Assembly: GCA_965197905.1 (NCBI GenBank)
Contig: CBDAOB010000004.1
Location: forward strand, 736,001 to 800,000
DNA: 64,000 nt
Source: Candidatus Latescibacterota bacterium
GTDB taxonomy: Bacteria; Latescibacterota; UBA2968; UBA8231
Direction of reading: 5' to 3'
Part shown: positions 1 through 64,000 of the stretch, piece after piece
Numbering within the stretch: the first letter of the stretch is position 1
Layout of the letters: each line of letters starts with the position of its first letter
The notes under the pieces: generated by a model
Told to the model about the DNA's origin: nothing
Seen by the model: the letters and a program-made list of their open reading frames with translations, nothing else
The model's database searches: none
Program-made: the position numbers and the translations under genes

Positions 1-562
1 CGGATTCGGCGCGCGCACCCTTGGAACCGTAGAGCAACTTGTGTTCGAACATCAATACCGGGTTGTCGTCGCGAACGGCGGCCTTGAGTATCCCCTTGGC
101 GTCGTAGGCGTTCGACACCGAAACGACCTTAATGCCGGGCACTCCAATGAAATAGCGCTCGAGGTTTTGGGCGTGCTGTGAACCGCGGCCGGTCGCCCCG
201 ACCGGTGCACGCATGACCATGGGAACCTTGATGGTACCCCCGGACATGTAGCGCATCTTCGCCGCGTTGTTGACGATCTGGTCCATCGGCAAGAATAGAA
301 AATCGCCGTACTGGACGTCGGCGATGGGCCGCATGCCCATCATTGCCGCGCCGATGGCGACGCCGGTAAACCCCAGCTCGGCGATGGGGGTATTCAACAT
401 GCGATCGGGAAACCTCTGTTCCAGGTCGAGGGTTGCGGTGAATGCTCCTCCAAATCCACCGGGAATCCCGATATCCTCTCCGATGCAGAATACGGTCTCA
501 TCGCGCTCCATCTCCTCGGCCATCGCCTCGCGCAGCGCTTCGGCAATACTCAGATTCCTCAT
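1..562 (-). CDS. 2-oxoacid/acetoin dehydrogenase E1 beta subunit (5' part; runs off window edge)
   Basis: Manual translation from ATG at 562: MRNLSIAEALREAMAEEMERDETVFCIGEDIG...NTPIAELGFTGVAIGAAMMGMRPIADVQYGDF...GSQHAQ; start overlaps E1 alpha stop (TGATG). Confidence 0.92.
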   Translation of the reverse strand, partial: MRNLSIAEALREAMAEEMERDETVFCIGEDIGIPGGFGGAFTATLDLEQRFPDRMLNTPIAELGFTGVAIGAAMMGMRPIADVQYGDFLFLPMDQIVNNAAKMRYMSGGTIKVPMVMRAPVGATGRGSQHAQNLERYFIGVPGIKVVSVSNAYDAKGILKAAVRDDNPVLMFEHKLLYGSKGARAES

Positions 563-1560
563 CAGGCAAGCACCTCGGTCAGCAACTCCTCGACCGCGGG
601 TGGCGGTTCTTGTTGAGCCGCTTCCGCTGCCTGGTTGAACCGCTCCTCCGCCCGCGACTTTACCAGATCCAGGTCCGCTTCAGTCAGATCCCCGCGGTCG
701 ATCAGCACCTTGCCCAACCGGTCGATCGGATCGCGAGAGAACCACGTCTCCTTCTCGTCGGTCGCCTGGTAATTGCCTGGATCGCGGCGTGAGTGGCCGG
801 TGCGGCGATAGGTCAGGAGCTCGAGAAGCACCGGTCCGTCGCCCCTCCGGCATTCCTCCGCCGCCCGGCTGGCCGCTTCGTAGACCGACAGAACATTGTT
901 ACCATCCACTGTCTGGCCCCTAATTCCGTAGGCGACGGCACGTTCTGATAGCCGCTCAACCCGCGTGATCTTGTCCACCCTGGTGGATGCGCCGTAGAGA
1001 TTGTTCTCGCACACGAATATGGCGGGCACATCCCAGATGGCAGCCATGGTCAGTCCTTCGTGAAACGCCCCCTCCGAAGTGGCGCCGTCGCCGAAGAAGC
1101 AGGCGACAATCTCCGTCTTCTTCTGCATCTTGAAGGCCAACGCCATACCGGCCGCCATGGGTATCCCGCCTGCGACGATCGCGATGCCCGGTATCATGCC
1201 TCTCTCGATGTTGCCCATGTGCATCGAGCCACCCTTCCCTTTACAGCAACCCGTCCCGGCGCCGTACAACTCGAAAAGCATCTCCTCCGCCGTCAAACCC
1301 TTGGCGAGAGCGTGACCGTGACCACGAAAGGTAGAGGTAATCTGATCGCCATCCCTCAGCGCGGCGCACACCCCCACTGCGGTAGCCTCTTGCCCCTGGC
1401 ACTGGTGAATCGTTCCGGGCATCGAGCCTTCGAGGAAAAGGAACTTCACCCCCTCTTCGAACTCTCGTATGAACACCATACGTTCATATAGATCGAGGAG
1501 AAACTCGCGGTCGTACGGTTTTGCTTGTTCGACCGTGAGTTCCGTTACCAGTTCACTCAT
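562..1560 (-). CDS. ThDP-dependent dehydrogenase E1 alpha subunit (PdhA/AcoA family)
   Basis: GQEATAVG, GKGGSMH, ThDP motif GDGA...ENN, TYRRTGHS; start set at MSELV. Confidence 0.93.
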   Translation of the reverse strand: MSELVTELTVEQAKPYDREFLLDLYERMVFIREFEEGVKFLFLEGSMPGTIHQCQGQEATAVGVCAALRDGDQITSTFRGHGHALAKGLTAEEMLFELYGAGTGCCKGKGGSMHMGNIERGMIPGIAIVAGGIPMAAGMALAFKMQKKTEIVACFFGDGATSEGAFHEGLTMAAIWDVPAIFVCENNLYGASTRVDKITRVERLSERAVAYGIRGQTVDGNNVLSVYEAASRAAEECRRGDGPVLLELLTYRRTGHSRRDPGNYQATDEKETWFSRDPIDRLGKVLIDRGDLTEADLDLVKSRAEERFNQAAEAAQQEPPPAVEELLTEVLA

Positions 1561-1987
1561 GTTCCTCCCTTTCCGGGTTTGAAGCCTCATCGCGTTTCTC
1601 CGCAGCGGCGCGGTTGCGCGCGAACATGCCGCCTGCGGGTCGGGACCGCGCCTTGCGTTCCTGAGCGGCTTCGGATTCGCTAGTTGGTTCGGACGTGGAT
1701 GCCGTAGCCGTTGTCGGTTGTGCCTGTGGCGGTGCCGCTGTTGCCGGATCGGGCACTTCGATCGTTGCGATCACTGCCCCCACCTCCACCTCATCGTTAG
1801 CCTGGAAGTGAACCGCGGACAGGGTACCGTTGGCAAACGATTCCACCTCCATAGCCGCCTTGTCGGTTTCGATCTCGAGGAGCGGCTGACCGCGTTTGAT
1901 CGGCTGGCCCACCTCTACCAGCCACCTCAGGATCGTTACCACCGACGCCGACGTGGCCAGGTCGGGCATTTTCATCTTTATCTGCAT
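1553..1987 (-). CDS. Stand-alone biotin/lipoyl-attachment domain protein (E2-type lipoyl domain plus Ala/Pro/Thr linker, no catalytic domain)
   Basis: MPDL...WLVEVGQPIKRGQPLLEIETDKAAMEVES with lipoyl-Lys in the TDKA motif; 144 aa. Confidence 0.88.
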   Translation of the reverse strand: MQIKMKMPDLATSASVVTILRWLVEVGQPIKRGQPLLEIETDKAAMEVESFANGTLSAVHFQANDEVEVGAVIATIEVPDPATAAPPQAQPTTATASTSEPTSESEAAQERKARSRPAGGMFARNRAAAEKRDEASNPEREEHE

Positions 1988-2012
1988 GGACCTCTCACAT
2001 CCGAATTACACA

Positions 2013-2966
2013 TCATGTCCATTCCTCTACATCCCGCGGATTGTCCGCTAGGAACGTCCGCGCTTCATCGACGGTAAACAAACCACGGGTGGTTCCCAGA
2101 GAGCGGGTGGCGGAAGCGCCGTAGGCGCTGGCCCAGCATAAGGTGTCCGCCATGTCTTTGCCATTGACGACGCCGGCAATGAGACCGCTGGTGAAGGCAT
2201 CCCCGGAACCGGACGGGTCCACCAGGTGTACCGAATACGCCGGCGCGCGCCAGAAGATGCCGTTGCAAGTGGCAACCGAGCCGTTCTCCCCCAAGGTGAC
2301 CACCACCGCATTGGCACCGCAATCAGCGAAAGCGCGCAGCTGTGCCAGCGGCTCGGGTTCCCCGGTGATAGCCGCCGCCTCGTCGTCGTTCGGAAGAAAA
2401 TAGTCGATTTCGGGAAGAATCGATTTGACCGCCTCGGCACCGTGAGAATCTTGCGGCACCACTACATCTACGACGGTCAGGACCCCCTGTTGACGGCAAA
2501 AACCCAGGAGCTCGCGCAGTTCGTCGAGGTCGACGGCCGGCAGGATCAGCAGTCCGCCCAGGTAGAAGACCTTCAGTCCCCTCACCCACTCTCGATCTAT
2601 GTGTTCGATGGCGAACGCTTTGTTCGCTCCGAAGGTGTGTATGTAACGTCGATCCTGGCCGGCGACGACCAGGATCACGGTCTTGCTCGTGGGGTATATA
2701 TCGGTTACGGTAACGTGGCTGCAACCGACACCGTCGCTCTCCAAAGAGCCCAGTAGAGACGTGGCCGATGAGTCGGCGCCCACACATCCTGCCAGGTCGA
2801 CGCTGATCCCCTGCTTGGCCAGGCCAATGGCGACATTCGCCGCACACCCGCCGGCACCCGGTTCAATGGCGTCGATCGCCAGCAACTGCCCTTCCCGCGG
2901 CAGATCGTCCATCGGTCCGCAGAAGATGTCCGACACCAAAACGCCAGCGCAGCCCACCTCAGCCAT
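2013..2966 (-). CDS. PfkB/ribokinase-family carbohydrate kinase
   Basis: GGCAANVAIGLAKQG, PNDDEA, VVTLGENG, DPSGSGDAF signatures. Confidence 0.92.
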   Translation of the reverse strand: MAEVGCAGVLVSDIFCGPMDDLPREGQLLAIDAIEPGAGGCAANVAIGLAKQGISVDLAGCVGADSSATSLLGSLESDGVGCSHVTVTDIYPTSKTVILVVAGQDRRYIHTFGANKAFAIEHIDREWVRGLKVFYLGGLLILPAVDLDELRELLGFCRQQGVLTVVDVVVPQDSHGAEAVKSILPEIDYFLPNDDEAAAITGEPEPLAQLRAFADCGANAVVVTLGENGSVATCNGIFWRAPAYSVHLVDPSGSGDAFTSGLIAGVVNGKDMADTLCWASAYGASATRSLGTTRGLFTVDEARTFLADNPRDVEEWT

Positions 2967-3861
2967 GGTGGCGCGCCTTGCCGCAACAGCCGAGGAAATC
3001 AATCCGTTCGAGAACCGCATCGCGCACCGCCCGTCTGCCAGCGACCATCACATCTTCGTCAGCCCCGTACCCCAGGAGAAGGTGGGGGTTTTCCTGGTCG
3101 GAGCCGAGCGCGGCCCGCACCGCCTTGAGATACCTTTGTTTCACGTAGGTGCCGTAACAAACCTTGGCGACGCCCAACGCAATGCCCTCCTTCAAATCGT
3201 CCAACGTGATGCCCGTACCGCCGTGGAGATCCAGCGGAATCTTCACCTTTTCGCGGATGGCAGCAAGGCGTTCCAGGTCCAGACCCTGCGACCCGTCCAG
3301 CAAAACGTGGATGTTGCCAACACTGATGGAGAGTATGTCCACCCCGGTTTCCAGTACGAAATCCGCCGCTTGTTGGGGATTCGTAGCGGACGATCCGAGG
3401 GTGTCGATGCTGCCCTCCGCGCCCGACGGCAGTTGGCCAGTCTCGGCTTCGAGGGCAACCCCATGTGAATGTGCGAATGCTGCCAACTCCTTTACTCTGG
3501 CGACGTACTCGCTGCGCGGTACGACCGGGTCGTCCAACATCACCTGGCCGAAGCCGAGCTCTATCGCATCTCGTATCCACTCGTCCTGGGCGCATTCGTT
3601 GAAGACCAGCGAACAGGGCACCGACGCCGATTCGGCGGCCGCTGTTCCCAGGGCGGCGTACCAGGAAAGACGTTCTCGAGCTTGCCGACCGGCATGGCTC
3701 AGAAACTCCCCGTTGAAACCGACCATGATCGGCGAATCGGTTGCTTCGGCGGCATCGATCACTCCTTGGAGAGATTCCAGATTCCAGCTTTCGAAATATC
3801 CGACGGCATACCCTCTGGATAAGGCATCACCGAGCAGTTCGTTTACGGAAATCAGCGGCAA
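2959..3861 (-). CDS. Class II fructose/tagatose-bisphosphate aldolase family protein
   Basis: GYAVGYF...LQGVIDAAEATDSP, LEAETG, SVGNIH, LDLHGGTG, GVAKV; TTG start with GGAG upstream. Confidence 0.88.
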   Translation of the reverse strand: MPLISVNELLGDALSRGYAVGYFESWNLESLQGVIDAAEATDSPIMVGFNGEFLSHAGRQARERLSWYAALGTAAAESASVPCSLVFNECAQDEWIRDAIELGFGQVMLDDPVVPRSEYVARVKELAAFAHSHGVALEAETGQLPSGAEGSIDTLGSSATNPQQAADFVLETGVDILSISVGNIHVLLDGSQGLDLERLAAIREKVKIPLDLHGGTGITLDDLKEGIALGVAKVCYGTYVKQRYLKAVRAALGSDQENPHLLLGYGADEDVMVAGRRAVRDAVLERIDFLGCCGKARHHG

Positions 3862-4053
3862 GGACGATCGGCTCCAGGTCTGTTCACGTGAGCGGGATAG
3901 GATGTGGCAACGACAGGCCCCTGTCAAAAAAGGCCGCATACGATAGGCTTGGGCGCGACGTAAGCAGTTCCTAAAACATTATATTATGAACGTTGATCTA
4001 CCAAGAGTCGGATTATAGATTATCGCAGTTCACTCGAAATCTACCCGAAAGAA

Positions 4054-6063
4054 ATGCCGACCAACGAAGACGGCTACCTAGCCCGCTTGCAAAGCGCGAG
4101 CCGGATCTCCGCCCACACCTGGAGACAGTGGTGCAGTCAATTGCAGCTGGACGTGGTGGAGGCGATAGATGTGTGGGATGAAATCTGCCTGCCGCTGATG
4201 ATGCTGAGCCGCAAGGCTCCGGATGTTCCGTTTGTCTTGCAGGCATGGATGGCGCGGCCCGACTTGGATCTGATCACCTTCCGTGAGGAACTTCCGGCGG
4301 CGCTGCATATTCTCGCCTTCGTTGCTTCGCTTCAGGACGAGAGCCTGTCAGGAGCCGGGTTCAAGAGCGGGATCCTCAAGATATTTCGACGCGGTGCCAC
4401 CTCTCCGGGAGAGGTCCCTCCTCCGCTGGAAATCAGACGCCGACAGTTCGTCGTGGAACTTACCTCGGTCATTCTCATCACCAAGGTGATCAAAGGCGAG
4501 AACATATCCCTGCCAGGCGTTATCAAGGTGCTGGCGGAGGGCCGAGGCACGCTGGACGACCTGGTGAGAATGGCGAAGAATGCGGCCGGAACGGGTCGCG
4601 TTGCCGACGCCGTAATGGCCTGTCTCGAATGCCGTGTTGCAGCGCTGAACGAAGCGGTAGCAGAGGCGGAGGCAGACGATGACGAGGATGAGGACGACGA
4701 ATTAGATGAAGACGCGGCGGATGGAACCGAAGGGAATGATGCCGACGGCAAGGCTGAAGAGGACTCTGAAGAGGAAACGGAAGAGTCCGGAGATGGGGAA
4801 TTCGAGGATGAAGATGACGAAGAATTGAAAGATGAGGACGACCTGGACGAGGACGAGGCCTTCGAAGCTCCGCGTCCGGCGAACGCCACCGAAAATTTTC
4901 TCTACCACGCCAAAGCGGCGTTCAAATTGATCTACGCGGCGGAGGCAAACAAGGACAAGGAAATTCCCCGTGAATTGCTGGTGAAACGGCTGGATTCAGT
5001 AGACAAATTCGAACCCCTCAGGGCCTACGTTCCGACTCACGAAGAGGCGCAAGCCATGATGCGCAAGGGGCAGATCGAACAGAGCGGCGGCCGCGAGAAG
5101 ACCTTGATGAAAGCGCGTGCCGGAGGTGGAGGCGGCGCCCGATCTAGCGGAGGCGGCAAAGGTGCGGGTGCGGGTGCGGGAGGTTCCGGCTCTGGTGGCG
5201 GCGGTGCTGCTGCGGGCGGAATCGCGGCGACCACAAGCGCAGGCGTCTCCATGGGCACCGGCGGAGGAAGCGCCAAGAAACCTACGGTAATCAAGGGTGG
5301 CGCCGCGACCGGGAAGGCGGCCGCGGTCACGGCATCGGGTTTCAGCGGCTACGCGGGAGAGGAGGACGATGAGGACGTGGAAGAGGGCTTGGATCTCGTG
5401 GAGGTGTCGGAGGCAGGCCTGGAGGAAGCCGTGCGTCAGATAGGGGCCCTGCTCGAAAACGTGACGGCGGCCGATCCCGATGTGTGGACCCTGTTTCTCC
5501 ATCCCGATGCCGAGCTCGATGATGTGTGTTCGTTAAGCAAGCGCTTGTCGCAGGAAGGTACCGGGGCTCAACAAGCTGCCGCCGCGATTGAGACCATTGG
5601 TCGCATGCAGAACATAAAGGTGCTGCTTGCCCTGCCCGAAGACAAACGGATCAAAGCCCGCGACCTAGCCATCGACGTGGATGTGTTCGTCAAGAACACC
5701 TGTAAGACCCGGCGTACCCTGGAACCCAACAGCCGCGGGTTGATGCCCGTGCCCCCCATTCTCGATCATGCCGGCAGCCTATCCCTTCGCTTGCGTGCGT
5801 TGCAACTTGCCTACGAGCAATCCAACAGTGCCGAAGTCCCGTCTAGAGAGATGATTGCCGACGACTGCGAAAGGGTTCTTGCAGCGGTAACCTACAAACT
5901 GGATCAGGCCGTGCTGCAAACGGTTCGCACCCGCATGGATGAGGAGATTGCCGAGCTGTTGGAGCAACTGGCAGCCGGCAATTTCGCCGACAAACTGGTA
6001 GAAGCGGCGCCGAATCGTTGCAAGCGGAAGGACATTGCGAATCGCTCGAGAAGCTGGAGATAG
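4054..6063 (+). CDS. Large hypothetical protein with Asp/Glu-rich and Gly-rich low-complexity linkers (N-terminal part; probably continues in 6018..6680 via frameshift)
   Basis: 669-aa ORF, first gene of the signalling operon; last ~18 codons look out of frame. Confidence 0.7.
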   Translation: MPTNEDGYLARLQSASRISAHTWRQWCSQLQLDVVEAIDVWDEICLPLMMLSRKAPDVPFVLQAWMARPDLDLITFREELPAALHILAFVASLQDESLSGAGFKSGILKIFRRGATSPGEVPPPLEIRRRQFVVELTSVILITKVIKGENISLPGVIKVLAEGRGTLDDLVRMAKNAAGTGRVADAVMACLECRVAALNEAVAEAEADDDEDEDDELDEDAADGTEGNDADGKAEEDSEEETEESGDGEFEDEDDEELKDEDDLDEDEAFEAPRPANATENFLYHAKAAFKLIYAAEANKDKEIPRELLVKRLDSVDKFEPLRAYVPTHEEAQAMMRKGQIEQSGGREKTLMKARAGGGGGARSSGGGKGAGAGAGGSGSGGGGAAAGGIAATTSAGVSMGTGGGSAKKPTVIKGGAATGKAAAVTASGFSGYAGEEDDEDVEEGLDLVEVSEAGLEEAVRQIGALLENVTAADPDVWTLFLHPDAELDDVCSLSKRLSQEGTGAQQAAAAIETIGRMQNIKVLLALPEDKRIKARDLAIDVDVFVKNTCKTRRTLEPNSRGLMPVPPILDHAGSLSLRLRALQLAYEQSNSAEVPSREMIADDCERVLAAVTYKLDQAVLQTVRTRMDEEIAELLEQLAAGNFADKLVEAAPNRCKRKDIANRSRSWR

Positions 6064-6680
6064 CACTCGCGGAGGGACCTCTCACGTTCGAGGATGTCGA
6101 GGGCGATGCCTCCAGGCCGGCAGACGTACCTGAGGATCTGGTGCGGCCGAGCGGTTTGGGCGAGATCTTCGACTCGGTGCGCCGATATGTGTTCGAGCGT
6201 CTGCGCTTTATCCTGCAACCGATCCACGAACCGGAGGCGACGTTCCGCCGCGTCGACGCCGGATTGAAGAAGGTACTGGCGGCCGTGGCAGTCCTGGAGC
6301 CGCGCAAGGAACGCCACCACCGAAATCCACGTGTGGCCTTGTCTGTGGTGAGCCTGGAGAAGGTCACCGGCAACAACGCCCTTGCTTCCCTGTTTGTCCG
6401 GCTCGGCGTTGACGGCCGACTCCTCTACCTGGAGGACTTCGAGGACGGAACCCACATAGACGTCTTCGAGCTGCGGGAAAATACCACAGCCCAGGTCCAC
6501 GCTCGGGCGCGCGATCGGGCGCGCAGCGACCGGAAGGCAGAACTGCAGGTCGGTGTCAGTTATCTCTACTCGCTCGGTCGGACCAATGAGCTTTTTTGCA
6601 GCTCACGCGAAGACGTTTTGGAAAGCTGCATCAAGAATGATGAAGGTGAAACCAAGATCTTTCCGATGTTTTCCAGTTGA
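6018..6680 (+). CDS. Hypothetical protein (probable C-terminal part of the 4054 gene)
   Basis: Overlapping ORF; restoring one base at ~6008 gives ...LVEAAAESLQAEGHCESLEKLE... Confidence 0.6.
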   Translation: MQAEGHCESLEKLEIALAEGPLTFEDVEGDASRPADVPEDLVRPSGLGEIFDSVRRYVFERLRFILQPIHEPEATFRRVDAGLKKVLAAVAVLEPRKERHHRNPRVALSVVSLEKVTGNNALASLFVRLGVDGRLLYLEDFEDGTHIDVFELRENTTAQVHARARDRARSDRKAELQVGVSYLYSLGRTNELFCSSREDVLESCIKNDEGETKIFPMFSS

Positions 6681-6709
6681 AGTGAGCGAAGCGGGGAGCT
6701 CGCTAGCCG

Positions 6710-7144
6710 ATGACTGACACGTCAAGCGTCGAGGTTTTGGAAGCGGAATCCAAGCTCGCATTCAACGTTCTCCTGATAGACGACCAGCCGCTGGTTGGGG
6801 AGCAGGTGCGCCGCCTGCTTGCTCCCGAGGCCGACATCGGGTTTCACTATTGCCGCAATCCGATCCGCGCCATTGCGGCTGCCCTGGAGAGCGATCCGTC
6901 GGTAATCCTGCTCGACCTGACCATGCCGAACATGGACGGATTGACCTTGCTGAAGACGTTTCAGGCTGATGAGCAGCTGCACGACATCCCGGTGATCGTG
7001 CTCTCCTCCAAGGAGGAGGTGAAAACCAAGGCGGACGCCTTCGGGTTGGGAGCCAGTGACTACCTGGTGAAGCTGCCGGACGCGACCGAGCTAGTCGCCA
7101 GGATTCGCCGCCACTCTCTCGGCTACATTCACCTGCGGGCGTAG
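6710..7144 (+). CDS. WspR-like receiver domain (N-terminal part of a REC-histidine kinase gene interrupted by an in-frame TAG)
   Basis: VLLIDDQPLVGEQVRRLL..DIGFHYC..VILLDLTMPNMDGLTLL..IPVIVLSSKEE..GASDYLVKLPDATELVARIRRHS closely follows the WspR REC pattern. Confidence 0.85.
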   Translation: MTDTSSVEVLEAESKLAFNVLLIDDQPLVGEQVRRLLAPEADIGFHYCRNPIRAIAAALESDPSVILLDLTMPNMDGLTLLKTFQADEQLHDIPVIVLSSKEEVKTKADAFGLGASDYLVKLPDATELVARIRRHSLGYIHLRA

Positions 7145-7246
7145 CGTCGCACCGAGCAGGCACTGCGTCGGGCGGAAGCGGAATCGCGAGAGGCAGCCGG
7201 CGAAGCGCAACGCGCCAACCGGGCCAAAAGCGTTTTCCTCGCCAAC

Positions 7247-8560
7247 ATGAGCCATGGCCTGCGCACTCCCCTGAACGCCATTCTGGGACATTCGCGACTC
7301 CTGCTCGAAAACGAAGCGGAGCTCTCCACATCCCAACTGCAAGCGCTGAGGCACGTAGAGGATGGTGGACGTGAGTTCCTCAAGCTGATCGACAACATCC
7401 TGAGCGTTACTCGCATCGAGTCGGGACAGCAGTTTCTCGAGCCGACTGAATTCGATGTCGGCGATCTGCTGCGCCAGCTGGAGTCCACCTTCAACGTGCG
7501 CTGCGAGCACAAGGGTCTGTCGTGGCTCGCGGAAATTGCCCTCGATGAAACCAGAGTGCAAGGTGATGGCCGCAAGCTGCAACAGGCTCTGGTGCATCTG
7601 CTCGACAACGCCGTGAAGTTCACCGAAGCCGGAGAAGTACGGTTACGAGTCACCAGTCGCGACGACCTCTACAGCTTCGAGGTCAGTGACACCGGGCCCG
7701 GGATTCCGGCGGCGCGGCGGGCGGCCGTTTTCGAGCTTTTCAACCAAGGCGAAGAAGGTTTGGAGAAAGGGGGCTCGGGTCTGGGCCTCACGATCGCCCG
7801 CAGCCACGTGGCGTTGATGGGGGGGACCTTCACTCTCGAAGACGGTGAGAACGGGGGCGTGGTGGCTTCCTTTGCCGTACCCTTGCCGAAGACTCTGACT
7901 GGGAGCCAAAGCCCCGGATCGCAAACGCGGGCGCGCCCCAAGGGGTTGGCTCCCGGGTCGGCCTTGCGCGCCCGCTTGGTGGGGAGAAGCGATAACCTGG
8001 AAATCATGACGCAGATTCTCGAGAGGATCGGAAGCGAGGTGGCGCATGTCGAGGAGCTGGGCGAGAAAGAGATGACCGGAAGCTCCGACGACTGGGATGT
8101 TATTATCATCGACATTGACACCTACAACCTCGATGCGACCAGAGCCTTGGGCAAAAGCTACACATCGCGACCGAAGCTGGTTGGATTGTCAGGGTCTTCT
8201 CTTTTGGGCCGTCGCTACCTCGATGCCGGTTTCGATAGGTGCATCGAAGTCTCCTTGCGACCGGGCCGCGTCTATGCGGAACTGGCCGAACTGCTGGGCA
8301 TCGAGTACGGATACGATGCTGTGGAAACCCGGGCGCCGGCATCGACGGACGAATTCAATCTGAAACTACCCGCCGAGTTGCGCGACAAGCTGAGCAAAGC
8401 CGCTGCAACCCACAGCATCACCGAACTAAAGAGACATATCGGCGAGCTCGAATCTCTGGGCCCTGAAGAACAGCGACTGGCCGATCATCTTTCCACTCTC
8501 GGACGCGGCTTCGACATGGCGGCCATCGCCGCCGTGCTGCGTGAGATCAACACTCAATGA
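7247..8560 (+). CDS. Histidine kinase (HisKA-HATPase, degenerate REC, C-terminal helical domain); in frame with 6710..7144
   Basis: AKSVFLANMSHGLRTPLNAILG, LLDNAVKFT, DTGPGI, GGSGLGL; ORF ATG lies inside the H-box so the true start is upstream. Confidence 0.85.
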   Translation: MSHGLRTPLNAILGHSRLLLENEAELSTSQLQALRHVEDGGREFLKLIDNILSVTRIESGQQFLEPTEFDVGDLLRQLESTFNVRCEHKGLSWLAEIALDETRVQGDGRKLQQALVHLLDNAVKFTEAGEVRLRVTSRDDLYSFEVSDTGPGIPAARRAAVFELFNQGEEGLEKGGSGLGLTIARSHVALMGGTFTLEDGENGGVVASFAVPLPKTLTGSQSPGSQTRARPKGLAPGSALRARLVGRSDNLEIMTQILERIGSEVAHVEELGEKEMTGSSDDWDVIIIDIDTYNLDATRALGKSYTSRPKLVGLSGSSLLGRRYLDAGFDRCIEVSLRPGRVYAELAELLGIEYGYDAVETRAPASTDEFNLKLPAELRDKLSKAAATHSITELKRHIGELESLGPEEQRLADHLSTLGRGFDMAAIAAVLREINTQ

Positions 8561-8588
8561 GTCACCTTCACAACGGACCGAACCTACG

Positions 8589-9623
8589 ATGCGAATGATT
8601 GACCTCGATTTGAAGGATAGCAAGATCCTCGTCGTCGACGACGTACCGGCCAATCTGGACGTTTTGGTGGAGGCGCTGGACCGGGAAGGGTACAACGTTC
8701 TGGTTGCCTCCAATGGTACGACCGCCTTGGAGGTAGCGGCGTACGCCCGCCCTGACCTGATTCTTCTCGACGTCATGATGCCGGGCATCGATGGATTCGA
8801 AACCTGCCGGCGACTTCAGGCGGACCACAACCTGGAAGATACTCCCGTGATATTCCTGACCGCCAGAGACGACATCGAAGGGATCGTGGAGGGGTTCGAA
8901 GCCGGTGGCCTCGACTATATCACCAAGCCGTTCAAGAAAGAAGAGGTCTTGGTACGGGTGCGGACGCATCTCGAGCGCACCCTGCTGGCGCGCAACCTGG
9001 CCGAGCTCAACGCCCATCTGGAGCAGAAAGTGGCCGAGCGCACGCGGGAGGTGCAGCTGCGGCTCAAAGAGCTTGAAGGCAAGGATCGTATCGCCCAACA
9101 CCTGTTGACCTTCAATACCCTCGAAGAAACCCTGGCCGTGGTTCTGGAAGTCATAACCAACATTCTAAAGCTGGATAGTGCGGCCGTTTTCCTGCGCGAA
9201 AACGGAGAGCTGCAAGCTACAGCCGCCATCGGCGTGACCGATCCCGGTGCCATCATTGGCCGTTCCGAATTGACGAAATTGTCGTTTGAGCCCAACGCCG
9301 CAGCAGCCCAGTCCATCGAACAGAAATCGGCGACGATGGTGAAGGATGCCGATCTGCCAACCGCGCTCGTTCCCATTCTCCGCGATGAGGATGTGCTTGG
9401 ACTGATTCAGGTGGAGAACCACCAGAGTAAGCGAGACATCACCGATGCCGACTTGAAAACCCTCACCAGCTTTGCGTTGCAGTCAGCCGTCGCCATCACC
9501 GATGCCCAGGTGCGCCAGGATCCGGAAGCGTGGCGCGATCAGCTGGACGAGATTCTCGAGATCGAAGAGGAGCTAGAGGATTCGGAAGGTTTGGATGGGC
9601 TGAGCGCCGCAGAGGAAGATTAA
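8589..9623 (+). CDS. Response regulator: REC, coiled coil, GAF, acidic tail, no output domain
   Basis: ILVVDDVPANL..PDLILLDVMMPGIDG..FLTA..DYITKPF; GAF-like LVPIL..DVLGLIQVEN..DLKTLTSFALQSAVAI. Confidence 0.85.
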   Translation: MRMIDLDLKDSKILVVDDVPANLDVLVEALDREGYNVLVASNGTTALEVAAYARPDLILLDVMMPGIDGFETCRRLQADHNLEDTPVIFLTARDDIEGIVEGFEAGGLDYITKPFKKEEVLVRVRTHLERTLLARNLAELNAHLEQKVAERTREVQLRLKELEGKDRIAQHLLTFNTLEETLAVVLEVITNILKLDSAAVFLRENGELQATAAIGVTDPGAIIGRSELTKLSFEPNAAAAQSIEQKSATMVKDADLPTALVPILRDEDVLGLIQVENHQSKRDITDADLKTLTSFALQSAVAITDAQVRQDPEAWRDQLDEILEIEEELEDSEGLDGLSAAEED

Positions 9624-9643
9624 GGGACGCGGGACGTCGGCAA

Positions 9644-12085
9644 GTGAGAATTCATCTCCACATCGACAAGCTCCATGTCGGCATGTTCGTCGAGGCGGAC
9701 GTCGACACCGCCACCGTCGATGGACAAACCCGCCATTACCTCGTATTGCGGGATGCCACCTTCAAGTCGGAATCGGGGAAGAAGCTGCGCTTGACCAAGC
9801 GCAAGCAGGCGCAGATCACCCACGCCGACGGCATGCTGATCACCTCCAGCAAGCAAATAAAGGTATTGCGCGACATCGACGTGCTCGAAGCGGTCGTGAA
9901 CACGGATAAGAGCGATGTCGTGCCCGACCTGCCGGAAGTGAGGAACGAACACGAAAAGGCCGGCAAAACGCCCACTTTCGTAGACGTGGAGGGTGCCGCC
10001 AAATCGGCAGACCAAGCTCCCATCGAGGCTGGCACTACGATTCGTCGCCGGAACTTCGGTCCGAAGAGCACCGGTTGGATGAAGGTGGAAATATCGGAAG
10101 AACGGGACAAGGCAACATTGCAGGTGTTGAGCTTTGGTGGCGACCCGCTCCTCGGCGCCTCTCACGTTTTTTCCGCCCTGCAGGAGCTCTACGGCATTAC
10201 CAACGGGCTCGACAACGATCTGGTCGAACGCCTGGCCACCCAAGCTACGGCGTCACCAAGCAGAGTGATCCGGGGCGAATTCCACGTTGCCGTCGCACCG
10301 TTTCCGGAAGGCGACGATTCCGGTCATATCGAATATACCTGCTTCGACGGGAAATCGATCCCGGGAGAACGTTCGGGAGGCGATCTCCCCGAACTGTTTC
10401 AGGGCGAATCGTTGCATCGACTATTGGATTCGAAGATCAATGTCCATCTCGCGACAGCGGGAGAGGAACTCGCGAGATTCGTACCGCCCGAAGGATACCA
10501 ACCTCCGGTGGACATTTTTGGCCAACCGCTGCGCAACACCGGTCCCGGAGCTCTGCTCAAACCCGGACCCAACGTTCGACTGCGCCAGCATGCGTATCTG
10601 TCCGAAACCATGGGGTATGTCTCCCTAAGAGATCGCGAATTGGCGGTGGTAATTCCTATCTGGATATCCTCCGATCGCATGGAAGCGCACTTCGTTTATT
10701 TCGATCACACGGAGTCCGGAGAGACCTTGACCGCGGAGAATATAGGAGGCGCGCTCAAAACCTTGCAGATCAAACATGGTGTCAGAGATTCGGCCGTGGA
10801 CGAGCTCATTGCGTCGCCCCCGTCTGGAGAGGATGCGGCATCTGTACTGCTCGCCGAGGGCTCGCAGGTGAAACCGTCTTCGCCCCCTCGGTTGGAGACG
10901 ATTTTCGATTCTGACTGGCGCAAGGGTCCGCCGGCGCGAACGGCAACAAAAGCGCTGGACGCACCGACGGGGGTCGCTATGGTGGAGGCGGACCAGCTGT
11001 TGGCGGAAGTGCGTCCGAGCCGTGATGGGGAGCCAGGGACCGATCTCCTGGGGAAGCTTATACCTCCCTCGGCGGAAGGACACGAAGTCTTGAGCGCCGG
11101 TGTCAATGTGCGGTGTGAGTGGAGCGACGACGTCGGCCGGTTCTACTCTGCCATCGAGGGTTTTGCCAAGCTGCACAAGAACAGCATTCGAGTGAAACCG
11201 GTCGCCCACATTGCAGGAAACGTGGATGAAAATATCGTGTTCGCCGATGCCGAGAAGGATGTCTATGTCACCGGCTCGGTGAGGCCTGGAGTTGTAGTGA
11301 GAGCGGCTGGCAGCATCGCAATCGACGGCATGGTGGAATCGGGTGCCCAGGTTCACTCGAACGAAGACGTGACGGTTACGAAGGGTGTTGTAGGTCGCCA
11401 GTCACAGGTGGTTGCAATGGGCGATGTAGCCACCAAGTTCGTGCAGAATGGTTCCATCGTCGCGCGCGGGGATGTCAACGTTACAAGTCACGTCGTCAAC
11501 GCCCGGATACGAGCGGGCGGCAAGTTCACGGCCGAGTCGGACGGCACCGAGCGGGGTGGTAGCGTAGTAGGAGGACAGGTATTTGCAGCCAGTGGCGTAG
11601 AGGTGGCGAGCGTGGAATCGACGCGATCGGACGTCACCCGTCTCGGCATCGCTGAAGACCCTAAGATCACGGCCCAGATAAAGAAGGTGCAACAGGCGTT
11701 GGATTTTTGTACGACGAATATTCAAAGGATTTTTCGCACTCTCGGGACTAGCGAAATAGATGTGGTCGAGCTGAAGAAATCGATCGAAAATTCACCGCCG
11801 CACAAGCGCGAACCCTTGATGCTGCTGCTCAATCAACTCAAGGGGCTCGCTCAGACGAGAGAGAAATCACTCAAGATGAAAAGCGATCTGGAAGCCCAGC
11901 AGAGTCGGATGCTCGAGGGATCTGAGATCAGAGTCGCGGGTAGGATCCACCCCGGGGTGGAAATCAGCTTTGGCAATGAATCGGTTACTACCAAGGACGA
12001 GCTGAAATGCGCCGTGTTCTCCCACGAAGCGTCAGGCATCGCCTGTCGACAGGAGGATCCGCGTTCTCGGGCAGGTAGTGCATAG
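9644..12085 (+). CDS. FapA/DUF342-family protein with N-terminal DUF3391-like domain
   Basis: N-term HIDKLHVGMFV..LITSSKQIKVLR..VNTDKS (DUF3391-like); ISSDRMEA..IKHGV, GEPGTDLLGKLIP, beta-helix GNVD..VTGSV..VRAAGSIAIDGMVE..GSVVGG and coiled coil typical of DUF342. Confidence 0.8.
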   Translation: MRIHLHIDKLHVGMFVEADVDTATVDGQTRHYLVLRDATFKSESGKKLRLTKRKQAQITHADGMLITSSKQIKVLRDIDVLEAVVNTDKSDVVPDLPEVRNEHEKAGKTPTFVDVEGAAKSADQAPIEAGTTIRRRNFGPKSTGWMKVEISEERDKATLQVLSFGGDPLLGASHVFSALQELYGITNGLDNDLVERLATQATASPSRVIRGEFHVAVAPFPEGDDSGHIEYTCFDGKSIPGERSGGDLPELFQGESLHRLLDSKINVHLATAGEELARFVPPEGYQPPVDIFGQPLRNTGPGALLKPGPNVRLRQHAYLSETMGYVSLRDRELAVVIPIWISSDRMEAHFVYFDHTESGETLTAENIGGALKTLQIKHGVRDSAVDELIASPPSGEDAASVLLAEGSQVKPSSPPRLETIFDSDWRKGPPARTATKALDAPTGVAMVEADQLLAEVRPSRDGEPGTDLLGKLIPPSAEGHEVLSAGVNVRCEWSDDVGRFYSAIEGFAKLHKNSIRVKPVAHIAGNVDENIVFADAEKDVYVTGSVRPGVVVRAAGSIAIDGMVESGAQVHSNEDVTVTKGVVGRQSQVVAMGDVATKFVQNGSIVARGDVNVTSHVVNARIRAGGKFTAESDGTERGGSVVGGQVFAASGVEVASVESTRSDVTRLGIAEDPKITAQIKKVQQALDFCTTNIQRIFRTLGTSEIDVVELKKSIENSPPHKREPLMLLLNQLKGLAQTREKSLKMKSDLEAQQSRMLEGSEIRVAGRIHPGVEISFGNESVTTKDELKCAVFSHEASGIACRQEDPRSRAGSA

Positions 12086-12157
12086 AAACGCAGAGACTCC
12101 GGTGAAAAGGCGACCCGAGTCCAGGTCCGGACGCTTCTCCCGTAAACTGACGCAACG

Positions 12158-14140
12158 ATGAAGATATTTCAAACCCAAGCGGCGAGATACGCTCTTCTGG
12201 GGGCCCTGTTTGGATGTTCGTTTCCGGCGGGTGCCATTTTGATCGATCTGTTTTTTTTGCACAATCTCGATCTGACCGTGCGCAATGTAGTCATGATACA
12301 ATCGCAGCAGCCGTTGCACTGGATCATCGATTCAGCACCGATTGTACTCGGCTTGCTGGCGATGTTCATCGGACGGCACCAGGACCGCCTAGCGACCATC
12401 CACCAGGAGCTCGAACGGGAGCAGAACCTGGTTCGAGGATTGGCGAAGTTCCCTGAAGAAAACCCCCACCCGGTACTTCGCGTTGCCGAGGACGGCGAGA
12501 TCCTGTATTCCAATCGTCCCGCTTCCGAACTCCTGCGCAATATGGCAAACGGCGGACGACTGAATTCCCAGTGGGGAGAAATCGTGATCGCGACGCTGAA
12601 AGGCGGCGACAGCTACGAAGAGGAGCTGGTCGTCGAGGACCAAACCATGTCGTTAGTATTTACGCCCGTTGTCGATATGAAATACGTTAATATCTACGGC
12701 AGAAACGTTACCCGGAGGGTACGGGCTCTGGAGGAGCTAGAGATCGCCAAGGAGGCGGCCGAAGCGGCAAACCGGGCGAAGAGCGAATTCCTCGCCAACA
12801 TGAGTCACGAGCTCCGAACCCCCATGAACGCCATTCTCGGCTACGCCCAGATCCTCGAGTCCGCCGATGACCTGCCCGTGCAGCACCGCAACTCGGTCGA
12901 GACCATAGGCGAGAGTGGCGAGCATCTTTTGTCGCTGATCAACAACATCCTCGACATATCCAAGATTGAAGCGGGACGGGAGGAGCTGAACGAGCTCCAT
13001 TTCGACCTGAACAACATGCTGCATGGACTGGCGTCGATGTTCGAGATCCGGTGTCGCCAACAGGGTCTCACCTGGAAGCTGGAGATCGCGGGTGATCTGG
13101 GCGTCGTCATCGGTGATGAGGGCAAGCTTCGTCAAATATTGATAAATCTCTTGGGGAACTCGATAAAGTTCACCTTTCAAGGTAACGTTACCTTGAAAGT
13201 AGAAGCGCCCACCGACAAGCTGTACTACTTCGAGGTGTCCGATACCGGCAAGGGAATCGGACCGGAAGCACGGAGCTACATCTTCGAACCGTTCCATCAA
13301 GAGGGAAACAGCTTCTCCCAAGGAGGGTCAGGGTTGGGACTGGCCATAAGCCGGCGATATGTGAACATGATGGGAGGTGAGCTGCAATTCGATTCCGAAG
13401 TGGGAGCCGGTACTCGGTTCTACTTCCGCGTGCCCTTTGCGCTTGGCGATCCGCCCGCGGGAGTTTCATCGCGAGATGCTTCGAGCAAATGGCAACGGGT
13501 GAAACGATTGCGCGATGATACCCCGGTCTATGCTTTGGTCGTTGATGACGTCACGACGAACCGCGATGTGATCGCTCAGATCCTGCGGTTCGTCGGCGCT
13601 GAGGTCGAAACCGTCGAGTCGGGCAGATTAGCCCTTGAGCAGGTTCGCCGAAAGCGGCCGGATATAATTTTCATGGACATTCGCATGCCAGAAATGACGG
13701 GCGTCGAGGCGATGCAGAGGTTGCGCGAAGAGCACGGAGAAGGGGCATCCAAGATTGTGGCGGTCACGGCGTCGGTGTTTGAGCATCAGAGACAGGCGCA
13801 ACTGGCAGCAGGATTTGATGGTTTTATTGACAAACCGTTGCGTGCGGGGCAGGTCTACGCCTCTATGGCAGATCTGCTGAACGTCGAGTACGAATTCGAG
13901 GCCGTTCAGCGCAGCGAGACCGCCGACTGGTCGGATTTGCAGCTTCCCGTGGAGCTCCATGAGCGCTTGCTTGCCGCCGCCGATTCTCACAGTGCGTCGG
14001 AGCTGCGTCGTAATCTTGAGTCTCTGAAGAATCTTGGCTCGAGCGGAGAGAGTCTTTTCGAGCACTTGCAGTCATTGGCCCGGCGGTATGATATGAGCGG
14101 AATCAGGTCGGTGCTAGAGGATCTTTCAGGGAACCGTTGA
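12158..14140 (+). CDS. Membrane-bound hybrid sensor histidine kinase (2 TM, PAS-like, HisKA, HATPase, REC, C-terminal helical domain)
   Basis: FPEENPHPVLRV (PAS), AKSEFLANMSHELRTPMNAILG, GNSIKFT, DTGKGI, GGSGLGL, VVDD..FMDIRMP..KP. Confidence 0.93.
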   Translation: MKIFQTQAARYALLGALFGCSFPAGAILIDLFFLHNLDLTVRNVVMIQSQQPLHWIIDSAPIVLGLLAMFIGRHQDRLATIHQELEREQNLVRGLAKFPEENPHPVLRVAEDGEILYSNRPASELLRNMANGGRLNSQWGEIVIATLKGGDSYEEELVVEDQTMSLVFTPVVDMKYVNIYGRNVTRRVRALEELEIAKEAAEAANRAKSEFLANMSHELRTPMNAILGYAQILESADDLPVQHRNSVETIGESGEHLLSLINNILDISKIEAGREELNELHFDLNNMLHGLASMFEIRCRQQGLTWKLEIAGDLGVVIGDEGKLRQILINLLGNSIKFTFQGNVTLKVEAPTDKLYYFEVSDTGKGIGPEARSYIFEPFHQEGNSFSQGGSGLGLAISRRYVNMMGGELQFDSEVGAGTRFYFRVPFALGDPPAGVSSRDASSKWQRVKRLRDDTPVYALVVDDVTTNRDVIAQILRFVGAEVETVESGRLALEQVRRKRPDIIFMDIRMPEMTGVEAMQRLREEHGEGASKIVAVTASVFEHQRQAQLAAGFDGFIDKPLRAGQVYASMADLLNVEYEFEAVQRSETADWSDLQLPVELHERLLAAADSHSASELRRNLESLKNLGSSGESLFEHLQSLARRYDMSGIRSVLEDLSGNR

Positions 14141-14154
14141 GGCAAGCCCAGGAG

Positions 14155-15483
14155 ATGGAGATTGCTCTCAAGAATCGGATCATAGAGACAAGAGGTGATG
14201 CCGCAGGGATGGAGCAGTTGTATCGGCGCGCCCGCGACAAGGGCGAAGAGCCGATTTTCAAGGACGCGATCGCTCAATGCGCCGCTGAATGCGGAGACGA
14301 TATTCTTCTTTCGGCATGGGTACATCGTCTGAACCTGAAGACCGGGTCCGACCAAGAGCAAACGCTCGCATCTTCCAGGCGAATCAGACATTGGAAGACC
14401 GCCGTTGGAGTGAGTGTCGTGTTGGGCGTGGCGTTCGCGTTGTTGGCCGGCGATCGGCCACCAGCACCGATACCTGGGGAAAGCTCATCGCAATTCTGGA
14501 TCGGATGGGCACCTCTGACCGCACTCTTCATCCTGGGTTTTTTAGCTGCGGTCAGCCGCGAAGCGGAACCATGTCGTCGCTATGGACGTCCCGGCGCGCT
14601 TATCCTGATTCTCGCAGTGCTGGTGGCGATGGCAGGGTGGGAAAGAGTCGACAATGTAGCCGGCCTGCTTGCCGTGCATCTTCCCGTCGCCGTCTGGGCA
14701 ACCCTAGGGGCGGGGGTGGCTCTGGGGAGGAGTGATGCCACCAACCAGCAGTATGCGTATCTGGTGAAATCGGTCGAGGCGGTTCTCACTGCCGGAATCT
14801 ACTTCGCGGCGGGGGGGATCTTTCTGGCTTTGACCTTCGGCATATTCAGTGTTTTGGGCATCGAGCTCCCTGAGGAGGAGATGCTCCATGTCGCCGCATG
14901 GGGTATCGGAGCAGTACCTGTCCTGGCGTTGGCCAGCGTATACGATCCAACGGTGCCCCCCGTTCTGCAGGATTGGTCGACAGGGTTGTCCCGCATCCTG
15001 CAGCTGTTGACGCGAATTTTCCTACCCCTGGCGCTTGGGGTTTTGTTGGTCTATGTGCTCTGGTTCATACCGTCGAACTTCTGGCATCCGTTCCGCGAGC
15101 GCGAGGCATTGATCGTGTACAACGCCACGATACTGGGCGTCTTGATGCTGTTGAGCATTGCCGTCAGCGGACCCGCTCCTGAAGGAAACGTGCTGCGCAA
15201 TGCGCTGCTGGCTTTGGCCGTACTGACCGCCCTCCTGAATGCCTACGCACTGGCAGCCAACCTCACGCGCATCTTCGAGTTGGGCTTGACACCCAACCGA
15301 TACGCGGTAGCGGGATGGAACGTCGTCACCATGCTCATGCTTTCGACGGTGATTTTCCGGTTGTGGAGCGGGGGCCCGGAACAGTGGGTGCCGAGCCTGC
15401 GACGGGGAATCGCCCTCGCCTCGGTGCTAGCCGCCGTTTGGTCAGCGTGGGTCGTCGTTGGGCTGCCGTTGTCGTTCTCTTAG
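14155..15483 (+). CDS. Multi-pass integral membrane protein of unknown function
   Basis: About 11-12 hydrophobic segments, GLTPNR motif, GGAG RBS before ATG. Confidence 0.75.
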   Translation: MEIALKNRIIETRGDAAGMEQLYRRARDKGEEPIFKDAIAQCAAECGDDILLSAWVHRLNLKTGSDQEQTLASSRRIRHWKTAVGVSVVLGVAFALLAGDRPPAPIPGESSSQFWIGWAPLTALFILGFLAAVSREAEPCRRYGRPGALILILAVLVAMAGWERVDNVAGLLAVHLPVAVWATLGAGVALGRSDATNQQYAYLVKSVEAVLTAGIYFAAGGIFLALTFGIFSVLGIELPEEEMLHVAAWGIGAVPVLALASVYDPTVPPVLQDWSTGLSRILQLLTRIFLPLALGVLLVYVLWFIPSNFWHPFREREALIVYNATILGVLMLLSIAVSGPAPEGNVLRNALLALAVLTALLNAYALAANLTRIFELGLTPNRYAVAGWNVVTMLMLSTVIFRLWSGGPEQWVPSLRRGIALASVLAAVWSAWVVVGLPLSFS

Positions 15484-15525
15484 AAATCTGTTTCAACCGC
15501 GGGGTGCTGCACGCACTCGGTGGGA

Positions 15526-16440
15526 TCAGTCGTTGTACTTCTCTGGAGGGATACGATGCTCGGAGGAGAAACTCATGTTTTCCGGCAAAGGCATGAATGC
15601 GGGGATCATCTCACTCCTTCGCGCCATAATGTGTTCCATCGGATCGGTTATCTGATCCAGCTCCTTATCGCTTATCGGCAGCGAATAACGCACCATCGGC
15701 GTATAACGCTGAAATGCTTCGGCGTAACCTACCCCCGCCTTGTTGCCGTAGTGGCCGTCCTGCATCTCGCCCCGCTTCCGAGAGTAGGCACCGCCGTAGT
15801 ACTGACTGGATATACAGTCCAAGGCTTTCACCTTCTTGTCGATTACATCGGTGATATCAACGTATAGATCGACCCGCGAAGTGCTGGCGTATTCAAGAGT
15901 ATTGGCACCGATGTAAGCGATCGGATTCATGAAATAGATGACCGGTGTGAGGTGCCTTTCCTGCCGGCCGCGCCCGGTCCCCTGAGCCAGGGTCGCCGCG
16001 AAGACTGTCGCCTGTCCGATGGTTCCGTGCATCTTCAAACCGCCGGTTTCGTACGGATGATGCGAAATCAGCAGATCCGGTTTCACCTCGCGGATAACGT
16101 CGGCGATCGCCTCTACCTTGGCCCGGTCCAACAAAAGGTCGTCATCCTCGAACCCAAGGTCCCGTAGATCGTCGAAACCACAGATACGGCAGGCGTTGCG
16201 GGTTTCTTCCAGCTTCTGAGCCACCGCCTCTTTCATTTTGGTCTCAACATCCAGGTCGGCTCCCTCCCGCTGCTTTTCGTCTTTCAGCTCCCAGTGATGC
16301 GAACGCACGCCGGTAGTGGCGATTGCGACGGTGACTTGGTCACCGCGTGCCACGTGGTGGGCCAAGGTTCCCCCCGCCTGATCGAAGCTGTCTGCGGGAT
16401 GGGCGGCAACGAGCAAGATCTGAATCGGTCGGCTCGGCAT
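15526..16440 (-). CDS. PIG-L/LmbE-family metalloenzyme (deacetylase or GalB-like hydratase; AHPAD variant)
   Basis: LLVAAHPADSFDQAGGTLA, IREVKPDLLISH, VDITDVIDKKVKALDC..SQ, YAEAF. Confidence 0.82.
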   Translation of the reverse strand: MPSRPIQILLVAAHPADSFDQAGGTLAHHVARGDQVTVAIATTGVRSHHWELKDEKQREGADLDVETKMKEAVAQKLEETRNACRICGFDDLRDLGFEDDDLLLDRAKVEAIADVIREVKPDLLISHHPYETGGLKMHGTIGQATVFAATLAQGTGRGRQERHLTPVIYFMNPIAYIGANTLEYASTSRVDLYVDITDVIDKKVKALDCISSQYYGGAYSRKRGEMQDGHYGNKAGVGYAEAFQRYTPMVRYSLPISDKELDQITDPMEHIMARRSEMIPAFMPLPENMSFSSEHRIPPEKYND

Positions 16441-16449
16441 GTGGTTTCC

Positions 16450-17691
16450 TCAGGGCACGGGTTTCGATCTGTTTTTGTAGATCTCTTCGTGACCGGGGGG
16501 AATGACCCCGCCGATCTTCAGCGCCTGTTTTCCGTTCTCGCCGGCGAAGGGACGCGCCAGAAATTTGGGTTCCTCTTCGACGAAAACTACGACGGGTCCC
16601 GTCTTTGGTGTGTCCGAACAGATGATATCGCCGGTCTTCAACGTTCGGGCTTCGCCCAGGGAGATCTGCGTCCGCCCCAGCTCGGCCGTAACCGGCATGA
16701 AGGTCTTGTTCAGACGCTGGTTGTTCTGTTGAATCAGGTCATCTTTATTCGTCTGTGAAATCCGGACATAACTTTGTTGTCCCAACCGCGGCAGGATCGA
16801 TTCGAGGGTAAAGAAGGGATAGCACAGGCTGACCAGGCCCGAGGCGTTTGTAGAGTTGACCTCGAAAGCCAGCAGGATGACGATCTCACTGGCCGCCGTG
16901 ATCTGCATGAACTCCGGGTTGGTCTCCAACTCGATGTCGGTGACCTCTACCCGCAGAATCGGCTCCCAGGTCGCTTCCAGATCTTCGATGACCCGCTTGG
17001 TGATGCGATGAATCACACCAACCTCGATCGGGGTCAGGGTTCGCGGTTCCACGCCTTTGTGGGAGCCCTTACCGCCGAAAATCCTGTCGACGAAAGCGAA
17101 GGTTACCGGCATGGCAAAATCGATGATCGCCTGCCCATTGGTGGGACCCAATGTAAACTGGTAGGAACAGGACGGATTCGACAGTGACATGATGAATTCG
17201 GCATAGGTAGTCTGGTCCACGAACGCCGTTTCCACATCCACCACGGCACGCATGGCGCCGGAAAAGGTGGAGCTCAGCAGTCGGGCGAAGTTGTCGTGCA
17301 GGTTTTCCAGGGTGCGCAGCTGATCCTTGTTCACCCTCGCCGGGTGTTTAAAGTCGTAGCTGGTGACTATTCGTTTTTGAGGTCGTCCGCGGTTCTCCTT
17401 CTTCTGTTGCATCTCCATGTATTGAGCCAAAGCCTCTCCCATCGCCAGGCGCAGCTCCTCCCGCGCCTTTTTCGATATTCTCTTGCCCTTGAGCAGGGTG
17501 TCCAGCTCCTTCAGCGCTGCCGCCTCCAACGCCTCTCCCCGTTCATTGACCGCCAAACCTGCCAGTCTCTGCAGAAAACCCGAAATTTGGCTCTCGTCCA
17601 GCTTTTGCTTCTTGAGACGGCCGTAGAAACCGTCCGACTCCTTGGATAAGAGCAGCGCATCGATTTCATCCTGAGAGAGTATGTCAGCCAT
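16450..17691 (-). CDS. fliM: Flagellar motor switch protein FliM (copy 1)
   Basis: MADILSQDEIDALL CheY-binding peptide, YDFKHPARVNKDQLRTLENLHDNFAR, GGKG, LTPIE, ETNPEF, C-terminal SpoA domain. Confidence 0.92.
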   Translation of the reverse strand: MADILSQDEIDALLLSKESDGFYGRLKKQKLDESQISGFLQRLAGLAVNERGEALEAAALKELDTLLKGKRISKKAREELRLAMGEALAQYMEMQQKKENRGRPQKRIVTSYDFKHPARVNKDQLRTLENLHDNFARLLSSTFSGAMRAVVDVETAFVDQTTYAEFIMSLSNPSCSYQFTLGPTNGQAIIDFAMPVTFAFVDRIFGGKGSHKGVEPRTLTPIEVGVIHRITKRVIEDLEATWEPILRVEVTDIELETNPEFMQITAASEIVILLAFEVNSTNASGLVSLCYPFFTLESILPRLGQQSYVRISQTNKDDLIQQNNQRLNKTFMPVTAELGRTQISLGEARTLKTGDIICSDTPKTGPVVVFVEEEPKFLARPFAGENGKQALKIGGVIPPGHEEIYKNRSKPVP

Positions 17692-17709
17692 GTCAGTCTC
17701 CTACAAATC

Positions 17710-19023
17710 TTAGACGTAATCGTCTCCGGTGTCGCCGCGAACTATCCTAACCTTCCCCTGCTCTTCGAGCTGCCTCACTGTTTGCACGATCCGCAGCTGC
17801 ACCTCCTCCACATCACGGCGCAGCATCCGTTCCAGCCCCTCCATGCCTTCTCGAACCGAGGTGCAAGCCCGCTCCGACATGTTGCTGAAAAATCGTTCTC
17901 GCAGTTCCTCGCCGGCCTGTTTTAGTGCGATGGTAAGATCTTTCTCATCTGTTTCGCGTAACAGAGTCTGGATTTCGGTATCCGTCATCTTGCCGATCTC
18001 GGCGAAAGTAAACATCTGATTGCGCACTGATTCGGCCACCTCCGGATCCTGCGCATCCATCTGGTTGAGAACGGTCCGCTCCACGCTTGAGCCCGTCAAA
18101 TTCAGCACGTCGGCCAGCACCTTGGGTCCGCCTACGTCCTGATCCCGACCGAGCAAGTCTCGAAGAGAAGCTTCCAAAGCTTCTTCGAGGTTCGCGATCA
18201 CCTTTTGAGGGACGTTCTCGGTAGTCGCCATTCGATATGACACGTCTGCCTGTAAACGTTCGGGCAATTGTGCCAGTACCCCTGCTGACCTGCGTGGTTC
18301 AAGCTGCGAGAGAATGAGCGCGATCGTCTGCGGGTGCTCGTTAGATAAGAAGGGAGCGATCTGATCCGCCTCCACTCTGTTGAGCATGCTGAACCCGGAT
18401 TCGGTAGAATCTATATTCCTGTCAACAAAGTGATTCGCCCGGTGTGGTCCCACCACCTTGGTCAGCAGCCCGCGGGCATACGCCGGGCCGCCGATCTCCA
18501 CGTAGTCACCAGCCACGATGCGCCGGTGCGCTGTCTCCAACGCGTGCATAGCGAGCTGATGCCCAACCTCGGGCATCTCCGCAATAGCTCGCGCGACGAG
18601 CTGAGTTTCCTCGCCCAGATGTCGGCAGACCTGGGCACCAATTTCCTCGCCCAGACCGATCAATATGGCCGCTACCAACTGTTGAGCAGTCAGATCAGAG
18701 AGCGGTCCCTCGTCCCGGCTTGCCTCTTCTCTTCGGATGATAGTTCGGACCACGGCTGCTGTTTCTTTAGCGTGGTGAAAGAGGTAGGCATGGGTGCTGT
18801 CAGCGGCGATTCCAGACGGTAGGAGAGGCGCCGAGGAGGTGTCGGGAGGTTTTGCCACAGCCTCCACGGTCTGGGGGCGCGGTTTTGGCACGTGCAGGGG
18901 TGGCATCGCGTCGACGGCAGCCTCGTCTGGGCATGTCCAGCTTGCAACCGTTTGTTTCTCTTTAAACTCGGTCGAGCCGCCCACGATGCGGGCCCCTGTA
19001 GTTTTTTGAGGCGCGGCGCTCAT
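17710..19023 (-). CDS. fliG: FliG-like motor switch protein (copy 1) with N-terminal extension
   Basis: [56 protein letters not shown]. Confidence 0.88.
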   Translation of the reverse strand: MSAAPQKTTGARIVGGSTEFKEKQTVASWTCPDEAAVDAMPPLHVPKPRPQTVEAVAKPPDTSSAPLLPSGIAADSTHAYLFHHAKETAAVVRTIIRREEASRDEGPLSDLTAQQLVAAILIGLGEEIGAQVCRHLGEETQLVARAIAEMPEVGHQLAMHALETAHRRIVAGDYVEIGGPAYARGLLTKVVGPHRANHFVDRNIDSTESGFSMLNRVEADQIAPFLSNEHPQTIALILSQLEPRRSAGVLAQLPERLQADVSYRMATTENVPQKVIANLEEALEASLRDLLGRDQDVGGPKVLADVLNLTGSSVERTVLNQMDAQDPEVAESVRNQMFTFAEIGKMTDTEIQTLLRETDEKDLTIALKQAGEELRERFFSNMSERACTSVREGMEGLERMLRRDVEEVQLRIVQTVRQLEEQGKVRIVRGDTGDDYV

Positions 19024-19295
19024 GAGGTCACCTCGTGATCGACGGGAAAATCGTGAAGGCGGGTGATGCGTACGGCCATGAGGTCTGTAACAACCACGAT
19101 CTCCCCTTCGGCAAAGGGCCTCCGGTTGACCAGCACACCGAAGGCCTCGCCGGCCAGTTTATCGAGCTCGATGACGTCGAACGCCTGCAGCCTCCGTACC
19201 TGACCCAAGGTCATTTCCTTGCGACCCAATTCCACCATCACTTCGGCCACCACATTGGCCAGATCCGCGCGTGGGGTGCTTTCGAGAGTTGTCAT
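19020..19295 (-). CDS. fliN: FliN/SpoA-domain protein (type b, copy 1)
   Basis: VELGRKEMTLGQV..VIELDKLAGE..LVN..FAEGEIVVV..VRIT. Confidence 0.8.
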   Translation of the reverse strand: MTTLESTPRADLANVVAEVMVELGRKEMTLGQVRRLQAFDVIELDKLAGEAFGVLVNRRPFAEGEIVVVTDLMAVRITRLHDFPVDHEVTS

Positions 19296-19307
19296 TCGGA
19301 CCTCCTC

Positions 19308-19604
19308 TCAGACCTGTCCCAGAACCTCGGTGAGTCGCACGCCGAAGTTCTCATTGACCGTGATGACCTCACCCCGAGCGAAGTGTTTGCCGTTGACGAA
19401 TACGTCGATGGGATCGCCCACCTCCTTGTCCAATTCGATCAGCGACTGTTCGCCCATGTCGGAGATGTCCTCCATGGTTTTCGTGGTACCACCGAGTACC
19501 ATCTGGACCATGACGGGCATATCCTCGAGCAGGTCGATATTGTCACGTGGTGCCGCCGGCTTCGGCGGAACTGCCTTTTTCTTTGGGGTCTTGCTCGTTG
19601 CCAT
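19308..19604 (-). CDS. fliN: FliN/SpoA-domain protein (type a, copy 1)
   Basis: NIDLLEDMPV..LIELDKEVGDPIDVFVNGKHFARGEVITVNENFGVRLTE. Confidence 0.88.
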   Translation of the reverse strand: MATSKTPKKKAVPPKPAAPRDNIDLLEDMPVMVQMVLGGTTKTMEDISDMGEQSLIELDKEVGDPIDVFVNGKHFARGEVITVNENFGVRLTEVLGQV

Positions 19605-19652
19605 TTCGCTTTGCTCCTTCCCTCGAAGTGGGTAGATGAGCCGCTCGCTTCA

Positions 19653-19683
19653 ACAGTGTACGGAACTCCAGAGCATAATCCTA
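19653..19683 (-). promoter_or_regulatory. Putative promoter/operator of the fliN-fliN-fliG-fliM operon (TAGGAT-N17-TACACT), shared with 30551..30581
   Basis: 13-bp exact match ACAGTGTACGGAA plus GCAnAnTCCTA at identical spacing in both upstream regions. Confidence 0.5.
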
Positions 19684-19695
19684 TAAGGGTTTTTA

Positions 19696-21201
19696 CTAGG
19701 TAGATGGAGCTTCCCTAAGGTCAAGACCGAACCTGTAGGCGTAGAGCACCGCTGGCCCATCCGCCTCAAAATGCAGTCGCACTTCCTGACCCACGAAACG
19801 TGCCAGATCGCTGCGCTCCTGCCCCCAGGTGATTTCGAAGTCGGTTTGGTCGTCGCGCTCCAGGCCGTTGCAGTTGTCCAGCTCGAACCCTTCCGGAACC
19901 TCGGTATCGCATACCACCCGAACTCGGATGCGGCCGTTGTTACTCGGCTTCTTTGTGCCGAAAACGCTGGCATTCAGAAATAACCTTGCGCCGTCGACCC
20001 GCACGGGTTCAGTCATCAACTCGCCGGCGCCACCCGTGCACATCCCCACGAATCCATCCTTGCGCAACGTCGCCAGACCGATGGCCGCCTGGAACTTTTG
20101 ATCGCTGCCGTGACGACGCATGCCCGAATACCAGATGTGCAGCACGTTGTCCTTGAGGATGGGCGGATTCAGCGATGACGAGACCCAGCCATGGTCCCAG
20201 GCGCCCGGGGTCCCGATGGGCAGGAACTGTTCGTGTTTCCCGACTCGATGCCACTTCGTGAGGTCGCGCGCCGTAGCCAGCTCAGTTGCACCTTGGCCCG
20301 TCGAGGTGTAGAAGAGCGCCAGAAATCCCAGGTATTGATTGCCATAGGCAAACGGCGTCATCAGCTCGAACTGGTCGCGTGTCTCGTCGAAGTCATCCGG
20401 TTTGAGAACCGTCTCCATCGGAGTCCAGTTGACGAAGTCCTCGCTGGTACTCAAGGCGACCACCTTGCGGTACTGCTTCCACTGCAGAATGAAATGATCG
20501 GCAATCGTCCCAGCGCGCCGCGACACGGCTATGAACCGACGTGTGCCCGGATCGAAAACGACCGCGCCGCCATCGCCGGCTCTCGCAATAGACGGTTGGT
20601 CGTCCAGGGTCCAGCGGATTCCATCGTTGGAGTGGGCAGTGTACATGCCATGGCGCTCGAGCACGGACTCAAAATACCTTCGCCGGTCTTCCGGACTCGC
20701 TGATTTTCCGGCACGAGGCAGCTCTGCCTGGCGCTCCTGGTAGTACCCCATCTTGTAACGGCGCGTTGCGTCTTCTTCGCGGTCATCCTTGATGATGCCC
20801 CACGGGTGCAGCGAGCCGTGCTCCGGACGAGTTTCCGGCGTGGGGTAAACGATGTTGTTCGCCGTAGATCCCTGAAACGGGAACACGCCCAGCTCGGGCT
20901 TGTCCCACTTCACGCCGTCGGTTGAGCTGGCGTAACAGATATACTTCTGGGCTTCGTTGCCGGCGCCGGCGGGACCGTGGGTGAAGTACCACATTTTGAG
21001 GAGGTCTTCGTCGCCGTCGTAGAGGACCGATCCCCACATCTGCACCGCGCTGCCTTCCCAGGGACGGTCGGCACGCAGCACCGGCTCGGTCTGGGCGCGA
21101 GCAGGTTGTTGCACCTTGCGCACGAAACCGGGATGATCCTGAACCTCGGCGTCATCTACGAATAGGTGCAGACCAGGATCGTGGAGATCACTGACGATCA
21201 T
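19696..21201 (-). CDS. Beta-propeller glycoside-hydrolase-like protein (GH32/43/130-like fold)
   Basis: HLFVDD, PVLRADRPWEG, CYASSTDGVKWDKPELG, repeated SxDxxxW motifs, IGLATLRKDGF. Confidence 0.6.
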   Translation of the reverse strand: MIVSDLHDPGLHLFVDDAEVQDHPGFVRKVQQPARAQTEPVLRADRPWEGSAVQMWGSVLYDGDEDLLKMWYFTHGPAGAGNEAQKYICYASSTDGVKWDKPELGVFPFQGSTANNIVYPTPETRPEHGSLHPWGIIKDDREEDATRRYKMGYYQERQAELPRAGKSASPEDRRRYFESVLERHGMYTAHSNDGIRWTLDDQPSIARAGDGGAVVFDPGTRRFIAVSRRAGTIADHFILQWKQYRKVVALSTSEDFVNWTPMETVLKPDDFDETRDQFELMTPFAYGNQYLGFLALFYTSTGQGATELATARDLTKWHRVGKHEQFLPIGTPGAWDHGWVSSSLNPPILKDNVLHIWYSGMRRHGSDQKFQAAIGLATLRKDGFVGMCTGGAGELMTEPVRVDGARLFLNASVFGTKKPSNNGRIRVRVVCDTEVPEGFELDNCNGLERDDQTDFEITWGQERSDLARFVGQEVRLHFEADGPAVLYAYRFGLDLREAPST

Positions 21202-21214
21202 CGTCGCCGTACCA

Positions 21215-22219
21215 TTAGACGATCTTGTGCAGTTCCGCCCAGTACCTGATGAACGCGATATCCCGGTCGAAAGTGCCGTCGAAGACCCAGTTGCGGCCCC
21301 AGTCCTCCACCTGCGCCTCCGTGCCCGAACGCCAGATCAGGCGGGCCAGCACGAAGAGTTTCACCGCCTGCAGTTCGGGCTCACTCGGTTGGCGAATGCT
21401 CGAATACCCCTCCAGATAGAAGTTCCAACGGCGGTCCGATTTAGCCCGTCCGGAACGCGTCGCACCGTCGACCTGCGCATTCTTGGCGAGAAATACAGCC
21501 AGGTCGTAGGCGCGCCAGCCGTAGCCGTAACAGTCGAAGTCGAAGACCGTCATGCGGCCCTGTTCGTCCACGTGTACGTTGCCGCCGTAGTGATCTCCGT
21601 GGCAGCAGCCGTACTCCGGCCGGGTCAATGGAAGAAATCCGTCTAACCTCGATTTCAGTTCACTGCCGATCTTCATGAGGCAATCGAGATCTTTGCGTCG
21701 GTGTTCCAAACACTGGGTAACGCTGCGCAACGAGTCGTCCACCAGGTAGCCAAGATCGAGATGGAAACGCCTGCGATCCTCATCACATTTGTCCAGGCAC
21801 CTGTGCATTCGCGCCAGCAGCTCACCGTAAGCACGCGAATTTCTCGCGTTGAGCTCCATTGGCTGTCCCGGCGCGTAGGTGAACAGCGCGGCATAACGCA
21901 CGCCTTCGGGTGCGGCGATCCGCGTCAGAAACGAACGGTCTTTCCTTTTTATTGGATAGGAAACTGGAAGCTTGTGGCGGCGAAGATAGGTCAGCATCTC
22001 GAGCTCCGCCTGGATCTCCGCCTTGGTGCGCCAACCGTGTCGGTAGACCCTCAGTATGAACTGTGAGGAGCCCGCGGTAACCGCGTAGGTGTCATTGAGT
22101 CCCGGATTGTGGAAATAACAACGCGCGGGTGCGGGGAGCGAAAATTTGCTCAACACGCGCTCGGCCAGCGCCTGGCCCGCGAGAATTGAATTGTTCAAAG
22201 GGAAATGGTGCTGGTTCAT
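21215..22219 (-). CDS. APH/choline-kinase-like phosphotransferase (type II homoserine kinase-like)
   Basis: NDTY..FILRVY, LARMH, CHGDHYGGN, VFDFDCYGYGWRAYDLA. Confidence 0.88.
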   Translation of the reverse strand: MNQHHFPLNNSILAGQALAERVLSKFSLPAPARCYFHNPGLNDTYAVTAGSSQFILRVYRHGWRTKAEIQAELEMLTYLRRHKLPVSYPIKRKDRSFLTRIAAPEGVRYAALFTYAPGQPMELNARNSRAYGELLARMHRCLDKCDEDRRRFHLDLGYLVDDSLRSVTQCLEHRRKDLDCLMKIGSELKSRLDGFLPLTRPEYGCCHGDHYGGNVHVDEQGRMTVFDFDCYGYGWRAYDLAVFLAKNAQVDGATRSGRAKSDRRWNFYLEGYSSIRQPSEPELQAVKLFVLARLIWRSGTEAQVEDWGRNWVFDGTFDRDIAFIRYWAELHKIV

Positions 22220-22273
22220 ACTACCGCGCCTTCATCCTCCCGCTTCCAATCTGAGTTGGTCGGTCTGTTTCGG

Positions 22274-23122
22274 TTATGCTAAGCGCCGAAACACCTCGAT
22301 GCTCGCGGCGCCGTAGGTTTCTTCGAGCACCACCCCTCCCCTCTCTCGGCACACCGTCTTCAAAGGTTCCGCCGCGTTGCCGGGACAGAAACCGTGCCCA
22401 CACACCTCGAATGCAGCGACGTCGTTGAGACCGTCTCCCACCATAGCGGCGTCGGAAGCAGGGACGCTCAGCATCTCCAGGAGGATTTGGGCGCCGGTTC
22501 CCTTGTCGACTGGTGAGGTGACATCCACATGAAATTCGTTGTAGTAGAACCGCAGACGCCCCTGTTGGATGGAGGTGTGCATCCTGAGGACCTGTTTCAG
22601 ATCCTCGACAAGAGACGATCCGGTTGCCGACGGAGGGACATGAAGGGTGAGCAAGGTTTCTTTTGGAATCTGGTGAATCTCACTCCCGATTTTTTCGGCG
22701 AGCAGCTCTTCTCCGCCGGAGTTGTACCAGTGGATAAGTTCCTGCACCTCGCTCAGATCTTCGAAAGGTGCGGCGAGCTCGGGTCGCTGCGACTCCTCGG
22801 CGACGGCGACCAGGTCGATGGTCGCATCCTGTATCAGGTCGTATGCGACCGCCCCGGTTTCTGACAGCACGTAACGCAGCTTCGAGGTCGCGAGCTCTTC
22901 GGCGATGAAGAGGGTGTCCAGCAAGCGCCTGCCGGTGGCCAGGATGACCTTTTCGACGCTCGAATCGTCAATGGCCGCGCTGACCCGCGCCAACATCTCT
23001 TTCTGGTCCGACGTAAGTCGGCGGTGTTCTTCGCCGGAGACGAATTGGGTTCCATCCTCGGGATTCAGGCATCCGTCGACATCGTGGAACAGAACTCGGA
23101 TAGGGCTCGTTTCAGGCGACAT
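22274..23122 (-). CDS. HAD-superfamily hydrolase (subfamily IIB)
   Basis: DVDGCL, LATGR, VDKGTG, VGDGLND motifs. Confidence 0.88.
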   Translation of the reverse strand: MSPETSPIRVLFHDVDGCLNPEDGTQFVSGEEHRRLTSDQKEMLARVSAAIDDSSVEKVILATGRRLLDTLFIAEELATSKLRYVLSETGAVAYDLIQDATIDLVAVAEESQRPELAAPFEDLSEVQELIHWYNSGGEELLAEKIGSEIHQIPKETLLTLHVPPSATGSSLVEDLKQVLRMHTSIQQGRLRFYYNEFHVDVTSPVDKGTGAQILLEMLSVPASDAAMVGDGLNDVAAFEVCGHGFCPGNAAEPLKTVCRERGGVVLEETYGAASIEVFRRLA

Positions 23123-23438
23123 GGTTTAGATACTCATTCGACCCGACCCTGCCGTCAAACGGCCGGAGGAGGGCTGAACAGACTCTTTCAGCCCTTCGAG
23201 TAGATTGGAAGCGGCAGGAAGGCTGGTTGGGTTTGCGTTTGAGCAGGCAAGCCGTCTGCTGAAAACTGCGCAGGCGCTGAATCTTGAGCGCCCAGAATCG
23301 ATCGATTTCTCATCCCACCGTTGTTGTCTACGGGGAAAAAAGCGCCAGCTCAGAGAGAATTGAGTCAGGTACGCGTCTTGCTGTAACTCTTCGAGCCACC
23401 AATCAAGGTGCCACCATCAATTCGTAAGAGGTATCGCC

Positions 23439-23801
23439 ATGAAAAACCTTTTGCAGATCGTCTGCGCAATTTTCGCCACCGCTCTGTTTGTTTTCGGATC
23501 CGGATGTTCGTCGTCCAGTACATCCTCTGAACCTGGCAGGGTAGGAAAGCTGGGAGTACAGCGCGACAGAGAAAGCAATGAAACCGAGGAAGAGATCGCC
23601 ATTGAAGCATTGCCGGCCGTAGTGGTCGATGCCGTAAACGGTGCCGTCGAAGGCGGCGTTATCGTTGAAGCCGAGAGGGAAACCGAAGACGGCCAGGTGA
23701 TTTACGAAGTGGAGGTTGACGTGGATGGCGTTGAGTGGGAAGTGGAAGTCGATGAGGATGGCAACGTGCTCGAGGTTGAAAGTGAGGACGATGAGGAGTG
23801 A
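23439..23801 (+). CDS. Putative lipoprotein with PepSY-like domain and acidic tail
   Basis: Signal peptide ending GSGC; LPAVVVDAV..EAERETEDGQVIYEVEV..EVEVDEDGNVL. Confidence 0.72.
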   Translation: MKNLLQIVCAIFATALFVFGSGCSSSSTSSEPGRVGKLGVQRDRESNETEEEIAIEALPAVVVDAVNGAVEGGVIVEAERETEDGQVIYEVEVDVDGVEWEVEVDEDGNVLEVESEDDEE

Positions 23802-23844
23802 GGACGATGAGGATGAGGATGAGGATGAGGATGATGACGATTGA
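23781..23844 (+). repeat. 16-bp tandem duplication AGTGAGGACGATGAGG x2 followed by a (GAGGAT)n run
   Basis: Read directly: copies at 23781-23796 and 23797-23812. Confidence 0.85.
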
Positions 23845-24011
23845 GCCGTAGAACCACAAGAGGCGACGATGGCGCGCGAACCTAAGAGCGCCGTCGCCGC
23901 CTCTTGCTGCATGTCCTTTGCTTAGCTCCGACCCGCGTCTTCCAAGCTCTCGCAGACAACAGTCCCTTATCGCCTGACGTCCAGGAGGGATCGCAGAAAT
24001 GCGGGTGAGTT

Positions 24012-27000
24012 CTACCGGCGTTGCGCATTCTTGATTTTTTCCAACAGCCTCTGAATCGACGCCATGTCGAAAGATTCCGCATGTTCCTGCATCGTCGTCG
24101 CCAGCTGGTTGGCACCCGGTCCTATCTCCCCTAGCTCGGCCAGCGCCTGCCGCAACTCGGTTATGTTGGCCACCGCGGCGGACTGGGTTAGACGAGTGAC
24201 TAATTCTGCAGGCAGCGAAACGCGACTTGGATCGATCGGCGCTTCCACCTTAAGCGCCGGTTCTGCCGCATCCCTATCGGAGTAAACGAATTCCACCCCC
24301 AGCAGATCTGCCAGACAACTGTAGATCTGTTCGACGCGTACCGGTTTGCCGACAAACTCGTCGAACCCCGACGACAGATAGTGCTGACGTTCGTGTTCCA
24401 ACGTCGAAGCGGAGACAGCCACCGCTTTGATCGCTGTCGTCGCTGGATCTGTCTTCAACCGTTCAACCGCCTCGTTGCCATCCATTTCCGGCATGCGAAT
24501 ATCCATGAAGACGATATCCACCGTCTCTTCACGCGCCGCCTCCACCGCTTCGCGACCGTTGACGGCTTGCACGACGTGAACGCCGATCGCTTCCAAGAAT
24601 TGCGCCAGGATGTCGCGATTCTCCTTGACGTCATCCGCCACAAGGGCGCGCACGGAGTGAGCCGGATCCAGTCCAACGATACGACTCCAGTCGCGCTCCA
24701 CTTTTGGTGGCAACACGCTCTGCGACCGGGATAATTTGATGCTGAACGAGAAGGTGGTTCCTTTTCCGACCGCGGACTCCAGCTCGAGGGTACCCCCCAT
24801 CAACTCCACCAATCGCTTCGACACCGCGAGTCCGAGCCCGGTGCCGCCGCGCTCGTACCCCGCGCTGCCCTGCTGAAAAGGCTGGAACAGCTCCTGTTGC
24901 TCATCGGCACCGATACCTTGCCCCGTGTCCGTCACCACGAACCGATAGTTGTCGGGACCCGCAGGGGTGACGTTCAAAGAAACGGAACCTTTCTGGGTAA
25001 ACTTCACCGCATTGCCCAGCATGTTTATGAGCACCTGCATGAGTTTGCTTTCGTCGCCTCGAACCGAGACGCGGCCCGGGCTCGGCAACTCGAGGCGCCA
25101 TTCGAGACCCGCTTCGCGACAGCGAAGATCAAACATTACCGCTAGGCTCTGGAGCAGCTGGTCCAGGTCGAAATCCGACTCCTGAATCACCATTCGGCCC
25201 GCTTCGATCTTCGAGATGTCCAGGACCTCATTGATCAGCTTGAGCAGATGATCGCCGCTGGTCTGGATCGTTCCCACCGCCTGCCTGTGTTTGTCGGTCA
25301 GATCCGGGCTGTTCTGCATGATCTGCGCGTAGCCGATGATCGCGTTCATTGGCGTGCGAATTTCGTGGCTGATATTAGCCAGGAATTGCGACTTGGCCTG
25401 GTTGGCCAACTCGGCCGCATCCTTGGCTTCGCGGAGTTCGGAAATCAATTGGTTCTGAGCTTCGGTGGCCTCCTGAAAATCGCTGTAGCGGGCGTAGGCC
25501 AAGTCTACGACTTCGGCGAAGTCTTGGACGCGCCCAATCTCGCCCCCGGTAAATGCGGTTCCCTGACCGCTCCATCCCCGTTGCAATACCAGCGCGCCAC
25601 GGCTGTAAGGCACGTTGACTCCCCAGATCCTGGCTTTGGTATTGAGGGTGTCATCGGGTTCTAGGGTCGCCCAGCTCGATTTTTCCTGCTCCGTCATCTC
25701 CCCATGCCAAGTCTGTGCGGAACGCCATTGTTCGATGTAGTTGTGACTGAATTCGGTTTTTGCTTCGTTTGAAAGAACCTGGAGTCCGGTCTCCTCGTCC
25801 TCGGGGCGAACAACCTGTATGGTACCAGTCGCTTCGTTCAGAACGCAGACGTAAAGCAGATCGAATCTAACCCCCATTTGACGCAATTCGTCTCCTACCT
25901 GGACGATCACCTTTTGAAGATCATCCGACCTCTTCATGGCGAGAATAGTACTGCGGACCCGCTCGAGGGCTTGCTCCGCGGAGAAGCTGCGCAACAGATC
26001 TGCCATGTCGGTGTCGTCTTTGTCGACGCTCTCGAGGATGTTACGCGTGACCGGCGTGCTGCTTATGTTGAGAATGTCGGCTACAACCTTCGGGCCACCC
26101 ACGTCCTGGTCGCCAACCAGGATATCCCTCAACGACTGTTCCAGGGCTTCTTCTATCTGGTTGATGGCGTTGGGGGTGACGCTATCCATGGTCGCCATTC
26201 GATAGGCGACATCTGCCTGCAGAGGCTCGGGAAATTGGGCCAGAAGGCCGGCAGCCTGGTCCGCACCTAGCTGCGAGGCAATTAGCGCTATGGTCTGCGG
26301 GTGCTCATTGGCCAGAAACGGCGCCAGTTGATCTGGTTCCACGTTCTTGAGCATGTAGAATCCAGCCGTCACCCTGCTGGAGACGCGGGCTAGGATCTCT
26401 TTGGCTCGGGGCGCTCCAACGGCACGGGTAACTGCGGCGCGGGCAAAGTCCATTCCTCCGGTGCTCAACCACGTTCCTGCAAGCAGATGCTGCCTGAACT
26501 CTTCCAGCACGTCGTCGCGAAGCGCTTTCGGAGTGCCCTGCAAACGGGCAATCGCCTGGGTGGTCTCCTCTATCTCGAAATCGGAGAGATGTTGCATTAT
26601 CATGCCGGACACCTCTTGGCCGACAGCGACCATCACGATGGCCGCTTTTTGAATCGCCTCTAGCCCGCTCTCTTCGGTGGATTCATCGTCAACAAGCATC
26701 GTGCTCACCAGGTTGGCCGCCTCAGCCGGACGGTTACGCATGAATTCGTAGACAGAGGTAGATTCGTCAACGTGAAACGGAGCTGAGTCCTCTGTGCGAG
26801 TCGTACCTGTTTCGAGCCGTCCCTGCTCCGTGACGGAGGGCGCGATCTCCTGCTCGGGTTGATCGTCTCGTACTGGAGAAGCTTCAGCCGCGCCTGGCGC
26901 CCTTTCCTCCTGAAGGAGGGAGAAGGCCTGTTCCCAATTCGTCGAGGACGGGTACGCTGGCACGGGTGCCATCGAACCTACCTCGCTGTGGGAGGGGGGT

Positions 27001-27083
27001 CTCCACTCCTCAACGGAAACCAGATGTAACTTGCTGCTCCTCAATCCTAGAATGCGACCCGCGGATTTCTCTGATGCAGACAT
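24012..27083 (-). CDS. FliG(N+M)-GAF-like-HisKA-HATPase-REC fusion hybrid histidine kinase
   Basis: [44 protein letters not shown]; then [71 protein letters not shown] before ATG 27083; one uninterrupted ORF. Confidence 0.9.
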
Positions 27084-27104
27084 CTGTTCCTCCTGCCTCG
27101 TCAC

Positions 27105-27461
27105 CTATGATTCCTCACGAAGCGATTCTGACCCAATGGAATCGAGTCGCAGATCGTATGCCTGTTCCTTGCGAACGTGGAAGCGGACCAGCCTGCAAGC
27201 AATGCGATCTCCAAGCACGACGATCTCGCTTTCGGCAAACGGATGGTTGTTGGCCAGAACGGCGAACGCTTCCCCGGCTTGTTTATCCAGAACGATGACG
27301 TCGTCTGGACCCAAATCGGAAACCTCGCTCAGCGGCATGCGTTTGCGACCCATTTCGACCACCAGCTGCATACGTACGCTTCCCAGATGTTGCAGGTTTT
27401 CCGCTTCACGCCGCAGCAGGTCTGTCGCCTCGTTCGGGTTGAGTGATAAGCTTTCGTTCAT
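27105..27461 (-). CDS. fliN: FliN/SpoA-domain protein (type b, copy 2)
   Basis: VEMGRKRMPLSEV..DVIVLDKQAGEAFAVLANNHPFAESEIVV. Confidence 0.78.
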   Translation of the reverse strand: MNESLSLNPNEATDLLRREAENLQHLGSVRMQLVVEMGRKRMPLSEVSDLGPDDVIVLDKQAGEAFAVLANNHPFAESEIVVLGDRIACRLVRFHVRKEQAYDLRLDSIGSESLREES

Positions 27462-27760
27462 TTTTCGTCCGCTCCGGAATCCAGAATCTCCGTCACTCGC
27501 ACACCGAAGCTCTCACCGACAGTCACCACGTCCCCTTTGGCGAACTGCTTGCCGTTCAGGCGAATGTCGATCGACTCTCCCACCAACCGGTCCAACTCGA
27601 TAATCGAATGTTCGTCCATTTCCAAAAGCCGGTCCAAGGTCTCCTCGGTGCGCCCCAATTCCATGCAGACCGTCACCATGACGTCCGGAATTTCGGCGGG
27701 TTTGTGCGTTGCATCGGTCTTGATTGCTTTCGTGGTCGCTTCCTGCTTCGTCCCGGGCAT
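27458..27760 (-). CDS. fliN: FliN/SpoA-domain protein (type a, copy 2)
   Basis: MELGRT..SIIELDRLVGESIDIRLNGKQFAKGDVVTVGESFGVRVTEI. Confidence 0.85.
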   Translation of the reverse strand: MPGTKQEATTKAIKTDATHKPAEIPDVMVTVCMELGRTEETLDRLLEMDEHSIIELDRLVGESIDIRLNGKQFAKGDVVTVGESFGVRVTEILDSGADEK

Positions 27761-27781
27761 GTCTGTTAGCTCCTGTCTGTT

Positions 27782-28786
27782 CTATTGGCCTTCCAATGGA
27801 TAGTCTGCCTTCAACTCTTGCGGTACCTTTCCCACGACCTGCAGCTTGATTTCTCCAGCCTCGTTCGCAAACGGACGGGCGTAGAGCTTGGGCTCGCCGC
27901 CGACAAACACGATGCAGGGGTCGGTCTTGTGACCTCGCATGCAGACCACGTCGCCCACCCGCATTCCGTCGACGTCTTCCAGGGCCAGGTCAGTGCGTCC
28001 CATCTCCACTACCAGCGGCATCTTCGCGGGGCCGAGCACCGAGCGGTTGCGCCGAGTCGTTGCCTCCCGATTCAAACGGGGGCCACGTACATAGTGTTGT
28101 TCGCCTAAAAGGGGTAGAATGGGCTCCAATGTGAAGAAAGGATAGCACATCTTGACCAATTGCTTGCTGATATGCGCTGAATTCACCTCAAATGCGATAA
28201 GGATTACGATTTCGCTGGGAGCGGTGATTTGGAGGAACTCAGGGTTGGTCTCCAGCTCGATGTCGGTGATCTTAACCTTTTGAATCGGCGCCCACGTTGC
28301 CTCGAGATCCCCGATGACGCGCTTGGCCGAACGGTGCGTGACGCCGACCTCGATCGGTGTCATCGTCCGGCCTTCGACTCCTTCCGATGAGCCCTTCCCC
28401 CCAAAAGTCCGGTCTACCAGCGCGAACACGAGCGGCAAAGGGAAATCGAGGATTGCCAGTCCGCGAGTGGGGCCCAGCGCGAACTGGTAGGAACAGGAAG
28501 GATTGCTCAAGGACATGATGAACTCTGCGTAGGTAGTCTGATCGACAAAAGCGGTATCGACGTCGACCACGCCCCGCATAGCCCCGGAGAGCGTGGAGCT
28601 GAGCAGTCGGGCCAGATTGTCGTGCAGGTTCTCAAGGGTCCGCAGCTGTGATCTGCTTACCCTTGCGGGGTGTTTGAAATCGTAGTCGGTCGCCGGCTTG
28701 CGCTCCCCTTCCTCCTTTATCGATGGTGCTTCGTGATTGTTGCTTTTCGCGTCCTCCCGCTGTGCCTTAGCGCTCTCTGACATCAT
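27782..28786 (-). CDS. fliM: FliM (copy 2) lacking the N-terminal CheY-binding peptide
   Basis: YDFKHPARVSRSQLRTLENLHDNLARLLSSTLSG..VDQTTYAEFIMSLSNPSC..ETNPEF; SpoA tail; GGAGGT RBS; no LSQxEIDALL. Confidence 0.88.
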   Translation of the reverse strand: MMSESAKAQREDAKSNNHEAPSIKEEGERKPATDYDFKHPARVSRSQLRTLENLHDNLARLLSSTLSGAMRGVVDVDTAFVDQTTYAEFIMSLSNPSCSYQFALGPTRGLAILDFPLPLVFALVDRTFGGKGSSEGVEGRTMTPIEVGVTHRSAKRVIGDLEATWAPIQKVKITDIELETNPEFLQITAPSEIVILIAFEVNSAHISKQLVKMCYPFFTLEPILPLLGEQHYVRGPRLNREATTRRNRSVLGPAKMPLVVEMGRTDLALEDVDGMRVGDVVCMRGHKTDPCIVFVGGEPKLYARPFANEAGEIKLQVVGKVPQELKADYPLEGQ

Positions 28787-28818
28787 CGATACCTCCGCTG
28801 CAAGGTGGAACATTCGTC

Positions 28819-30324
28819 TCATCCTGGATGCTGCGCGGCTCCGTCCGCATCTGGTGCCTCGCCCTGGACCGACCGCAACACGCGATAAAGCCGGTTCCGG
28901 CTCGTGCCCAGTAGCTCCGCCGCCTTCGTCAGGTTCCCATCACAATGAGCCATCGCTTTTTCTAGAACCTTCGATTCAGCCTGCAGTGCAGCCGCATCGA
29001 GATCCAGCGGCAGCTCGTCTTCAGTGCTGATCCTAGTTTCCGTGTCCGCCGCCCCACCTTTCGGCGCCACTGGAAAATTCAAATGATGCACCTCGATTCC
29101 CTTGCCGCGACTCTCTATCACTGCCCGTTCGACGACGTTCTTCAGCTCCCGCACGTTGCCGGGAAAATCGTAGGTCTCCAGGCGGCCGACCGCCTCCGCG
29201 CTCAGGTCCGGCAGGTCGCATCCCATCTCCTCGGCGAACAGCCGTGCAAAGTGATTCGCCAACAGGCCGATGTCATCCCGGCGCTTGCGAAGCGGCGGCG
29301 TCTCAACGGTGTAGCGTGCCAGACGGTAGTAGAGATCCCGCCGAAACGAGCCTTCCTGAATCCAATTCTGAAAATCGACGTTGGTCGCTGCGAGAATGCG
29401 CACATCGACGTGCCGGCTTGCGGTCGCGCCCACCGGCCACACCTCCCCATCTTCGAGCACGCGCAGCAGCTTGGTCTGCAGTGCCGGCGGCATGTCCCCA
29501 ATCTCGTCGAGGAAAAGGGTGCCGCCGTGTGCCATCTCGAAATAGCCGATGCGATCCTCGCTGGCGCCCGTAAATGCGCCGCGCCGATGGCCGAACAGTA
29601 CCGACTCTACCAGGTCTGTGGGGATTGCGCCGCAGTTCACCGGGACAAACGGTCCGTCCCGGCGCTCGCTGCCATAGTGGATCGCCCGCGCGATCAGCTC
29701 TTTGCCGGTGCCGCTTTCGCCGGTGATCAGCACCGAGGTGGTGGGGTTCTCCTGCATGAGCTCGACCTCGGCAAAAATCTTGCGCATTGTCGAGCTGTCC
29801 CCGATAAGACCTTCCAGCCCCCAGCGTTCCTCTTCGCGGCGGGAAATCATCGAGAGTTGCCCGCGCAGAGATTTGCGCATGCTGATCTCACTCTCGAGCT
29901 CCCGATTCTTCTCTTCAAGGGCCAGATGCAACCGCCGGAGTTGGATGTGCGCCGTTACCCGTGCCAGCACCTCTTCTTCCCGGAAAGGTTTGACCACGTA
30001 GTCCACGCCACCGGCCTGGAAGCCGGCGATGACGGCCTCTTTCTCGTCCCGGCCGGTGAGGAATATGACCGGGATAGCTGCGGTCTCCGGTTCAGCTTTC
30101 AGGCGTCTGCAAACCTCGAAGCCATCCATTTCGGGCATGACGACATCGAGCAGAACAAGGTCCGGATTGGCCTGCTTGGCGATCTTTAGAGCCGCAGCTC
30201 CCTCGGTCGCGACCATTACCTTGTGTCCTCTTGCTTCGAGGACCTGCAGAAGCAGTTTGAGATTTGTCGGGTTGTCATCGACGGTCAGGACTCGAAAAGT
30301 TGTGTTGACTTGATCTGCGGTCAT
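28819..30324 (-). CDS. Sigma54-dependent response regulator (REC-AAA+-Fis HTH; NtrC/AtoC family)
   Basis: VDD..DVVMP; GESGTGKELIARAIH, ESVLFGHRRGAFTGA, LFLDEIG, FRRDLYYRL, PGNVRELKN, AAELLGTSRNRLYR. Confidence 0.95.
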   Translation of the reverse strand: MTADQVNTTFRVLTVDDNPTNLKLLLQVLEARGHKVMVATEGAAALKIAKQANPDLVLLDVVMPEMDGFEVCRRLKAEPETAAIPVIFLTGRDEKEAVIAGFQAGGVDYVVKPFREEEVLARVTAHIQLRRLHLALEEKNRELESEISMRKSLRGQLSMISRREEERWGLEGLIGDSSTMRKIFAEVELMQENPTTSVLITGESGTGKELIARAIHYGSERRDGPFVPVNCGAIPTDLVESVLFGHRRGAFTGASEDRIGYFEMAHGGTLFLDEIGDMPPALQTKLLRVLEDGEVWPVGATASRHVDVRILAATNVDFQNWIQEGSFRRDLYYRLARYTVETPPLRKRRDDIGLLANHFARLFAEEMGCDLPDLSAEAVGRLETYDFPGNVRELKNVVERAVIESRGKGIEVHHLNFPVAPKGGAADTETRISTEDELPLDLDAAALQAESKVLEKAMAHCDGNLTKAAELLGTSRNRLYRVLRSVQGEAPDADGAAQHPG

Positions 30325-30350
30325 TGCCAGTTGGCTTCCACATGATGGAT

Positions 30351-30367
30351 GGCAAAGGACATGCCAA
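30351..30367 (-). promoter_or_regulatory. Sigma54 -24/-12 promoter of the bEBP-fliM-fliN-fliN-fliG::kinase operon
   Basis: Minus strand TTGGCATGTCCTTTGCC = GG-N10-GC, 27 nt upstream of the bEBP ATG. Confidence 0.8.
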
Positions 30368-30457
30368 ACCTGAACGAGCCACTGCTAGAGTGGTATAACT
30401 TATTGTAAATTATCGTTTAAACTTGATTTCATAGCGATGGGATCAACGGGCAAGGTG

Positions 30458-30610
30458 CGTACCGAAATCGGTACGTACGCCACGCATTCGGAGCACCGCT
30501 ACGCTAGGAAATCGGTACGAGGAACCAGGCGAACCCTGTTTGGAACGCACACAGTGTACGGAAGACTCGGGCAGATTCCTACTTCGCATTTCTGCTAGGT
30601 TTTCGGTACA
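30458..30610 (-). promoter_or_regulatory. Putative bEBP enhancer sites (18-mers at 30458, 30502, 30593)
   Basis: Palindrome CGTACCGA-AA-TCGGTACG; minus-strand CGTACCGATTTCCTAGCG and TGTACCGAAAACCTAGCA; IHF-like TAACTTATTGTAA at 30396-30408 lies between them and the promoter. Confidence 0.65.
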
Positions 30611-30736
30611 GAGTCTGATTCAGGTCGGCAGCGAATTGAAGCGTGGACACCCTCAACAAGGATGACAGGTTTTGACAGAGACTACTGAGGTTTGGAAGAG
30701 ACACCCCCGGGAGCGGGCGCCTTCAGGTCTAGCCAA

Positions 30737-30890
30737 TCATCTATACAATGGATTGGTATGATCGAAACGGCAACCGGCATTCCACACCGAGCACTGGTTT
30801 CCGTGCGCCAGAATACCCCCCGGTCCTGGTGTAGCAGGTTCCAGGTCATGAACGTGGGATTGCGATTGTGAAATCGTTTCAGCCGCCGGA
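30737..30890 (-). pseudogene. Possible degraded remnant of a small uncharacterised gene
   Basis: Minus-strand frame SHVHDLEPATPGPGGILAHGNQCSVWNAGCRFDHTNPLYR* has no start codon; from memory it resembles the C-terminus of a hypothetical protein family ending WDAGxRFDxxNPxYR. Confidence 0.3.
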
Positions 30891-30934
30891 ACGTGGGTCG
30901 AGGTAGGAAGACCCCGGTCCCGGCCAACCCCTTC

Positions 30935-32089
30935 TCACGTTGGAACAGGCGGGCTGGCAGACTCCCAGCTAGTGATGAAATCCTCGACGCTGAAATTCTC
31001 CGGCATCTCGTAGAAGTAATATTTCATCGCCTGGTTTTGAAACAGCGACTCATACTGCTCGGTGTCCGCCGTTAGTTCCTCCTCCAGCGCTCCGAACCGA
31101 TCCCAGAGCTGGTCCAGTTCCGCGGCGGTAAGGCGCGCACCGAGGTCCTTGACGGCCTTGGTGACTTGCCAGTCGTCGGAATCCGAATCCTTGTACTTGC
31201 GGACCATGGCGGCGATTTTCGACAGCACGATCAGTGAGGTCATGCGCGCGTGCTCACTTGGATGCAACGTCTCGAACGCCTTTACAAACGCTCCCCGGTC
31301 TCGCTCTATCATGGCGCTGAACGTCGCCGCGATCTCGTCCAGGTGTTGCGCATGCAGCTGATCGAACTGTTTGCACTTGGCCGCACACTCGGAAGAAAGG
31401 TGCCCTACGAAATCGACGCCGATGGGATCGGGAATCGTGTGACCGAACCCCTTGTTGCCGACCGCATGATATCCCCCGTGAAACGTGCGCCGTTTGATCT
31501 CACCGTTCGGGGCAGCGCTGTGCAGAAAACAGTTGATGTAGATCACCCCATCGCCGGCCTTGAGATCGACCGGCATGGCGCCTGGCAGCGGCACGACCCC
31601 CATGCGGCGCTCGATTTTTCTTTCCTCGGCGTTGTTTCGCCTTTGATGGCTCCCTGGAATGATATGAAGAAAGCTGTCGTCGTAGAGCGCGATGTGCCAT
31701 TGCAGATAAGGGGGACCGTTCAGTCGAATGTCCTCCTGCAGGCCATCGAGTGGCGCCATATCGATGGGATGAATGTCCCGGTGCCATCCCGTGCCCGAAG
31801 CGATCAGCACCCACATTCCTGAGGGAATCACCTCCGGGACATTCATCAATTCACGGCTGAATCCGAGGGTGCGCTCGTCGAAAAGGAATTCAACCGCGTC
31901 CGCGGTCTCCGGTTCAACCCACTCGGTGGTGATCACTCGACTCTCTACCCCGGCATCGGTTGCCCGCTGAACGATGCGATCGACACTGTTGCGCAACCGT
32001 TGCAGTTCCTCTGGCGGAATCATGTCGCGAACAATGACATACCCCAGCTCCATGAGCTGCTCTCGCTGCGCTTCGATGGTTGCTGTCAT
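30935..32089 (-). CDS. Phytanoyl-CoA dioxygenase (PhyH)-family Fe(II)/2OG dioxygenase
   Basis: GYVIVRDMI, GWHRD, IIPGSHQR, LKAGDGVI..FLH, RRTFH. Confidence 0.85.
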   Translation of the reverse strand: MTATIEAQREQLMELGYVIVRDMIPPEELQRLRNSVDRIVQRATDAGVESRVITTEWVEPETADAVEFLFDERTLGFSRELMNVPEVIPSGMWVLIASGTGWHRDIHPIDMAPLDGLQEDIRLNGPPYLQWHIALYDDSFLHIIPGSHQRRNNAEERKIERRMGVVPLPGAMPVDLKAGDGVIYINCFLHSAAPNGEIKRRTFHGGYHAVGNKGFGHTIPDPIGVDFVGHLSSECAAKCKQFDQLHAQHLDEIAATFSAMIERDRGAFVKAFETLHPSEHARMTSLIVLSKIAAMVRKYKDSDSDDWQVTKAVKDLGARLTAAELDQLWDRFGALEEELTADTEQYESLFQNQAMKYYFYEMPENFSVEDFITSWESASPPVPT

Positions 32090-32100
32090 GGTTTCTCCCT

Positions 32101-32937
32101 TCAGACTGTTATATCCGCAAGAATCTCCAAGGTCTCCTCTACGGAGACCTCGTCTGGCTCGCCGGCGTGCTCAAGATACTTTCGCGTCTTTCCGTTGAGA
32201 ACACCATAGAATCCGCGAACCTCCTCATCCGGATGATCCCTCCAGAGCTCCGTTGGTATGTAGGACACTTCGCTCAGGTGGTCGCGACGGCGATGACCGT
32301 AATAGATCTGCACTGATTTTCGTTCGTGCGGGGTCGGCCTCACGGTGACCGTGTGTAAGCTGGAGGCGTCGAAGAGAATCGCAGTGCCGGCGCAACCGTA
32401 GACATCGTGAATGCCGCCGCGGGCCAGCTGTGCTTCCGCGTCCAGCAGTTCCTCATCCGCCGCTTCGGGCGAGATGGCGAAGCTATGGGTCTCTTCGTTA
32501 ACGTCGGTCAGGTAGACCATCAGCTGGACATAGCCCAGACGCAGCGGGTGTTCCGGCCAAATGAAACGCCCGCCGCCGTCGCGGTGCCAGCGATGCCCAA
32601 CCGATCCCTCCCATGAGGTTATTCCTTTGATCGGTTCGCCGTCGTAGGCCGCCATGTGCCGCAGACTGATCTCCGAGAAACAGACCTCGCCGTCGAACAG
32701 CAGCTGGAGGTGCTTCAGGACCGTCGGGTGGCGAATGATCTCGTCGAATTCGGGCGCTGTCAGCAGTTGGTGGCAATGGGAGCTTTGCCAGATAACGTTA
32801 CTCCTCCAGAAGCGGTCGTACTGGCTGCGATTCCGATCGAAGAGCTCGGCAAAACGGGTCACCTCGTCATCGTTCAAGAGCTTGCCAAGCGTCAGGTAGC
32901 CGTTCTCTTTGAAAAAATCGTACTCTTCCTTGCCGAT
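32101..32937 (-). CDS. PhyH-family dioxygenase (start codon uncertain)
   Basis: FFKENGYLTLGKLL, RWHRD, VYLTDV, AGTAILFDASSLH, RKSVQIYY; TAAGGAG SD followed by ATC at 32937. Confidence 0.8.
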   Translation of the reverse strand: MGKEEYDFFKENGYLTLGKLLNDDEVTRFAELFDRNRSQYDRFWRSNVIWQSSHCHQLLTAPEFDEIIRHPTVLKHLQLLFDGEVCFSEISLRHMAAYDGEPIKGITSWEGSVGHRWHRDGGGRFIWPEHPLRLGYVQLMVYLTDVNEETHSFAISPEAADEELLDAEAQLARGGIHDVYGCAGTAILFDASSLHTVTVRPTPHERKSVQIYYGHRRRDHLSEVSYIPTELWRDHPDEEVRGFYGVLNGKTRKYLEHAGEPDEVSVEETLEILADITV

Positions 32938-32947
32938 CGCGAGCTCC

Positions 32948-34015
32948 TTATACCTGCTCCTCGACGCCGGACGCGGTCGACCGGTAAGCCGCATCCAGAA
33001 GCTCGATCGTGCGTTTGCCGGCCCATCCCGGCGAGAGATTCTCTGCGGTTTTTCCCAGGATGAGATCGACGAAATTGTGGGGCGGCCCGGCGCCATCGTA
33101 GCTACCGGAATCAGGTTCGACCTCCGCCACCACGTGGCTGCAATCGTAGCGCCGCAGCTCCATGCGCTCACGCTCGAAATCCACCAGCAACATGCCCTCC
33201 GGCCCGAACAGGCGAATGTCCACGTGGGAACGGCATTTGTGCGGCACGGACCCGGCACCGCTGACCGTGCCGATGGCGCCGTTGGCGAAACGCACCGTGA
33301 TGGCGTCGTAGATGTCCACCTTCGAACCCGGGGCTGTCATCAAGCTGAATACACTCGTGGGTTGGAGGTCGCTGAGCCAGAACATCAAGCCCAGCGCATG
33401 GGTCAGCTGGCCGTAACCGTAACCGCCAGCGGCGACCTTGGGATCAGCCCATGTGGAGCTGGCCGGTTGGAACAGGGCATCGGTCCAGGTACCTTTCTTA
33501 GTTCTACCTTCACCGGACAACAGGCTGCGCGTCCCGGATGCCATATGGCAGAGGACATATTCGATGAGACCGAGCTGTCCATCATCGATTAGTTTTTTGG
33601 CCTGCTTGACGAACGGCGCATAGTTCCAGCCATAGACGACCAAGATATGCAGATTCCCCGCATCGGCCGTATCGACGAGCCTCCTTGCTTCGTCAGCATC
33701 GGTGGTCATCGGCTTTTCAACCAGTACATGCAGACCCCGTTCGAGGGCGGCGTTGGCATGTTCGAAGTGTGTGGTGTGCGGTGACGCGACAACGACGGCG
33801 TCCAGCTCGCAGTTGTCCAGGAGGTCGAGGTAATCTTCGGTCGCATAAGCAAAACCGTAGGTATCCTTGACCTGTCGCAGCTCGTCTTTTCCCAGTCGGC
33901 ATACACCGACGAACTCGACGTCGTCGCGTTGAGAGAGCACGGGCATGTGATTGGCCGTTGCCCACCAGCCGGCCCCGATGAAACCCATCCGCACTTTGTT
34001 GTTCGAGCTACTCAT
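32948..34015 (-). CDS. Gfo/Idh/MocA-family oxidoreductase
   Basis: GFIGAGWWA, DAVVVASPHTTH, HVLVEKPM, GGYGYGQLTH. Confidence 0.92.
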   Translation of the reverse strand: MSSSNNKVRMGFIGAGWWATANHMPVLSQRDDVEFVGVCRLGKDELRQVKDTYGFAYATEDYLDLLDNCELDAVVVASPHTTHFEHANAALERGLHVLVEKPMTTDADEARRLVDTADAGNLHILVVYGWNYAPFVKQAKKLIDDGQLGLIEYVLCHMASGTRSLLSGEGRTKKGTWTDALFQPASSTWADPKVAAGGYGYGQLTHALGLMFWLSDLQPTSVFSLMTAPGSKVDIYDAITVRFANGAIGTVSGAGSVPHKCRSHVDIRLFGPEGMLLVDFERERMELRRYDCSHVVAEVEPDSGSYDGAGPPHNFVDLILGKTAENLSPGWAGKRTIELLDAAYRSTASGVEEQV

Positions 34016-34131
34016 TCGTGTCGCCCATTGTTCCCGTGAAAACACGCCGAAACGGCGGCCAACTTAGCAAGCCAGCCGCCGCAATCTCAAACAGCAACCT
34101 TCGATGCTGTAAACAACACTATATTGTGCTC

Positions 34132-36003
34132 ATGGCAATATTCAAATTCGGGACGACGGAGCCGTCGCTCCTCCATTGGCAGCCTTGGTTGAGTGTCTGT
34201 TTGCTCCTGGGCTGGGGACAGACCTACGCGGATCTGGTTCTGATCGAAGACGGACAGCCGCGCAGCACTATTGTGGTTGATGCGGAGCGCTCTGAAAAGG
34301 AGCATCTGGCCGCAACCGAACTCCAGAATTATCTGGCGAGGATTACCGGCGCACAGGTGCCGAGTACTCACGACACGAATAGGATGGACGGCCCGCGTAT
34401 CCTGGTTGGACGCAGCGCGGCGGCGGACGCGCTTTCGTTGGAGGTAGCTGAGCTTGGAAGGGACGGGTATCTGATCCAGGTGGTTGGACCAGACCTGGTG
34501 CTCCGCGGCAAGACCGAACAGGGCACCCTGAACGCGGTTTACGCCTTCCTCGAGAATCACCTGGACGTGCGCTGGTTCATGCCTGGCGAGCTGGGCGAGG
34601 ATATCATACCACGCTCGACCGTCCGCCTCGCCGGTGATCTGCGCGAGACGCGCACCCCCGATTTTATGGCACTCTACGGACTCAAGTGGTCCGGACACAG
34701 CTCGGGAGCTCCGGCCTGGGAACGGCGAAACCGGGCGTGGCTGGGACCCCCACGCTACTTCTTCGAACACTCCTTCCATTTCATCATCCTGGAGACAGAC
34801 AAGGAACGCGAGGCCCATCCCGACTGGTTCGCCCGCGACATCCACGGCAAACACAAACGCTCGGGCCAGCTCTGCACCACAAACCCCGAGGTCGTCCAGG
34901 TCGCCATCGACAAAGCAGTAGAGTACTTCGCCAAGCGCCCGGAGGCTGCCACCTTCGGCCTGGCGCCGGAAGACGGAAGTGGCAGCAGCTTCTGCGAGTG
35001 CGACCGCTGCCTGGCCCTGGATGCGAAACTGGGAATTAGCGACGGAACCATAACCGATCGACTGATGGTGTTCTGCAACCAGGTGGCTCAGGGGCTGCGG
35101 CAGATCGACTCCGAGAAGTACGGGGAGAAATATCTGGGGTTTCTCGCTTATCAGAACTACACCACCCCACCGCAGAAGGTAGTACCGGACGAGATGATCC
35201 TGGTCGTGATCACCCACATGCATTGGGATTTCTGCGACACCCATCCGCTGGAGAATCCCGACTGCAGACCCAACGCCCAGTTCCTGGAGTGGCTCGAGGG
35301 GTGGCTGGCGGCAAGCCAGCATGTGGGGGTCTACGACTACTTTGGTCACAACGAGTTCTACGTACCCTGGCCTCTGTGGAACACAACCATCCCCCAGCAT
35401 ATCCGCACCTACAAGCGGCTTGGTGTGGAATCCCTCATCGTCGAGTCGCAACAGAACTGGGCGAATCAGGGGATGAATTTCTACGTCACCGCCAAACTGG
35501 CGTGGAGTGTTGACCGCGACATGGAAGGGTTATGGTCCGACTTCTACGAACGCTTCTACGGGCCGGCAGAAAAACCGATGCGGCGCTACTGGACCCGCTG
35601 GGAGCGGGCGATGGTGGAAAGCAATGGTCATCAGTGGGACTGGATCAAGGCATATACCCCGGCTGTGATCACGGAATGCCGCCGATATCTGGAGGATGCG
35701 TGGCACTCCGTCGAACAGGCGGAGGGCAGCCAGGACTACGAGACAACCAGGTTGGAGAAGGTGCGGGGCCGGCTGCGGCTGGCCGAGGAGGGGTTCAGAC
35801 ACACCGACATGTGGTACCAGATGCGCCGGGCGAAGGAGGCGAAGCAGTGGGCGACAGCCATCGGGCTAGCCGAGGAGGTGATTGCTCACATCGAATCGAC
35901 CAAAGGCTCAGAGCCACAGGTCTTCATCGAGTGGCTCGCGTTGCGGCACATCTTCGAACAGGAGATGGCGATACTCAAGAAGCGGATGCAGGCGGAGCGC
36001 TGA
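34132..36003 (+). CDS. Exported DUF4838-like protein (GH67/GH20-type N-terminal domain plus TIM barrel)
   Basis: Signal peptide; AATELQNYLARITGA, DGYLI..LVLRG..GTLNAVYAFLE..VRWFMPG, QLCTTNPEV, CECDRC, LAYQNY..PP, AKLAW..FYGPA. Confidence 0.75.
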   Translation: MAIFKFGTTEPSLLHWQPWLSVCLLLGWGQTYADLVLIEDGQPRSTIVVDAERSEKEHLAATELQNYLARITGAQVPSTHDTNRMDGPRILVGRSAAADALSLEVAELGRDGYLIQVVGPDLVLRGKTEQGTLNAVYAFLENHLDVRWFMPGELGEDIIPRSTVRLAGDLRETRTPDFMALYGLKWSGHSSGAPAWERRNRAWLGPPRYFFEHSFHFIILETDKEREAHPDWFARDIHGKHKRSGQLCTTNPEVVQVAIDKAVEYFAKRPEAATFGLAPEDGSGSSFCECDRCLALDAKLGISDGTITDRLMVFCNQVAQGLRQIDSEKYGEKYLGFLAYQNYTTPPQKVVPDEMILVVITHMHWDFCDTHPLENPDCRPNAQFLEWLEGWLAASQHVGVYDYFGHNEFYVPWPLWNTTIPQHIRTYKRLGVESLIVESQQNWANQGMNFYVTAKLAWSVDRDMEGLWSDFYERFYGPAEKPMRRYWTRWERAMVESNGHQWDWIKAYTPAVITECRRYLEDAWHSVEQAEGSQDYETTRLEKVRGRLRLAEEGFRHTDMWYQMRRAKEAKQWATAIGLAEEVIAHIESTKGSEPQVFIEWLALRHIFEQEMAILKKRMQAER

Positions 36004-36019
36004 GATTCGTTGGTATTCC

Positions 36020-38083
36020 TCAACCCACGACGAGTGCCGGTTTCCGCGTCTCACGCAAACGATCGACGGCTCGCGTCTCTTCATCGGGATTCAACCGACA
36101 GCTCGTTCCCGCCGCCAGATCGTAGACCGTGAGCTCCCCGTGGAGATTAATCTTATCGAGGCTCTCGATCTCTCCCGAACCCCCGCGACCGGACGAGAGC
36201 AACCAGATCCGCTTCGTCGTGCTCTGCAACTCCACGATGCCCGATGGCGTATCGCCGGTTATCTGGTAGGTCTGTTCGTCCGCGAAAAGGATCGTGTTCA
36301 AACATCGCAGCGCATGAAAGACCGGCCTGGGGTTGGAAAGTCGATCCAGCAAACCGTAGTTGATGTCACTGGCGCGATCCACATCCACTAACGGATCGAA
36401 GAATAGCCGGCACCCGGCTCCGGTTGCCGCCCCCACCAGCGCCTCTACGGCTCGACTCAACTGAGCTTCTTCATCGACGCCGGCAAGCGGAACCACCAGG
36501 TCGATGCCCTCTATCTGACTCAACGGCAGGAGCTCGATGAATTCCAGAATCGTCTCCCATGTCGGCTCGGTGGCGTCGACATGACAGAGAACGCGATCCA
36601 TGCGTAACCCGGCTTCAGCCAGCGTTTCGTTGCAGGTAGAAAGCTCCCTGCTGCGATAGCCGATGCGGGTGCGCGGATGGAAATATCCGGGGGCCTTCTC
36701 CTGGGCCATCAACGGAGCCAGCGTAATCGGAATCCCGGTCTGCCGGCGACACTCGGCGATGGCGTTCAGGCAGGGCTCGTCAGGCCGCAGCGCTCCAGCC
36801 ACCTGAACTTCCAATGCGTCGATCTGATTTCGAAAGGCTGCTGCCCGCTCCTTCAGATCGAGGCCATCCTGCCAAAGACAGACCGCCGTCAGGTCGATTC
36901 CCATCTCCCGGACGAGTTGCAGCCGCCGGCGCTGTACCTCGTCTTCCAGATCGGACACGGGAAAGCGCAGGTGACGTATCCCCAGTTCCAGGCAGGCCAG
37001 GAAGGGGTAATCGTCGCGCACCTTCTGGCGCACCATGTCGGGCCATGCCTGCACGCCAGGCGTAGTTGGAGCGAATGGCAAACGGAGATTCACCCCCAAG
37101 GGTGAATTCTGCAGATCGTGAGAAAGACGGGTAAGCGATCGAGGAAATGTCTGCGCGGCGCCGTTGCCGTCTTCGAGCGTTTCCGTTTCACCGTTTGTGC
37201 GAATCAGATGTATGTCCACCCCGCTCCCACAGACCCTAGCCAGGTAGAAACCAAGCTTGTCCAGATCGTTCTTGCCCCGGTGATCGGGCAGGACCGGAAA
37301 CACCTCGTTGAAGCCCGGTCGCGAGGTGGTCGTCGACGGCACGATGAAGAATCGCGTTTCACCGATGCGGTTGTAGGCAGCAAAATGGGTGTGACCTGAA
37401 CAGAGCAGCTCCACCCTGTATTTCCGCATCAGCTTCAACAGCCAGGCTCGAGGCGCTTCGTCGAGGCAGTTGTAGGAGCCGAACCCCGGTTCGTTTTCAT
37501 CGACGAAGAAAGGTGGCAGGTGAAGGAAGAGGAAGATTCGTTTGCCGGCGTTGTATGCAAGATCCTGTTCGAACCATTCCGCTTGTTCTTCCGCCTCGGG
37601 TAATGGCCCGCCCATGATCTGGGTGTTCAGCCCGATGCAGTGCACGTCTTCGTAGTCGAAGCTGAACCAGGATTGACCGAACTGTTCGTGCCATTCCGCC
37701 AGGTCCTGGGGTTGGACCCAGGGTGCCGGCACCGTGAGATTCGGTTTGTCACCGATATCCATATTGCCGGGAATGTGATGGGGTTGCAGTTCATGTCGCC
37801 TGATCTGCGCGCGCGCTTCCTGGCGCGATTCGGCGAAGTCGTCGGTACCGGGAAACTCCTGCGCCAGATCTCCGAGGTGAATGACGAACGCAGGTTCGAG
37901 TGCGGCGGCCAACTGAAAGGCGCGTTCGGCGCGGGCCGGCCACTCGCGGGTGTAACGGAGGTCCTGAGAGTCGGAGCCGGAGGCGTAGATCTCCGGATCG
38001 CGGATGTAGTGGGTATCGCCGATGATGACGAACTCGAACTCGGCCGGCGGCAGGAGCGTGCGATCGAAGAGGGGTACGCTCAT
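36020..38083 (-). CDS. Calcineurin-like metallophosphoesterase with uncharacterised C-terminal domain
   Basis: GDTH, HLGD, PGNMD, FLHLP, SGHTH motifs. Confidence 0.82.
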   Translation of the reverse strand: MSVPLFDRTLLPPAEFEFVIIGDTHYIRDPEIYASGSDSQDLRYTREWPARAERAFQLAAALEPAFVIHLGDLAQEFPGTDDFAESRQEARAQIRRHELQPHHIPGNMDIGDKPNLTVPAPWVQPQDLAEWHEQFGQSWFSFDYEDVHCIGLNTQIMGGPLPEAEEQAEWFEQDLAYNAGKRIFLFLHLPPFFVDENEPGFGSYNCLDEAPRAWLLKLMRKYRVELLCSGHTHFAAYNRIGETRFFIVPSTTTSRPGFNEVFPVLPDHRGKNDLDKLGFYLARVCGSGVDIHLIRTNGETETLEDGNGAAQTFPRSLTRLSHDLQNSPLGVNLRLPFAPTTPGVQAWPDMVRQKVRDDYPFLACLELGIRHLRFPVSDLEDEVQRRRLQLVREMGIDLTAVCLWQDGLDLKERAAAFRNQIDALEVQVAGALRPDEPCLNAIAECRRQTGIPITLAPLMAQEKAPGYFHPRTRIGYRSRELSTCNETLAEAGLRMDRVLCHVDATEPTWETILEFIELLPLSQIEGIDLVVPLAGVDEEAQLSRAVEALVGAATGAGCRLFFDPLVDVDRASDINYGLLDRLSNPRPVFHALRCLNTILFADEQTYQITGDTPSGIVELQSTTKRIWLLSSGRGGSGEIESLDKINLHGELTVYDLAAGTSCRLNPDEETRAVDRLRETRKPALVVG

Positions 38084-38838
38084 CAGCGCATTACCCGGCC
38101 ACCCAGGATATCAAAGGTCGCACCGGTGGCGTAACTGTTTTCATCACCGCACAGCCAGACCACCATCTTCGCCACCTCCATCGGGTCGGAGGTCCGCCCC
38201 AAGGGGATCTGCTTGTTGATCTCTGCCACCACTTCGGGTGGCGTGCCTTCTTCGCGCATCCGCGTGCGCATGCCCCCCGGACAGACCGCGTTGACCAGAA
38301 TCCCCTTCGGACCTGCGTGCTGGGCAAACATCTTGGTGAACACCGACACCGCTCCCTTGCTGGCTTCGTACGGCGCGGAGGTCATGTTGTGCCCGCCAGT
38401 GTAAACCCCGCTACTGGTCATGTTGACGACGCGACCCCAGGAGCGTTTCTCCATATCCCGGATAGCCGCGCGCATGAGAAAAAAGGGCGCGCGTGCGTTG
38501 GTGTGAAAGATCTCATCGAACGAGTCGGCGGTCACGTCATCCAGCTCTCGGCGCGCAAGAATCGCCGCTGAGTTTACCAGGATATCAACCCGCCCCAAAC
38601 GTTCGACGGTTTCTCCAACCACTCGCCCGCATTCTTCAACCTGGCTCAGATCGGCGACCAGCTGCTCGACAGCACCGTCGCTCTTGCCGAGCTCGCCGAC
38701 GATCGCGGCCAGGTCATCTTCTCGATTATCCACCAAGGCCAGGTCGTGGCCGCTGGAGGCCAATAGCCTGGCCACAGCCGCGCCGAGGCCGCCGGCCGCG
38801 CCGGTGACAATCGCCACTCGTCTTTGGTGTTGAGCCAT
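38083..38838 (-). CDS. SDR-family oxidoreductase
   Basis: TGAAGGLG, LVNSAA, YEASK, NAVCPG. Confidence 0.94.
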   Translation of the reverse strand: MAQHQRRVAIVTGAAGGLGAAVARLLASSGHDLALVDNREDDLAAIVGELGKSDGAVEQLVADLSQVEECGRVVGETVERLGRVDILVNSAAILARRELDDVTADSFDEIFHTNARAPFFLMRAAIRDMEKRSWGRVVNMTSSGVYTGGHNMTSAPYEASKGAVSVFTKMFAQHAGPKGILVNAVCPGGMRTRMREEGTPPEVVAEINKQIPLGRTSDPMEVAKMVVWLCGDENSYATGATFDILGGRVMR

Positions 38839-38884
38839 GTCTGTTTGCCTTGAAGACCGCTTCGCCGTTCGGATTGCCGCCGAA

Positions 38885-40414
38885 TCACCCGTCCTTCTGA
38901 GTCTGGATCCAACCCCAGAACATATTGTCGCGCTGGTTGCCTTCAGCCAGATAAGCTGTCTTCAAACGAGAAAGCTCGTCACCCTGGTAGTTTGCGACCG
39001 GACAACCTTCGGCGTCCAACTCGATGCCGTACTGACCGGCAGCGTTGATACCGAATATCGCGCGTTTGACCGGACCGTCGGGCGGGCCCAGCGGCTCGAG
39101 GTCGTGTTTCTCCTGCACGGCTTCCGGGACCTCGATGCGACGGAAAGCCTCGATCTGCCACTGCGGCGAGCCGAACCAGATCGAGTCGGTCCCCCAGAGC
39201 ACGTGATCGGCGCCCAAACCTTTGATCAGGCGGGCCACCATAACCGCGGCCAGTCTGGGATAGGTGATCGCCAATGCGCCGAAGGAGAGTCCAATGTCAG
39301 CGTAGACATTCGAGACGCCAAACTGTTCGGGGATCGCGGCCAACTCGTCGATCCACTCCAAACGGCCGGTCTGCTCGAAGGCAGCGCTCACCTTCTCCCC
39401 ATCACGCCACATCTTCAAACCGGCGTGGTAGATGTGGAAGTTGAGGTCGGGCCAATCGTGAGCCGCCTTGCCGACATCCTCAACACTGGCGTAGCGCCAG
39501 TTGGGGATCTTCTCGTAATCAACCGGCAACACGCCTTTGTGAATACAGACATTCCGCACGCCGAATCTGCGCGCCTTCTCATAGGTCGGGTAGGCCACCT
39601 CCTCGTCATCCATGCGCCACGACCCTTCGAACGAGGGGTCGGCTCCCAGAACGTCACCGGTAGTATACCCTTTCCACGAATCTACCTTCAGTTCCGTGGC
39701 GGCGTGGTCCATCGATTCCAGGTATTCCGGGAAGGGAGGCCAGATGGCACCGTGCGCAAACATCCGCTGCGTGCCGGATAGTCGGTTGACCAGGTTGCGC
39801 GTGGCGACCATCTGATCGTCCGACAACAGAATCTTGTAGGGATCTACTGACGGCGAGGTGCTCAAGAGGGCGATGGTGGTGTCGCTATCGAAGAACATGT
39901 CTTTCAGGTAGTAGTCGAACTTGTAGTACTTCAGGTCGAGCTCCTGCTTGACGAGCTCGGGGTTCCAGGGGGTGTCTCCGTAGACATCGCCGCGGGCGGC
40001 GGCACGCAACCACAGGTGTCCTTCCCAGCTGTAGTCATCGCGAACGTGGTGGGTGTGCACGTCGAAGATGAACTGGCCCTTGGTTTCCTCGTGCCGTTCG
40101 ACGGCCGCTTCCCGATCTTCGGCCTCGACCACATCGACGTCGTAGACCTCGCCGAAAACCTGGTTCATGGCCAGAAAAGCGACGGCCATGCCGCTGGGCG
40201 AACGCAGGTAGGGGTGACGGTCGATACACTGACGATGGGCGAACCGCTCCGCCTTCTCATGGATCAGCGACTCAACCTGGGCTTGCTGCCGTGTCTGCTT
40301 CGGCGGCAGACACTCGCCGCTCGAGACCACCTGGGTGGGAACCGGACATTCCACCTTCTTCTCGAACCCCCGTTGCAGGTGCCGAAGCTGCTCATCACTC
40401 AGCCACATGGACAT
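38885..40414 (-). CDS. Amidohydrolase-family protein (Amidohydro_2)
   Basis: FDVHTH, WKGYT, CIHKG, IYHAG, LWGTDSIW. Confidence 0.88.
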   Translation of the reverse strand: MSMWLSDEQLRHLQRGFEKKVECPVPTQVVSSGECLPPKQTRQQAQVESLIHEKAERFAHRQCIDRHPYLRSPSGMAVAFLAMNQVFGEVYDVDVVEAEDREAAVERHEETKGQFIFDVHTHHVRDDYSWEGHLWLRAAARGDVYGDTPWNPELVKQELDLKYYKFDYYLKDMFFDSDTTIALLSTSPSVDPYKILLSDDQMVATRNLVNRLSGTQRMFAHGAIWPPFPEYLESMDHAATELKVDSWKGYTTGDVLGADPSFEGSWRMDDEEVAYPTYEKARRFGVRNVCIHKGVLPVDYEKIPNWRYASVEDVGKAAHDWPDLNFHIYHAGLKMWRDGEKVSAAFEQTGRLEWIDELAAIPEQFGVSNVYADIGLSFGALAITYPRLAAVMVARLIKGLGADHVLWGTDSIWFGSPQWQIEAFRRIEVPEAVQEKHDLEPLGPPDGPVKRAIFGINAAGQYGIELDAEGCPVANYQGDELSRLKTAYLAEGNQRDNMFWGWIQTQKDG

Positions 40415-40438
40415 GGTAGATCTCTCATCCAGTTCAGT

Positions 40439-40783
40439 TTAACAGACCGGGCAGCGAACGGCGTCACTTCCATCTGGTTTCGGATGCGCCTCGTTGTCGA
40501 GCTTTCCTTCGGGGCCACCCAGCTCATGCCACATCTCGCATTGCCGCTCGTGCGCCGCGTCCTTTGACTCGACATACTCGAAACAGAAGACGCGATAGTC
40601 GGAGTCGAGCCATCGTCTCAAACTCTGCGCCAGGTCCTCGTCGCCGGTGCGGCCGACAAACCCCCGGTAATAGGCATACTCTGGTACCTCTTCGATTCGG
40701 CGCAAGAGAAAAACGGCGGCGTCCGCGCGTTTGACGACGGCGTCGATTACCGGGTCCGCCAGCTGAAACGGTCCTTCCATCAT
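40439..40783 (-). CDS. Small hypothetical protein, degenerate GIY-YIG-like fold with C-terminal CxxC
   Basis: AVFLL..FVGRTGDEDLAQSL..F.FEY..AHERQCEMWH..LDNEAHP..CPVC. Confidence 0.55.
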   Translation of the reverse strand: MMEGPFQLADPVIDAVVKRADAAVFLLRRIEEVPEYAYYRGFVGRTGDEDLAQSLRRWLDSDYRVFCFEYVESKDAAHERQCEMWHELGGPEGKLDNEAHPKPDGSDAVRCPVC

Positions 40784-40932
40784 GACAATATGTCACATGT
40801 CACATATACTGACAAAACGAGTCATCGAGACGTACAAGAGAGGTTTTGAGAGAATGATGATGCTTTCTATCCTCTGTTGTGGCGGACGAATATCAGGAAG
40901 AAGCGGACTAGACCTGTTCGCAGAAAGGGAAA

Positions 40933-42513
40933 GTGATGACAACCTCACCCTTCACCGAACCGCAAAAGCGGTCCCGTCGAATTCGGCGCAACTGCGGTTC
41001 ATGGAATCCGCTCGTGGACCTCCACGAGATCTATGCCGGGCATCGGAGTACAGATCGGCAGGAGGTGTTCGACCTTTTTGATGCCCCCGTTGGTGTTGCA
41101 CTCCGGGTCGAGCCGGCCGCTCGTTCAGAGCCGCTGCTGGAATCCGAGATGCCATGGGAGGCAGTCGACTCAGTCAACCCGCTATTCATCTGGAAGACGG
41201 ACGCTGGCTTCCACATGCTCTACAAGTCCGAGAGCGGAACCTGTTACGCCACCAGCGACGATGCCTATCATTGGCGGCGACCGGAACTGGGGGAGGTGGC
41301 CTTCGACGGCTCCACGGCCAACAACATTCTCAAGGAGGGCATCGTTGGCTCTAGCGGTGTCTTTGTCGATCCCCACGCGCCGTCCGCGGAGCGCTTCAAA
41401 GCGATGGGTGGGGACATGGCCTGGTATGACCCGGCAACCTGCGAAATGCTAGATGGGAATGAAGCGCGGAAGCGCAACAACGCCCAGGAGTACGAAGGGG
41501 ACCGCTACGACGGCCCACGGGCGGAAGCCTGGGGACGCATGCTCGGCTGGACGTCGCCGAACGGATTGAGCTGGACGCAGCTGCCGGAGCCACTTGGAAA
41601 TCGTCCGGTCAACGGCGGAATCTCCGCGCGCTACGACGAGGCCACAGAACGGTACATCTGCTACCAGCAGATCATGGGGTATCCCGCCGAAGTGTTGAAC
41701 GGCATCGGGACCGCGAGCATCGAGGAAGAAGCCCAGCGCCGATTGATTGCATTTTCGTACACGAAAGACTTTCGCAGCTGGCCGGCCCCAAAATTGATAC
41801 TCGCACCAGACGCCCAGGACGATATGGACATCGATTTCTACGGCGGCAACTACTTCCCCTATCCAGGACGCACCGACCTCCACGCCATGATCCTTCCGGT
41901 CTTTCACAGGGGAGCTGGCCACGTCGATAACCAGATCGCCTTCAGTCGCGACGGGTTGTTCTGGACGCGTCCAGAGCGTCGCGCCATTCATACGTTGGGA
42001 GCCCGTGGCAGCGGCGAAGACTGCCAGATGCATCCCTGGCGCAATGGTCTCGTGGAATTGCCGGACGGGAACTGGGCCGTTCCCTACGGGGCGCTCTCGC
42101 AGCTGCACAACGCGCGAGAGAAATTCCCAGGCTACCTCTTCCCCGATCATCGAAAGTCACAAATCCGATATGCCCTCTGGCGTCCACACCGCTTTTGCGG
42201 GATCGAAGCCGATCGGGAGGGACGGCTCACGATACCGACCATCTACAGACAGGGGGACCGGCTGCAGTTGAACTATCGTTGCGCAACGGGTGGCTGGATC
42301 GCCGTCGAGCTCTTGCCCAAGACGCCCAACAGAATGCAACCCGATCCCGAGCCGGCCGCCGGATTCAGTTTCGCGGAATGCGATCGCTTGATGGGTGACG
42401 AGTCCGATCGCGCAGTGACCTGGAACGGAAACAGCGATATCTCGTCGATCGGTGAATCAGTTTCTATTCGCGTGAAGATGTTCCAGGCAAAACTTTTTGC
42501 TTACAACGTGTAA
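40933..42513 (+). CDS. Beta-propeller glycoside-hydrolase-like protein (paralogue of 47682..49268)
   Basis: CYATSDDAYHWRRPELG, TSPNGLSW, QIAFSRDGLFW. Confidence 0.65.
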   Translation: MMTTSPFTEPQKRSRRIRRNCGSWNPLVDLHEIYAGHRSTDRQEVFDLFDAPVGVALRVEPAARSEPLLESEMPWEAVDSVNPLFIWKTDAGFHMLYKSESGTCYATSDDAYHWRRPELGEVAFDGSTANNILKEGIVGSSGVFVDPHAPSAERFKAMGGDMAWYDPATCEMLDGNEARKRNNAQEYEGDRYDGPRAEAWGRMLGWTSPNGLSWTQLPEPLGNRPVNGGISARYDEATERYICYQQIMGYPAEVLNGIGTASIEEEAQRRLIAFSYTKDFRSWPAPKLILAPDAQDDMDIDFYGGNYFPYPGRTDLHAMILPVFHRGAGHVDNQIAFSRDGLFWTRPERRAIHTLGARGSGEDCQMHPWRNGLVELPDGNWAVPYGALSQLHNAREKFPGYLFPDHRKSQIRYALWRPHRFCGIEADREGRLTIPTIYRQGDRLQLNYRCATGGWIAVELLPKTPNRMQPDPEPAAGFSFAECDRLMGDESDRAVTWNGNSDISSIGESVSIRVKMFQAKLFAYNV

Positions 42514-42611
42514 CGGCCTGCGGCGGCGGTGTGAAGATCATCGCGGAGTTTGACCGACCTAACCATTAATACTGCCCAGGCCAGGCCAACGCAGTGCGGC
42601 CAGCTTTTCTG

Positions 42612-43550
42612 TCAGCTTTTCTCTTCCTCCACTTGGCGGATGATCTTCCTCAGGTTGCCATAGTTGATACGCATCGCGTCCACCCCCGACCCTCCCGGTG
42701 GTTTGAAGTGCGTCGCCACCGACAGGACCACATCGCATCGGTGCTGGCGCACATTGCGCACGATAGCTGGGTAGTCCACATCTCCTTCCCCGATCGGACA
42801 GTACTCGAAATCGAGGCGCAGCCCGTCGACGACCCGCAGGTCCTTGAGATGCATCCCGTAGAGATAGGGCCGAACATTATTGAAACCTCTGGTCGCCACT
42901 TCGGGCTCACCGCAATTCACGCCGTCCGCCGGCCCCCACATCGCCTTGAGCCGCCGCGACTTCAAACGCTCGGCCAGAGCGCGAAAGTTATTACTCGTAT
43001 TGGTATAGTGCCAGGGTAGCGTCGACAGCACTAGATCCACGTCGTGGCGCTCCGCCTCCTCCAGCACCCTGGTGAAAATCGCGACCAGCTTTTCCATGTC
43101 ACTCTCGGCGATGATTCCACCCTGGGTCAGCCAGCGCATCGGCCAGGTGGCTTTGCCTCCCCCATGGTATTCGCCCGGCCAGGCGAACGCATTCGCATTG
43201 ATCCCGCGCACGTTCAGCCGTTTGGCTACTTGCATCGAACGTTTGATGGCCCCGAAGTCGGCACGAAACCCCTCGTGCTCGTCCAGCGCATCCAGCTTCA
43301 ACTGCGTCAGGTGGATGTGCTTGAAGGGCGACGCCGCCGCCAGAAGAAATATCTCCAACCCATGAGCCGCCACGCTTTCGCCCAGCTGGTCCACCTCCTC
43401 GTCGCTCATCTCGCCGATGGGCGGCCGGTCCTCGATGCGGTTGACCCAGAGGTATTGGGCACCGAGCTCCTTGGCCGTGGCCAGCGATTCTTCGAAAGGC
43501 AGCTGCAATTCGGGTAGGGAAATCCCGAGTTTGAAACGGTACTCGCTCAT
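42612..43550 (-). CDS. Sugar phosphate isomerase/epimerase (xylose-isomerase-like TIM barrel)
   Basis: FEESLATAKELGAQY, AERHDVDLVL, MHLKD, IGEGDVDY. Confidence 0.8.
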   Translation of the reverse strand: MSEYRFKLGISLPELQLPFEESLATAKELGAQYLWVNRIEDRPPIGEMSDEEVDQLGESVAAHGLEIFLLAAASPFKHIHLTQLKLDALDEHEGFRADFGAIKRSMQVAKRLNVRGINANAFAWPGEYHGGGKATWPMRWLTQGGIIAESDMEKLVAIFTRVLEEAERHDVDLVLSTLPWHYTNTSNNFRALAERLKSRRLKAMWGPADGVNCGEPEVATRGFNNVRPYLYGMHLKDLRVVDGLRLDFEYCPIGEGDVDYPAIVRNVRQHRCDVVLSVATHFKPPGGSGVDAMRINYGNLRKIIRQVEEEKS

Positions 43551-43555
43551 TTTAT

Positions 43556-44332
43556 CTAACCCTCTTCTGCCACAACCGGATTGCGCAGAGTGCCGACGCC
43601 CTCAATCTCGACCTCGACCACATCCCCCGGCACAATCGAACCCACCCCCGACGGGGTCCCGGTCATGATCACGTCCCCGGGCAACAGCGTGATCGCCGCG
43701 CTTGTATAGGAAATCAGCTGCGCCACCGAGAAGATCATATCCGCCGTATTTGTGTGCTGCTTCTCTTCCCCATTGACCCGCGTCCTCAGCTCCAAACGGG
43801 TCGGATCCAGCCCGGTTGCAATACAAGGTCCGAGGGGACTAAAGGTATCAAACCCCTTACCCACCAGCAGACAGCCGCGGCTCATCTCCTGCCGTTGAAT
43901 CACGCGCTCGCTCACATCGATGCCGCAGGAATACCCCAGGACATAATCCAACGCATGCGCTTGCGACACCCGCCGCGCTTTTTTGCCGATTACCACTGCC
44001 AGCTCGCCTTCATACGCTACCTCCTCGCCCTGCAGTGGGTACACGATCTCGTCCTCATGGCCGATAACCGCCGTCGAAGGCAGCATGAAGAGCATGGGAT
44101 CAGTCGGCGGCTCCTTTCCGCCCTCGGCCGCGTGTGCGGCGTAGTTGAGCCCGACCCCGATGATGCGCGGCATGGCAACCGGCGCCAAAACCTGCACCTG
44201 GTCCAACTGCGCCACCGCTTCGCCGGCATCCAGACTATCAAAGGGCGATCCTGCAAGGGCCCGGATCGTCCCATCTTCCTCTGCTATACCGCAGCGTACT
44301 TCACCTTCTGCACTATAGCGTACAATCTTCAT
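43556..44332 (-). CDS. Fumarylacetoacetate hydrolase family protein
   Basis: GVGLNYAAHAAE, YEGELAVVIGK, GKGFDTFSPLGP, LLPGDVIMTGTPSGVG. Confidence 0.94.
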   Translation of the reverse strand: MKIVRYSAEGEVRCGIAEEDGTIRALAGSPFDSLDAGEAVAQLDQVQVLAPVAMPRIIGVGLNYAAHAAEGGKEPPTDPMLFMLPSTAVIGHEDEIVYPLQGEEVAYEGELAVVIGKKARRVSQAHALDYVLGYSCGIDVSERVIQRQEMSRGCLLVGKGFDTFSPLGPCIATGLDPTRLELRTRVNGEEKQHTNTADMIFSVAQLISYTSAAITLLPGDVIMTGTPSGVGSIVPGDVVEVEIEGVGTLRNPVVAEEG

Positions 44333-45267
44333 GTCCGTGCCTCCTTATCACTTAGTTCATCGAGAAAAGACTGATAGAACCCGGCGATGCCTGCCTGCTC
44401 AGCATCCCCGTCGTGCACCACGACCCGCAGTGCCTGATCCATCTCCGCCCCTATCTTGATCTTTCTCCCGCTCCATCGCAGCGGATTGACGGAGATATAT
44501 CCCCAATCGGAAACCGACCATTCGTTGTCTGCGTTGGCTGGATGCGGAAACAAAGCCACGCCGGCCGATTTTCCATCCGCGACCTCCCCCGAACAATCGA
44601 CCCAGTTCGTATCCTGCCCTCTGATCTCCTCGCTTCCGCTACGCCCGTCCGCATCCACCAACGTTGCTCCGTTCGTCACCCGCAACTCTTCGGCCATGCG
44701 CACCCCGTAATAGGCATGGCGCGTGGGCCCGACATCGATCTCCCATTCAGGCGCCTGCAATCGCGAACGCAGATCGATCATATTCGCCACATCTCCGGGA
44801 TAGATATCAATGGTCCTCCTCTCCACCGCAATAATGCGCCCCTCGGACGATCCCCACTCGCGCGGCCCCTGCCAGTTGAGGGTCTGTACAACCCGCAAGT
44901 GATCCTCACCCACCTCCTCACAGTCCCGTGCGATGGCTACTACGCGCCCGGGCGCGCGACCCTGAAAGACCTCGTTAACATAGAAATTGTAGTTGGCTTC
45001 CTCGCGTTTGTCCTCTGCGTAGGGCAGCCAGCAGCTCACATGATCGGCCCCGATCCACAGCGAGTTGTGATGCGGATGATCCACCGGACTCTCGCTGGTC
45101 ACTGCAAATCCAGCCGGCGTGTACAGCGGGAATATATAGGCGCGATGCTCACCCTGACTCAACGAAAGAATGTGCTTCCCCCGCCAGCGCACATGAACGC
45201 GATGCGACTTGGCCCATGCTCCCCTCGGAAGCGCGATAGCCTCGTCCTCGACCGCAAAGAACCTCAT
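44329..45267 (-). CDS. DUF6807/'PmoA-family' beta-sandwich protein
   Basis: YIFPLYTPAG..VT..PVDHPHHNSLW, YGVRMA, WVDCSG, FPHPAN. Confidence 0.72.
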   Translation of the reverse strand: MRFFAVEDEAIALPRGAWAKSHRVHVRWRGKHILSLSQGEHRAYIFPLYTPAGFAVTSESPVDHPHHNSLWIGADHVSCWLPYAEDKREEANYNFYVNEVFQGRAPGRVVAIARDCEEVGEDHLRVVQTLNWQGPREWGSSEGRIIAVERRTIDIYPGDVANMIDLRSRLQAPEWEIDVGPTRHAYYGVRMAEELRVTNGATLVDADGRSGSEEIRGQDTNWVDCSGEVADGKSAGVALFPHPANADNEWSVSDWGYISVNPLRWSGRKIKIGAEMDQALRVVVHDGDAEQAGIAGFYQSFLDELSDKEART

Positions 45268-46091
45268 GCGTTCTCCGGCTCACTGACGCCGGGCTGATCG
45301 AGATAGCCGATTTCGTTGAGGCGGTCGATCCAGCGTTGGCGCACCGGGCTCTTATGCGGGTTATCGAGCCAGTTGCGCGAGTAGTTGTATTGGCGGCGAG
45401 GTTGGTGATGCGTGATCGAGTTGACCTGGCTCAGGCCAAGGGAGCACATCTTTTCTATGTCCTCGGGTGATTCGGGATTGCGGAAGTAGTCCAGGTTCCA
45501 GGAGCGGCGATTGTTGCTGCCGCCATCGGAAGCATGCCAAGTGCGTATATCGTAGGCAATGACGTCACCCGGTTCGGTGGCGACGGCCTGGCACGGCACC
45601 TCTTGCAAAGGTGTCTCACTAACGGCATCGAAGAAGGCCTGGCGCTGATGCGCGCGCAGAAGGTGCGAGCAGGGAATGAGACGAAGGGCGCCGGTGTTGG
45701 CGTTGAGGGGGTCGAGGTAGAAGATGAACTTGAGGGCAATCATGGTTTCGTCCGGGGTGTACGGGTGCCAGTTGGTAGTACCGATGTAACTGTTGACGTC
45801 AACGCCGATGCCGAGCACGTCTTCGCCGCAGATCTGCTGCGCCGGGGACAGAAAGCGGGGGTCTTCCATCAGCGAGGCGCCGTAGGGGGTGCCCTCGTCA
45901 GTCAGGCGGGTCCACAGGCGCTCGGAGCCATCCTGACGTTCCGGCGGGTATTGGGCGGCAAGGCCATTCCGGAGTTCGCGGGCGAGGTGGTCGAGGTCGT
46001 CGGCGCCTAACAACTGACGCAGGACGAGGTAGCCGAAGGCGTTGAAGAAGCGCAGTTGCTCTTGCGTGAGGGCGGTTTCTTCGTCGATCAT
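45264..46091 (-). CDS. PhyH-family dioxygenase (HxD motif reads HPY)
   Basis: FFNAFGYLVLRQLL, WHPY, YLDPL..GALRLIPCSH, EPGDVIAYDIRTWHAS..RR. Confidence 0.82.
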   Translation of the reverse strand: MIDEETALTQEQLRFFNAFGYLVLRQLLGADDLDHLARELRNGLAAQYPPERQDGSERLWTRLTDEGTPYGASLMEDPRFLSPAQQICGEDVLGIGVDVNSYIGTTNWHPYTPDETMIALKFIFYLDPLNANTGALRLIPCSHLLRAHQRQAFFDAVSETPLQEVPCQAVATEPGDVIAYDIRTWHASDGGSNNRRSWNLDYFRNPESPEDIEKMCSLGLSQVNSITHHQPRRQYNYSRNWLDNPHKSPVRQRWIDRLNEIGYLDQPGVSEPENA

Positions 46092-46239
46092 GGGTGGCGC
46101 TCCGTTACGTGTCCCCATAATACCAGTTGTGCTCGCACCGGCAGATCCGCTCGCCGATCGCCTTGTTCCGTCGCCACACAAAACGCTTGAAGCTTTGCAT
46201 CCTCAGGCTGCCGCGCAACCACCTCCACCGACGGAGAGC

Positions 46240-47580
46240 TCAGTCCAAGCGGAAGAAGCTGCCCGCAATGTGGCGCACGATCTGGACCTCTTCGATCGGT
46301 TCGTCCTGGTCCTTGGCGCAGAACCAGTAGGCTGCGAAGATGCGACCGTCCGGCAGCTCGGTAGGCATCTGGTAACCCAGGTCATAGCTGTAGCCATCGC
46401 CGCGCACGACGAACTCCTCGCTCCAGGTCTCGCCCAGATCCTCGCTGACCACGCCAAGGATCCCGCGGTTACCCAGGCTGGGGCTACGGCGTGCAAAGAG
46501 AATGAGGATGCGTCCGTCCCGCAGCACCAAGGCGGAAGGGCAGCGCCATTTGTTGAATCGGGTCATATCGTTCAACGGTTGCTCCGGAGGGGGATCAGCC
46601 ATGTTACCAAAACGGTTCCCCGGGCTGCTGACAAAACGGAGTGGGGACCAGGTCATGCCGTCGTCTTCCGAAAATGCGACGCAGATCATTTCAGAAGGAG
46701 TTTTGTACATGCAGGCCATCAGGCGTCCGTCGGGCAATCGACGCAATCCGGGGTAGGCATAGCCGACAGGTTGTGTGGCCGAACTCTTGAGGTTTGGGTC
46801 GACGCGAGCCACATCACTGCAGTACTCCCAAGAGATCCCGTTGTCGTAACTCACGTAATAGCAGATGACCTGACGCCAGCGCACCCCACCGATTATGCCG
46901 AGGACCCCATTGTCGAAGCGGACATGACCGAGGTTCATGCTGCTGAATCCGCCGCCGGGTGCCCAGGACGGGTTGTCAATCAGCGTTGGATGGCTCTCCC
47001 ACGTTCGACCGCGGTCCTTGCTGCGCAAGCTGAACGTCGGCAGGTGTATCGGTTTCCGGCCACCCAGATTGAAACTGGTTCCCTCCGTACCGACGCTGCC
47101 TATGGGCGGTTTGAGATGCATCCCGGGACAGAAGTGGATGATGGAATCGGGATCGCCCAGGTCGATCTCTTCGCGCTCTCCACGGTCCAGGGGTCGCAGC
47201 CAATCGAGCATCTCGTGGGTGGTGCGATCGTTCTTCCACAGCCATTGGCGCCGGTCGTCGGGCCAGGTCTCGCCGTTGTCGAAGGAGCGGCTGATGATGC
47301 AGCCCGAGTCGGCTCCCCAGCGTGGGTGCGGCGTCCACATGCTGCTGGGTCCCCCGCAGTGCCGCGCCCAGTTCGTGTTGGGGCCTTCCCGCATCACGCT
47401 GTAATCCATCGGCACCGCCAAGTAAGCGACGGCGATCTCGCCATCCCCGAAATTCCAGATGCCACCCCTGTTGGCGCAGTACAGGTACATGCGCTCGTCG
47501 CGGTGTACGGTCGTGTGGCGCAGGTCGCTGAGCTCGACTTTGCGTGCGCCGACGGTTCTTCTGGATGCTTGTTGAGTCAT
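46240..47580 (-). CDS. Sialidase-like BNR/Asp-box beta-propeller protein
   Basis: Five Asp boxes: SFDNGETW, SKDRGRTW, SYDNGISW, SEDDGMTW, SEDLGETW. Confidence 0.85.
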   Translation of the reverse strand: MTQQASRRTVGARKVELSDLRHTTVHRDERMYLYCANRGGIWNFGDGEIAVAYLAVPMDYSVMREGPNTNWARHCGGPSSMWTPHPRWGADSGCIISRSFDNGETWPDDRRQWLWKNDRTTHEMLDWLRPLDRGEREEIDLGDPDSIIHFCPGMHLKPPIGSVGTEGTSFNLGGRKPIHLPTFSLRSKDRGRTWESHPTLIDNPSWAPGGGFSSMNLGHVRFDNGVLGIIGGVRWRQVICYYVSYDNGISWEYCSDVARVDPNLKSSATQPVGYAYPGLRRLPDGRLMACMYKTPSEMICVAFSEDDGMTWSPLRFVSSPGNRFGNMADPPPEQPLNDMTRFNKWRCPSALVLRDGRILILFARRSPSLGNRGILGVVSEDLGETWSEEFVVRGDGYSYDLGYQMPTELPDGRIFAAYWFCAKDQDEPIEEVQIVRHIAGSFFRLD

Positions 47581-47681
47581 AGGGTTGCGCGCACTCTCCG
47601 GATCAGAAGAGATTGCCGAAGGACCGCAGGAACACGTGGCCCTCCGGCGAACTGCTCTTTGCCCCGGGCGGCGCCTGCATG

Positions 47682-49268
47682 TCACACCTGATACGCAAAA
47701 ACCTTGGCCTGAAACATCTTCAGCCGGATCGCCACCATCTCGCCGACGCCGGTGATGTCGCTGCTCCCCTTCCAGGTCACCGCTCGATCCAGAGAATCAC
47801 CGGTCAACCGGTCGCACTCCTCGAAAGTGAAGCCTTTCAACGGATCGACATCACCGTGGAACATCGACGGCATCATCCGCATCAGCTCCACGCTCACCCA
47901 CCCACCCGGTTTGCAGCGGTAATTCAGCCGCAGCTCGTCATTGCGGCGATGGATAGTGGGAATGGTGAAGCGCCCTTCGGTTGCCGCTTCAAAACCGCAG
48001 AACCGGTGCGGCTGCCATAGTGCCCAACCCATCTTCCGCACTTGCTTGTGCGGAAAAAGCTCCGCCTCGTACTCCGCCTTGGTGTTGTGGAGTCTGGATT
48101 CGGCCCAGTAGCTTGCGCCCCAGTGGCCGTCGGGAAGCTCGGCTATTCCGGATGACCCGATCATGCAGTCTTCACCGCTACCTGTAGGTCCCAAGGTTAT
48201 GATTGGTTTGCGTTCTGGCCGCTGCCAGACCAGGCCGTCGCGGCTAAAAGCGATCTGCACATCCATGGTGCCGGTCATGTGATGGAAGACCGGGGTGAGC
48301 ATGCCGTGCATATCGGTGCGGCCCGGATACGGGAAGTAGGAGTGGGCGTAGAAGGCGATGTCCAGGTCGTCCTGTGAGTCGGGGTGCATGGTGAGCTTCG
48401 CCGCGGGCCATTTGCGAAAGTCTTTGGTTCGGGCGATGCCGTTGGCCCGGCGCACCATCTCCGTCTCCTGGACTCCCGTGCCGATCCCCACCGGCTCCTC
48501 CGGCGCAAACCCCTGGGGTTGCAGGTAGGCGTAGTAGGTGCCGCTGGGCTCGTCGTATCCAGCTACGATGCCGCCGTTGACCGAGTAGTCGGCCAATGGT
48601 TCTTCGATCTTCTTCCATCCCTGGAAGCGGTCCGGGGAGGTCCAGCCGACCATCCACCCGCGCAGGACCACCTTCGGGCCTTTGTAGTCGCGCCCCTCGT
48701 ACTGCATAGCGTCCCAGCGTTTTTCCGCTTCCTCGGTCTCCAGCTTTTCCCAGGTATCGGGGTCAAACCAGCTGGATCCCGAGCCTATGGCTTTGAACCG
48801 CTCCTCGGGGGGTGCCGAGGGGTCTTCCCAGATGCCGCCCTCGGGATGATTGGCACGGATGTTGTTCTTCTTGGAGCCGTTGAACTCTACCTCGCCCAGC
48901 TCGGGACGGGTCCAGTTATAGCAGTCGTCGCTTACGGCATAACAGGTTCCCTGTCCGAAGACGTAGTAGAACATGTGATAACGACCGTCCTCGTACCAGA
49001 CATCGCCGCCTGACGTTCCTTCCTTTTCCCATTCCACCTCGCCGTCGAAAACTACCGGTGCCTTGGTAGCTACCTCGATGGTGTGCTCGACACCCACGGG
49101 TGCATCGTAGAGGTTGTATACCCCCTCGCGGGAAACGGACCGATTGCCGGGGAAGATTTCGTGGACATCGATGAGCGGCGTCCAGGTGCCGGGATTGCTC
49201 CGCGGCCGCACCCAGTCACCGGGATAGAATCCTCGCCATTCGCCGCTAAGCTGTCTTTCTTTGGCCAT
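47682..49268 (-). CDS. Beta-propeller glycoside-hydrolase-like protein (paralogue of 40933..42513)
   Basis: Colinear similarity from WTPLIDVHEI to IRLKMFQAKVFAY. Confidence 0.65.
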   Translation of the reverse strand: MAKERQLSGEWRGFYPGDWVRPRSNPGTWTPLIDVHEIFPGNRSVSREGVYNLYDAPVGVEHTIEVATKAPVVFDGEVEWEKEGTSGGDVWYEDGRYHMFYYVFGQGTCYAVSDDCYNWTRPELGEVEFNGSKKNNIRANHPEGGIWEDPSAPPEERFKAIGSGSSWFDPDTWEKLETEEAEKRWDAMQYEGRDYKGPKVVLRGWMVGWTSPDRFQGWKKIEEPLADYSVNGGIVAGYDEPSGTYYAYLQPQGFAPEEPVGIGTGVQETEMVRRANGIARTKDFRKWPAAKLTMHPDSQDDLDIAFYAHSYFPYPGRTDMHGMLTPVFHHMTGTMDVQIAFSRDGLVWQRPERKPIITLGPTGSGEDCMIGSSGIAELPDGHWGASYWAESRLHNTKAEYEAELFPHKQVRKMGWALWQPHRFCGFEAATEGRFTIPTIHRRNDELRLNYRCKPGGWVSVELMRMMPSMFHGDVDPLKGFTFEECDRLTGDSLDRAVTWKGSSDITGVGEMVAIRLKMFQAKVFAYQV

Positions 49269-49393
49269 CTCGTTTTCCTCCTGTTTGCTTGTCAGTGTAG
49301 CAAGCTTTCAGTGCGCCTACAAACTGGGGCCTGTTCTCCGGTCGGAGAATATCGGGATGTGACGGGGCGCGGTTATGGCCGCGCCAGCCAGCA

Positions 49394-50878
49394 CTAGAAG
49401 AGCTCGTTCGCCGAGGACAGGTCCACGGTGTCGCCGGTTTCCTCCTGCCAGCGCCGCAGTCGGGTGGTGAGATCTCGTAAGAGTGAGCTGTACTGGGGAT
49501 CTCGCACGAGGTTCCGAGTCTCGACGGGATCTTCGTGGAGGTTGTAGAGCTCGTGCTCTCCCAGTTTACTGCAGTTGAATTTCCAACCGTCAGGCGTGAC
49601 GATAGTTCGTGCGGAGTCTTCTGAGCTTGCCTTGAGGTCCGCCTCCGAAGCAACCCCACGCATGGCTTCGGGAAAAGGCGAGACGCCCAGGGGGCCCTGC
49701 CACTGGACGAACACATCGCGGTTGTCAGCCGACGTGCCACTTTGCTGGAACAGCGGGCGCAGGCTCGTTCCCTGCAGGTGGCCGGGGATGGGCTGATCCA
49801 TCAAATCCAGCAACGTGGGCATCAGGTCGACATGGCCCACAGGTCCCTCGACCCGCTTGCCCTTCCTCTGGCCGGGAAGGCGGATCAACAGCGGCACACG
49901 CACGGCTTCCTCGAACATGAAACCCTTACCGCGCAGTCGGTGGCTGCCCATCATCTCGCCGTGATCGGAGGTGAAGACGACGATAGTGTTGTCGCCCACG
50001 CCGCATTCCTCCAGGGTGTCGAGAATCGTGCCCACATGCGTGTCCACCAGGCTGCAGTTTCCCCAGTACTTGGCGGTCAGCTGCCGCCAGTCTAGCTCGG
50101 TCTTGAGGGGAACGCCGAACCCCTGCTCCTCGTAGATGTGATAGAGGGCGCGGATCTTGAGTGGCTGCTGCTTGGTCGGCACGGCCGCAAAGTTGCGGGG
50201 CAACGGAACCTGCGCCGGGTCGTACTGGCTGTCACGGGGCCCGAAGTACGGCTGATGCGGCTCGAAGATACTCACGAAGAGGATGAAGGGGCGTGCTTTG
50301 TTGTCGCGGATGAACTGCGATGCGTGACGCGCGAGGAACGCGGGCTGGCCATACTCCTCGGGCACGCCCGCGTGAAACGTGTGTGTGAACGCGCGAAACC
50401 CATCCGGGGCTTCATAATCGGGTTCAAAACCCTGGTCCAGCAGGAACTCGTGGTAGGTAGAGGGCTGAAACGAATCCTTTCCCTCCGAGTAGAACGGGCG
50501 ATGCTCGTGGTCTTCGGTGCTGATCCAGTGATCAAACCCGTGTTGCGCAAAGACGTCGTCACCAAGGTGCCATTTGCCGTGATGACCGCAGACATAGTTG
50601 CCGTGCTCTACCAGCTCGGGGAGGCACGAATTGAGACCATGAAGGCGATTGTTGAGGTCGCCCGTAAGGCCGGCAGCCGCGTGAGGATACATGCCCGTCA
50701 TAAGCGCCGCCCGGGAGGGCTGACACACCGGCTCGTTGACATAGGCTTTCTCGAAGACGACACTCTCCTCCGCCAGCCGGTTCAGATTCGGCATCTGGAT
50801 CAGGTGATTGCCGTAGGCAGCGAGCGAGTCGGCGCGCTGCTGGTCGGTGTAGACGAATAGGAGATTCGGTCGGCCCAT
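49394..50878 (-). CDS. Formylglycine-dependent sulfatase (Cys-type)
   Basis: PNLLFVYTDQQR, CQPSRAALMTG, GKWHLG, FTSDHG, ELYNL..DP.E..NL. Confidence 0.94.
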   Translation of the reverse strand: MGRPNLLFVYTDQQRADSLAAYGNHLIQMPNLNRLAEESVVFEKAYVNEPVCQPSRAALMTGMYPHAAAGLTGDLNNRLHGLNSCLPELVEHGNYVCGHHGKWHLGDDVFAQHGFDHWISTEDHEHRPFYSEGKDSFQPSTYHEFLLDQGFEPDYEAPDGFRAFTHTFHAGVPEEYGQPAFLARHASQFIRDNKARPFILFVSIFEPHQPYFGPRDSQYDPAQVPLPRNFAAVPTKQQPLKIRALYHIYEEQGFGVPLKTELDWRQLTAKYWGNCSLVDTHVGTILDTLEECGVGDNTIVVFTSDHGEMMGSHRLRGKGFMFEEAVRVPLLIRLPGQRKGKRVEGPVGHVDLMPTLLDLMDQPIPGHLQGTSLRPLFQQSGTSADNRDVFVQWQGPLGVSPFPEAMRGVASEADLKASSEDSARTIVTPDGWKFNCSKLGEHELYNLHEDPVETRNLVRDPQYSSLLRDLTTRLRRWQEETGDTVDLSSANELF

Positions 50879-51189
50879 CGCCAATCAGAATAACATCTCT
50901 AAGTATTTGATTCAACTGGCATTTCCGCTGGCGCAATTGCCGCTGGATCTGACGGCCGGCGTCGAGGGTCCCCCCACGCTACATTTTTTTACCAGGCTAG
51001 GAGGCTGGGGGGGACGGTGCCTTGCCCGGACTCAATCAGGTTGACCCATTTTATATCGCTGCTATAATCCAAGGTAGATACGCTTCGTGGCGGGAGTCGC
51101 CGAATTGAGCTAGCGCTCCTAGACGTTTGACCGTCGCCAAAGTCCACCTTTGCGCCGTGAGTTGGGGTGATTGCGGGCGAACTGATATC

Positions 51190-51250
51190 TGTAACGGATT
51201 CCTTGCAGCTGTAAGGCCTGCCTAGCACCTCCTGTAACAGATTCATAGCG
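51190..51250 (+). promoter_or_regulatory. Triple array of putative bEBP enhancer sites TGTAA-N8-TWGCR
   Basis: TGTAACGGATTCCTTGCA (51190), TGTAAGGCCTGCCTAGCA (51210), TGTAACAGATTCATAGCG (51233). Confidence 0.68.
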
Positions 51251-51314
51251 AGCCCACCGCAGCATCCATTCCTCTAAACTGTTCGACCAGTGAGTATTGT
51301 CCCGTCGACGGAGC

Positions 51315-51330
51315 GGGCACAGCCTTTGCA
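51315..51330 (+). promoter_or_regulatory. Sigma54 -24/-12 promoter of the sensor kinase-bEBP operon
   Basis: GGGCACAGCCTTTGCA = GG-N10-GC, near consensus. Confidence 0.78.
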
Positions 51331-51534
51331 ACAGAGGGCTTGAGCGATCGACTTCAGAAAAGCGCTCCACGGCTAATGCGATTCGCCCAAAGCTGAGGCA
51401 CTCTCGCAGGCTGCGGTAAATTCTGACCCGGGGCTGACCGTTTCGTTAGATTATGACGCACGCAGAATCCGTTTAGGCATATTATTGCAAAAACCGGCAA
51501 GAGCTATCCGGAGGCATCACGCGCTGCGACTTCC

Positions 51535-54507
51535 ATGCTAAGATCCTGTGACACAGCGCTCCGTTTCAACCGGCAGTTGTTTCTTTGGGCAGCCAGTACT
51601 TGGCTGTTGTGCCAGCCGGTTGCCGCTCTTGGTGATGAGCCCACCATCGGCCGGCTCTGTTTCTGGGTGCCGCCGGAGCGCATGGTCGAGTTCGCGTCCG
51701 TCTACCAGGAGCAGGCCGTGCCCATCCTCGACAAGCATGGTTTCGTCACCTCGGCGCGGCTGGGACGCGCCACCGTCGACAACGTTTACAGCCGTCTCTT
51801 CGAGTTCGAAGATCCGGCCGCATTGATCTCAAAGCATAGGGAGCTGTGGACAGATCAGGCCTGGCGAGATCTCCTGCTCCAACTTGGAGACGTTTTCGGT
51901 CCAGCGGACATAGGCAGCTCCAGATGGGTGCCCAAAGGCGACGGCTCCATTCGCAGCACGTTTCATCTTTACAGCTCTCCAGCCGGCACCGGTGAGATCG
52001 TCGCCGCCGCTCCATTGAGGTCCAACGAAGACAGTTCCCTTTGGCCGTCGCAGTGGGGTGGTCCTTGGCTGACCTTCGTAGCCGAGGGCAGTCACGCCTT
52101 CGCACAAATAGAGGCCGGCCTGGAGGACCAACACGGCGACCTCTGGTTTGGCACTCCCGGTGGGGCGATCCGCTTCGATGGAGCACAGTTTGTCAGATTC
52201 ACTGCCAGCGATGGTCTGGTGCACGACATGGTAAACTGTATGTCCAAGGACAGGCAGGGCAATTTGTGGTTCGGGACTTTTGACGGCGTGAGCCGTTTTG
52301 ATGGCAGCCGCTACACCTCCTTCACGGTCGAGGACGGCCTTGCCCGCAGTGACGTACGGTCGATTCTCGAAGATTCTGACGGTCGTCTCTGGTTCGCCAC
52401 GGGGGGTGGGGCCAGTCGATTCGATGGCGAACGGTTCTTCAACCTCACGGCCGAGGACGGCCTGGGATCCAACGACGTGATAGCTATTGCGGAGGATCGC
52501 GCTGGAAATCTCTGGTTTGGCACCGGTGGGCCCGGCCCGCCCGGCGAAACTCCCGGGTTGGTGAGCCGCTATGATGGGACGCGGGTCATCACGTTCAGCA
52601 AAGAGGACGGGCTTGCAGACGGCGCGGTGATCTCCATCGCCGAGGACCGGGAGGGAAACCTGTGGTTCGGCACTGGAAGTCGGGCCGGGTCAGTAGAAGC
52701 GGCCGGTGTGAGTCGGTACGACGGCGCCGAGTTCACAACCTTCACTGTGCGAAACGGGCTCCCGAGCAATCATGTGAACACCATGCTCCTGGGCCAGGAG
52801 GGTTCTCTGTGGTTGGGAACGCGAGGAGGTCTGTGTCGATACGACGGACGCGGCTTCTCGACCTTCCCCGCGCGGGATGGTCGGTCTTCTAACGTGACGT
52901 CCATCGTAGAGGATCGAGCCGGCCAATTGTGGATCGGCACGTACGGCGGGGTTGTCCGGTACAGCGGCCGGTATCTCACCAACTTCACGGAGAAGGACGG
53001 ACTGGGTGATGATGGGGTTTATCGTTTGTTGGAGGATCGATACGGCCACCTGTGGATCTGCTACTGGGCTGGCGGGCTGGGAGTGACCCGCTTCGATGGC
53101 CAGACGTTCACCACCTTCGCCTCAGAGGACGGGTTTCCACGTAAGGCCGTGCGTTCCATGCTCGAGGACCGGCAGGGCAACTTGTGGTTCGGCACCCGCG
53201 GTGACGGCGTGGTGCGCTACGACGGCCGCGAATTCGTCACCTTCACCACCGTGGATGGGCTACCGCACAACGACGTGCGCTCGATCTTCCAGGACAAGAA
53301 CGATGTGATCTGGTTCGGTACCTGGAATGGAGTGAGCCGTTTCGACGGCAACAGCTTCACCGCCGTCGAGCCTTTGTCCGGCCATATCGTATGGTGCATG
53401 CTGGAGGATCGGAGAGGGGATCTGTGGCTGGGAACTGTGCTGCCCCACGACGTGGGTCTGTTTCGTTACGATGGGCGCGAATTCGTTGCCTACAGCACTG
53501 CCGATGGGCTCGCCTCGAATGATGTGCGTTGTCTTCTGGTGGACCGGAGCGGTCACTTGTGGGTAGGGGGTGGCGGCGGAAATATTGGGCCAGGAGACTT
53601 GGCCTTGGCTCGGTACGAGGAAGACAGATTCCGAGCGTTGACCAAAGCCGACGAGCTTCCCGATATGGACGTTCAAACATTGTCAGAGGATAGGGCTGGG
53701 AACTTGTGGGTGGCAACCAGGTATCTCACAGGTGCCTACGACGGCGCGGTGTTCCAGGCTACTGTGGGTTCGAGCGACATCCTCCAGAGCCGCCAGGGAG
53801 ATATCTGGCTCGGTACGGGTAGAGGCCTTTACCGTTATCGACCGCAGCGCGATTTCCCACCCACTGTCCAACTCACCCAAATAACCGCCGATCGTCAATA
53901 CGAACCTCGATCCGAGCTCAGCATGCCGTCGACGCAGGCGTTCCTCACCATCGAATTTCAGGGCCGCAGCAAACTGACTCGACCGGACGGTTTTGTATAC
54001 CGCTACCGCCTTCTGGGTCATGACGACGACTGGCGCACTACCCGTGCGCGTCGGGTCCAATACGACGATTTGCCGCGAGGCGAGTACGTGTTCGAGGTTA
54101 AAGCCGTGGACCACGACCTCAACTACTCGGAGCCGACACGAATGGACTTGAAGATCCATGCCCCCTACGGCCGAGTCGCCTGGATCTCGGCCCTGAGCCT
54201 GGCCGTACTCCTGGCCATTTGGCAAACGGGCCGCCTGTTTCAACGCGATCGGCGCCTGCGTGAAACCAACAGGTCCTTGGCAGAAGCGAACCAGGCCAAG
54301 TCCCTATTCCTGGCCAATATGAGCCACGAGATCCGCACCCCCATGAATGCGATCCTGGGCCACGCGCAACTGCTTAGACGGAGCAGGGAGTTGTCGCCCG
54401 ACCATCGCCGAGCTGTAGAAACCGTCCAACAGAGTGGGGACCATCTGCTCAGGCTGATCAATGAGGTGCTAGACATCTCGAAATTGAGACGGGTCGGCTG
54501 GAGCTGA
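51535..54507 (+). CDS. Hybrid sensor kinase, N-terminal part: signal peptide, small alpha/beta domain, Reg_prop beta-propeller repeats, Y_Y_Y, TM, HisKA (frameshift at ~54482)
   Basis: Many EDxxGNLWFGT..GVSRFDG..FTxxDGL repeats; [40 protein letters not shown]. Confidence 0.9.
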   Translation: MLRSCDTALRFNRQLFLWAASTWLLCQPVAALGDEPTIGRLCFWVPPERMVEFASVYQEQAVPILDKHGFVTSARLGRATVDNVYSRLFEFEDPAALISKHRELWTDQAWRDLLLQLGDVFGPADIGSSRWVPKGDGSIRSTFHLYSSPAGTGEIVAAAPLRSNEDSSLWPSQWGGPWLTFVAEGSHAFAQIEAGLEDQHGDLWFGTPGGAIRFDGAQFVRFTASDGLVHDMVNCMSKDRQGNLWFGTFDGVSRFDGSRYTSFTVEDGLARSDVRSILEDSDGRLWFATGGGASRFDGERFFNLTAEDGLGSNDVIAIAEDRAGNLWFGTGGPGPPGETPGLVSRYDGTRVITFSKEDGLADGAVISIAEDREGNLWFGTGSRAGSVEAAGVSRYDGAEFTTFTVRNGLPSNHVNTMLLGQEGSLWLGTRGGLCRYDGRGFSTFPARDGRSSNVTSIVEDRAGQLWIGTYGGVVRYSGRYLTNFTEKDGLGDDGVYRLLEDRYGHLWICYWAGGLGVTRFDGQTFTTFASEDGFPRKAVRSMLEDRQGNLWFGTRGDGVVRYDGREFVTFTTVDGLPHNDVRSIFQDKNDVIWFGTWNGVSRFDGNSFTAVEPLSGHIVWCMLEDRRGDLWLGTVLPHDVGLFRYDGREFVAYSTADGLASNDVRCLLVDRSGHLWVGGGGGNIGPGDLALARYEEDRFRALTKADELPDMDVQTLSEDRAGNLWVATRYLTGAYDGAVFQATVGSSDILQSRQGDIWLGTGRGLYRYRPQRDFPPTVQLTQITADRQYEPRSELSMPSTQAFLTIEFQGRSKLTRPDGFVYRYRLLGHDDDWRTTRARRVQYDDLPRGEYVFEVKAVDHDLNYSEPTRMDLKIHAPYGRVAWISALSLAVLLAIWQTGRLFQRDRRLRETNRSLAEANQAKSLFLANMSHEIRTPMNAILGHAQLLRRSRELSPDHRRAVETVQQSGDHLLRLINEVLDISKLRRVGWS

Positions 54508-54509
54508 GC

Positions 54510-55661
54510 GTGACGGATTTCGATTTGCGGTCGATGCTGATAACCCTCGGAGCCATGTTTGAGCTGCAATGCGCTGAAAAGGGACTGCAGTGGAGACTGG
54601 AGGGTGTGGCGAATGAACAAATGCCCGTCCACGGCGACGAAGACAAGCTGCGCCAGGTACTGATGAATCTGCTGGGCAATGCCCTCAAGTTCACCGAAGA
54701 GGGTGAGGTTGCGTTGCGACTCATCCCACTGCATGAGGACCGCTATCAGTTCGAGGTGATCGATACGGGTCCCGGGCTCACCGCGGAAGATCAGGCCGCG
54801 ATCCTTGAGCCGTTTCAGCAGGGGGCCGCCGGTCTCCGTGCGGGTGGCACGGGATTGGGGTTGACCATTGCAGAGCGCCAACTCGAGTTGATGGGCAGCC
54901 AGCTTACTGTCGACTCCACCGTCGGGGAAGGCTCCTGTTTTTCCTTTACTGTCACGTTGCCCCGAGCGAATGCGGAAGTGCCAGTGGAAGCATCCGGCGA
55001 CTGGGCGCGCGTCCAACACCTGGCCCCTGGTTATCACGTCAAGGCGTTGGTCGCTGACGACGTCGCCGACAACCGCGACATTCTGTCCGGTATGTTGGCC
55101 GAACTTGGCGCCGATGTTGAGGTAGTGGAGAACGGCCAGCTGGCGTTGGAGTCCCTGGCCGCCGGTCGCCTCCCCGATATTGTTTTCCTCGACATTCGTA
55201 TGCCGGTGATGAGCGGTCTGGAAACAATCCGTCTTCTGCGCCAAAACCTCGATTGGAAATCCTTGAAGGTAGTGGCGATCTCAGCGTCGGTTCTGGAACA
55301 CGAGCGCCAGGAGTTCCTCGCCGCCGGCTTTGACGACTTCATCGACAAACCGTTCCGCTTCGAGCGCATCTGCGCCTGTCTCGCGCGGCACCTGCGTGTC
55401 GAGTTCGTCTTTGCGGATGTGCCGGACGTGGATCCTGCGATTCCCCAAGACTGGCAAGCGGTGACGTTGCCGGCGGACTTACACGCCAACCTGGTTGAAG
55501 CTGTCGAGGTTCGAGCCGTGACGGCAATGGAAGGACATCTCAAAACCCTGGAACAGCTAGGCGACGACCAACGCAGGTTGGCTGTCTGTCTGCGGCAGCT
55601 GCAGCAGCAGTTCAACATGGACGACATGCTTAATACACTGAGGATGATTTCGCATGAGTGA
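54510..55661 (+). CDS. Hybrid sensor kinase, C-terminal part (HATPase-REC-helical domain)
   Basis: [32 protein letters not shown]; adding one A at 54481-54483 restores LDISKIETGRLELSVTDFDL. Confidence 0.88.
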   Translation: MTDFDLRSMLITLGAMFELQCAEKGLQWRLEGVANEQMPVHGDEDKLRQVLMNLLGNALKFTEEGEVALRLIPLHEDRYQFEVIDTGPGLTAEDQAAILEPFQQGAAGLRAGGTGLGLTIAERQLELMGSQLTVDSTVGEGSCFSFTVTLPRANAEVPVEASGDWARVQHLAPGYHVKALVADDVADNRDILSGMLAELGADVEVVENGQLALESLAAGRLPDIVFLDIRMPVMSGLETIRLLRQNLDWKSLKVVAISASVLEHERQEFLAAGFDDFIDKPFRFERICACLARHLRVEFVFADVPDVDPAIPQDWQAVTLPADLHANLVEAVEVRAVTAMEGHLKTLEQLGDDQRRLAVCLRQLQQQFNMDDMLNTLRMISHE

Positions 55662-57147
55662 GCACACAGGCACCAGAATCCTCCTGGTCGACGACCAGCC
55701 TGCCAACCTGGAGGTCTTGCGCCAGTTCTTAGAGTCCAGAGGTCACGAGATTTTTCTCGCGTTCAATGGCAAAGAAGCGCTTCGAACCGCGGCGCGGGTT
55801 GTCCCCGAGCTGATACTGTTAGATGTGAACATGCCCGTAATGGACGGCTTCGAAGTCTGTCGCCGACTCAAGCAGGATGAATGCTCCAAGGCCATTCCGG
55901 TGATCTTCGTCACCGGTCGCGATCAGGAAGAAGATGTGGTTGCCGGGTTGGTCGCAGGTGGCGTCGATTACGTAACCAAACCGGTCAGGGAAGCGGAGGT
56001 CGTGGCTCGGGTGGACACCCATCTGGGGATCGGTCGTCTCAATTTGGAGTTGAGCGCAAGAAACGAGGAATTGGCTGCGAAGAATCAGGCTTTGGAAGAA
56101 GAGATTGCCCAGCGCAATCAGCTCAAAGGTCAGCTCTCCGTTCTCTCCGAGCGCGAAGCAGAGCGCTGGGGACTCGACGGTTTTGTCGGTAACAGTCCGA
56201 CCATTCAAAAGATATTTGCGGACATCCGCTTGCTGCAGGAGAGCACGACAACCTCGGTGCTCATCAACGGCGAGAGTGGTACCGGCAAGGAGCTGATCGC
56301 CCGCGCCATCCACTTTGGTAGTTCTCGTCGTGACGGCCCTTTTGTGCCGGTCAACTGCGCCGCCATGCCCGCCGAGTTGGCTGAATCGATGTTGTTCGGT
56401 CACGTCAAGGGCGCCTTCACCGGAGCTGCTACCGATCGCGTTGGATATTTTGAGATGGCCCACGAAGGCACCGTGTTCCTCGACGAGATCGGCGATATGT
56501 CCCAGGCCTTGCAGGCCAAGCTGCTTCGCGTCCTGGAAGACGGCGAGATCTGGCGCGTGGGAGCCAGCGAAGGTCGGCGGATGGACTTCCGCCTGGTGAC
56601 TGCCACCAATATGGATCTGCAGCGTTGTATTCAAGAGGGAAGCTTTCGGCCGGATCTCTATTTCCGGGTAGCCCGCTTTGAGGTCACGGCACCTCCTCTG
56701 CGCGACCGTCGCGAAGACATCCCGCTACTCTTCCGCCATTTCCTGAAGCTCTATGCCACTGAGATGGGGCGCGAACCTCCAAATCTGGACACCGGGGTGC
56801 TCGAGAGCCTGCAACAGTACGGTTTTCCAGGAAATGTTCGGGAGCTCAAGAACATCGCCGAGCGCGCGTTGATCGAGAGCGGCGGCACCGAGATCCAACC
56901 CCATCATCTGCACTTTCTTACGGAGCCCTCACCGATGGTGACCGAAACGGTTGAATCAAAGGATGAGCTTCCTCCTCTACATCTGCCGCTGGATCTAGAC
57001 GAAGCGGCGGGACAGGCGGAACGGTGGGTCGTGCAAAGCGCCATGGCCCGCGCCAACGGGAACGTCTCAGAGGCTGCGCGCCTACTGGGCACGAACCGCA
57101 CCCGTGTGTACCGCGTTTTGAATCAGTTGAAAGAGGAAAGTCAGTAG
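55654..57147 (+). CDS. Sigma54-dependent response regulator (REC-AAA+-Fis HTH), paralogue of 28819..30324
   Basis: GESGTGKELIARAIH, GHVKGAFTGA, FLDEIG, PGNVRELKN, AARLLGTNRTRVYR; shares ERWGL(D/E)G and LPLDLD motifs with the paralogue. Confidence 0.95.
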   Translation: MSEHTGTRILLVDDQPANLEVLRQFLESRGHEIFLAFNGKEALRTAARVVPELILLDVNMPVMDGFEVCRRLKQDECSKAIPVIFVTGRDQEEDVVAGLVAGGVDYVTKPVREAEVVARVDTHLGIGRLNLELSARNEELAAKNQALEEEIAQRNQLKGQLSVLSEREAERWGLDGFVGNSPTIQKIFADIRLLQESTTTSVLINGESGTGKELIARAIHFGSSRRDGPFVPVNCAAMPAELAESMLFGHVKGAFTGAATDRVGYFEMAHEGTVFLDEIGDMSQALQAKLLRVLEDGEIWRVGASEGRRMDFRLVTATNMDLQRCIQEGSFRPDLYFRVARFEVTAPPLRDRREDIPLLFRHFLKLYATEMGREPPNLDTGVLESLQQYGFPGNVRELKNIAERALIESGGTEIQPHHLHFLTEPSPMVTETVESKDELPPLHLPLDLDEAAGQAERWVVQSAMARANGNVSEAARLLGTNRTRVYRVLNQLKEESQ

Positions 57148-57202
57148 CGGTACAGGGACATACATAGCCGATGTCATTCCCTTTGTTTAGGTACCGTTCT
57201 CG

Positions 57203-60112
57203 GTGACAGTTCCCTCGATCGGATTGGTGTTGGTGGCCTCCAGTCTCTACGCGGCGATAGCGGTGCTGGCCGCCGTCTCCGTTGCGGCGGACACCGGAGA
57301 ACGTGTGGCCATTCCGGAGATCGAGAGCTCCAGGCTCCTGTTGCGCTACGATCGTCTGACTTACCGGAATTTCACTTTCGGCAACTTCGCAAACCCCGTC
57401 GATCATAGCTACCCGTACCGCGACCGTCCTAAGACCTTTTACAACTCCCTGGGAGATTATCTCCTGACCGGATATCCGTTGTTCGAGTGGACCGAACGAC
57501 GGTCTCCCGGACAGACCTTTGGCAGCGCCATCCACATGGACGATAGGACCTTCGAAAATGTGATAGACAACGTGGTGATCGCCCGGGACGGCTACGGCGG
57601 CTGGGGATACAGCGCCATGGTGGGCGAGGCTATGATCGCACGGCTATCTCCATTGACTCTGTCCCGCACCGACTTCAATGGCGCTCGCATCGACATCGCG
57701 ACGCCGTACCTGAAGTACACCTTTCTCGGTTCCCGCATAGGACAGTTGACCTCGTTCGTCGACGGGTCGGTATTGCTGTTGGGAAACCGGCTCGAAGTGG
57801 AGTTCGGAGGACTGCGGCTCGGACTCAATGGCGCCAACTTACATATCTATCAGAGCACCCGGGCCGGTGGCAGCACCCTCAAGGGCGTAATCCACCCGCA
57901 ACAGCCGCGTTTGGATTGGGTGCTCGTGCGTTTTTCCGACGACTCTCCCGCCGACGGTCGGGGTGGACCGGTGGTCCATAGCGTAGAGCTCGTCGTCGAC
58001 GGTACGCCCCGGCCCGACATCAAACCCACCGCAATATTGCGCCGCGACCGGATTGATACGCAACTCGGAACAATCTCACTGCTCACCGGCAAGTTTCGTT
58101 CCATCGTCTATGACAACCCTACGGCTCCGGACCAGGCAAGCCTCTTCGCCAGCCACGCTGGCCCTATCTTTTATCGCGATCGCAACGAGCTACCCCTCTA
58201 TGCCGACTACATGTATCGCCTGGATCACGAAAACGGCTTCGATGTGGAAGACATCACCAACTTGAAAGGCTTGCTGGAAAACTTCGAGGTCGTGTCGCCG
58301 GATGAGACACAGGAAGTGAGCGGCGATTTGCAATTGGTGTATCTGTTCGATCTGTCAGCGGCGAAAACGGTGCGCAGCGTGGAGGTCGAGGTGATGGTGG
58401 CCAACGATTACCGGATCGACGTAGCGACCCTTTTCGAGCCGCATCCGGAGGCGCCCAACTACGCACGCCGGTTCAAGAGTACTTTTTACCGTCCCGTGAA
58501 ACGCGCGAAGGGGAATGTCCAAGACCTGTCCAATTTGGGTTTGGTGCGCTTCGGAGTGGGCGAGCAGACTGGACTGTTCACCTACAGCAGTGATTTCAGC
58601 CTGCAGTTCGCCGGCGCCGAATTCACCGGTGAATTCGCTCGCTCTCACCGGTTCTCCCGGTTCCCCGCACGCCAGGAGGGCGAAGCGATCTACGGCACTG
58701 CGTCCGCCTTTTCTGAGCGCGGGTCTGCCTTTTTCGTCAACGGCACTCGGTGGTTTGGCCGCTGGCTGCTGGGGGGTGAGCTGTTCGCCATCAACCCGGA
58801 TTATCAGACAACCTTGCGGACCTATCAGGATGAGGTCGCGGGCTTGGGACCTCTGGGTGCCATGGCCAACGAGACGATGTACTGGGACCTGGTGCAGGAT
58901 AATGAGGATGGGGACGCCTACCCCGATCGGCGTTCCGGGACTTTGCGGGCTTTTCCCCGCGATCGGAAAGGGGACGATCGGAACGACGTGTTGATCGGCG
59001 TCGACGAGGATCAGGACGGCTTGCCGGATACGAACCGCAACTTCAACGGGCTACCCGATTATCTAGAGCCCTTCCTATTGTATCACGTCGAAGCGAACGG
59101 TTACCGGTACGGGCTGGACCGCAACAACAACGACGAGCCAGACGCGATCGAGGACGATCTGGATTGGGACTATCCGTATGATTTCGATCAGCGGGGTTAC
59201 CACCTGTTTGGCCGCGCGACGTTTGCCGATCACTGGTCTCTCACATTGGGTCGTTATGCGGCCGGCCAGGTGGCGGGCGCAGGCAGAAATATCTCCACCT
59301 ACGGAATCCTGAGGTTCCAGTGGCAAAGCCAGTCTCGCTTGAAATACCTCTTGCTCGAAAACCATCTTCGCAGGGTGAAGGACGACATTCCCGACGAACA
59401 CACGGTTCATGACGAACGGTCCGTGTATCCTAATTTGACACGGACGTTTGCCGAAGCGACCGGAGTGCCACCCCAATTCCCGGAGCGAGACGTACGCTCT
59501 GATCCACTGCTCTACCGGGATAGCTACGTAAACGAATCCTATGCGGATGCCCGCCTCAATCCATGGTCCTCCTTGCACTTGGTCCAGCGCCTGCGGGTGC
59601 GGATCAACTGGCAACAGCGAGGACAGTTGCGCCCCGGCATCGCACAGAGGCAGCGGCGCCTAGACTTCTGGTCAAACGTTACCAAGGCCGAATTTGAGTG
59701 GCAACTGCACCGGTTTACCCTGACGCCGCGGTTCAAGTTTCTCTGGCTTCGTCTCTTCGATCACCAGTCCGGCCGAGCTCTGCGTTCGGAGCGCAGTGTG
59801 ATTCCGGTCATAGAGGGGAAGCACCCCCTGCTATCCCGCACCTACCTGCGGTTCGGGGTAGAGGGCTGGGGACCGTTCCCTTACCATTTCAAAGAACAGG
59901 GCCGCAACAGCGACAGCTTCGAGCGCCGAACGGCCTTCGTCAGTATAACCAACCGCACCGACTACCTCGGCTACGATCTGTACACGATCATCGGCTTCAA
60001 CAAAGACAAGCTCACATTCGACGACCCGCTCCAACGCGATCGCTCGTTCGATACCTGGCGACTATTCGTTCGCGCACTCATTGGCTTCACTGAATATGGC
60101 AATCTCATCTGA
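57203..60112 (+). CDS. Large exported (probable outer-membrane) protein with DxDxDG-type Ca-binding repeats
   Basis: Signal peptide; DNEDGDAYPD, DEDQDGLPDTNRNFNGLPDY, DRNNNDEPD; alternating amphipathic beta-strands in the C-terminal third. Confidence 0.65.
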   Translation: MTVPSIGLVLVASSLYAAIAVLAAVSVAADTGERVAIPEIESSRLLLRYDRLTYRNFTFGNFANPVDHSYPYRDRPKTFYNSLGDYLLTGYPLFEWTERRSPGQTFGSAIHMDDRTFENVIDNVVIARDGYGGWGYSAMVGEAMIARLSPLTLSRTDFNGARIDIATPYLKYTFLGSRIGQLTSFVDGSVLLLGNRLEVEFGGLRLGLNGANLHIYQSTRAGGSTLKGVIHPQQPRLDWVLVRFSDDSPADGRGGPVVHSVELVVDGTPRPDIKPTAILRRDRIDTQLGTISLLTGKFRSIVYDNPTAPDQASLFASHAGPIFYRDRNELPLYADYMYRLDHENGFDVEDITNLKGLLENFEVVSPDETQEVSGDLQLVYLFDLSAAKTVRSVEVEVMVANDYRIDVATLFEPHPEAPNYARRFKSTFYRPVKRAKGNVQDLSNLGLVRFGVGEQTGLFTYSSDFSLQFAGAEFTGEFARSHRFSRFPARQEGEAIYGTASAFSERGSAFFVNGTRWFGRWLLGGELFAINPDYQTTLRTYQDEVAGLGPLGAMANETMYWDLVQDNEDGDAYPDRRSGTLRAFPRDRKGDDRNDVLIGVDEDQDGLPDTNRNFNGLPDYLEPFLLYHVEANGYRYGLDRNNNDEPDAIEDDLDWDYPYDFDQRGYHLFGRATFADHWSLTLGRYAAGQVAGAGRNISTYGILRFQWQSQSRLKYLLLENHLRRVKDDIPDEHTVHDERSVYPNLTRTFAEATGVPPQFPERDVRSDPLLYRDSYVNESYADARLNPWSSLHLVQRLRVRINWQQRGQLRPGIAQRQRRLDFWSNVTKAEFEWQLHRFTLTPRFKFLWLRLFDHQSGRALRSERSVIPVIEGKHPLLSRTYLRFGVEGWGPFPYHFKEQGRNSDSFERRTAFVSITNRTDYLGYDLYTIIGFNKDKLTFDDPLQRDRSFDTWRLFVRALIGFTEYGNLI

Positions 60113-60220
60113 ACCGCTCCGGAACGAATTCGACCCGCCGTCTCGCGATCACGCCCGCGTTGAGTGCGGTCCCTGGGGTTAGGGTGGCGTAGAACGCCTG
60201 CCAGGGAAGACTGACACGGT

Positions 60221-60413
60221 TGTAATGTTTCGCTAGCAATCGCCGCCGCTTTATTCCGCGGCACCCGCTTCGCGGATCCGTCCTCCAAAAAAAAATCGTC
60301 GCTCCAGCCAGACTCCGCATCACCGGATTCCGTCCGGAATTCTCATCGACTGTGTCATCAACCTCTAGCAAGCTGTAACCGCGGGCGTACGACCTTGTAA
60401 CAGTTTCCAAACA
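60221..60413 (+). promoter_or_regulatory. Putative bEBP enhancer sites (60221, 60353, 60374, 60396)
   Basis: TGTAATGTTTCGCTAGCA, TGTCATCAACCTCTAGCA, TGTAACCGCGGGCGTACG, TGTAACAGTTTCCAAACA; spacing similar to the 51190 array. Confidence 0.62.
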
Positions 60414-60480
60414 GCTCGGCACCTGATCCCGACCCTCCGGGTGGTTCGCCCGCGGGGTTCTTTTTTGCCCGTCAGAACCC

Positions 60481-60496
60481 CGGTACACCCTTTGCG
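60481..60496 (+). promoter_or_regulatory. Sigma54 -24/-12 promoter of the M6 protease gene
   Basis: CGGTACACCCTTTGCG = GG-N10-GC. Confidence 0.68.
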
Positions 60497-60590
60497 ATAG
60501 AAGGAACAAGCGCGATGTAGATCGCATCCAACATCGATTTCGCGGCGCCGCGAAAAAGTCACCGACCAACGCACGGAAGGGAGTCTACCC

Positions 60591-62066
60591 ATGCGTCCTC
60601 ATGGCTTTTTCGCAAGCATTCTTTGCCTTTTTTGTAGCGTTCACAGTTCGGCCGATCCGGCCGACCAACCCACCTTCATCTGCGCCGCACATGAGGGTTC
60701 ATCGACGGTCCGAGCGGCCGCAAAATCGCTCGCCAGTCACGTTGCCCAGACCGGGCCGGTGCGCGGCCAGAGAGAGATTCTCGTCATCTTTGCCAAGTTC
60801 AAGGACGAAGCCCCGGGCAACGATCAGGTCCCGCATTACGCCGGCGCGCTCCTCGATCCAGAGATCGAAGGCAGCTTTGCCCATTTCTACCACACCATGT
60901 CCTTCGGCCAGCTGCAGGTTCAGGGCACGGTGCTGCCAAAGCGGTATTCGTCGGCCCAGCCGGCCGCGGCTTATCTGGCTACCAGTGCAGGAGAATACGG
61001 CAATTACGGTCAGTTCGTGCGGGAAATCCTGCAGCAGGTGGATGCCGATGTCGACCTCGGCCGGTACGACAACGATGGTCCCGATGGCGTCCCGAATTCA
61101 GGCGACGACGACGGTCGGGTCGATTATCTGTGCATCAGCGTGCTGTCCACGCCGCGCAACTTCATCCTCGGAGGAGCCACGGGCATTGCCGGCCTCAGGC
61201 TTCGCGGTGGTTACCAGTCGATGGATGCGGGGAGGAGGGGAAGGGTGGTATGGGTGGGCGGCGAATTCACCGATGGAGCCATTTTCAAGGAAGGCAGCTT
61301 CGCGCAGACCGTGGGTTCGATGGCGCACGAGTTCGGCCACGCCCTGGACTTGCCCGATCTCTACGATACGAAGTTCGACAACCCGGATGAAGAAAGCGCC
61401 GGAATCGGTTGCTGGGGGTTGATGGGATGGGGTGCCCACGGCTGGAACGGAGATGACGGCCCCAATGGCTTCTCCGCCTGGAGCCTGGAACAGCTGGGAT
61501 GGATCGGACCCGACAACGAGCGCTTGGTGGAAGTGCGCGAGGATGCACGGGATATAGTCGTCACCGATCTGTATCAGCAAGGGGTGGTCTATAAGGTCCC
61601 GCTACGCACAGAATACATCTACCACGAAAGGCTCGAGCGGGTCGATGTCCTCGAATACCTCTTGTTGGAGCAGCGCGTCCGCAGTAGCCACCACTACAAC
61701 CGCCATCTGCCGGCGGAAGGTTTGCTGGTCTGGCATGTGCGGCCCAGCACGACGGCGAACCTGGTTGAAGAAGATAAGCTGGTGGATCTGGTCTGTGCGG
61801 ATGGCCTGTACCGCGATGCGGGTTATTCGATGGGCCAGGTGGCGGACCCGCTCCAGGGCCGCGACAATCTCGATTTTTGGTCCCGTGATTCCGAGTACAG
61901 CCTTAGGCACGGCGGCAATCTCGGCGACGCTAGCGATCTCTTCGACGGCGTTCACTTCACCTATTTGAATCGCCGTTCGAACCCGGCTACCTCCCCATGG
62001 AGGGAGTTTGGCGAAGCGAATACGGGGGTTGCGTTCGAGAACATGCGCCGCATGGGAGCAGCATGA
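60591..62066 (+). CDS. M6-family (immune inhibitor A-like) metalloprotease, N-terminal part
   Basis: Signal peptide; YHTMSFGQL, YDNDGPDGVPNSGDDDGRVD, AHEFGHALDLPDLYD, WGLMGWG, AWSLEQLGW, GLLVWHV. Confidence 0.9.
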   Translation: MRPHGFFASILCLFCSVHSSADPADQPTFICAAHEGSSTVRAAAKSLASHVAQTGPVRGQREILVIFAKFKDEAPGNDQVPHYAGALLDPEIEGSFAHFYHTMSFGQLQVQGTVLPKRYSSAQPAAAYLATSAGEYGNYGQFVREILQQVDADVDLGRYDNDGPDGVPNSGDDDGRVDYLCISVLSTPRNFILGGATGIAGLRLRGGYQSMDAGRRGRVVWVGGEFTDGAIFKEGSFAQTVGSMAHEFGHALDLPDLYDTKFDNPDEESAGIGCWGLMGWGAHGWNGDDGPNGFSAWSLEQLGWIGPDNERLVEVREDARDIVVTDLYQQGVVYKVPLRTEYIYHERLERVDVLEYLLLEQRVRSSHHYNRHLPAEGLLVWHVRPSTTANLVEEDKLVDLVCADGLYRDAGYSMGQVADPLQGRDNLDFWSRDSEYSLRHGGNLGDASDLFDGVHFTYLNRRSNPATSPWREFGEANTGVAFENMRRMGAA

Positions 62067-62830
62067 TCGTAGATATCCTGCAACCCCGCTGGGCTGGTAC
62101 CATTATCGGCAATGTTCGTTGGAACGGAGATATCATACTCGATGGAGATTTGACCATCGCGCCTGAGGGAAGGCTGATCCTGGGATTTAACACTCGGGTG
62201 CGCGTCGCTAGCGGAGACAGGCTGCGGAGTGGGGAGGATCCCACGCGCTGCGAGGTCTACGTCCAGGGAGAGATCGAAATCGAACGAGACAGCCGATCGC
62301 ACCGTTACAACAAGGAGACCCGCCGCTGGGAAAAGCTGTTACATAAACCGGTTGTGTTCGAACCCCTGGTACCTGGCGAGACCTGGTACGGGATAATTGT
62401 TATTTTCGATGCCGGCGGATCCCGAATTATGCGAAGGCTGACACAACACCTGGAACTCCGAGATTCTCTGTACGGTCTTCTCTCGCTCGCCGAGTTGTCA
62501 GAGTTGCGGAGTCGTGCGACCGCGATTCTTTCGGATCCAACGAGTCTGCCAGAGACGGTCAAACTCTTGCCCAACTACCCCAATCCGTTCAATACCTCAA
62601 CCACGATCCGCTACGAGCTTGCTTCCACCGTGCCGGTTCGTCTGCAGGTGTACGATGCGCTGGGACAGATCGTGCGGTCGCTAGAGGATGGCCACCAGCC
62701 GGCGGGTGTGCAGACGATCGTTTGGGATGGTCGCGATGAGCACGGTCTGGAAGCAGCGGGCGGGATATATTTCATTCAGCTGCGGGCCGGCCAACAGGTG
62801 CAAACGAGCAAGTTGTCGTTGCTCCGTTGA
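62063..62830 (+). CDS. C-terminal part of the M6 protease with FlgD-Ig/T9SS-type-A-like sorting domain (frameshift at 62054-62056)
   Basis: LLPNYPNPFNTSTTIRYEL..VYDALGQIVRSL..WDGRDEHG..AGGIYFIQL; one extra G joins ENMRRMGSSMIVDIL. Confidence 0.82.
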   Translation: MIVDILQPRWAGTIIGNVRWNGDIILDGDLTIAPEGRLILGFNTRVRVASGDRLRSGEDPTRCEVYVQGEIEIERDSRSHRYNKETRRWEKLLHKPVVFEPLVPGETWYGIIVIFDAGGSRIMRRLTQHLELRDSLYGLLSLAELSELRSRATAILSDPTSLPETVKLLPNYPNPFNTSTTIRYELASTVPVRLQVYDALGQIVRSLEDGHQPAGVQTIVWDGRDEHGLEAAGGIYFIQLRAGQQVQTSKLSLLR

Positions 62831-63099
62831 TTTGCAGTACGGCTCGTTCGTGCACGGCGTTGTGTGCTGCCACACGAGGTCTGAAGTCGCACGCCGGGAT
62901 ATACCAACAGGAGCGCCTATATGTCACACCGGCCTCGAAGACCTGGCGGCGGCACAGTCAGCGAACGTGCAGCTGCGGTTTCGGTCCGGGTCCGCCGGTT
63001 TCAGGACACCTTTCGGCGACTGCGCGTTGGCGCGAGATTATTCCGCACGTCATTTTAAGTTTTCCCTGCACTATATCGAACTCCAATCGGGAGACCGCT

Positions 63100-63747
63100 T
63101 TGAACTCCAGAATCTTTCTTGTCGTCTCGATGATTTTTTTGCCTACACGGGGCTGGTCGCAGGCATCCACTACCCCCTTGGAGGTTATCCCCGCTGACCG
63201 AATTTCTGAGGCGCTGAACGTGGCTCCTGTCAGGGAGGGGCCACCACCCACGACACCGGACGGCATTCCTCATCAGCAACACGATCAGAACGCCCCGTTG
63301 GCCATGCAGCAGAGATTGATGTCGGCGATCTTTACCCTGCCTGGCATCCTGGTCGTGCCGACGCCGTTCTCGCTGGCTGGTTCTCAGGGATGGAGACTGG
63401 TAGGAGATTTTGCCCGGGGACCGGACGATGCCTTTCTCTCGACCGAAAGCCTCGAGTTTGGCCACCTGCACCGGCCTTCCGACGGCAGCATGCATATGTT
63501 GCTACCGTTGGCATTCTCCACGATGGCCCTGGAAAAGGGCTGGGGAATCATCCATCCATTGAGCGACCAGATATCCGGAGAGATCTCCGAATACGTCATG
63601 ATTTACGGTCCCAGAAACGAAGAGGAGCTCCGAACGATCTGGATAATCGCTCAGATCTCTTATTACTTTGCGCGCGGCGTGAGTATGGAGAGTTCGACGG
63701 CGATCACACCCGCGACCTTGGGCGAGGTCAAGGACAGGGTGCGCTAG
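63100..63747 (+). CDS. Exported luciferase-like/DUF5519-family protein with short C-terminal sorting-like motif
   Basis: TTG start after GGGAG; PHQQHDQNAP, EFGHLH..DGSMHMLLP..GWGIIHP..MIYGPRNEEEL; tail TAITPATLGEVK. Confidence 0.7.
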   Translation: MNSRIFLVVSMIFLPTRGWSQASTTPLEVIPADRISEALNVAPVREGPPPTTPDGIPHQQHDQNAPLAMQQRLMSAIFTLPGILVVPTPFSLAGSQGWRLVGDFARGPDDAFLSTESLEFGHLHRPSDGSMHMLLPLAFSTMALEKGWGIIHPLSDQISGEISEYVMIYGPRNEEELRTIWIIAQISYYFARGVSMESSTAITPATLGEVKDRVR

Positions 63748-63786
63748 TGAGGCGTCTCGCCTTAGCACCGTAGAGGAGGCGATCGT

Positions 63787-64000
63787 ATGATTTGGAGTTT
63801 GTTATCATCGCCCGCCTCGATTATCGTACTGCTGGCCTTCAGTGCCGCACGGGCATTGGCGCAGGGTGACTCGGAGGACGTCGACTACGATCTGTTCCTG
63901 AGCACCATTGTGGATGACCCGGACAGCGCCGGCCCCGCGCCCTACCATTTGTGGCGGGTCCTCACCGACTCCTCGATCCCTGTCCAGTTTTCCGTCGCCG
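63787..64000 (+). CDS. Exported hypothetical protein (5' part; runs off window edge)
   Basis: GAGGAGG RBS, ATG 63787, signal peptide ending ARALA-Q, open to the end of the window. Confidence 0.65.
   Translation, partial: MIWSLLSSPASIIVLLAFSAARALAQGDSEDVDYDLFLSTIVDDPDSAGPAPYHLWRVLTDSSIPVQFSVA

Follow-up and report, generated by a model that had tools for sequence, protein, structure and literature searches.

Putative flagellum-linked regulatory C-ring paralogues, one of them fused to a sensor kinase, in a Latescibacterota genome

Two sets of flagellar switch (C-ring) genes lie among two-component signalling genes in a 64,000 bp stretch of a genome of Candidatus Latescibacterota, poorly known uncultured bacteria (the whole stretch is referred to here as the window), raising the question of whether they serve a flagellar motor or something else. 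The original prediction held that they were orphans, the only part of a flagellum to have been retained, and that they had been turned to a signalling function apart from motility. A Pfam scan of 48 window ORFs confirmed both clusters with matches above the Pfam cut-offs, all genes being on the minus strand, and the predicted lack of fliF, fliH/I, fliOPQR, flh, mot and che was borne out for the ORFs scanned in the 64 kb. A single C-terminal FlgD_ig domain was noted at 61997-62830. The clusters are therefore orphans within the window and not within the genome (G000), which has a full flagellar gene set including fliF, flhA, motAB, flgE, fliL-M-N-O-P-Q-R and 10 Flagellin_N matches; the idea of a switch retained without its flagellum was accordingly rejected. 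We counted nine copies of fliG and five of fliM in G000, together with a single full fliF and single copies of fliH, fliL and flhB. The motA, flhA and fliN genes are frameshifted, and the same frameshifts were found again in public contigs; the window genes are intact.

Cluster 1 has the order fliN-fliN-fliG-fliM. Its type A fliN (19308-19604; Pfam FliMN_C) is nearest by blastp to the FliN of the motor operon (64% over 74 aa), and its type B fliN (19020-19295; Pfam) to a stand-alone FliN at C5:1629k (65% over 80 aa). The cassette FliG between these genes and fliM (17710-19023, 437 aa) has FliG N, M and C domains (Pfam), a cassette-specific N-terminal motif, EHPQ, the GG linker and an MFTF hinge. 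Its predicted model matched 9n49_G (VIA Z 19.1, 307 residues, rmsd 15.5 Å owing to domain movement) and the FliG C-domain 1qc7 (Z 16.3, rmsd 1.0 Å), a search that compares fold and not cap docking. The FliM (16450-17691; Pfam) keeps both an N-terminal CheY-binding-type motif and GGxG, and its middle domain is 97% identical to that of the motor FliM, with a dN/dS of 0.017. FapA (DUF342) is a flagellum-associated family, and a FapA gene (9530-12085, plus strand; Pfam) stands in the kinase/receiver run that faces cluster 1. The family is co-expanded here, with eight copies in the genome including that of the window, and the window arrangement is also found in G002. We regard FapA as a neighbour associated with cluster 1 and only as a candidate member of the module; it has been reported to act as a stator clutch (10.64898/2026.10.14.759253).

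Cluster 2 begins with a response regulator of REC-AAA(sigma54)-HTH architecture (28819-30324; Pfam), in which the phospho-Asp motif, Walker A/B and GAFTGA are all present. It is followed by a FliM (27782-28822; Pfam) that keeps GGxG and lacks the N-terminal CheY-binding-type motif, which is present in the G008 orthologue and missing from that of G015, and by fliN genes of type A (27458-27760) and type B (27105-27461), both assigned by Pfam and blastp. The last gene (24012-27104) encodes a 1030 aa fusion of FliG to a hybrid kinase (Pfam FliG_N/FliG_M-HisKA-HATPase-REC). The N-terminal part carries the N-terminal motif, a FliF-tail-like cap, FliG_N, FliG_M, the GG linker and ARM-C; from residue 375, the graft point at the MFxF position, there follow a GAF-like domain, a coiled coil, HisKA, HATPase, REC and a C-terminal helical domain. 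Pfam found no FliG_C, and nothing of FliG remains after MFxF. The kinase H, N, G1 and G2 boxes and the REC motifs are intact. The domain after the hinge is called GAF-like from the secondary structure of the model and weak ESM Atlas leads, all below 0.9, Pfam having no GAF match there. The junction fell at the MFxF position in 18/18 fusions, whose catalytic motifs are intact at 42-58% identity; the same position is where three truncated cassette FliGs stop. Because the architecture occurs in 16 protein clusters, the present one included, and the cluster 2 gene order is repeated in two other genera (G015 and G008), a frameshift artefact does not account for the fusion. A hybrid kinase normally requires an HPt relay, and none is encoded within cluster 2. 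Complex prediction for residues 1-60 of the fusion with the two FliNs scored 0.22 against a mark of 0.34, which counts neither for nor against a contact.

Upstream of FliG_N, the cassette FliGs carry a segment that resembles the C-terminal tail of FliF, on which FliG ordinarily docks, and that is confidently folded in the models. In the FliG-kinase fusion it spans residues 117-140 (26685-26756, minus strand) and scored 7.7 bits with a FliF-tail profile (the best of 1110 shuffles reached 5.6) and 10.9 bits with a cap profile built without that sequence; the homologues P0003, P0004 and P0006 reached 62-64 bits with the FliF-tail profile. In the cluster 1 FliG the cap is a helix pair at residues about 77-99 (18727-18795, minus strand; pLDDT about 90). 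Compared directly with the FliF tail it scored -0.9 bits; a strict profile gave 5.6 bits, and hhalign a P value of 7e-4 at a probability of 26%. The likeness became significant only through intermediate homologues, a bridging profile matching the FliF tail with an E value of 4e-5. Scores with the FliF-tail profile were higher than those of any shuffle for 21 of 37 proteins of cassette or fusion type and for 0 of 28 of stand-alone or outgroup type. A copied FliF tail at the cassette FliG N-terminus is thus indicated clearly in the kinase-fusion family and weakly in cluster 1. Cassettes with the same N-terminal motif are present in three families; a resemblance of this motif to the FliH N-terminus was considered and rejected (hhalign probability 0.1%).

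The charged torque-helix residues of E. coli FliG, R281, D288, D289 and R297, were checked in its sequence. The corresponding positions read R,E,E,R in all six stand-alone copies and R,E,G,L in cluster 1, whose longer series of torque positions is K,R,E,G,L against an expected K,R,D/E,D/E,R. The helix is missing altogether from cluster 2, and FliG_C is wholly missing there and in a third cassette on C1. More widely, the torque set was intact in 18/18 stand-alone and 9/9 outgroup FliGs, and of the 14 cassette FliGs whose C-domain could be read 13 had changes in it; the table leaves out G008_cas446, G015_solo370 and P0009 (pattern miss) and G002 cassette 1 (frameshift). In a separate sample, from which one incomplete sequence of 120 homologues was dropped and in which R-to-K was scored as altered, the set had changed in 52/69 N-extended and 6/50 unextended homologues, 17 of the 69 retaining it in full. 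The EHPQ loop of FliG and the GGxG loop of FliM are kept in both clusters. The six stand-alone genes, with every torque residue in place, are likely to encode the motor FliG of the genome. The original prediction had named as its refutation a motor gene set without fliG, fliM and fliN, of which cluster 1 would be the displaced switch. The motor operon does lack fliG, between fliF and fliH, but it has its own fliM and fliN, and with six torque-intact fliG genes also available cluster 1 is not needed in that role, which we consider unlikely for it.

Among 123 genomes of the class, 42 had both FliG_C and FlhA, 73 neither, eight FliG_C only and none FlhA only. In 15/15 class loci where both genes were seen fliF is directly followed by fliH, whereas outgroup loci from other classes of the phylum have fliF-fliG in 10/10, and the FliG copy number ranges from 1 to 19 matches per genome. 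By gene order and copy number, fliG appears to have left the fliF-fliH operon in this class of Latescibacterota and to have increased in copy number. Each cassette encodes FliM and one each of the two FliN types, and among the genomes checked cassette genes were found only in those that also have flagellar genes or their remnants. Of the FliG-only genomes, G075, G113 and G131 have other flagellar genes, G078 has fragments only, G010 has one weak flagellar match and three are fragmented assemblies. Cluster 2 is cleanly missing in G002, where about 13 kb of the motor operon is deleted (a comparison based on blastn, the tblastx output being too noisy). Broken FliG copies made up 8 of the 22 checked in four motor-deleted genomes and 0 of 16 in three FlhA-positive genomes, counts that long-read indels may inflate and that come from kin that are not independent. 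Three genomes with much of the motor operon deleted retain many paralogues, G113 having an intact cassette. The dN/dS values of the cassette genes (0.06-0.29; motor genes 0.03-0.04) indicate purifying selection. A FliG tree had been proposed as a means of recognising a distinct cassette clade, and no such clade emerged. In a quick tree that omits P0015 the sequences sort by family, with cassette, fusion and stand-alone members intermixed (8, 5 and 5 label changes); cassette FliGs sit on long branches there, and long branches meet. A replacement of chemotaxis by the cassettes was judged weak (CheW matches in 22/42 FlhA-positive class genomes and 11/15 outgroup genomes). The lone CheW-bearing cluster of G000 encodes CheR-TPR and a two-Hpt CheA, and is presumably Wsp-like rather than flagellar. 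A search for related loci in a database of genome contigs gave no confirmed relative.

A motif scan placed a sigma-54 (-24/-12)-type site at 30352-30366 (minus strand), 42 nt upstream of the cluster 2 activator, and one-mismatch sites precede its G015 and G008 orthologues. Strict sites numbered 202 genome-wide and occurred in three of 18 upstream regions tested, those of cluster 2, flgF and one flagellin, with a looser site at flgB. The genome has rpoN and 24 sigma-54 activator matches, so another activator may drive the flagellar promoters. Scans for sigma-70 promoters and terminators were at chance level.

We propose, with a probability of about 0.5, that the clusters are flagellum-linked, torque-dead regulatory C-ring paralogues and that cluster 2 is a C-ring-coupled sensor kinase. 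Judged from their sequences, cassette FliGs combine a FliF-tail-like cap with a torque subdomain that has changed or is gone, and they keep the EHPQ loop, to which FliM binds, and the predicted FliG_M/ARM-C ring-stacking parts. The cap would fill the FliF-binding groove in cis, and FliG-FliM-FliN-FliN' units would therefore assemble without docking to the MS ring. Such units would be poorly driven by stators, and may co-assemble with motor switch parts or compete for them; the extra copies are probably detached from the motor base and exert no force on it. In cluster 2 the torque-helix hinge would move the GAF-kinase instead, so that assembly or switch state could set the phosphorylation of the co-encoded sigma-54 activator, which may control the operon that encodes it and, probably, late flagellar genes, in the manner of FlgSR. 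Cluster 1 would be a kinase-less decoy or brake, its FliM N-terminus perhaps taking up CheY-like or FlhG-like ligands. The predicted signalling role thus finds support in the cap, the change or loss of torque residues, the hinge kinase and purifying selection; its supposed independence from motility does not.

Such independence is at the heart of a more tentative and, in our judgement, doubtful alternative, that self-capped FliG, FliM and the two FliNs polymerise off the membrane as a free cytoplasmic ring with kinase output and no motor contact, the hinge kinase acting as a stand-alone cooperative (ultrasensitive) transcription switch, an allosteric amplifier that could outlast the flagellum (as in G113 and G075). 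The cap would make FliF unnecessary, no cassette lacks a member of the FliG-FliM-FliN-FliN' set, switch genes have repeatedly been fused with signalling domains (the kinase, and REC-FliM in G152, G114 and G113), and G002, G075 and G113 still have paralogues after their motor deletions. However, 73 class genomes lack FlhA and FliG_C together, FliG copies decay once the motor is lost, the FliG-only genomes G075, G113 and G131 retain flagellar genes and G078 their fragments, and the tree has no separate cassette clade; a review, moreover, reports the view that it is the MS ring, and not solution, that favours FliG polymerisation (PMC7355467).

That the cassettes supply alternative rotor subunits, tuning torque, bias or ring size in a working C-ring with the kinase riding along, seems unlikely. 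The near-identity of the cluster 1 FliM middle domain to motor FliM and the retention of MFxF and most of FliG_C in cluster 1 speak for it, as do precedents in Borrelia FliG1/FliG2 (PMC7225975) and Campylobacter FliN/FliY (PMC6946799), but a cap in cis should block FliF docking, the torque helix has lost charge, and both cluster 2 and the third C1 cassette are devoid of FliG_C. This reading overlaps with the regulatory one that we favour if entry is via FliM-FliM contacts. We think it rather improbable that these are neutral duplicates and chance fusions in a mobile-element-rich genome, decaying along with motility: cassette dN/dS is higher than that of motor genes, cassette FliG branches are long, the G000 motor operon has lesions and copy number varies widely, yet dN/dS is far below 1, none of the nine cluster ORFs is broken, the fusions share a single junction and intact catalytic motifs despite their divergence, and the N-motif cassette recurs in three families. 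An assembly or binning artefact, mixing flagellar genes of several organisms or creating the fusion by a misjoin, is highly improbable; the assembly is of metagenome type, with indels and an estimated contamination of 4.5%, but single-contig relatives have the same multi-copy pattern, a further 15 protein clusters and two further genera contain the fusion, and fliF (in full), fliH, fliL and flhB are each present only once.

The cassettes share protein families, EHPQ, GGxG and the GG linker with the flagellar switch complex built on the FliF MS ring, and differ from it in having no fliF or fliH, in carrying the FliF tail in cis, and in the torque subdomain, whose torque residues are altered in cluster 1 and whose place a kinase takes in cluster 2. 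A close likeness to cluster 2 is FlgS/FlgR of Campylobacter jejuni, in which FlgS senses FliF/FliG assemblies (PMC3760246): both pair a cytoplasmic histidine kinase with a sigma-54 activator, the FliF/FliG link being conjectural here. FlgS is described there as a separate protein that binds the MS ring/rotor, whereas the cluster 2 kinase shares its chain with FliG and a FliF-tail mimic, is of hybrid type, with a GAF-like domain and a REC domain, and is encoded alongside a FliM and two FliNs of its own. Of the features of FlgSR, FleSR and FlrBC systems, cluster 2 has intact kinase boxes and a REC-AAA-HTH activator with GAFTGA, and the genome has rpoN and candidate late flagellar promoters (flgF, one flagellin and, more loosely, flgB) for this putative activator; the kinase is a hybrid FliG fusion rather than a stand-alone protein. 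More than one fliG, with division of labour, is known from Borrelia (PMC7225975), and duplicates occur in about 23 Pfam seed species (PMC4642947); these are cases of two fliG genes, as against up to nine here, and the accounts cited describe them without cap, FliM/FliN cassette or kinase fusion. The Campylobacter C-ring likewise has two FliN-type proteins, FliY and FliN, and roles beyond motility in FlhG localisation and division, in a single set for which the source cited describes no torque-dead duplicate (PMC6946799). A FliF tail and FliG_N are also joined in FliF-FliG fusions, engineered (e.g. PDB 8z4d) or natural and full-length (P0020-P0022), and in co-folded FliF-tail:FliG_N (PDB 5tdy, 5wuj); such fusions retain the membrane ring, by which FliG is anchored, and cassettes that keep only the tail should do the opposite.

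We found no published description of capped-FliG/kinase cassettes in the openly licensed PMC and bioRxiv literature. The C-ring has long served as a model for cooperative switching, and kinases of the FlgS type that sense motor assembly have no known structural mechanism. The fusion, which places a FliF anchor in cis and an enzyme exactly at the site of the FliG torque subdomain, points to the reuse of one motor part as a sensor. If it works as proposed, it would report switch assembly or conformation through a soluble enzyme, and would be a natural experiment on C-ring formation without an MS ring. The bacterial class as a whole also appears to have divided its FliGs between motor and non-motor forms. 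Annotation pipelines give the FliG-kinase fusion the bare label "response regulator".

Pfam searches of the 48 ORFs in the window bore out both switch-gene clusters as originally read. Cluster 1 (19604 to 16450) is arranged fliN-fliN-fliG-fliM, and cluster 2 (30324 to 24012) encodes a REC-sigma54 activator followed by FliM, FliN, FliN and a FliG::kinase fusion; no further core flagellar or che genes were found among these ORFs. The original prediction that only the cytoplasmic switch had been retained does not hold for the source genome (G000; 6.69 Mb, 5 contigs, 91% complete), in which the window spans C4:736001-800000: contig C5 (2473-2498 kb) carries flgB, flgC, fliE, fliF, fliH, fliI, fliJ, fliK, flgD, flgE, motA and motB, followed by fliL, fliM, fliN, fliO, fliP, fliQ, fliR, flhB, flhA, flhF, flhG and fliA, some named by reading of translations and others by family scan. 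A second region encodes rod, ring and hook-junction proteins and flagellins (10 Flagellin_N matches in the genome). The alternative of a displaced motor switch, with a complete flagellar set lacking its own fliG, fliM and fliN, applies in part: there is no fliG between fliF and fliH in the motor operon, but fliM and fliN are present there. G000 has nine fliG genes, six stand-alone, two in the window and one in a third cassette (fliN-fliN-fliG-fliM) on contig C1, together with five fliM genes; the six stand-alone fliG are of motor type. Each cassette has one FliN near the motor FliN and another near a stand-alone FliN.

A fliG-less motor operon with multiplied switch genes is the class-wide layout. 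In the class, fliH comes immediately after fliF in all 15 loci where both genes were seen (excluding two loci that end before fliH and the fragmentary G002), whereas fliF-fliG order was found in 10/10 loci of other classes, from 10 of the 14 FliG_C-bearing outgroup genomes. Across the phylum sample of 151 genomes, in which matches are not exact copy numbers, at least two FliG_C matches occur in 48 of 50 FliG_C-bearing class genomes versus 3/14 outside the class, and at least two FliM matches in 34/46 versus 0/14. Among 123 class genomes, 42 have both FliG_C and FlhA, 73 neither, eight FliG_C only and none FlhA only. Cassettes were seen in G002, G005, G008, G014, G015, G021, G022, G026, G113, G131, G145 and G152. 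The source names of database homologues are mostly Ca. Latescibacterota (P0007, P0016, P0046, P0066 and others), with a few Gemmatimonadetes/Gemmatimonadota, and point to Latescibacterota as the probable phylum of G000. The domain anatomy, conservation and co-occurrence of the cassettes are established.

The cassette FliGs differ from the stand-alone copies at both ends. The C-ring is hung on the MS ring by the FliF tail, which co-folds with FliG_N, as described in PMC7355467 and PMC6946799 (PDB 5tdy, 5wuj). A profile built from 26 FliF C-termini scored higher than any of 1110 shuffles (maximum 5.6 bits) just upstream of FliG_N in 21/37 cassette or fusion proteins and in 0/28 stand-alone or outgroup FliGs. 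Three fusion homologues scored 62-64 bits, a near-copy of the FliF tail, and the window fusion 7.7 bits (residues 119-140). Cluster-1 FliG scored -0.9 bits directly, its alignment falling at the same place as the other caps, and a profile of 65 homologous caps ranked the FliF tail third of 59,491 genome ORFs (E 4e-5). We consider this segment a probable rather than proven cap, because after removal of FliF-like caps from the profile the FliF tail scored 5.6 bits, with an hhalign probability of 26%. AlphaFold predicted a helix pair for both caps (pLDDT about 90 in cluster 1; 71-80, beside disordered flanks, in the fusion). Such a cap in cis would block FliF docking.

At the other end, the torque positions (K264, R281, D288, D289 and R297 in E. 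coli; residues checked in the E. coli FliG sequence) are intact in 18/18 stand-alone and 9/9 outgroup FliGs. They differ in 13 of the 14 cassette FliGs whose C-domain could be read, two by R to K only, in a table without three rows missed by the pattern and one frameshifted row. Cluster-1 FliG has K,R,E,G,L, and G002 carries the same deviant helix end. Among 120 database homologues, which as kin are not independent, these residues are altered in 52/69 N-extended versus 6/50 unextended proteins and intact in 17 N-extended ones. An extra N-terminal motif is present in the three cassette FliGs of G000 and in no other FliG of that genome; its comparison with FliH was negative.

FliG_N and FliG_M joined to HisKA without FliG_C form 16 clusters at 90% identity, one of them that of the window fusion, with identities of 42-58%; of the best 150 representatives at 50% identity, 6 have the architecture. 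The activator-fliM-fliN-fliN-fusion order is kept in G015 and in G008, where the kinase is split. The FliG part ends where the MFxF motif would begin in 18/18 fusions, and three truncated cassette FliGs end at the same point. MFxF is the hinge through which movement of FliG_M reorients the torque subdomain, and the ring is held together by FliG_M-ARM-C stacking, as set out in PMC7355467. Since the FliG sequence stops at this motif, the fusion retains the FliM-binding and stacking parts and output alone is swapped. Beyond the junction, a predicted GAF-like domain, which has no Pfam match, is related to domains of other kinases, and ShkA and GacS are among the hybrid kinases that the structure model matches. 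In cluster 2 the motifs of the kinase, the REC domain and the activator are all intact. Upstream of the cluster there is a sigma-54-type site (30352-30366); the strict form of the site occurred in 3/18 regions tested (cluster 2, flgF and one flagellin) and 202 times genome-wide.

We favour, at a probability of about one half, a flagellum-linked mechanism of capped switch units with cluster 2 as an FlgSR-like kinase module. Capped FliG-FliM-FliN-FliN' units would assemble without FliF, and stators would drive them poorly. Their link to the motor would be either the conserved FliM belt or competition for shared ligands; the FliM middle domain of cluster 1 is 97% identical to that of motor FliM (dS about 1). 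Kinase output to the sigma-54 activator of cluster 2 would be set by the state of assembly or of the switch, much as in FlgSR (PMC3760246). FlhF and FlhG, both encoded in G000, act on FliG and FliM-FliN in assembly according to PMC11236974. The FapA of Borrelia is reported to act as a stator clutch (10.64898/2026.10.14.759253) and that of H. pylori to belong to a cage that limits motility (10.64898/2026.10.23.761471); its co-expansion next to kinases is thus in keeping with a network that tunes the motor. A free cytoplasmic ring of switch proteins is unlikely though worth keeping in mind; against it, FliG polymerisation is thought to need an MS-ring template (PMC7355467). That the cassette proteins are variant rotor subunits seems doubtful.

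The flagellum-linked reading must also be set against neutral relics, which we judge improbable. dN/dS is 0.06-0.25 for cluster 1 versus G002 and 0.14-0.29 for cluster 2 versus G015 and G008 (unsaturated comparisons), compared with 0.03-0.04 for motor fliM and fliF. Of 22 FliG copies examined in G002 (where 6 of 8 were covered), G075, G078 and G113, 8 are broken, versus 0/16 in G000, G087 and G081, a count to which long-read errors may contribute. G002 has deleted fliI to flhB and lacks exactly the cluster-2 interval, and G075 and G113 have other large motor-operon deletions while still holding many switch paralogues. The core deletions differ (fliI-flhB in L067 of G002, fliJ-fliA in L096 of G075, flgC-fliA in L102 of G113); three genera with different deletions indicate repeated, recent flagellar loss in the class. 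An assembly or binning artefact is scarcely credible. Against contigs of four public runs, which may include the source sample, the fliO/fliP break in G000 proves to be an assembly error, set right in 3 of the runs. The motA 11-base duplication recurs in contig sets X2 and X3 and not in X1, the fliN frameshift in X1 and not in X2 or X3, and the flhA frameshift also recurs, X2 and X3 contigs spanning it without a gap; a high-copy 749-base flgE insertion, presumably group II intron-like, is missing from X1 and X3 contigs. Lesions in this operon (L008, C5:2470001-2490000) thus vary between public contigs of one population, possibly reflecting ongoing motility loss or phase variation. Loss of motility may be under way in the G000 population, with the window genes so far intact, which cuts both ways.

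Rotor-sensing kinases are already known, as are duplicate fliG (PMC4642947, PMC7225975) and two FliN types (PMC6946799); in Lysobacter, flagellar export genes are described as reused without FliG/FliM (PMC9927559). We found no description of FliG-kinase fusions, capped FliG cassettes or the fliG/fliM expansion of this class in the non-subscription literature. The FliG::kinase cassette is a known machine in a new form, with a new protein architecture.

Other variants were noted. FliG_C-only proteins (L021:10007-11221, L037:1070-2344, L050:11699-12991, L034:12550-13215) include a G026 protein that is fused to an ECF-type sigma factor, and two that lie directly upstream of cassettes. Further cassette fusions lie at L032:7422-10196, L034:9065-11209 and L084:5732-10689; FliM-FliN-FliG forms a single 924-aa chain in G021, an FGE-sulfatase-like domain is inserted in FliG of G026 and apparently G152 and G145, and REC-FliM fusions occur in G152, G114 and G113. 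Four scattered stand-alone fliG of G000 (C3 591k, 760k and 988k; C5 315k) lie among unrelated genes. Their proteins are 90-92% identical and their synonymous sites are saturated in the three pairs tested, which marks them as long-standing duplicates under strong selection. A 190-aa short FliF paralogue (L022:10402-10974; C3, about 312 kb) carries part of a ring-building motif, flanked by hydrophobic segments, and could anchor extra switch parts to the membrane; similar short matches occur in G002, G007, G014, G015 and G021. Two small ORFs end in a FliF-tail-like helix (C5:1560177-1560368, plus strand, 22 bits; C5:1711414-1711827, minus strand, 18 bits), one with hydrophobic N-terminal segments, and are possibly stand-alone FliG anchors or decoys. 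CheW occurs in one G000 cluster only (L023, C4:1949000-1956000), presumably Wsp-like, with an MCP, CheR-TPR, CheB, two CheW and a CheA with two Hpt domains; a chemotaxis cluster of the classic flagellar kind was not seen in G000, yet motor FliM retains a CheY-binding-type motif. FapA, the DUF342 neighbour (window 9530-12085), has seven further loci in G000 (eight in all), and relatives have as many as 12 matches. It often adjoins receivers and hybrid kinases, and it turned up solely in genomes with FliG (FliG_C in 40/40 class genomes with FapA). Two window histidine kinase genes (7247-8560 and 51535-55661) are apparently frameshift-split, one with HisKA from residue 1 and the other with HisKA and HATPase in separate frames.

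Follow-up and report, generated by a model that had tools for sequence, protein, structure and literature searches.

A FliG protein carrying a hybrid histidine kinase in place of its torque domain, encoded with FliM and FliN paralogues in an accessory operon of a Latescibacterota bacterium

As a cooperative protein array, the flagellar switch complex is a textbook case, and we know of no output from it other than torque and the direction in which the motor rotates. In the FliG subunit (solved chains that the present protein matches are 8umd_B, 3hjl_A, 4fhr_B, 5tdy_B and 5wuj_B), the EHPQ motif binds FliM, ARM_C stacks on the ARM_M of its neighbour within FliG rings, and the region after the MFXF hinge carries the stator-contacting torque helix. 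According to a review, this hinge normally relays FliM-to-FliG switching to the torque domain, and FliF's C-terminal tail and FliG_N form a co-folded unit, the joint of MS ring and C ring in motors. FliF-FliG fusions, whether made in the laboratory (Salmonella; Vibrio, 8z4d) or natural and full-length (P0124, P0125), make this split domain whole. A link from these proteins to signalling has been described in Campylobacter, where FlgS, a cytoplasmic kinase, depends on FliF and FliG, co-precipitates with them and has the bEBP FlgR as its target (PMC3760246). Comparable two-component links are reported for other polar flagellates (PMC7064773); FlrBC and FleSR of Vibrio and Pseudomonas likewise connect a cytoplasmic kinase functionally to FliF/FliG and pair it with a receiver-sigma-54 activator. 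These kinases are separate proteins without a FliG domain and belong to the core flagellar hierarchy.

In the protein described here, FliG and kinase are covalently joined. Its gene occupies positions 24012..27083 of a 64,000-nucleotide stretch of a Candidatus Latescibacterota contig (the window), on the reverse strand, as are all parts of the fusion and its operon given below. The reading frame, which the earlier note had described as single and uninterrupted, is open over 24012..27104, coding for 1023 residues from the ATG at 27083, or for 1030 (seven more) if the GTG at 27104 is the start; the N-termini in the family alignment favour the ATG. The order is FliG_N, FliG_M with the EHPQ motif, GG linker and ARM_C, followed by a helix, a GAF-fold domain, HisKA, HATPase and receiver domains and a four-helix bundle. 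Pfam, with residue ranges in the GTG numbering, assigns FliG_N to 148-244 (E 6.4e-29), FliG_M to 257-327 (E 1.4e-29), HisKA to 570-636 (E 2.9e-23), HATPase_c to 683-792 (E 4.1e-29) and Response_reg to 821-929 (E 2.3e-21). It finds neither FliG_C (PF01706, the torque domain) nor any match for the N-terminal 150 residues, the linker and the C-terminal tail. Every motif that the earlier note had quoted, from the FliG N and M motifs to the SHEIRTP H-box, the N/G1/F/G2 boxes and the intact receiver, was located in the translation.

The FliG part is 51–55% identical to six canonical FliG paralogues of the same genome. FliG_N, the ARM domain that binds the FliF tail (26373..26663; PF14842), aligns to 5wuj_B and 5tdy_B, and FliG_M, or ARM_M (26124..26336; PF14841), to 4fhr_B and 3soh_B. 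The FliM-binding EHPQ motif lies at nt 26295-26306, with Glu260, Pro262 and Gln263 invariant in 30 family members. The GG linker (GGPK) and ARM_C (25998..26123) are placed by alignment to the canonical paralogues as far as MFXF; Gly329 and Gly330 are invariant in the same 30 members, and the GGPK linker is disordered in the model (pLDDT <50 at 318-327). Divergence begins exactly where the canonical paralogues read NLMFVF, or NQMFTF in the paralogue at 17710-19023. A switch at about 25990, at the MFTF hinge of that paralogue, had been proposed, and the junction LLRSFSAEQ is indeed at nt 25971-25997, the MFXF-hinge position, where the alignment to the paralogues ends. In the model, a single helix (358-381) spans the join, with block pLDDT values of about 84–93. 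Judged from sequence, the torque domain (C-alpha1-6) is replaced from the MFXF position on by a complete, conserved hybrid kinase, and without the torque helix the fusion would not be expected to generate torque with the MotA/B stators. It also differs from canonical FliG in what precedes FliG_N and in being encoded in an accessory operon of its own, not beside fliF; genes for FliM and FliN are its neighbours, as for canonical FliG.

The far N-terminus has a conserved motif, RILGLR...V..W.PP...E...P...YP (residues ~9-45; 26949..27059), present in most full-length members and without a match in Pfam; two other N-extended FliG paralogues contain a similar motif. Immediately before FliG_N, residues 100-136 (26676..26786) resemble the FliG-binding C-terminal tail of FliF. 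Aligning the fusion family with FliF by hhalign matched the last 36 residues of FliF (probability 94.6%, E 6.7e-8), and BLASTP of the segment gave 10 identities in 20 residues (E 0.002). At least 8 of 20 residues are identical to the FliF consensus in 17 of the 30 members, with a maximum of 18. At the level of sequence, these 36 residues are homologous to the FliF tail, and the helices at 111-131 are modelled with a pLDDT of about 86. Complex prediction of the tail with its own FliG_N gave a weak score of 0.40 (best of three controls 0.00), to which memorised solved FliF-FliG_N complexes (5tdy, 5wuj) may have contributed; runs share at least 72% of contacts and the pLDDT of the partner is at least 56. 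Out of 157 solved complexes 116 attain the pass mark, as do two of 215 mismatched pairs; passes at 0.60 or below comprise only 18 of the 157 solved complexes and both mismatches.

With a copy of the FliF tail in front of FliG_N, the groove for docking to the MS ring is probably occupied in cis (or by a neighbouring subunit), and this argues against the usual docking of the fusion to the MS ring. Such a tail may still allow the protein to enter a genuine flagellar C ring from the side, by stacking of ARM_M and ARM_C. The arrangement recalls the FliF-FliG fusions, in which FliF tail and FliG_N are also part of one polypeptide; these, however, keep the whole membrane ring-forming FliF, whereas the FliG-kinase has only its last ~36 residues and no membrane ring anchor. 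For two other N-extended FliG paralogues (clusters A and C1), homology to the FliF tail was not significant in single-sequence hhalign (E 0.55 and 0.63), and neither was that of the canonical FliG used as control; a resemblance to the tail (YLFHH..ETAAVVRT) is seen by eye only, via divergent family members.

The junction, connecting helices and GAF-fold domain occupy 25524..25997, as delimited by motif coordinates, model and fold matches. Residues 335-575 match no Pfam family at E≤5, including the GAF profiles PF01590, PF13185 and PF13492, but comparison of structures bears out what had been called a GAF-like segment. Folded alone (pLDDT 85.5), it aligns with 1mc0_A in VIA-align with a Z-score of 12.1 (141 residues, rmsd 2.9 Å) and with dozens more GAF entries at Z 8–12; the best Foldseek E-value is 1.5e-4 (6oap_B). 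Next come the signalling helix and DHp/HisKA domain (25197..25523; helix 523-590), with the SHEIRTP motif at nt 25350-25370 and its phospho-accepting His573 invariant in the 30 members. The HATPase_c domain (24729..25058) has nearly invariant N, G1, F and G2 boxes, and the receiver (24318..24644) contains the DD pair, the phospho-acceptor Asp in FMDIRMP, the Ser/Thr and the Lys, also nearly invariant. The C-terminal four-helix bundle (24018..24209; helices 959-1022 in the model), considered as a possible HPt domain, has no match in Pfam and PDB sequence searches and no conserved His in the family consensus; a receiver with a bundle of this kind would be compatible with more than one phosphotransfer route.

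ShkA, a hybrid kinase under c-di-GMP control, is the top Foldseek match of the whole protein (6qrj), and the kinase fold also matches GacS (7z8n) and RetS (6dk7). The cassette of helix, GAF, DHp, CA, receiver and bundle recurs in kinases without FliG, with identity over the core reaching 77%. Among the best 150 matches in a library of 1.84 billion protein representatives, six extend from FliG into the kinase; the remaining 144 align only from profile position ~344 on, mostly at the C-terminus of much longer proteins. Several cassette-sharing kinases, including same-phylum ones, carry Reg_prop/Y_Y_Y periplasmic sensor domains (e.g. P0048, P0039). Since the helix-GAF-kinase cassette follows other sensor regions elsewhere, FliG occupies the position of an input domain, the usual N-terminal sensor region being replaced by a cytoplasmic FliF tail with FliG_N, FliG_M and ARM_C. 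The location of the GAF domain between sensor region and DHp in the parent kinases suggests a transmitter more than a primary sensor.

Logan contigs of two studies span the join between FliG and kinase. Record 1 of X1, possibly the source sample itself, is identical to the window over 24012-28822, record 7 of X3 covers 24074-28822 with three SNPs and record 8 of X4 covers 24012-27274 with three SNPs. An assembly chimera at 25900-26100, which the earlier note had wanted checked, is thus discarded. The domain-architecture search it had proposed found FliG_N, FliG_M and HisKA together in at least 31 protein clusters (40–100% identity), counted among 120 clusters listed. In an alignment of 30 family members at 39–58% identity, the EHPQ motif, both Gly residues of the linker and the H-box His do not vary and the N/G1/G2 boxes and the receiver Asp and Lys hardly do, indicating purifying selection on both halves. 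The fusion occurs in four of the phylum's 168 species genomes, or, within the family, in four out of 33 that are FliF-positive, and all four contain FliF and FlhA; the homologue of one of them (G094) is split into two frames. The gene is real, conserved and rare. Public databases annotate family members only as 'response regulator' or 'FliG', which makes the family currently invisible. The earlier note knew of no described FliG-kinase fusion, and we found neither this nor a FliF-tail-FliG protein in a full-text literature search with most subscription journals outside its scope; in the ESM Atlas, the best score for the fusion was 0.82, below the useful range.

Some candidate relatives were rejected. 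A genome-contig search for related loci gave one locus with an unrelated kinase. Metagenome contigs searched with the linker/GAF alignment gave two loci at 27–30% identity that are also unrelated (PIN, aminotransferase, no FliG). A 169-residue frame of the same-genus genome G098 (69% identity) is a truncated canonical FliG in a different syntenic locus and not a remnant of the fusion gene.

The fusion gene is the last of a five-gene operon (bEBP, FliM, FliN, FliN, FliG-kinase) with tight spacing and overlapping stop and start codons. The first gene (28819..30324; Pfam) encodes a bEBP with receiver, AAA+(sigma-54) and HTH domains; its stop overlaps the FliM start, and the receiver Asp, Walker A, GAFTGA and HTH are all intact in the translation. 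The FliM paralogue (346 residues; 27782..28822; Pfam FliM E 3.1e-47) has the GGXG motif as FGGKG. Its CheY-binding N-terminal peptide is absent, by alignment, here and in G105 and kept in G094, so the input is not uniform. FliN paralogue 1 (100 residues; 27458..27760; FliMN_C E 7.6e-19) overlaps by 4 nt with FliN paralogue 2 (118 residues; 27105..27461; FliMN_C E 1.5e-17), the stop of which abuts the fusion gene; in G105 and G094 the counterpart of FliN 2 is fused to an FGE-sulfatase domain. The order FliM-FliN-FliN (with or without the FGE domain)-fusion is found in all three loci readable upstream (G000, G105 and G094); the contig of the fourth (G150) ends at the fusion gene, and the synteny covers three to four genomes of one family. 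A response regulator adjoins the fusion in all four loci, a bEBP here and in G105 and an RR-PP2C (RR-SpoIIE) in G094 and G150. The bEBP at 28819, suggested before as the phosphotransfer partner, is intact in this genome, but in half of the genomes the corresponding protein is a different one.

In the complete genome G098, of the same genus, the operon flanks are 92% identical and only 818 bp apart, versus 7757 bp here, so the five genes come and go as one unit: the operon is a presence/absence cassette. Neither flanking repeats nor a GC shift mark its borders, which are compatible with gain and with loss, by a mobile element or otherwise. FlhA is present in G098, and FliF is a weak partial match in Pfam and a partial, stop-containing one by protein search. 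Allowing up to one mismatch, a scan gave 172 sigma-54 sites genome-wide and none upstream of the operon; a scan of 23300-31000 for sigma-70 promoters and terminators gave nothing above chance.

We propose that the fusion is the kinase subunit of a self-contained module derived from the switch complex, in which assembly or conformation of FliG, FliM and FliN gates the kinase, a reading whose chances we judge to be about even. The FliG elements for building rings and holding FliM are all kept (FliG_N, ARM_M with EHPQ, GG linker and ARM_C), and the FliF-tail copy, by filling the FliG_N groove, would make assembly independent of the MS ring. Association with the dedicated FliM and FliN paralogues would then orient the helix, GAF domain and signalling helix, and this orientation would set autophosphorylation on the H-box His. 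The phosphoryl group would pass to the adjacent response regulator, directly or buffered by the receiver of the fusion itself, and the regulator, a sigma-54 activator here and an RR-PP2C phosphatase in other genomes, would alter transcription. We infer these roles for FliM/FliN binding, cis capping, the complex state as signal, the phosphotransfer partner and the regulon; the C-ring state, in particular, is a presumed input of the kinase. Motor parts thus seem to be reused as a signalling device. The earlier idea of a motor switch rewired for signalling agrees with a kinase at the hinge and with a FliM and two FliN of its own, while the FliF tail argues against the usual docking on the MS ring; the 'rewired' switch may really be a separate complex derived from switch proteins. 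A bolder version, a free-standing, MS-ring-independent, cooperative allosteric array of self-capped FliG-kinase, FliM and two FliN whose conformation is read as His phosphorylation and then transcription, not rotation, is tentative, and we lean against it. With FliF and FlhA in all four fusion-bearing genomes, independence of the module from the flagellum stays a proposal.

The same genomic context might instead belong to a checkpoint of flagellar assembly, a hard-wired analogue of FlgS, FlrB or FleS in which the fusion is built into the nascent C ring, the kinase is activated once the ring forms and the bEBP switches on sigma-54-dependent later flagellar genes. The Campylobacter precedent of a kinase tied to FliF/FliG with the bEBP FlgR as output (PMC3760246) and the links reported for other polar flagellates (PMC7064773) make this attractive, as do the FlhF/FlhG-type genes in the flagellar cluster of the genome, the single copy of rpoN, the intact operon bEBP and the FliF and FlhA genes that accompany every fusion. 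A flagellin gene (L009 6623) also has a sigma-54-type site with one mismatch 130 nt upstream, and fliOP has another just upstream. Such sites are, however, barely enriched genome-wide (27 versus 19 per Mb in one shuffle), the sole perfect one of the flagellar cluster sits inside motA, and about 23 bEBPs compete as candidates. A core hierarchy checkpoint should hardly be confined, among the family's 33 genomes with FliF, to four, nor be cleanly missing from G098, which has FlhA. In two genomes of four the partner of the fusion is an RR-PP2C and not a bEBP; the fusion also comes with a FliM and two FliN of its own, and has a built-in FliF tail that speaks against canonical MS-ring docking. Between its kinase half and the GAF kinase from the main flagellar cluster, the similarity is only generic (24% identity). 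We therefore think a checkpoint unlikely.

Because the GAF domain sits between FliG and kinase, a small ligand could also be the true signal, with FliG as only a tether or scaffold, positioning the kinase at the base of the flagellum or on a platform of FliM/FliN. The middle module clearly has the GAF fold, the cassette is unchanged in many kinases without FliG and so can work without it, and ShkA, the best whole-protein match, is controlled by c-di-GMP. The GAF domain of the parent kinases lies, however, behind another N-terminal sensor region, as expected for a transmitter, and the lack of a Pfam GAF match leaves no known ligand-binding signature to compare. A mere tether would need neither ARM_C, nor a rigid helix over the old hinge, nor a FliM and two FliN kept in the cassette, and we doubt this explanation. 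That the gene results from misassembly, is a pseudogene in decay or encodes a FliG that lacks torque and acts as a decoy without a signalling role is highly improbable and already largely refuted. It is rare and patchy, the G094 homologue is in two frames and so is FlhA of the present genome, signs that indel errors or decay occur; against this, contigs of two studies bridge the join with three SNPs between strains and no indels, the frame is open for 1023 codons, at least 31 clusters have the architecture, and the catalytic residues of kinase and receiver are conserved at 39–58% identity.

What distinguishes the module proposed here is that an output domain has been exchanged for a kinase exactly at the hinge for the switch signal, with the MS-ring docking site apparently satisfied internally. 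If the state of the complex gates the kinase, rotor and switch proteins can be the sensory input module of two-component signalling, a covalent counterpart to how FlgS-type kinases sense FliF/FliG. The operon would then offer a compact, natural five-gene system for studying conformational transmission from FliM to FliG, with phosphorylation as an easy read-out compared to rotation. If the free-standing array were real, it would be the first exaptation of flagellar rotor and switch proteins into a non-motor signalling machine, and part of a wider radiation of C-ring paralogues and fusions in the phylum. This radiation suggests that the phylum uses C-ring parts far beyond a single motor. Nine FliG and five FliM genes were seen for one FliF. 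Other C-ring variants encountered are torque-less FliGs and FliN::FGE, FliG-FliM-FliN and FliG-SpoIIE fusions.

The fusion gene is a single open frame on the minus strand, starting at 27104 (GTG) or 27083 (ATG) and ending at 24012, so that FliG runs into a kinase without interruption, as the earlier note had proposed. Its Pfam domains are, in order, FliG_N, FliG_M, HisKA, HATPase_c and Response_reg, all well above the curated cut-offs, and there is no Pfam match to FliG_C. In an alignment of the nine FliG-type genes of the source genome, compared through FliG_N, ARM_M (with EHPQT), the GGPK linker and ARM_C, the FliG part is 51–55% identical to the six canonical copies. It diverges from them at their NLMFVF, i.e. 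at the MFXF hinge. The junction sequence LLRSFSAEQ occupies nucleotides 25971–25997 (minus strand); the switch had therefore been placed correctly at about 25990, and every motif quoted from the sequence was located at its reported position.

The earlier note had raised the possibility of a chimeric join. Two studies yielded Logan contigs that run across the entire gene, junction included. X1, which may come from the source sample itself, has no differences from the window; X3 and X4, both assembled from a single sample in the other study, carry three identical SNPs each and no indels. A search for the domain architecture, as had been proposed, was also productive: when 5.8 billion proteins were searched by word index, FliG_N, FliG_M and HisKA occurred together in at least 31 clusters (40–100% identity) among the best 120 matches. 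Public names for these proteins are "flagellar motor switch protein FliG" or "response regulator". When 30 of the 31 clusters are aligned, the EHPQ motif, the GG pair and the H-box histidine are invariant; nearly invariant, too, are the DD, D and K residues of the receiver and the kinase boxes N, G1 and G2. The bridging contigs, the shared architecture of the 31 clusters and the conserved catalytic residues make it most improbable that the fusion is an assembly artefact or a decaying gene.

A full-length AlphaFold model was calculated from the 30-sequence alignment (mean pLDDT 79.6, pTM 0.43; residues numbered from the ATG). Two helices (residues 111–131) precede FliG_N (143–235) and ARM_M (240–318), followed by the disordered GG linker (318–327) and ARM_C (331–356). 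An unbroken helix (358–381) is predicted to cross the junction, and a second helix (386–402) leads to an alpha/beta domain (409–512). A very long helix containing the H-box (523–590) is succeeded by the second DHp helix, the CA domain, the receiver and a four-helix bundle (959–1022). The middle module has no Pfam match, but modelled alone (pLDDT 85.5) it adopts a GAF fold, superimposing on the PDE2A GAF domain with a VIA-align Z of 12.1 (141 residues, 2.9 Å) and on many other GAF domains with Z of 8–12; Foldseek gave a best E of 1.5e-4. The segment after the hinge had been called GAF-like from its sequence, and the structure comparison bears this out. The kinase core resembles those of ShkA, GacS and RetS. 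For the C-terminal bundle, no conserved histidine is seen in the family alignment and no sequence relatives are found in Pfam or the PDB.

Immediately ahead of FliG_N, the fusion family has the motif RPEDAAxLxRT, and the collected FliF sequences end in ...MVRERPEDAAKLVRTMLMEE. Profile-profile comparison of the fusion-family alignment with one of 25 FliF sequences pairs fusion residues 100–136 with the final 36 residues of FliF (probability 94.6%, E 6.7e-8). BLASTP with the window protein alone gives 10 identities in 20 positions to FliF (E 0.002); in the core block, 17 of the 30 members share at least 8 of 20 residues with the FliF consensus, and two share 18. By sequence comparison, then, the N-terminal extension contains a homologue of the FliF C-terminal tail. 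A second conserved motif lies at the extreme N-terminus (residues 9–45). A review citing Lynch et al. (2017) describes the FliF tail and FliG_N as folding together into one domain, which links the MS ring to the C ring and determines that the two match in stoichiometry. A FliG_N carrying its own FliF tail should therefore fold, with its groove filled, independently of FliF. The predicted complex of the tail with its own FliG_N scores 0.40 against 0.00 for the best control (contact agreement at least 72%, partner pLDDT at least 56). This is weak support, and since FliF-FliG_N complexes have already been solved, the predictor may simply be reproducing known structures. In calibration, 116 of 157 solved complexes passed the mark used, compared with 2 of 215 mismatched pairs; only 18 of the 157 solved complexes passed it with a score of 0.60 or less, as did both of those mismatches.

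The origin of the kinase half was addressed by a full HMM search with the fusion-family profile against 1.84 billion representatives. Among the best 150 matches, only six extend from FliG into the kinase; the remaining 144 match only from about profile position 344 onward, covering the kinase part or all of the helix-GAF-DHp-CA-receiver-bundle cassette. Most of these 144 matches lie at the C-terminus of far longer proteins, several of which contain Reg_prop and Y_Y_Y sensor domains, so that FliG stands in the position of the sensor region of the parent kinases. The GAF kinase that the main flagellar cluster encodes behind fliA is only 24% identical to the kinase half and shows no specific kinship with it.

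The fusion operon, on the minus strand, consists of a bEBP (28819–30324), FliM (27782–28822), two FliN (27458–27760 and 27105–27461, the latter abutting the fusion gene) and the fusion; adjacent genes overlap or abut at their stop and start codons. The bEBP has its receiver aspartate, Walker A, GAFTGA and HTH, and the genome contains one rpoN. The operon FliM retains GGXG (as FGGKG) and, unlike the main-cluster FliM, is without the N-terminal CheY-binding peptide, which is also absent from the corresponding FliM of G105 but present in that of G094. The phylum is represented by 168 species genomes; among the matches listed, at least four of these genomes, from four genera of one family, contain a match that spans the junction (the source genome, G094, G150 and G105). 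The gene order is bEBP-FliM-FliN-FliN::FGE-sulfatase-fusion in G105 and FliM-FliN-FliN::FGE-fusion-RR::SpoIIE in G094, where the fusion is split over two frames. In G150, RR::SpoIIE again comes after the fusion, and on the upstream side the contig breaks off close to the gene. The FGE-sulfatase domain fused to the second FliN is SUMF1-like (L052:11713-12792 in G105, L053:7155-8531 in G094), and FGE-sulfatase and SpoIIE domains also occur together in one FliG, P0055. FliF and FlhA are present in all four fusion-bearing genomes; of 76 genomes of the family, 33 have a FliF match.

A complete genome of the same genus, G098, has the operon flanks (92% identical to the window) separated by 818 bp, against 7757 bp in the window, and the five operon genes, together with a small convergent PepSY gene, thus form a presence/absence cassette. 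No border repeats or GC shift were seen at its borders. The PepSY-domain protein (23439–23801, plus strand), whose gene converges on that of the fusion, is small and secreted, with an acidic DE-rich tail.

The retained ring-forming and FliM-binding parts of FliG, the replacement of the torque domain at the hinge, the predicted rigid helix, the sensor position and the co-inherited FliM and FliN make a signalling module derived from the switch complex the most economical reading. The torque domain is exchanged where, according to a review, the MFXF hinge amplifies motions from FliM to FliG; the helix is predicted to lead from the FliG part into the GAF transmitter, and complex formation or conformation of FliG/FliM/FliN would gate the kinase. 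We give this reading about an even chance. The FliF tail suggests that the fusion is not suspended from the MS ring as a canonical FliG is; it may either form its own assembly or slip laterally into the flagellar C ring.

A flagellar assembly checkpoint is a natural alternative, as FlgS is described as sensing FliF/FliG and signalling to a bEBP (PMC3760246), but an FlgS-like role is made unlikely by the patchy distribution of the cassette, by the PP2C that serves as output instead in some genomes, and by the FliF tail within the fusion. We regard as similarly improbable a sensor of a GAF ligand for which FliG is only a tether. Returning to the switch-derived signalling module, its parts belong to known families, and their combination and the putative capping by a FliF tail are new as judged from sequence; the earlier note knew of no described FliG-kinase fusion, and our literature search likewise found none. 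More doubtful is the proposition that switch proteins have here been made into a machine other than a motor, which would be categorically new.

Alongside a single FliF and one FlhA, the source genome carries nine FliG-type genes and five FliM genes. The main flagellar cluster (loci L018/L019) reads FliE-FliF-FliH-FliI, with fliH directly after fliF and no fliG between them. Six canonical stand-alone FliG genes (342–377 residues; L009:9701-10738, L010:9777-10808, L011:9606-10667, L012:9668-10705, L013:9504-10637 and L014:9913-10941) are scattered among unrelated genes; the others are the fusion, an N-extended full-length copy and a torque-less one. The N-extended copy forms a FliG-FliM pair without FliN (16450–19023, minus strand), 5 kb from the fusion operon and retained in G098. 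Its FliG (437 residues) has an N-terminal extension of about 100 residues like that of the fusion, and its FliM (413 residues) a CheY-binding peptide followed by an insertion of about 60 residues. A 501-residue open frame without any Pfam family (19696–21201, minus strand) separates the two C-ring clusters. The torque-less FliG (327 residues) belongs to a FliN-FliG-FliM trio on contig C1 (L015 8822-11065) and ends at the MFXF hinge, with neither torque domain nor kinase; a large serine recombinase gene lies about 1 kb away. The relatives show a likewise expanded set, with 4–8 FliM matches each. Metagenomes contain natural single-chain FliG-FliM-FliN fusions (P0033, P0035, P0121–P0123; 801–942 residues) and full-length FliF-FliG fusions (P0124, P0125; 862–865 residues), some labelled Gemmatimonadota.

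FlhA of the source genome is read in two adjacent frames of 498 and 268 residues (C5:2476664-2478614; L018 10572-12780), reflecting either a frameshift, which if real would break the export gate, or an assembly indel; four relatives have a single frame of about 705 residues. FliF has one in-frame TGA in each of G150, G151 and G153, of one genus (L077, L082, L084). In G098, the FliF match (G098:C1:2038369-2038905) covers query residues 312–490 only, at 96% identity and with one TAA inside, and FliF may be disrupted there, with FlhA intact. After fliA in the source genome, a GAF-HisKA frame (346 residues) and a separate HATPase_c frame (142 residues) with a stop between them (L018 4953-6446, minus strand) may represent a flagellum-associated kinase that has been split or frameshifted; a sigma-54-like site with one mismatch lies at the gap between the two frames.
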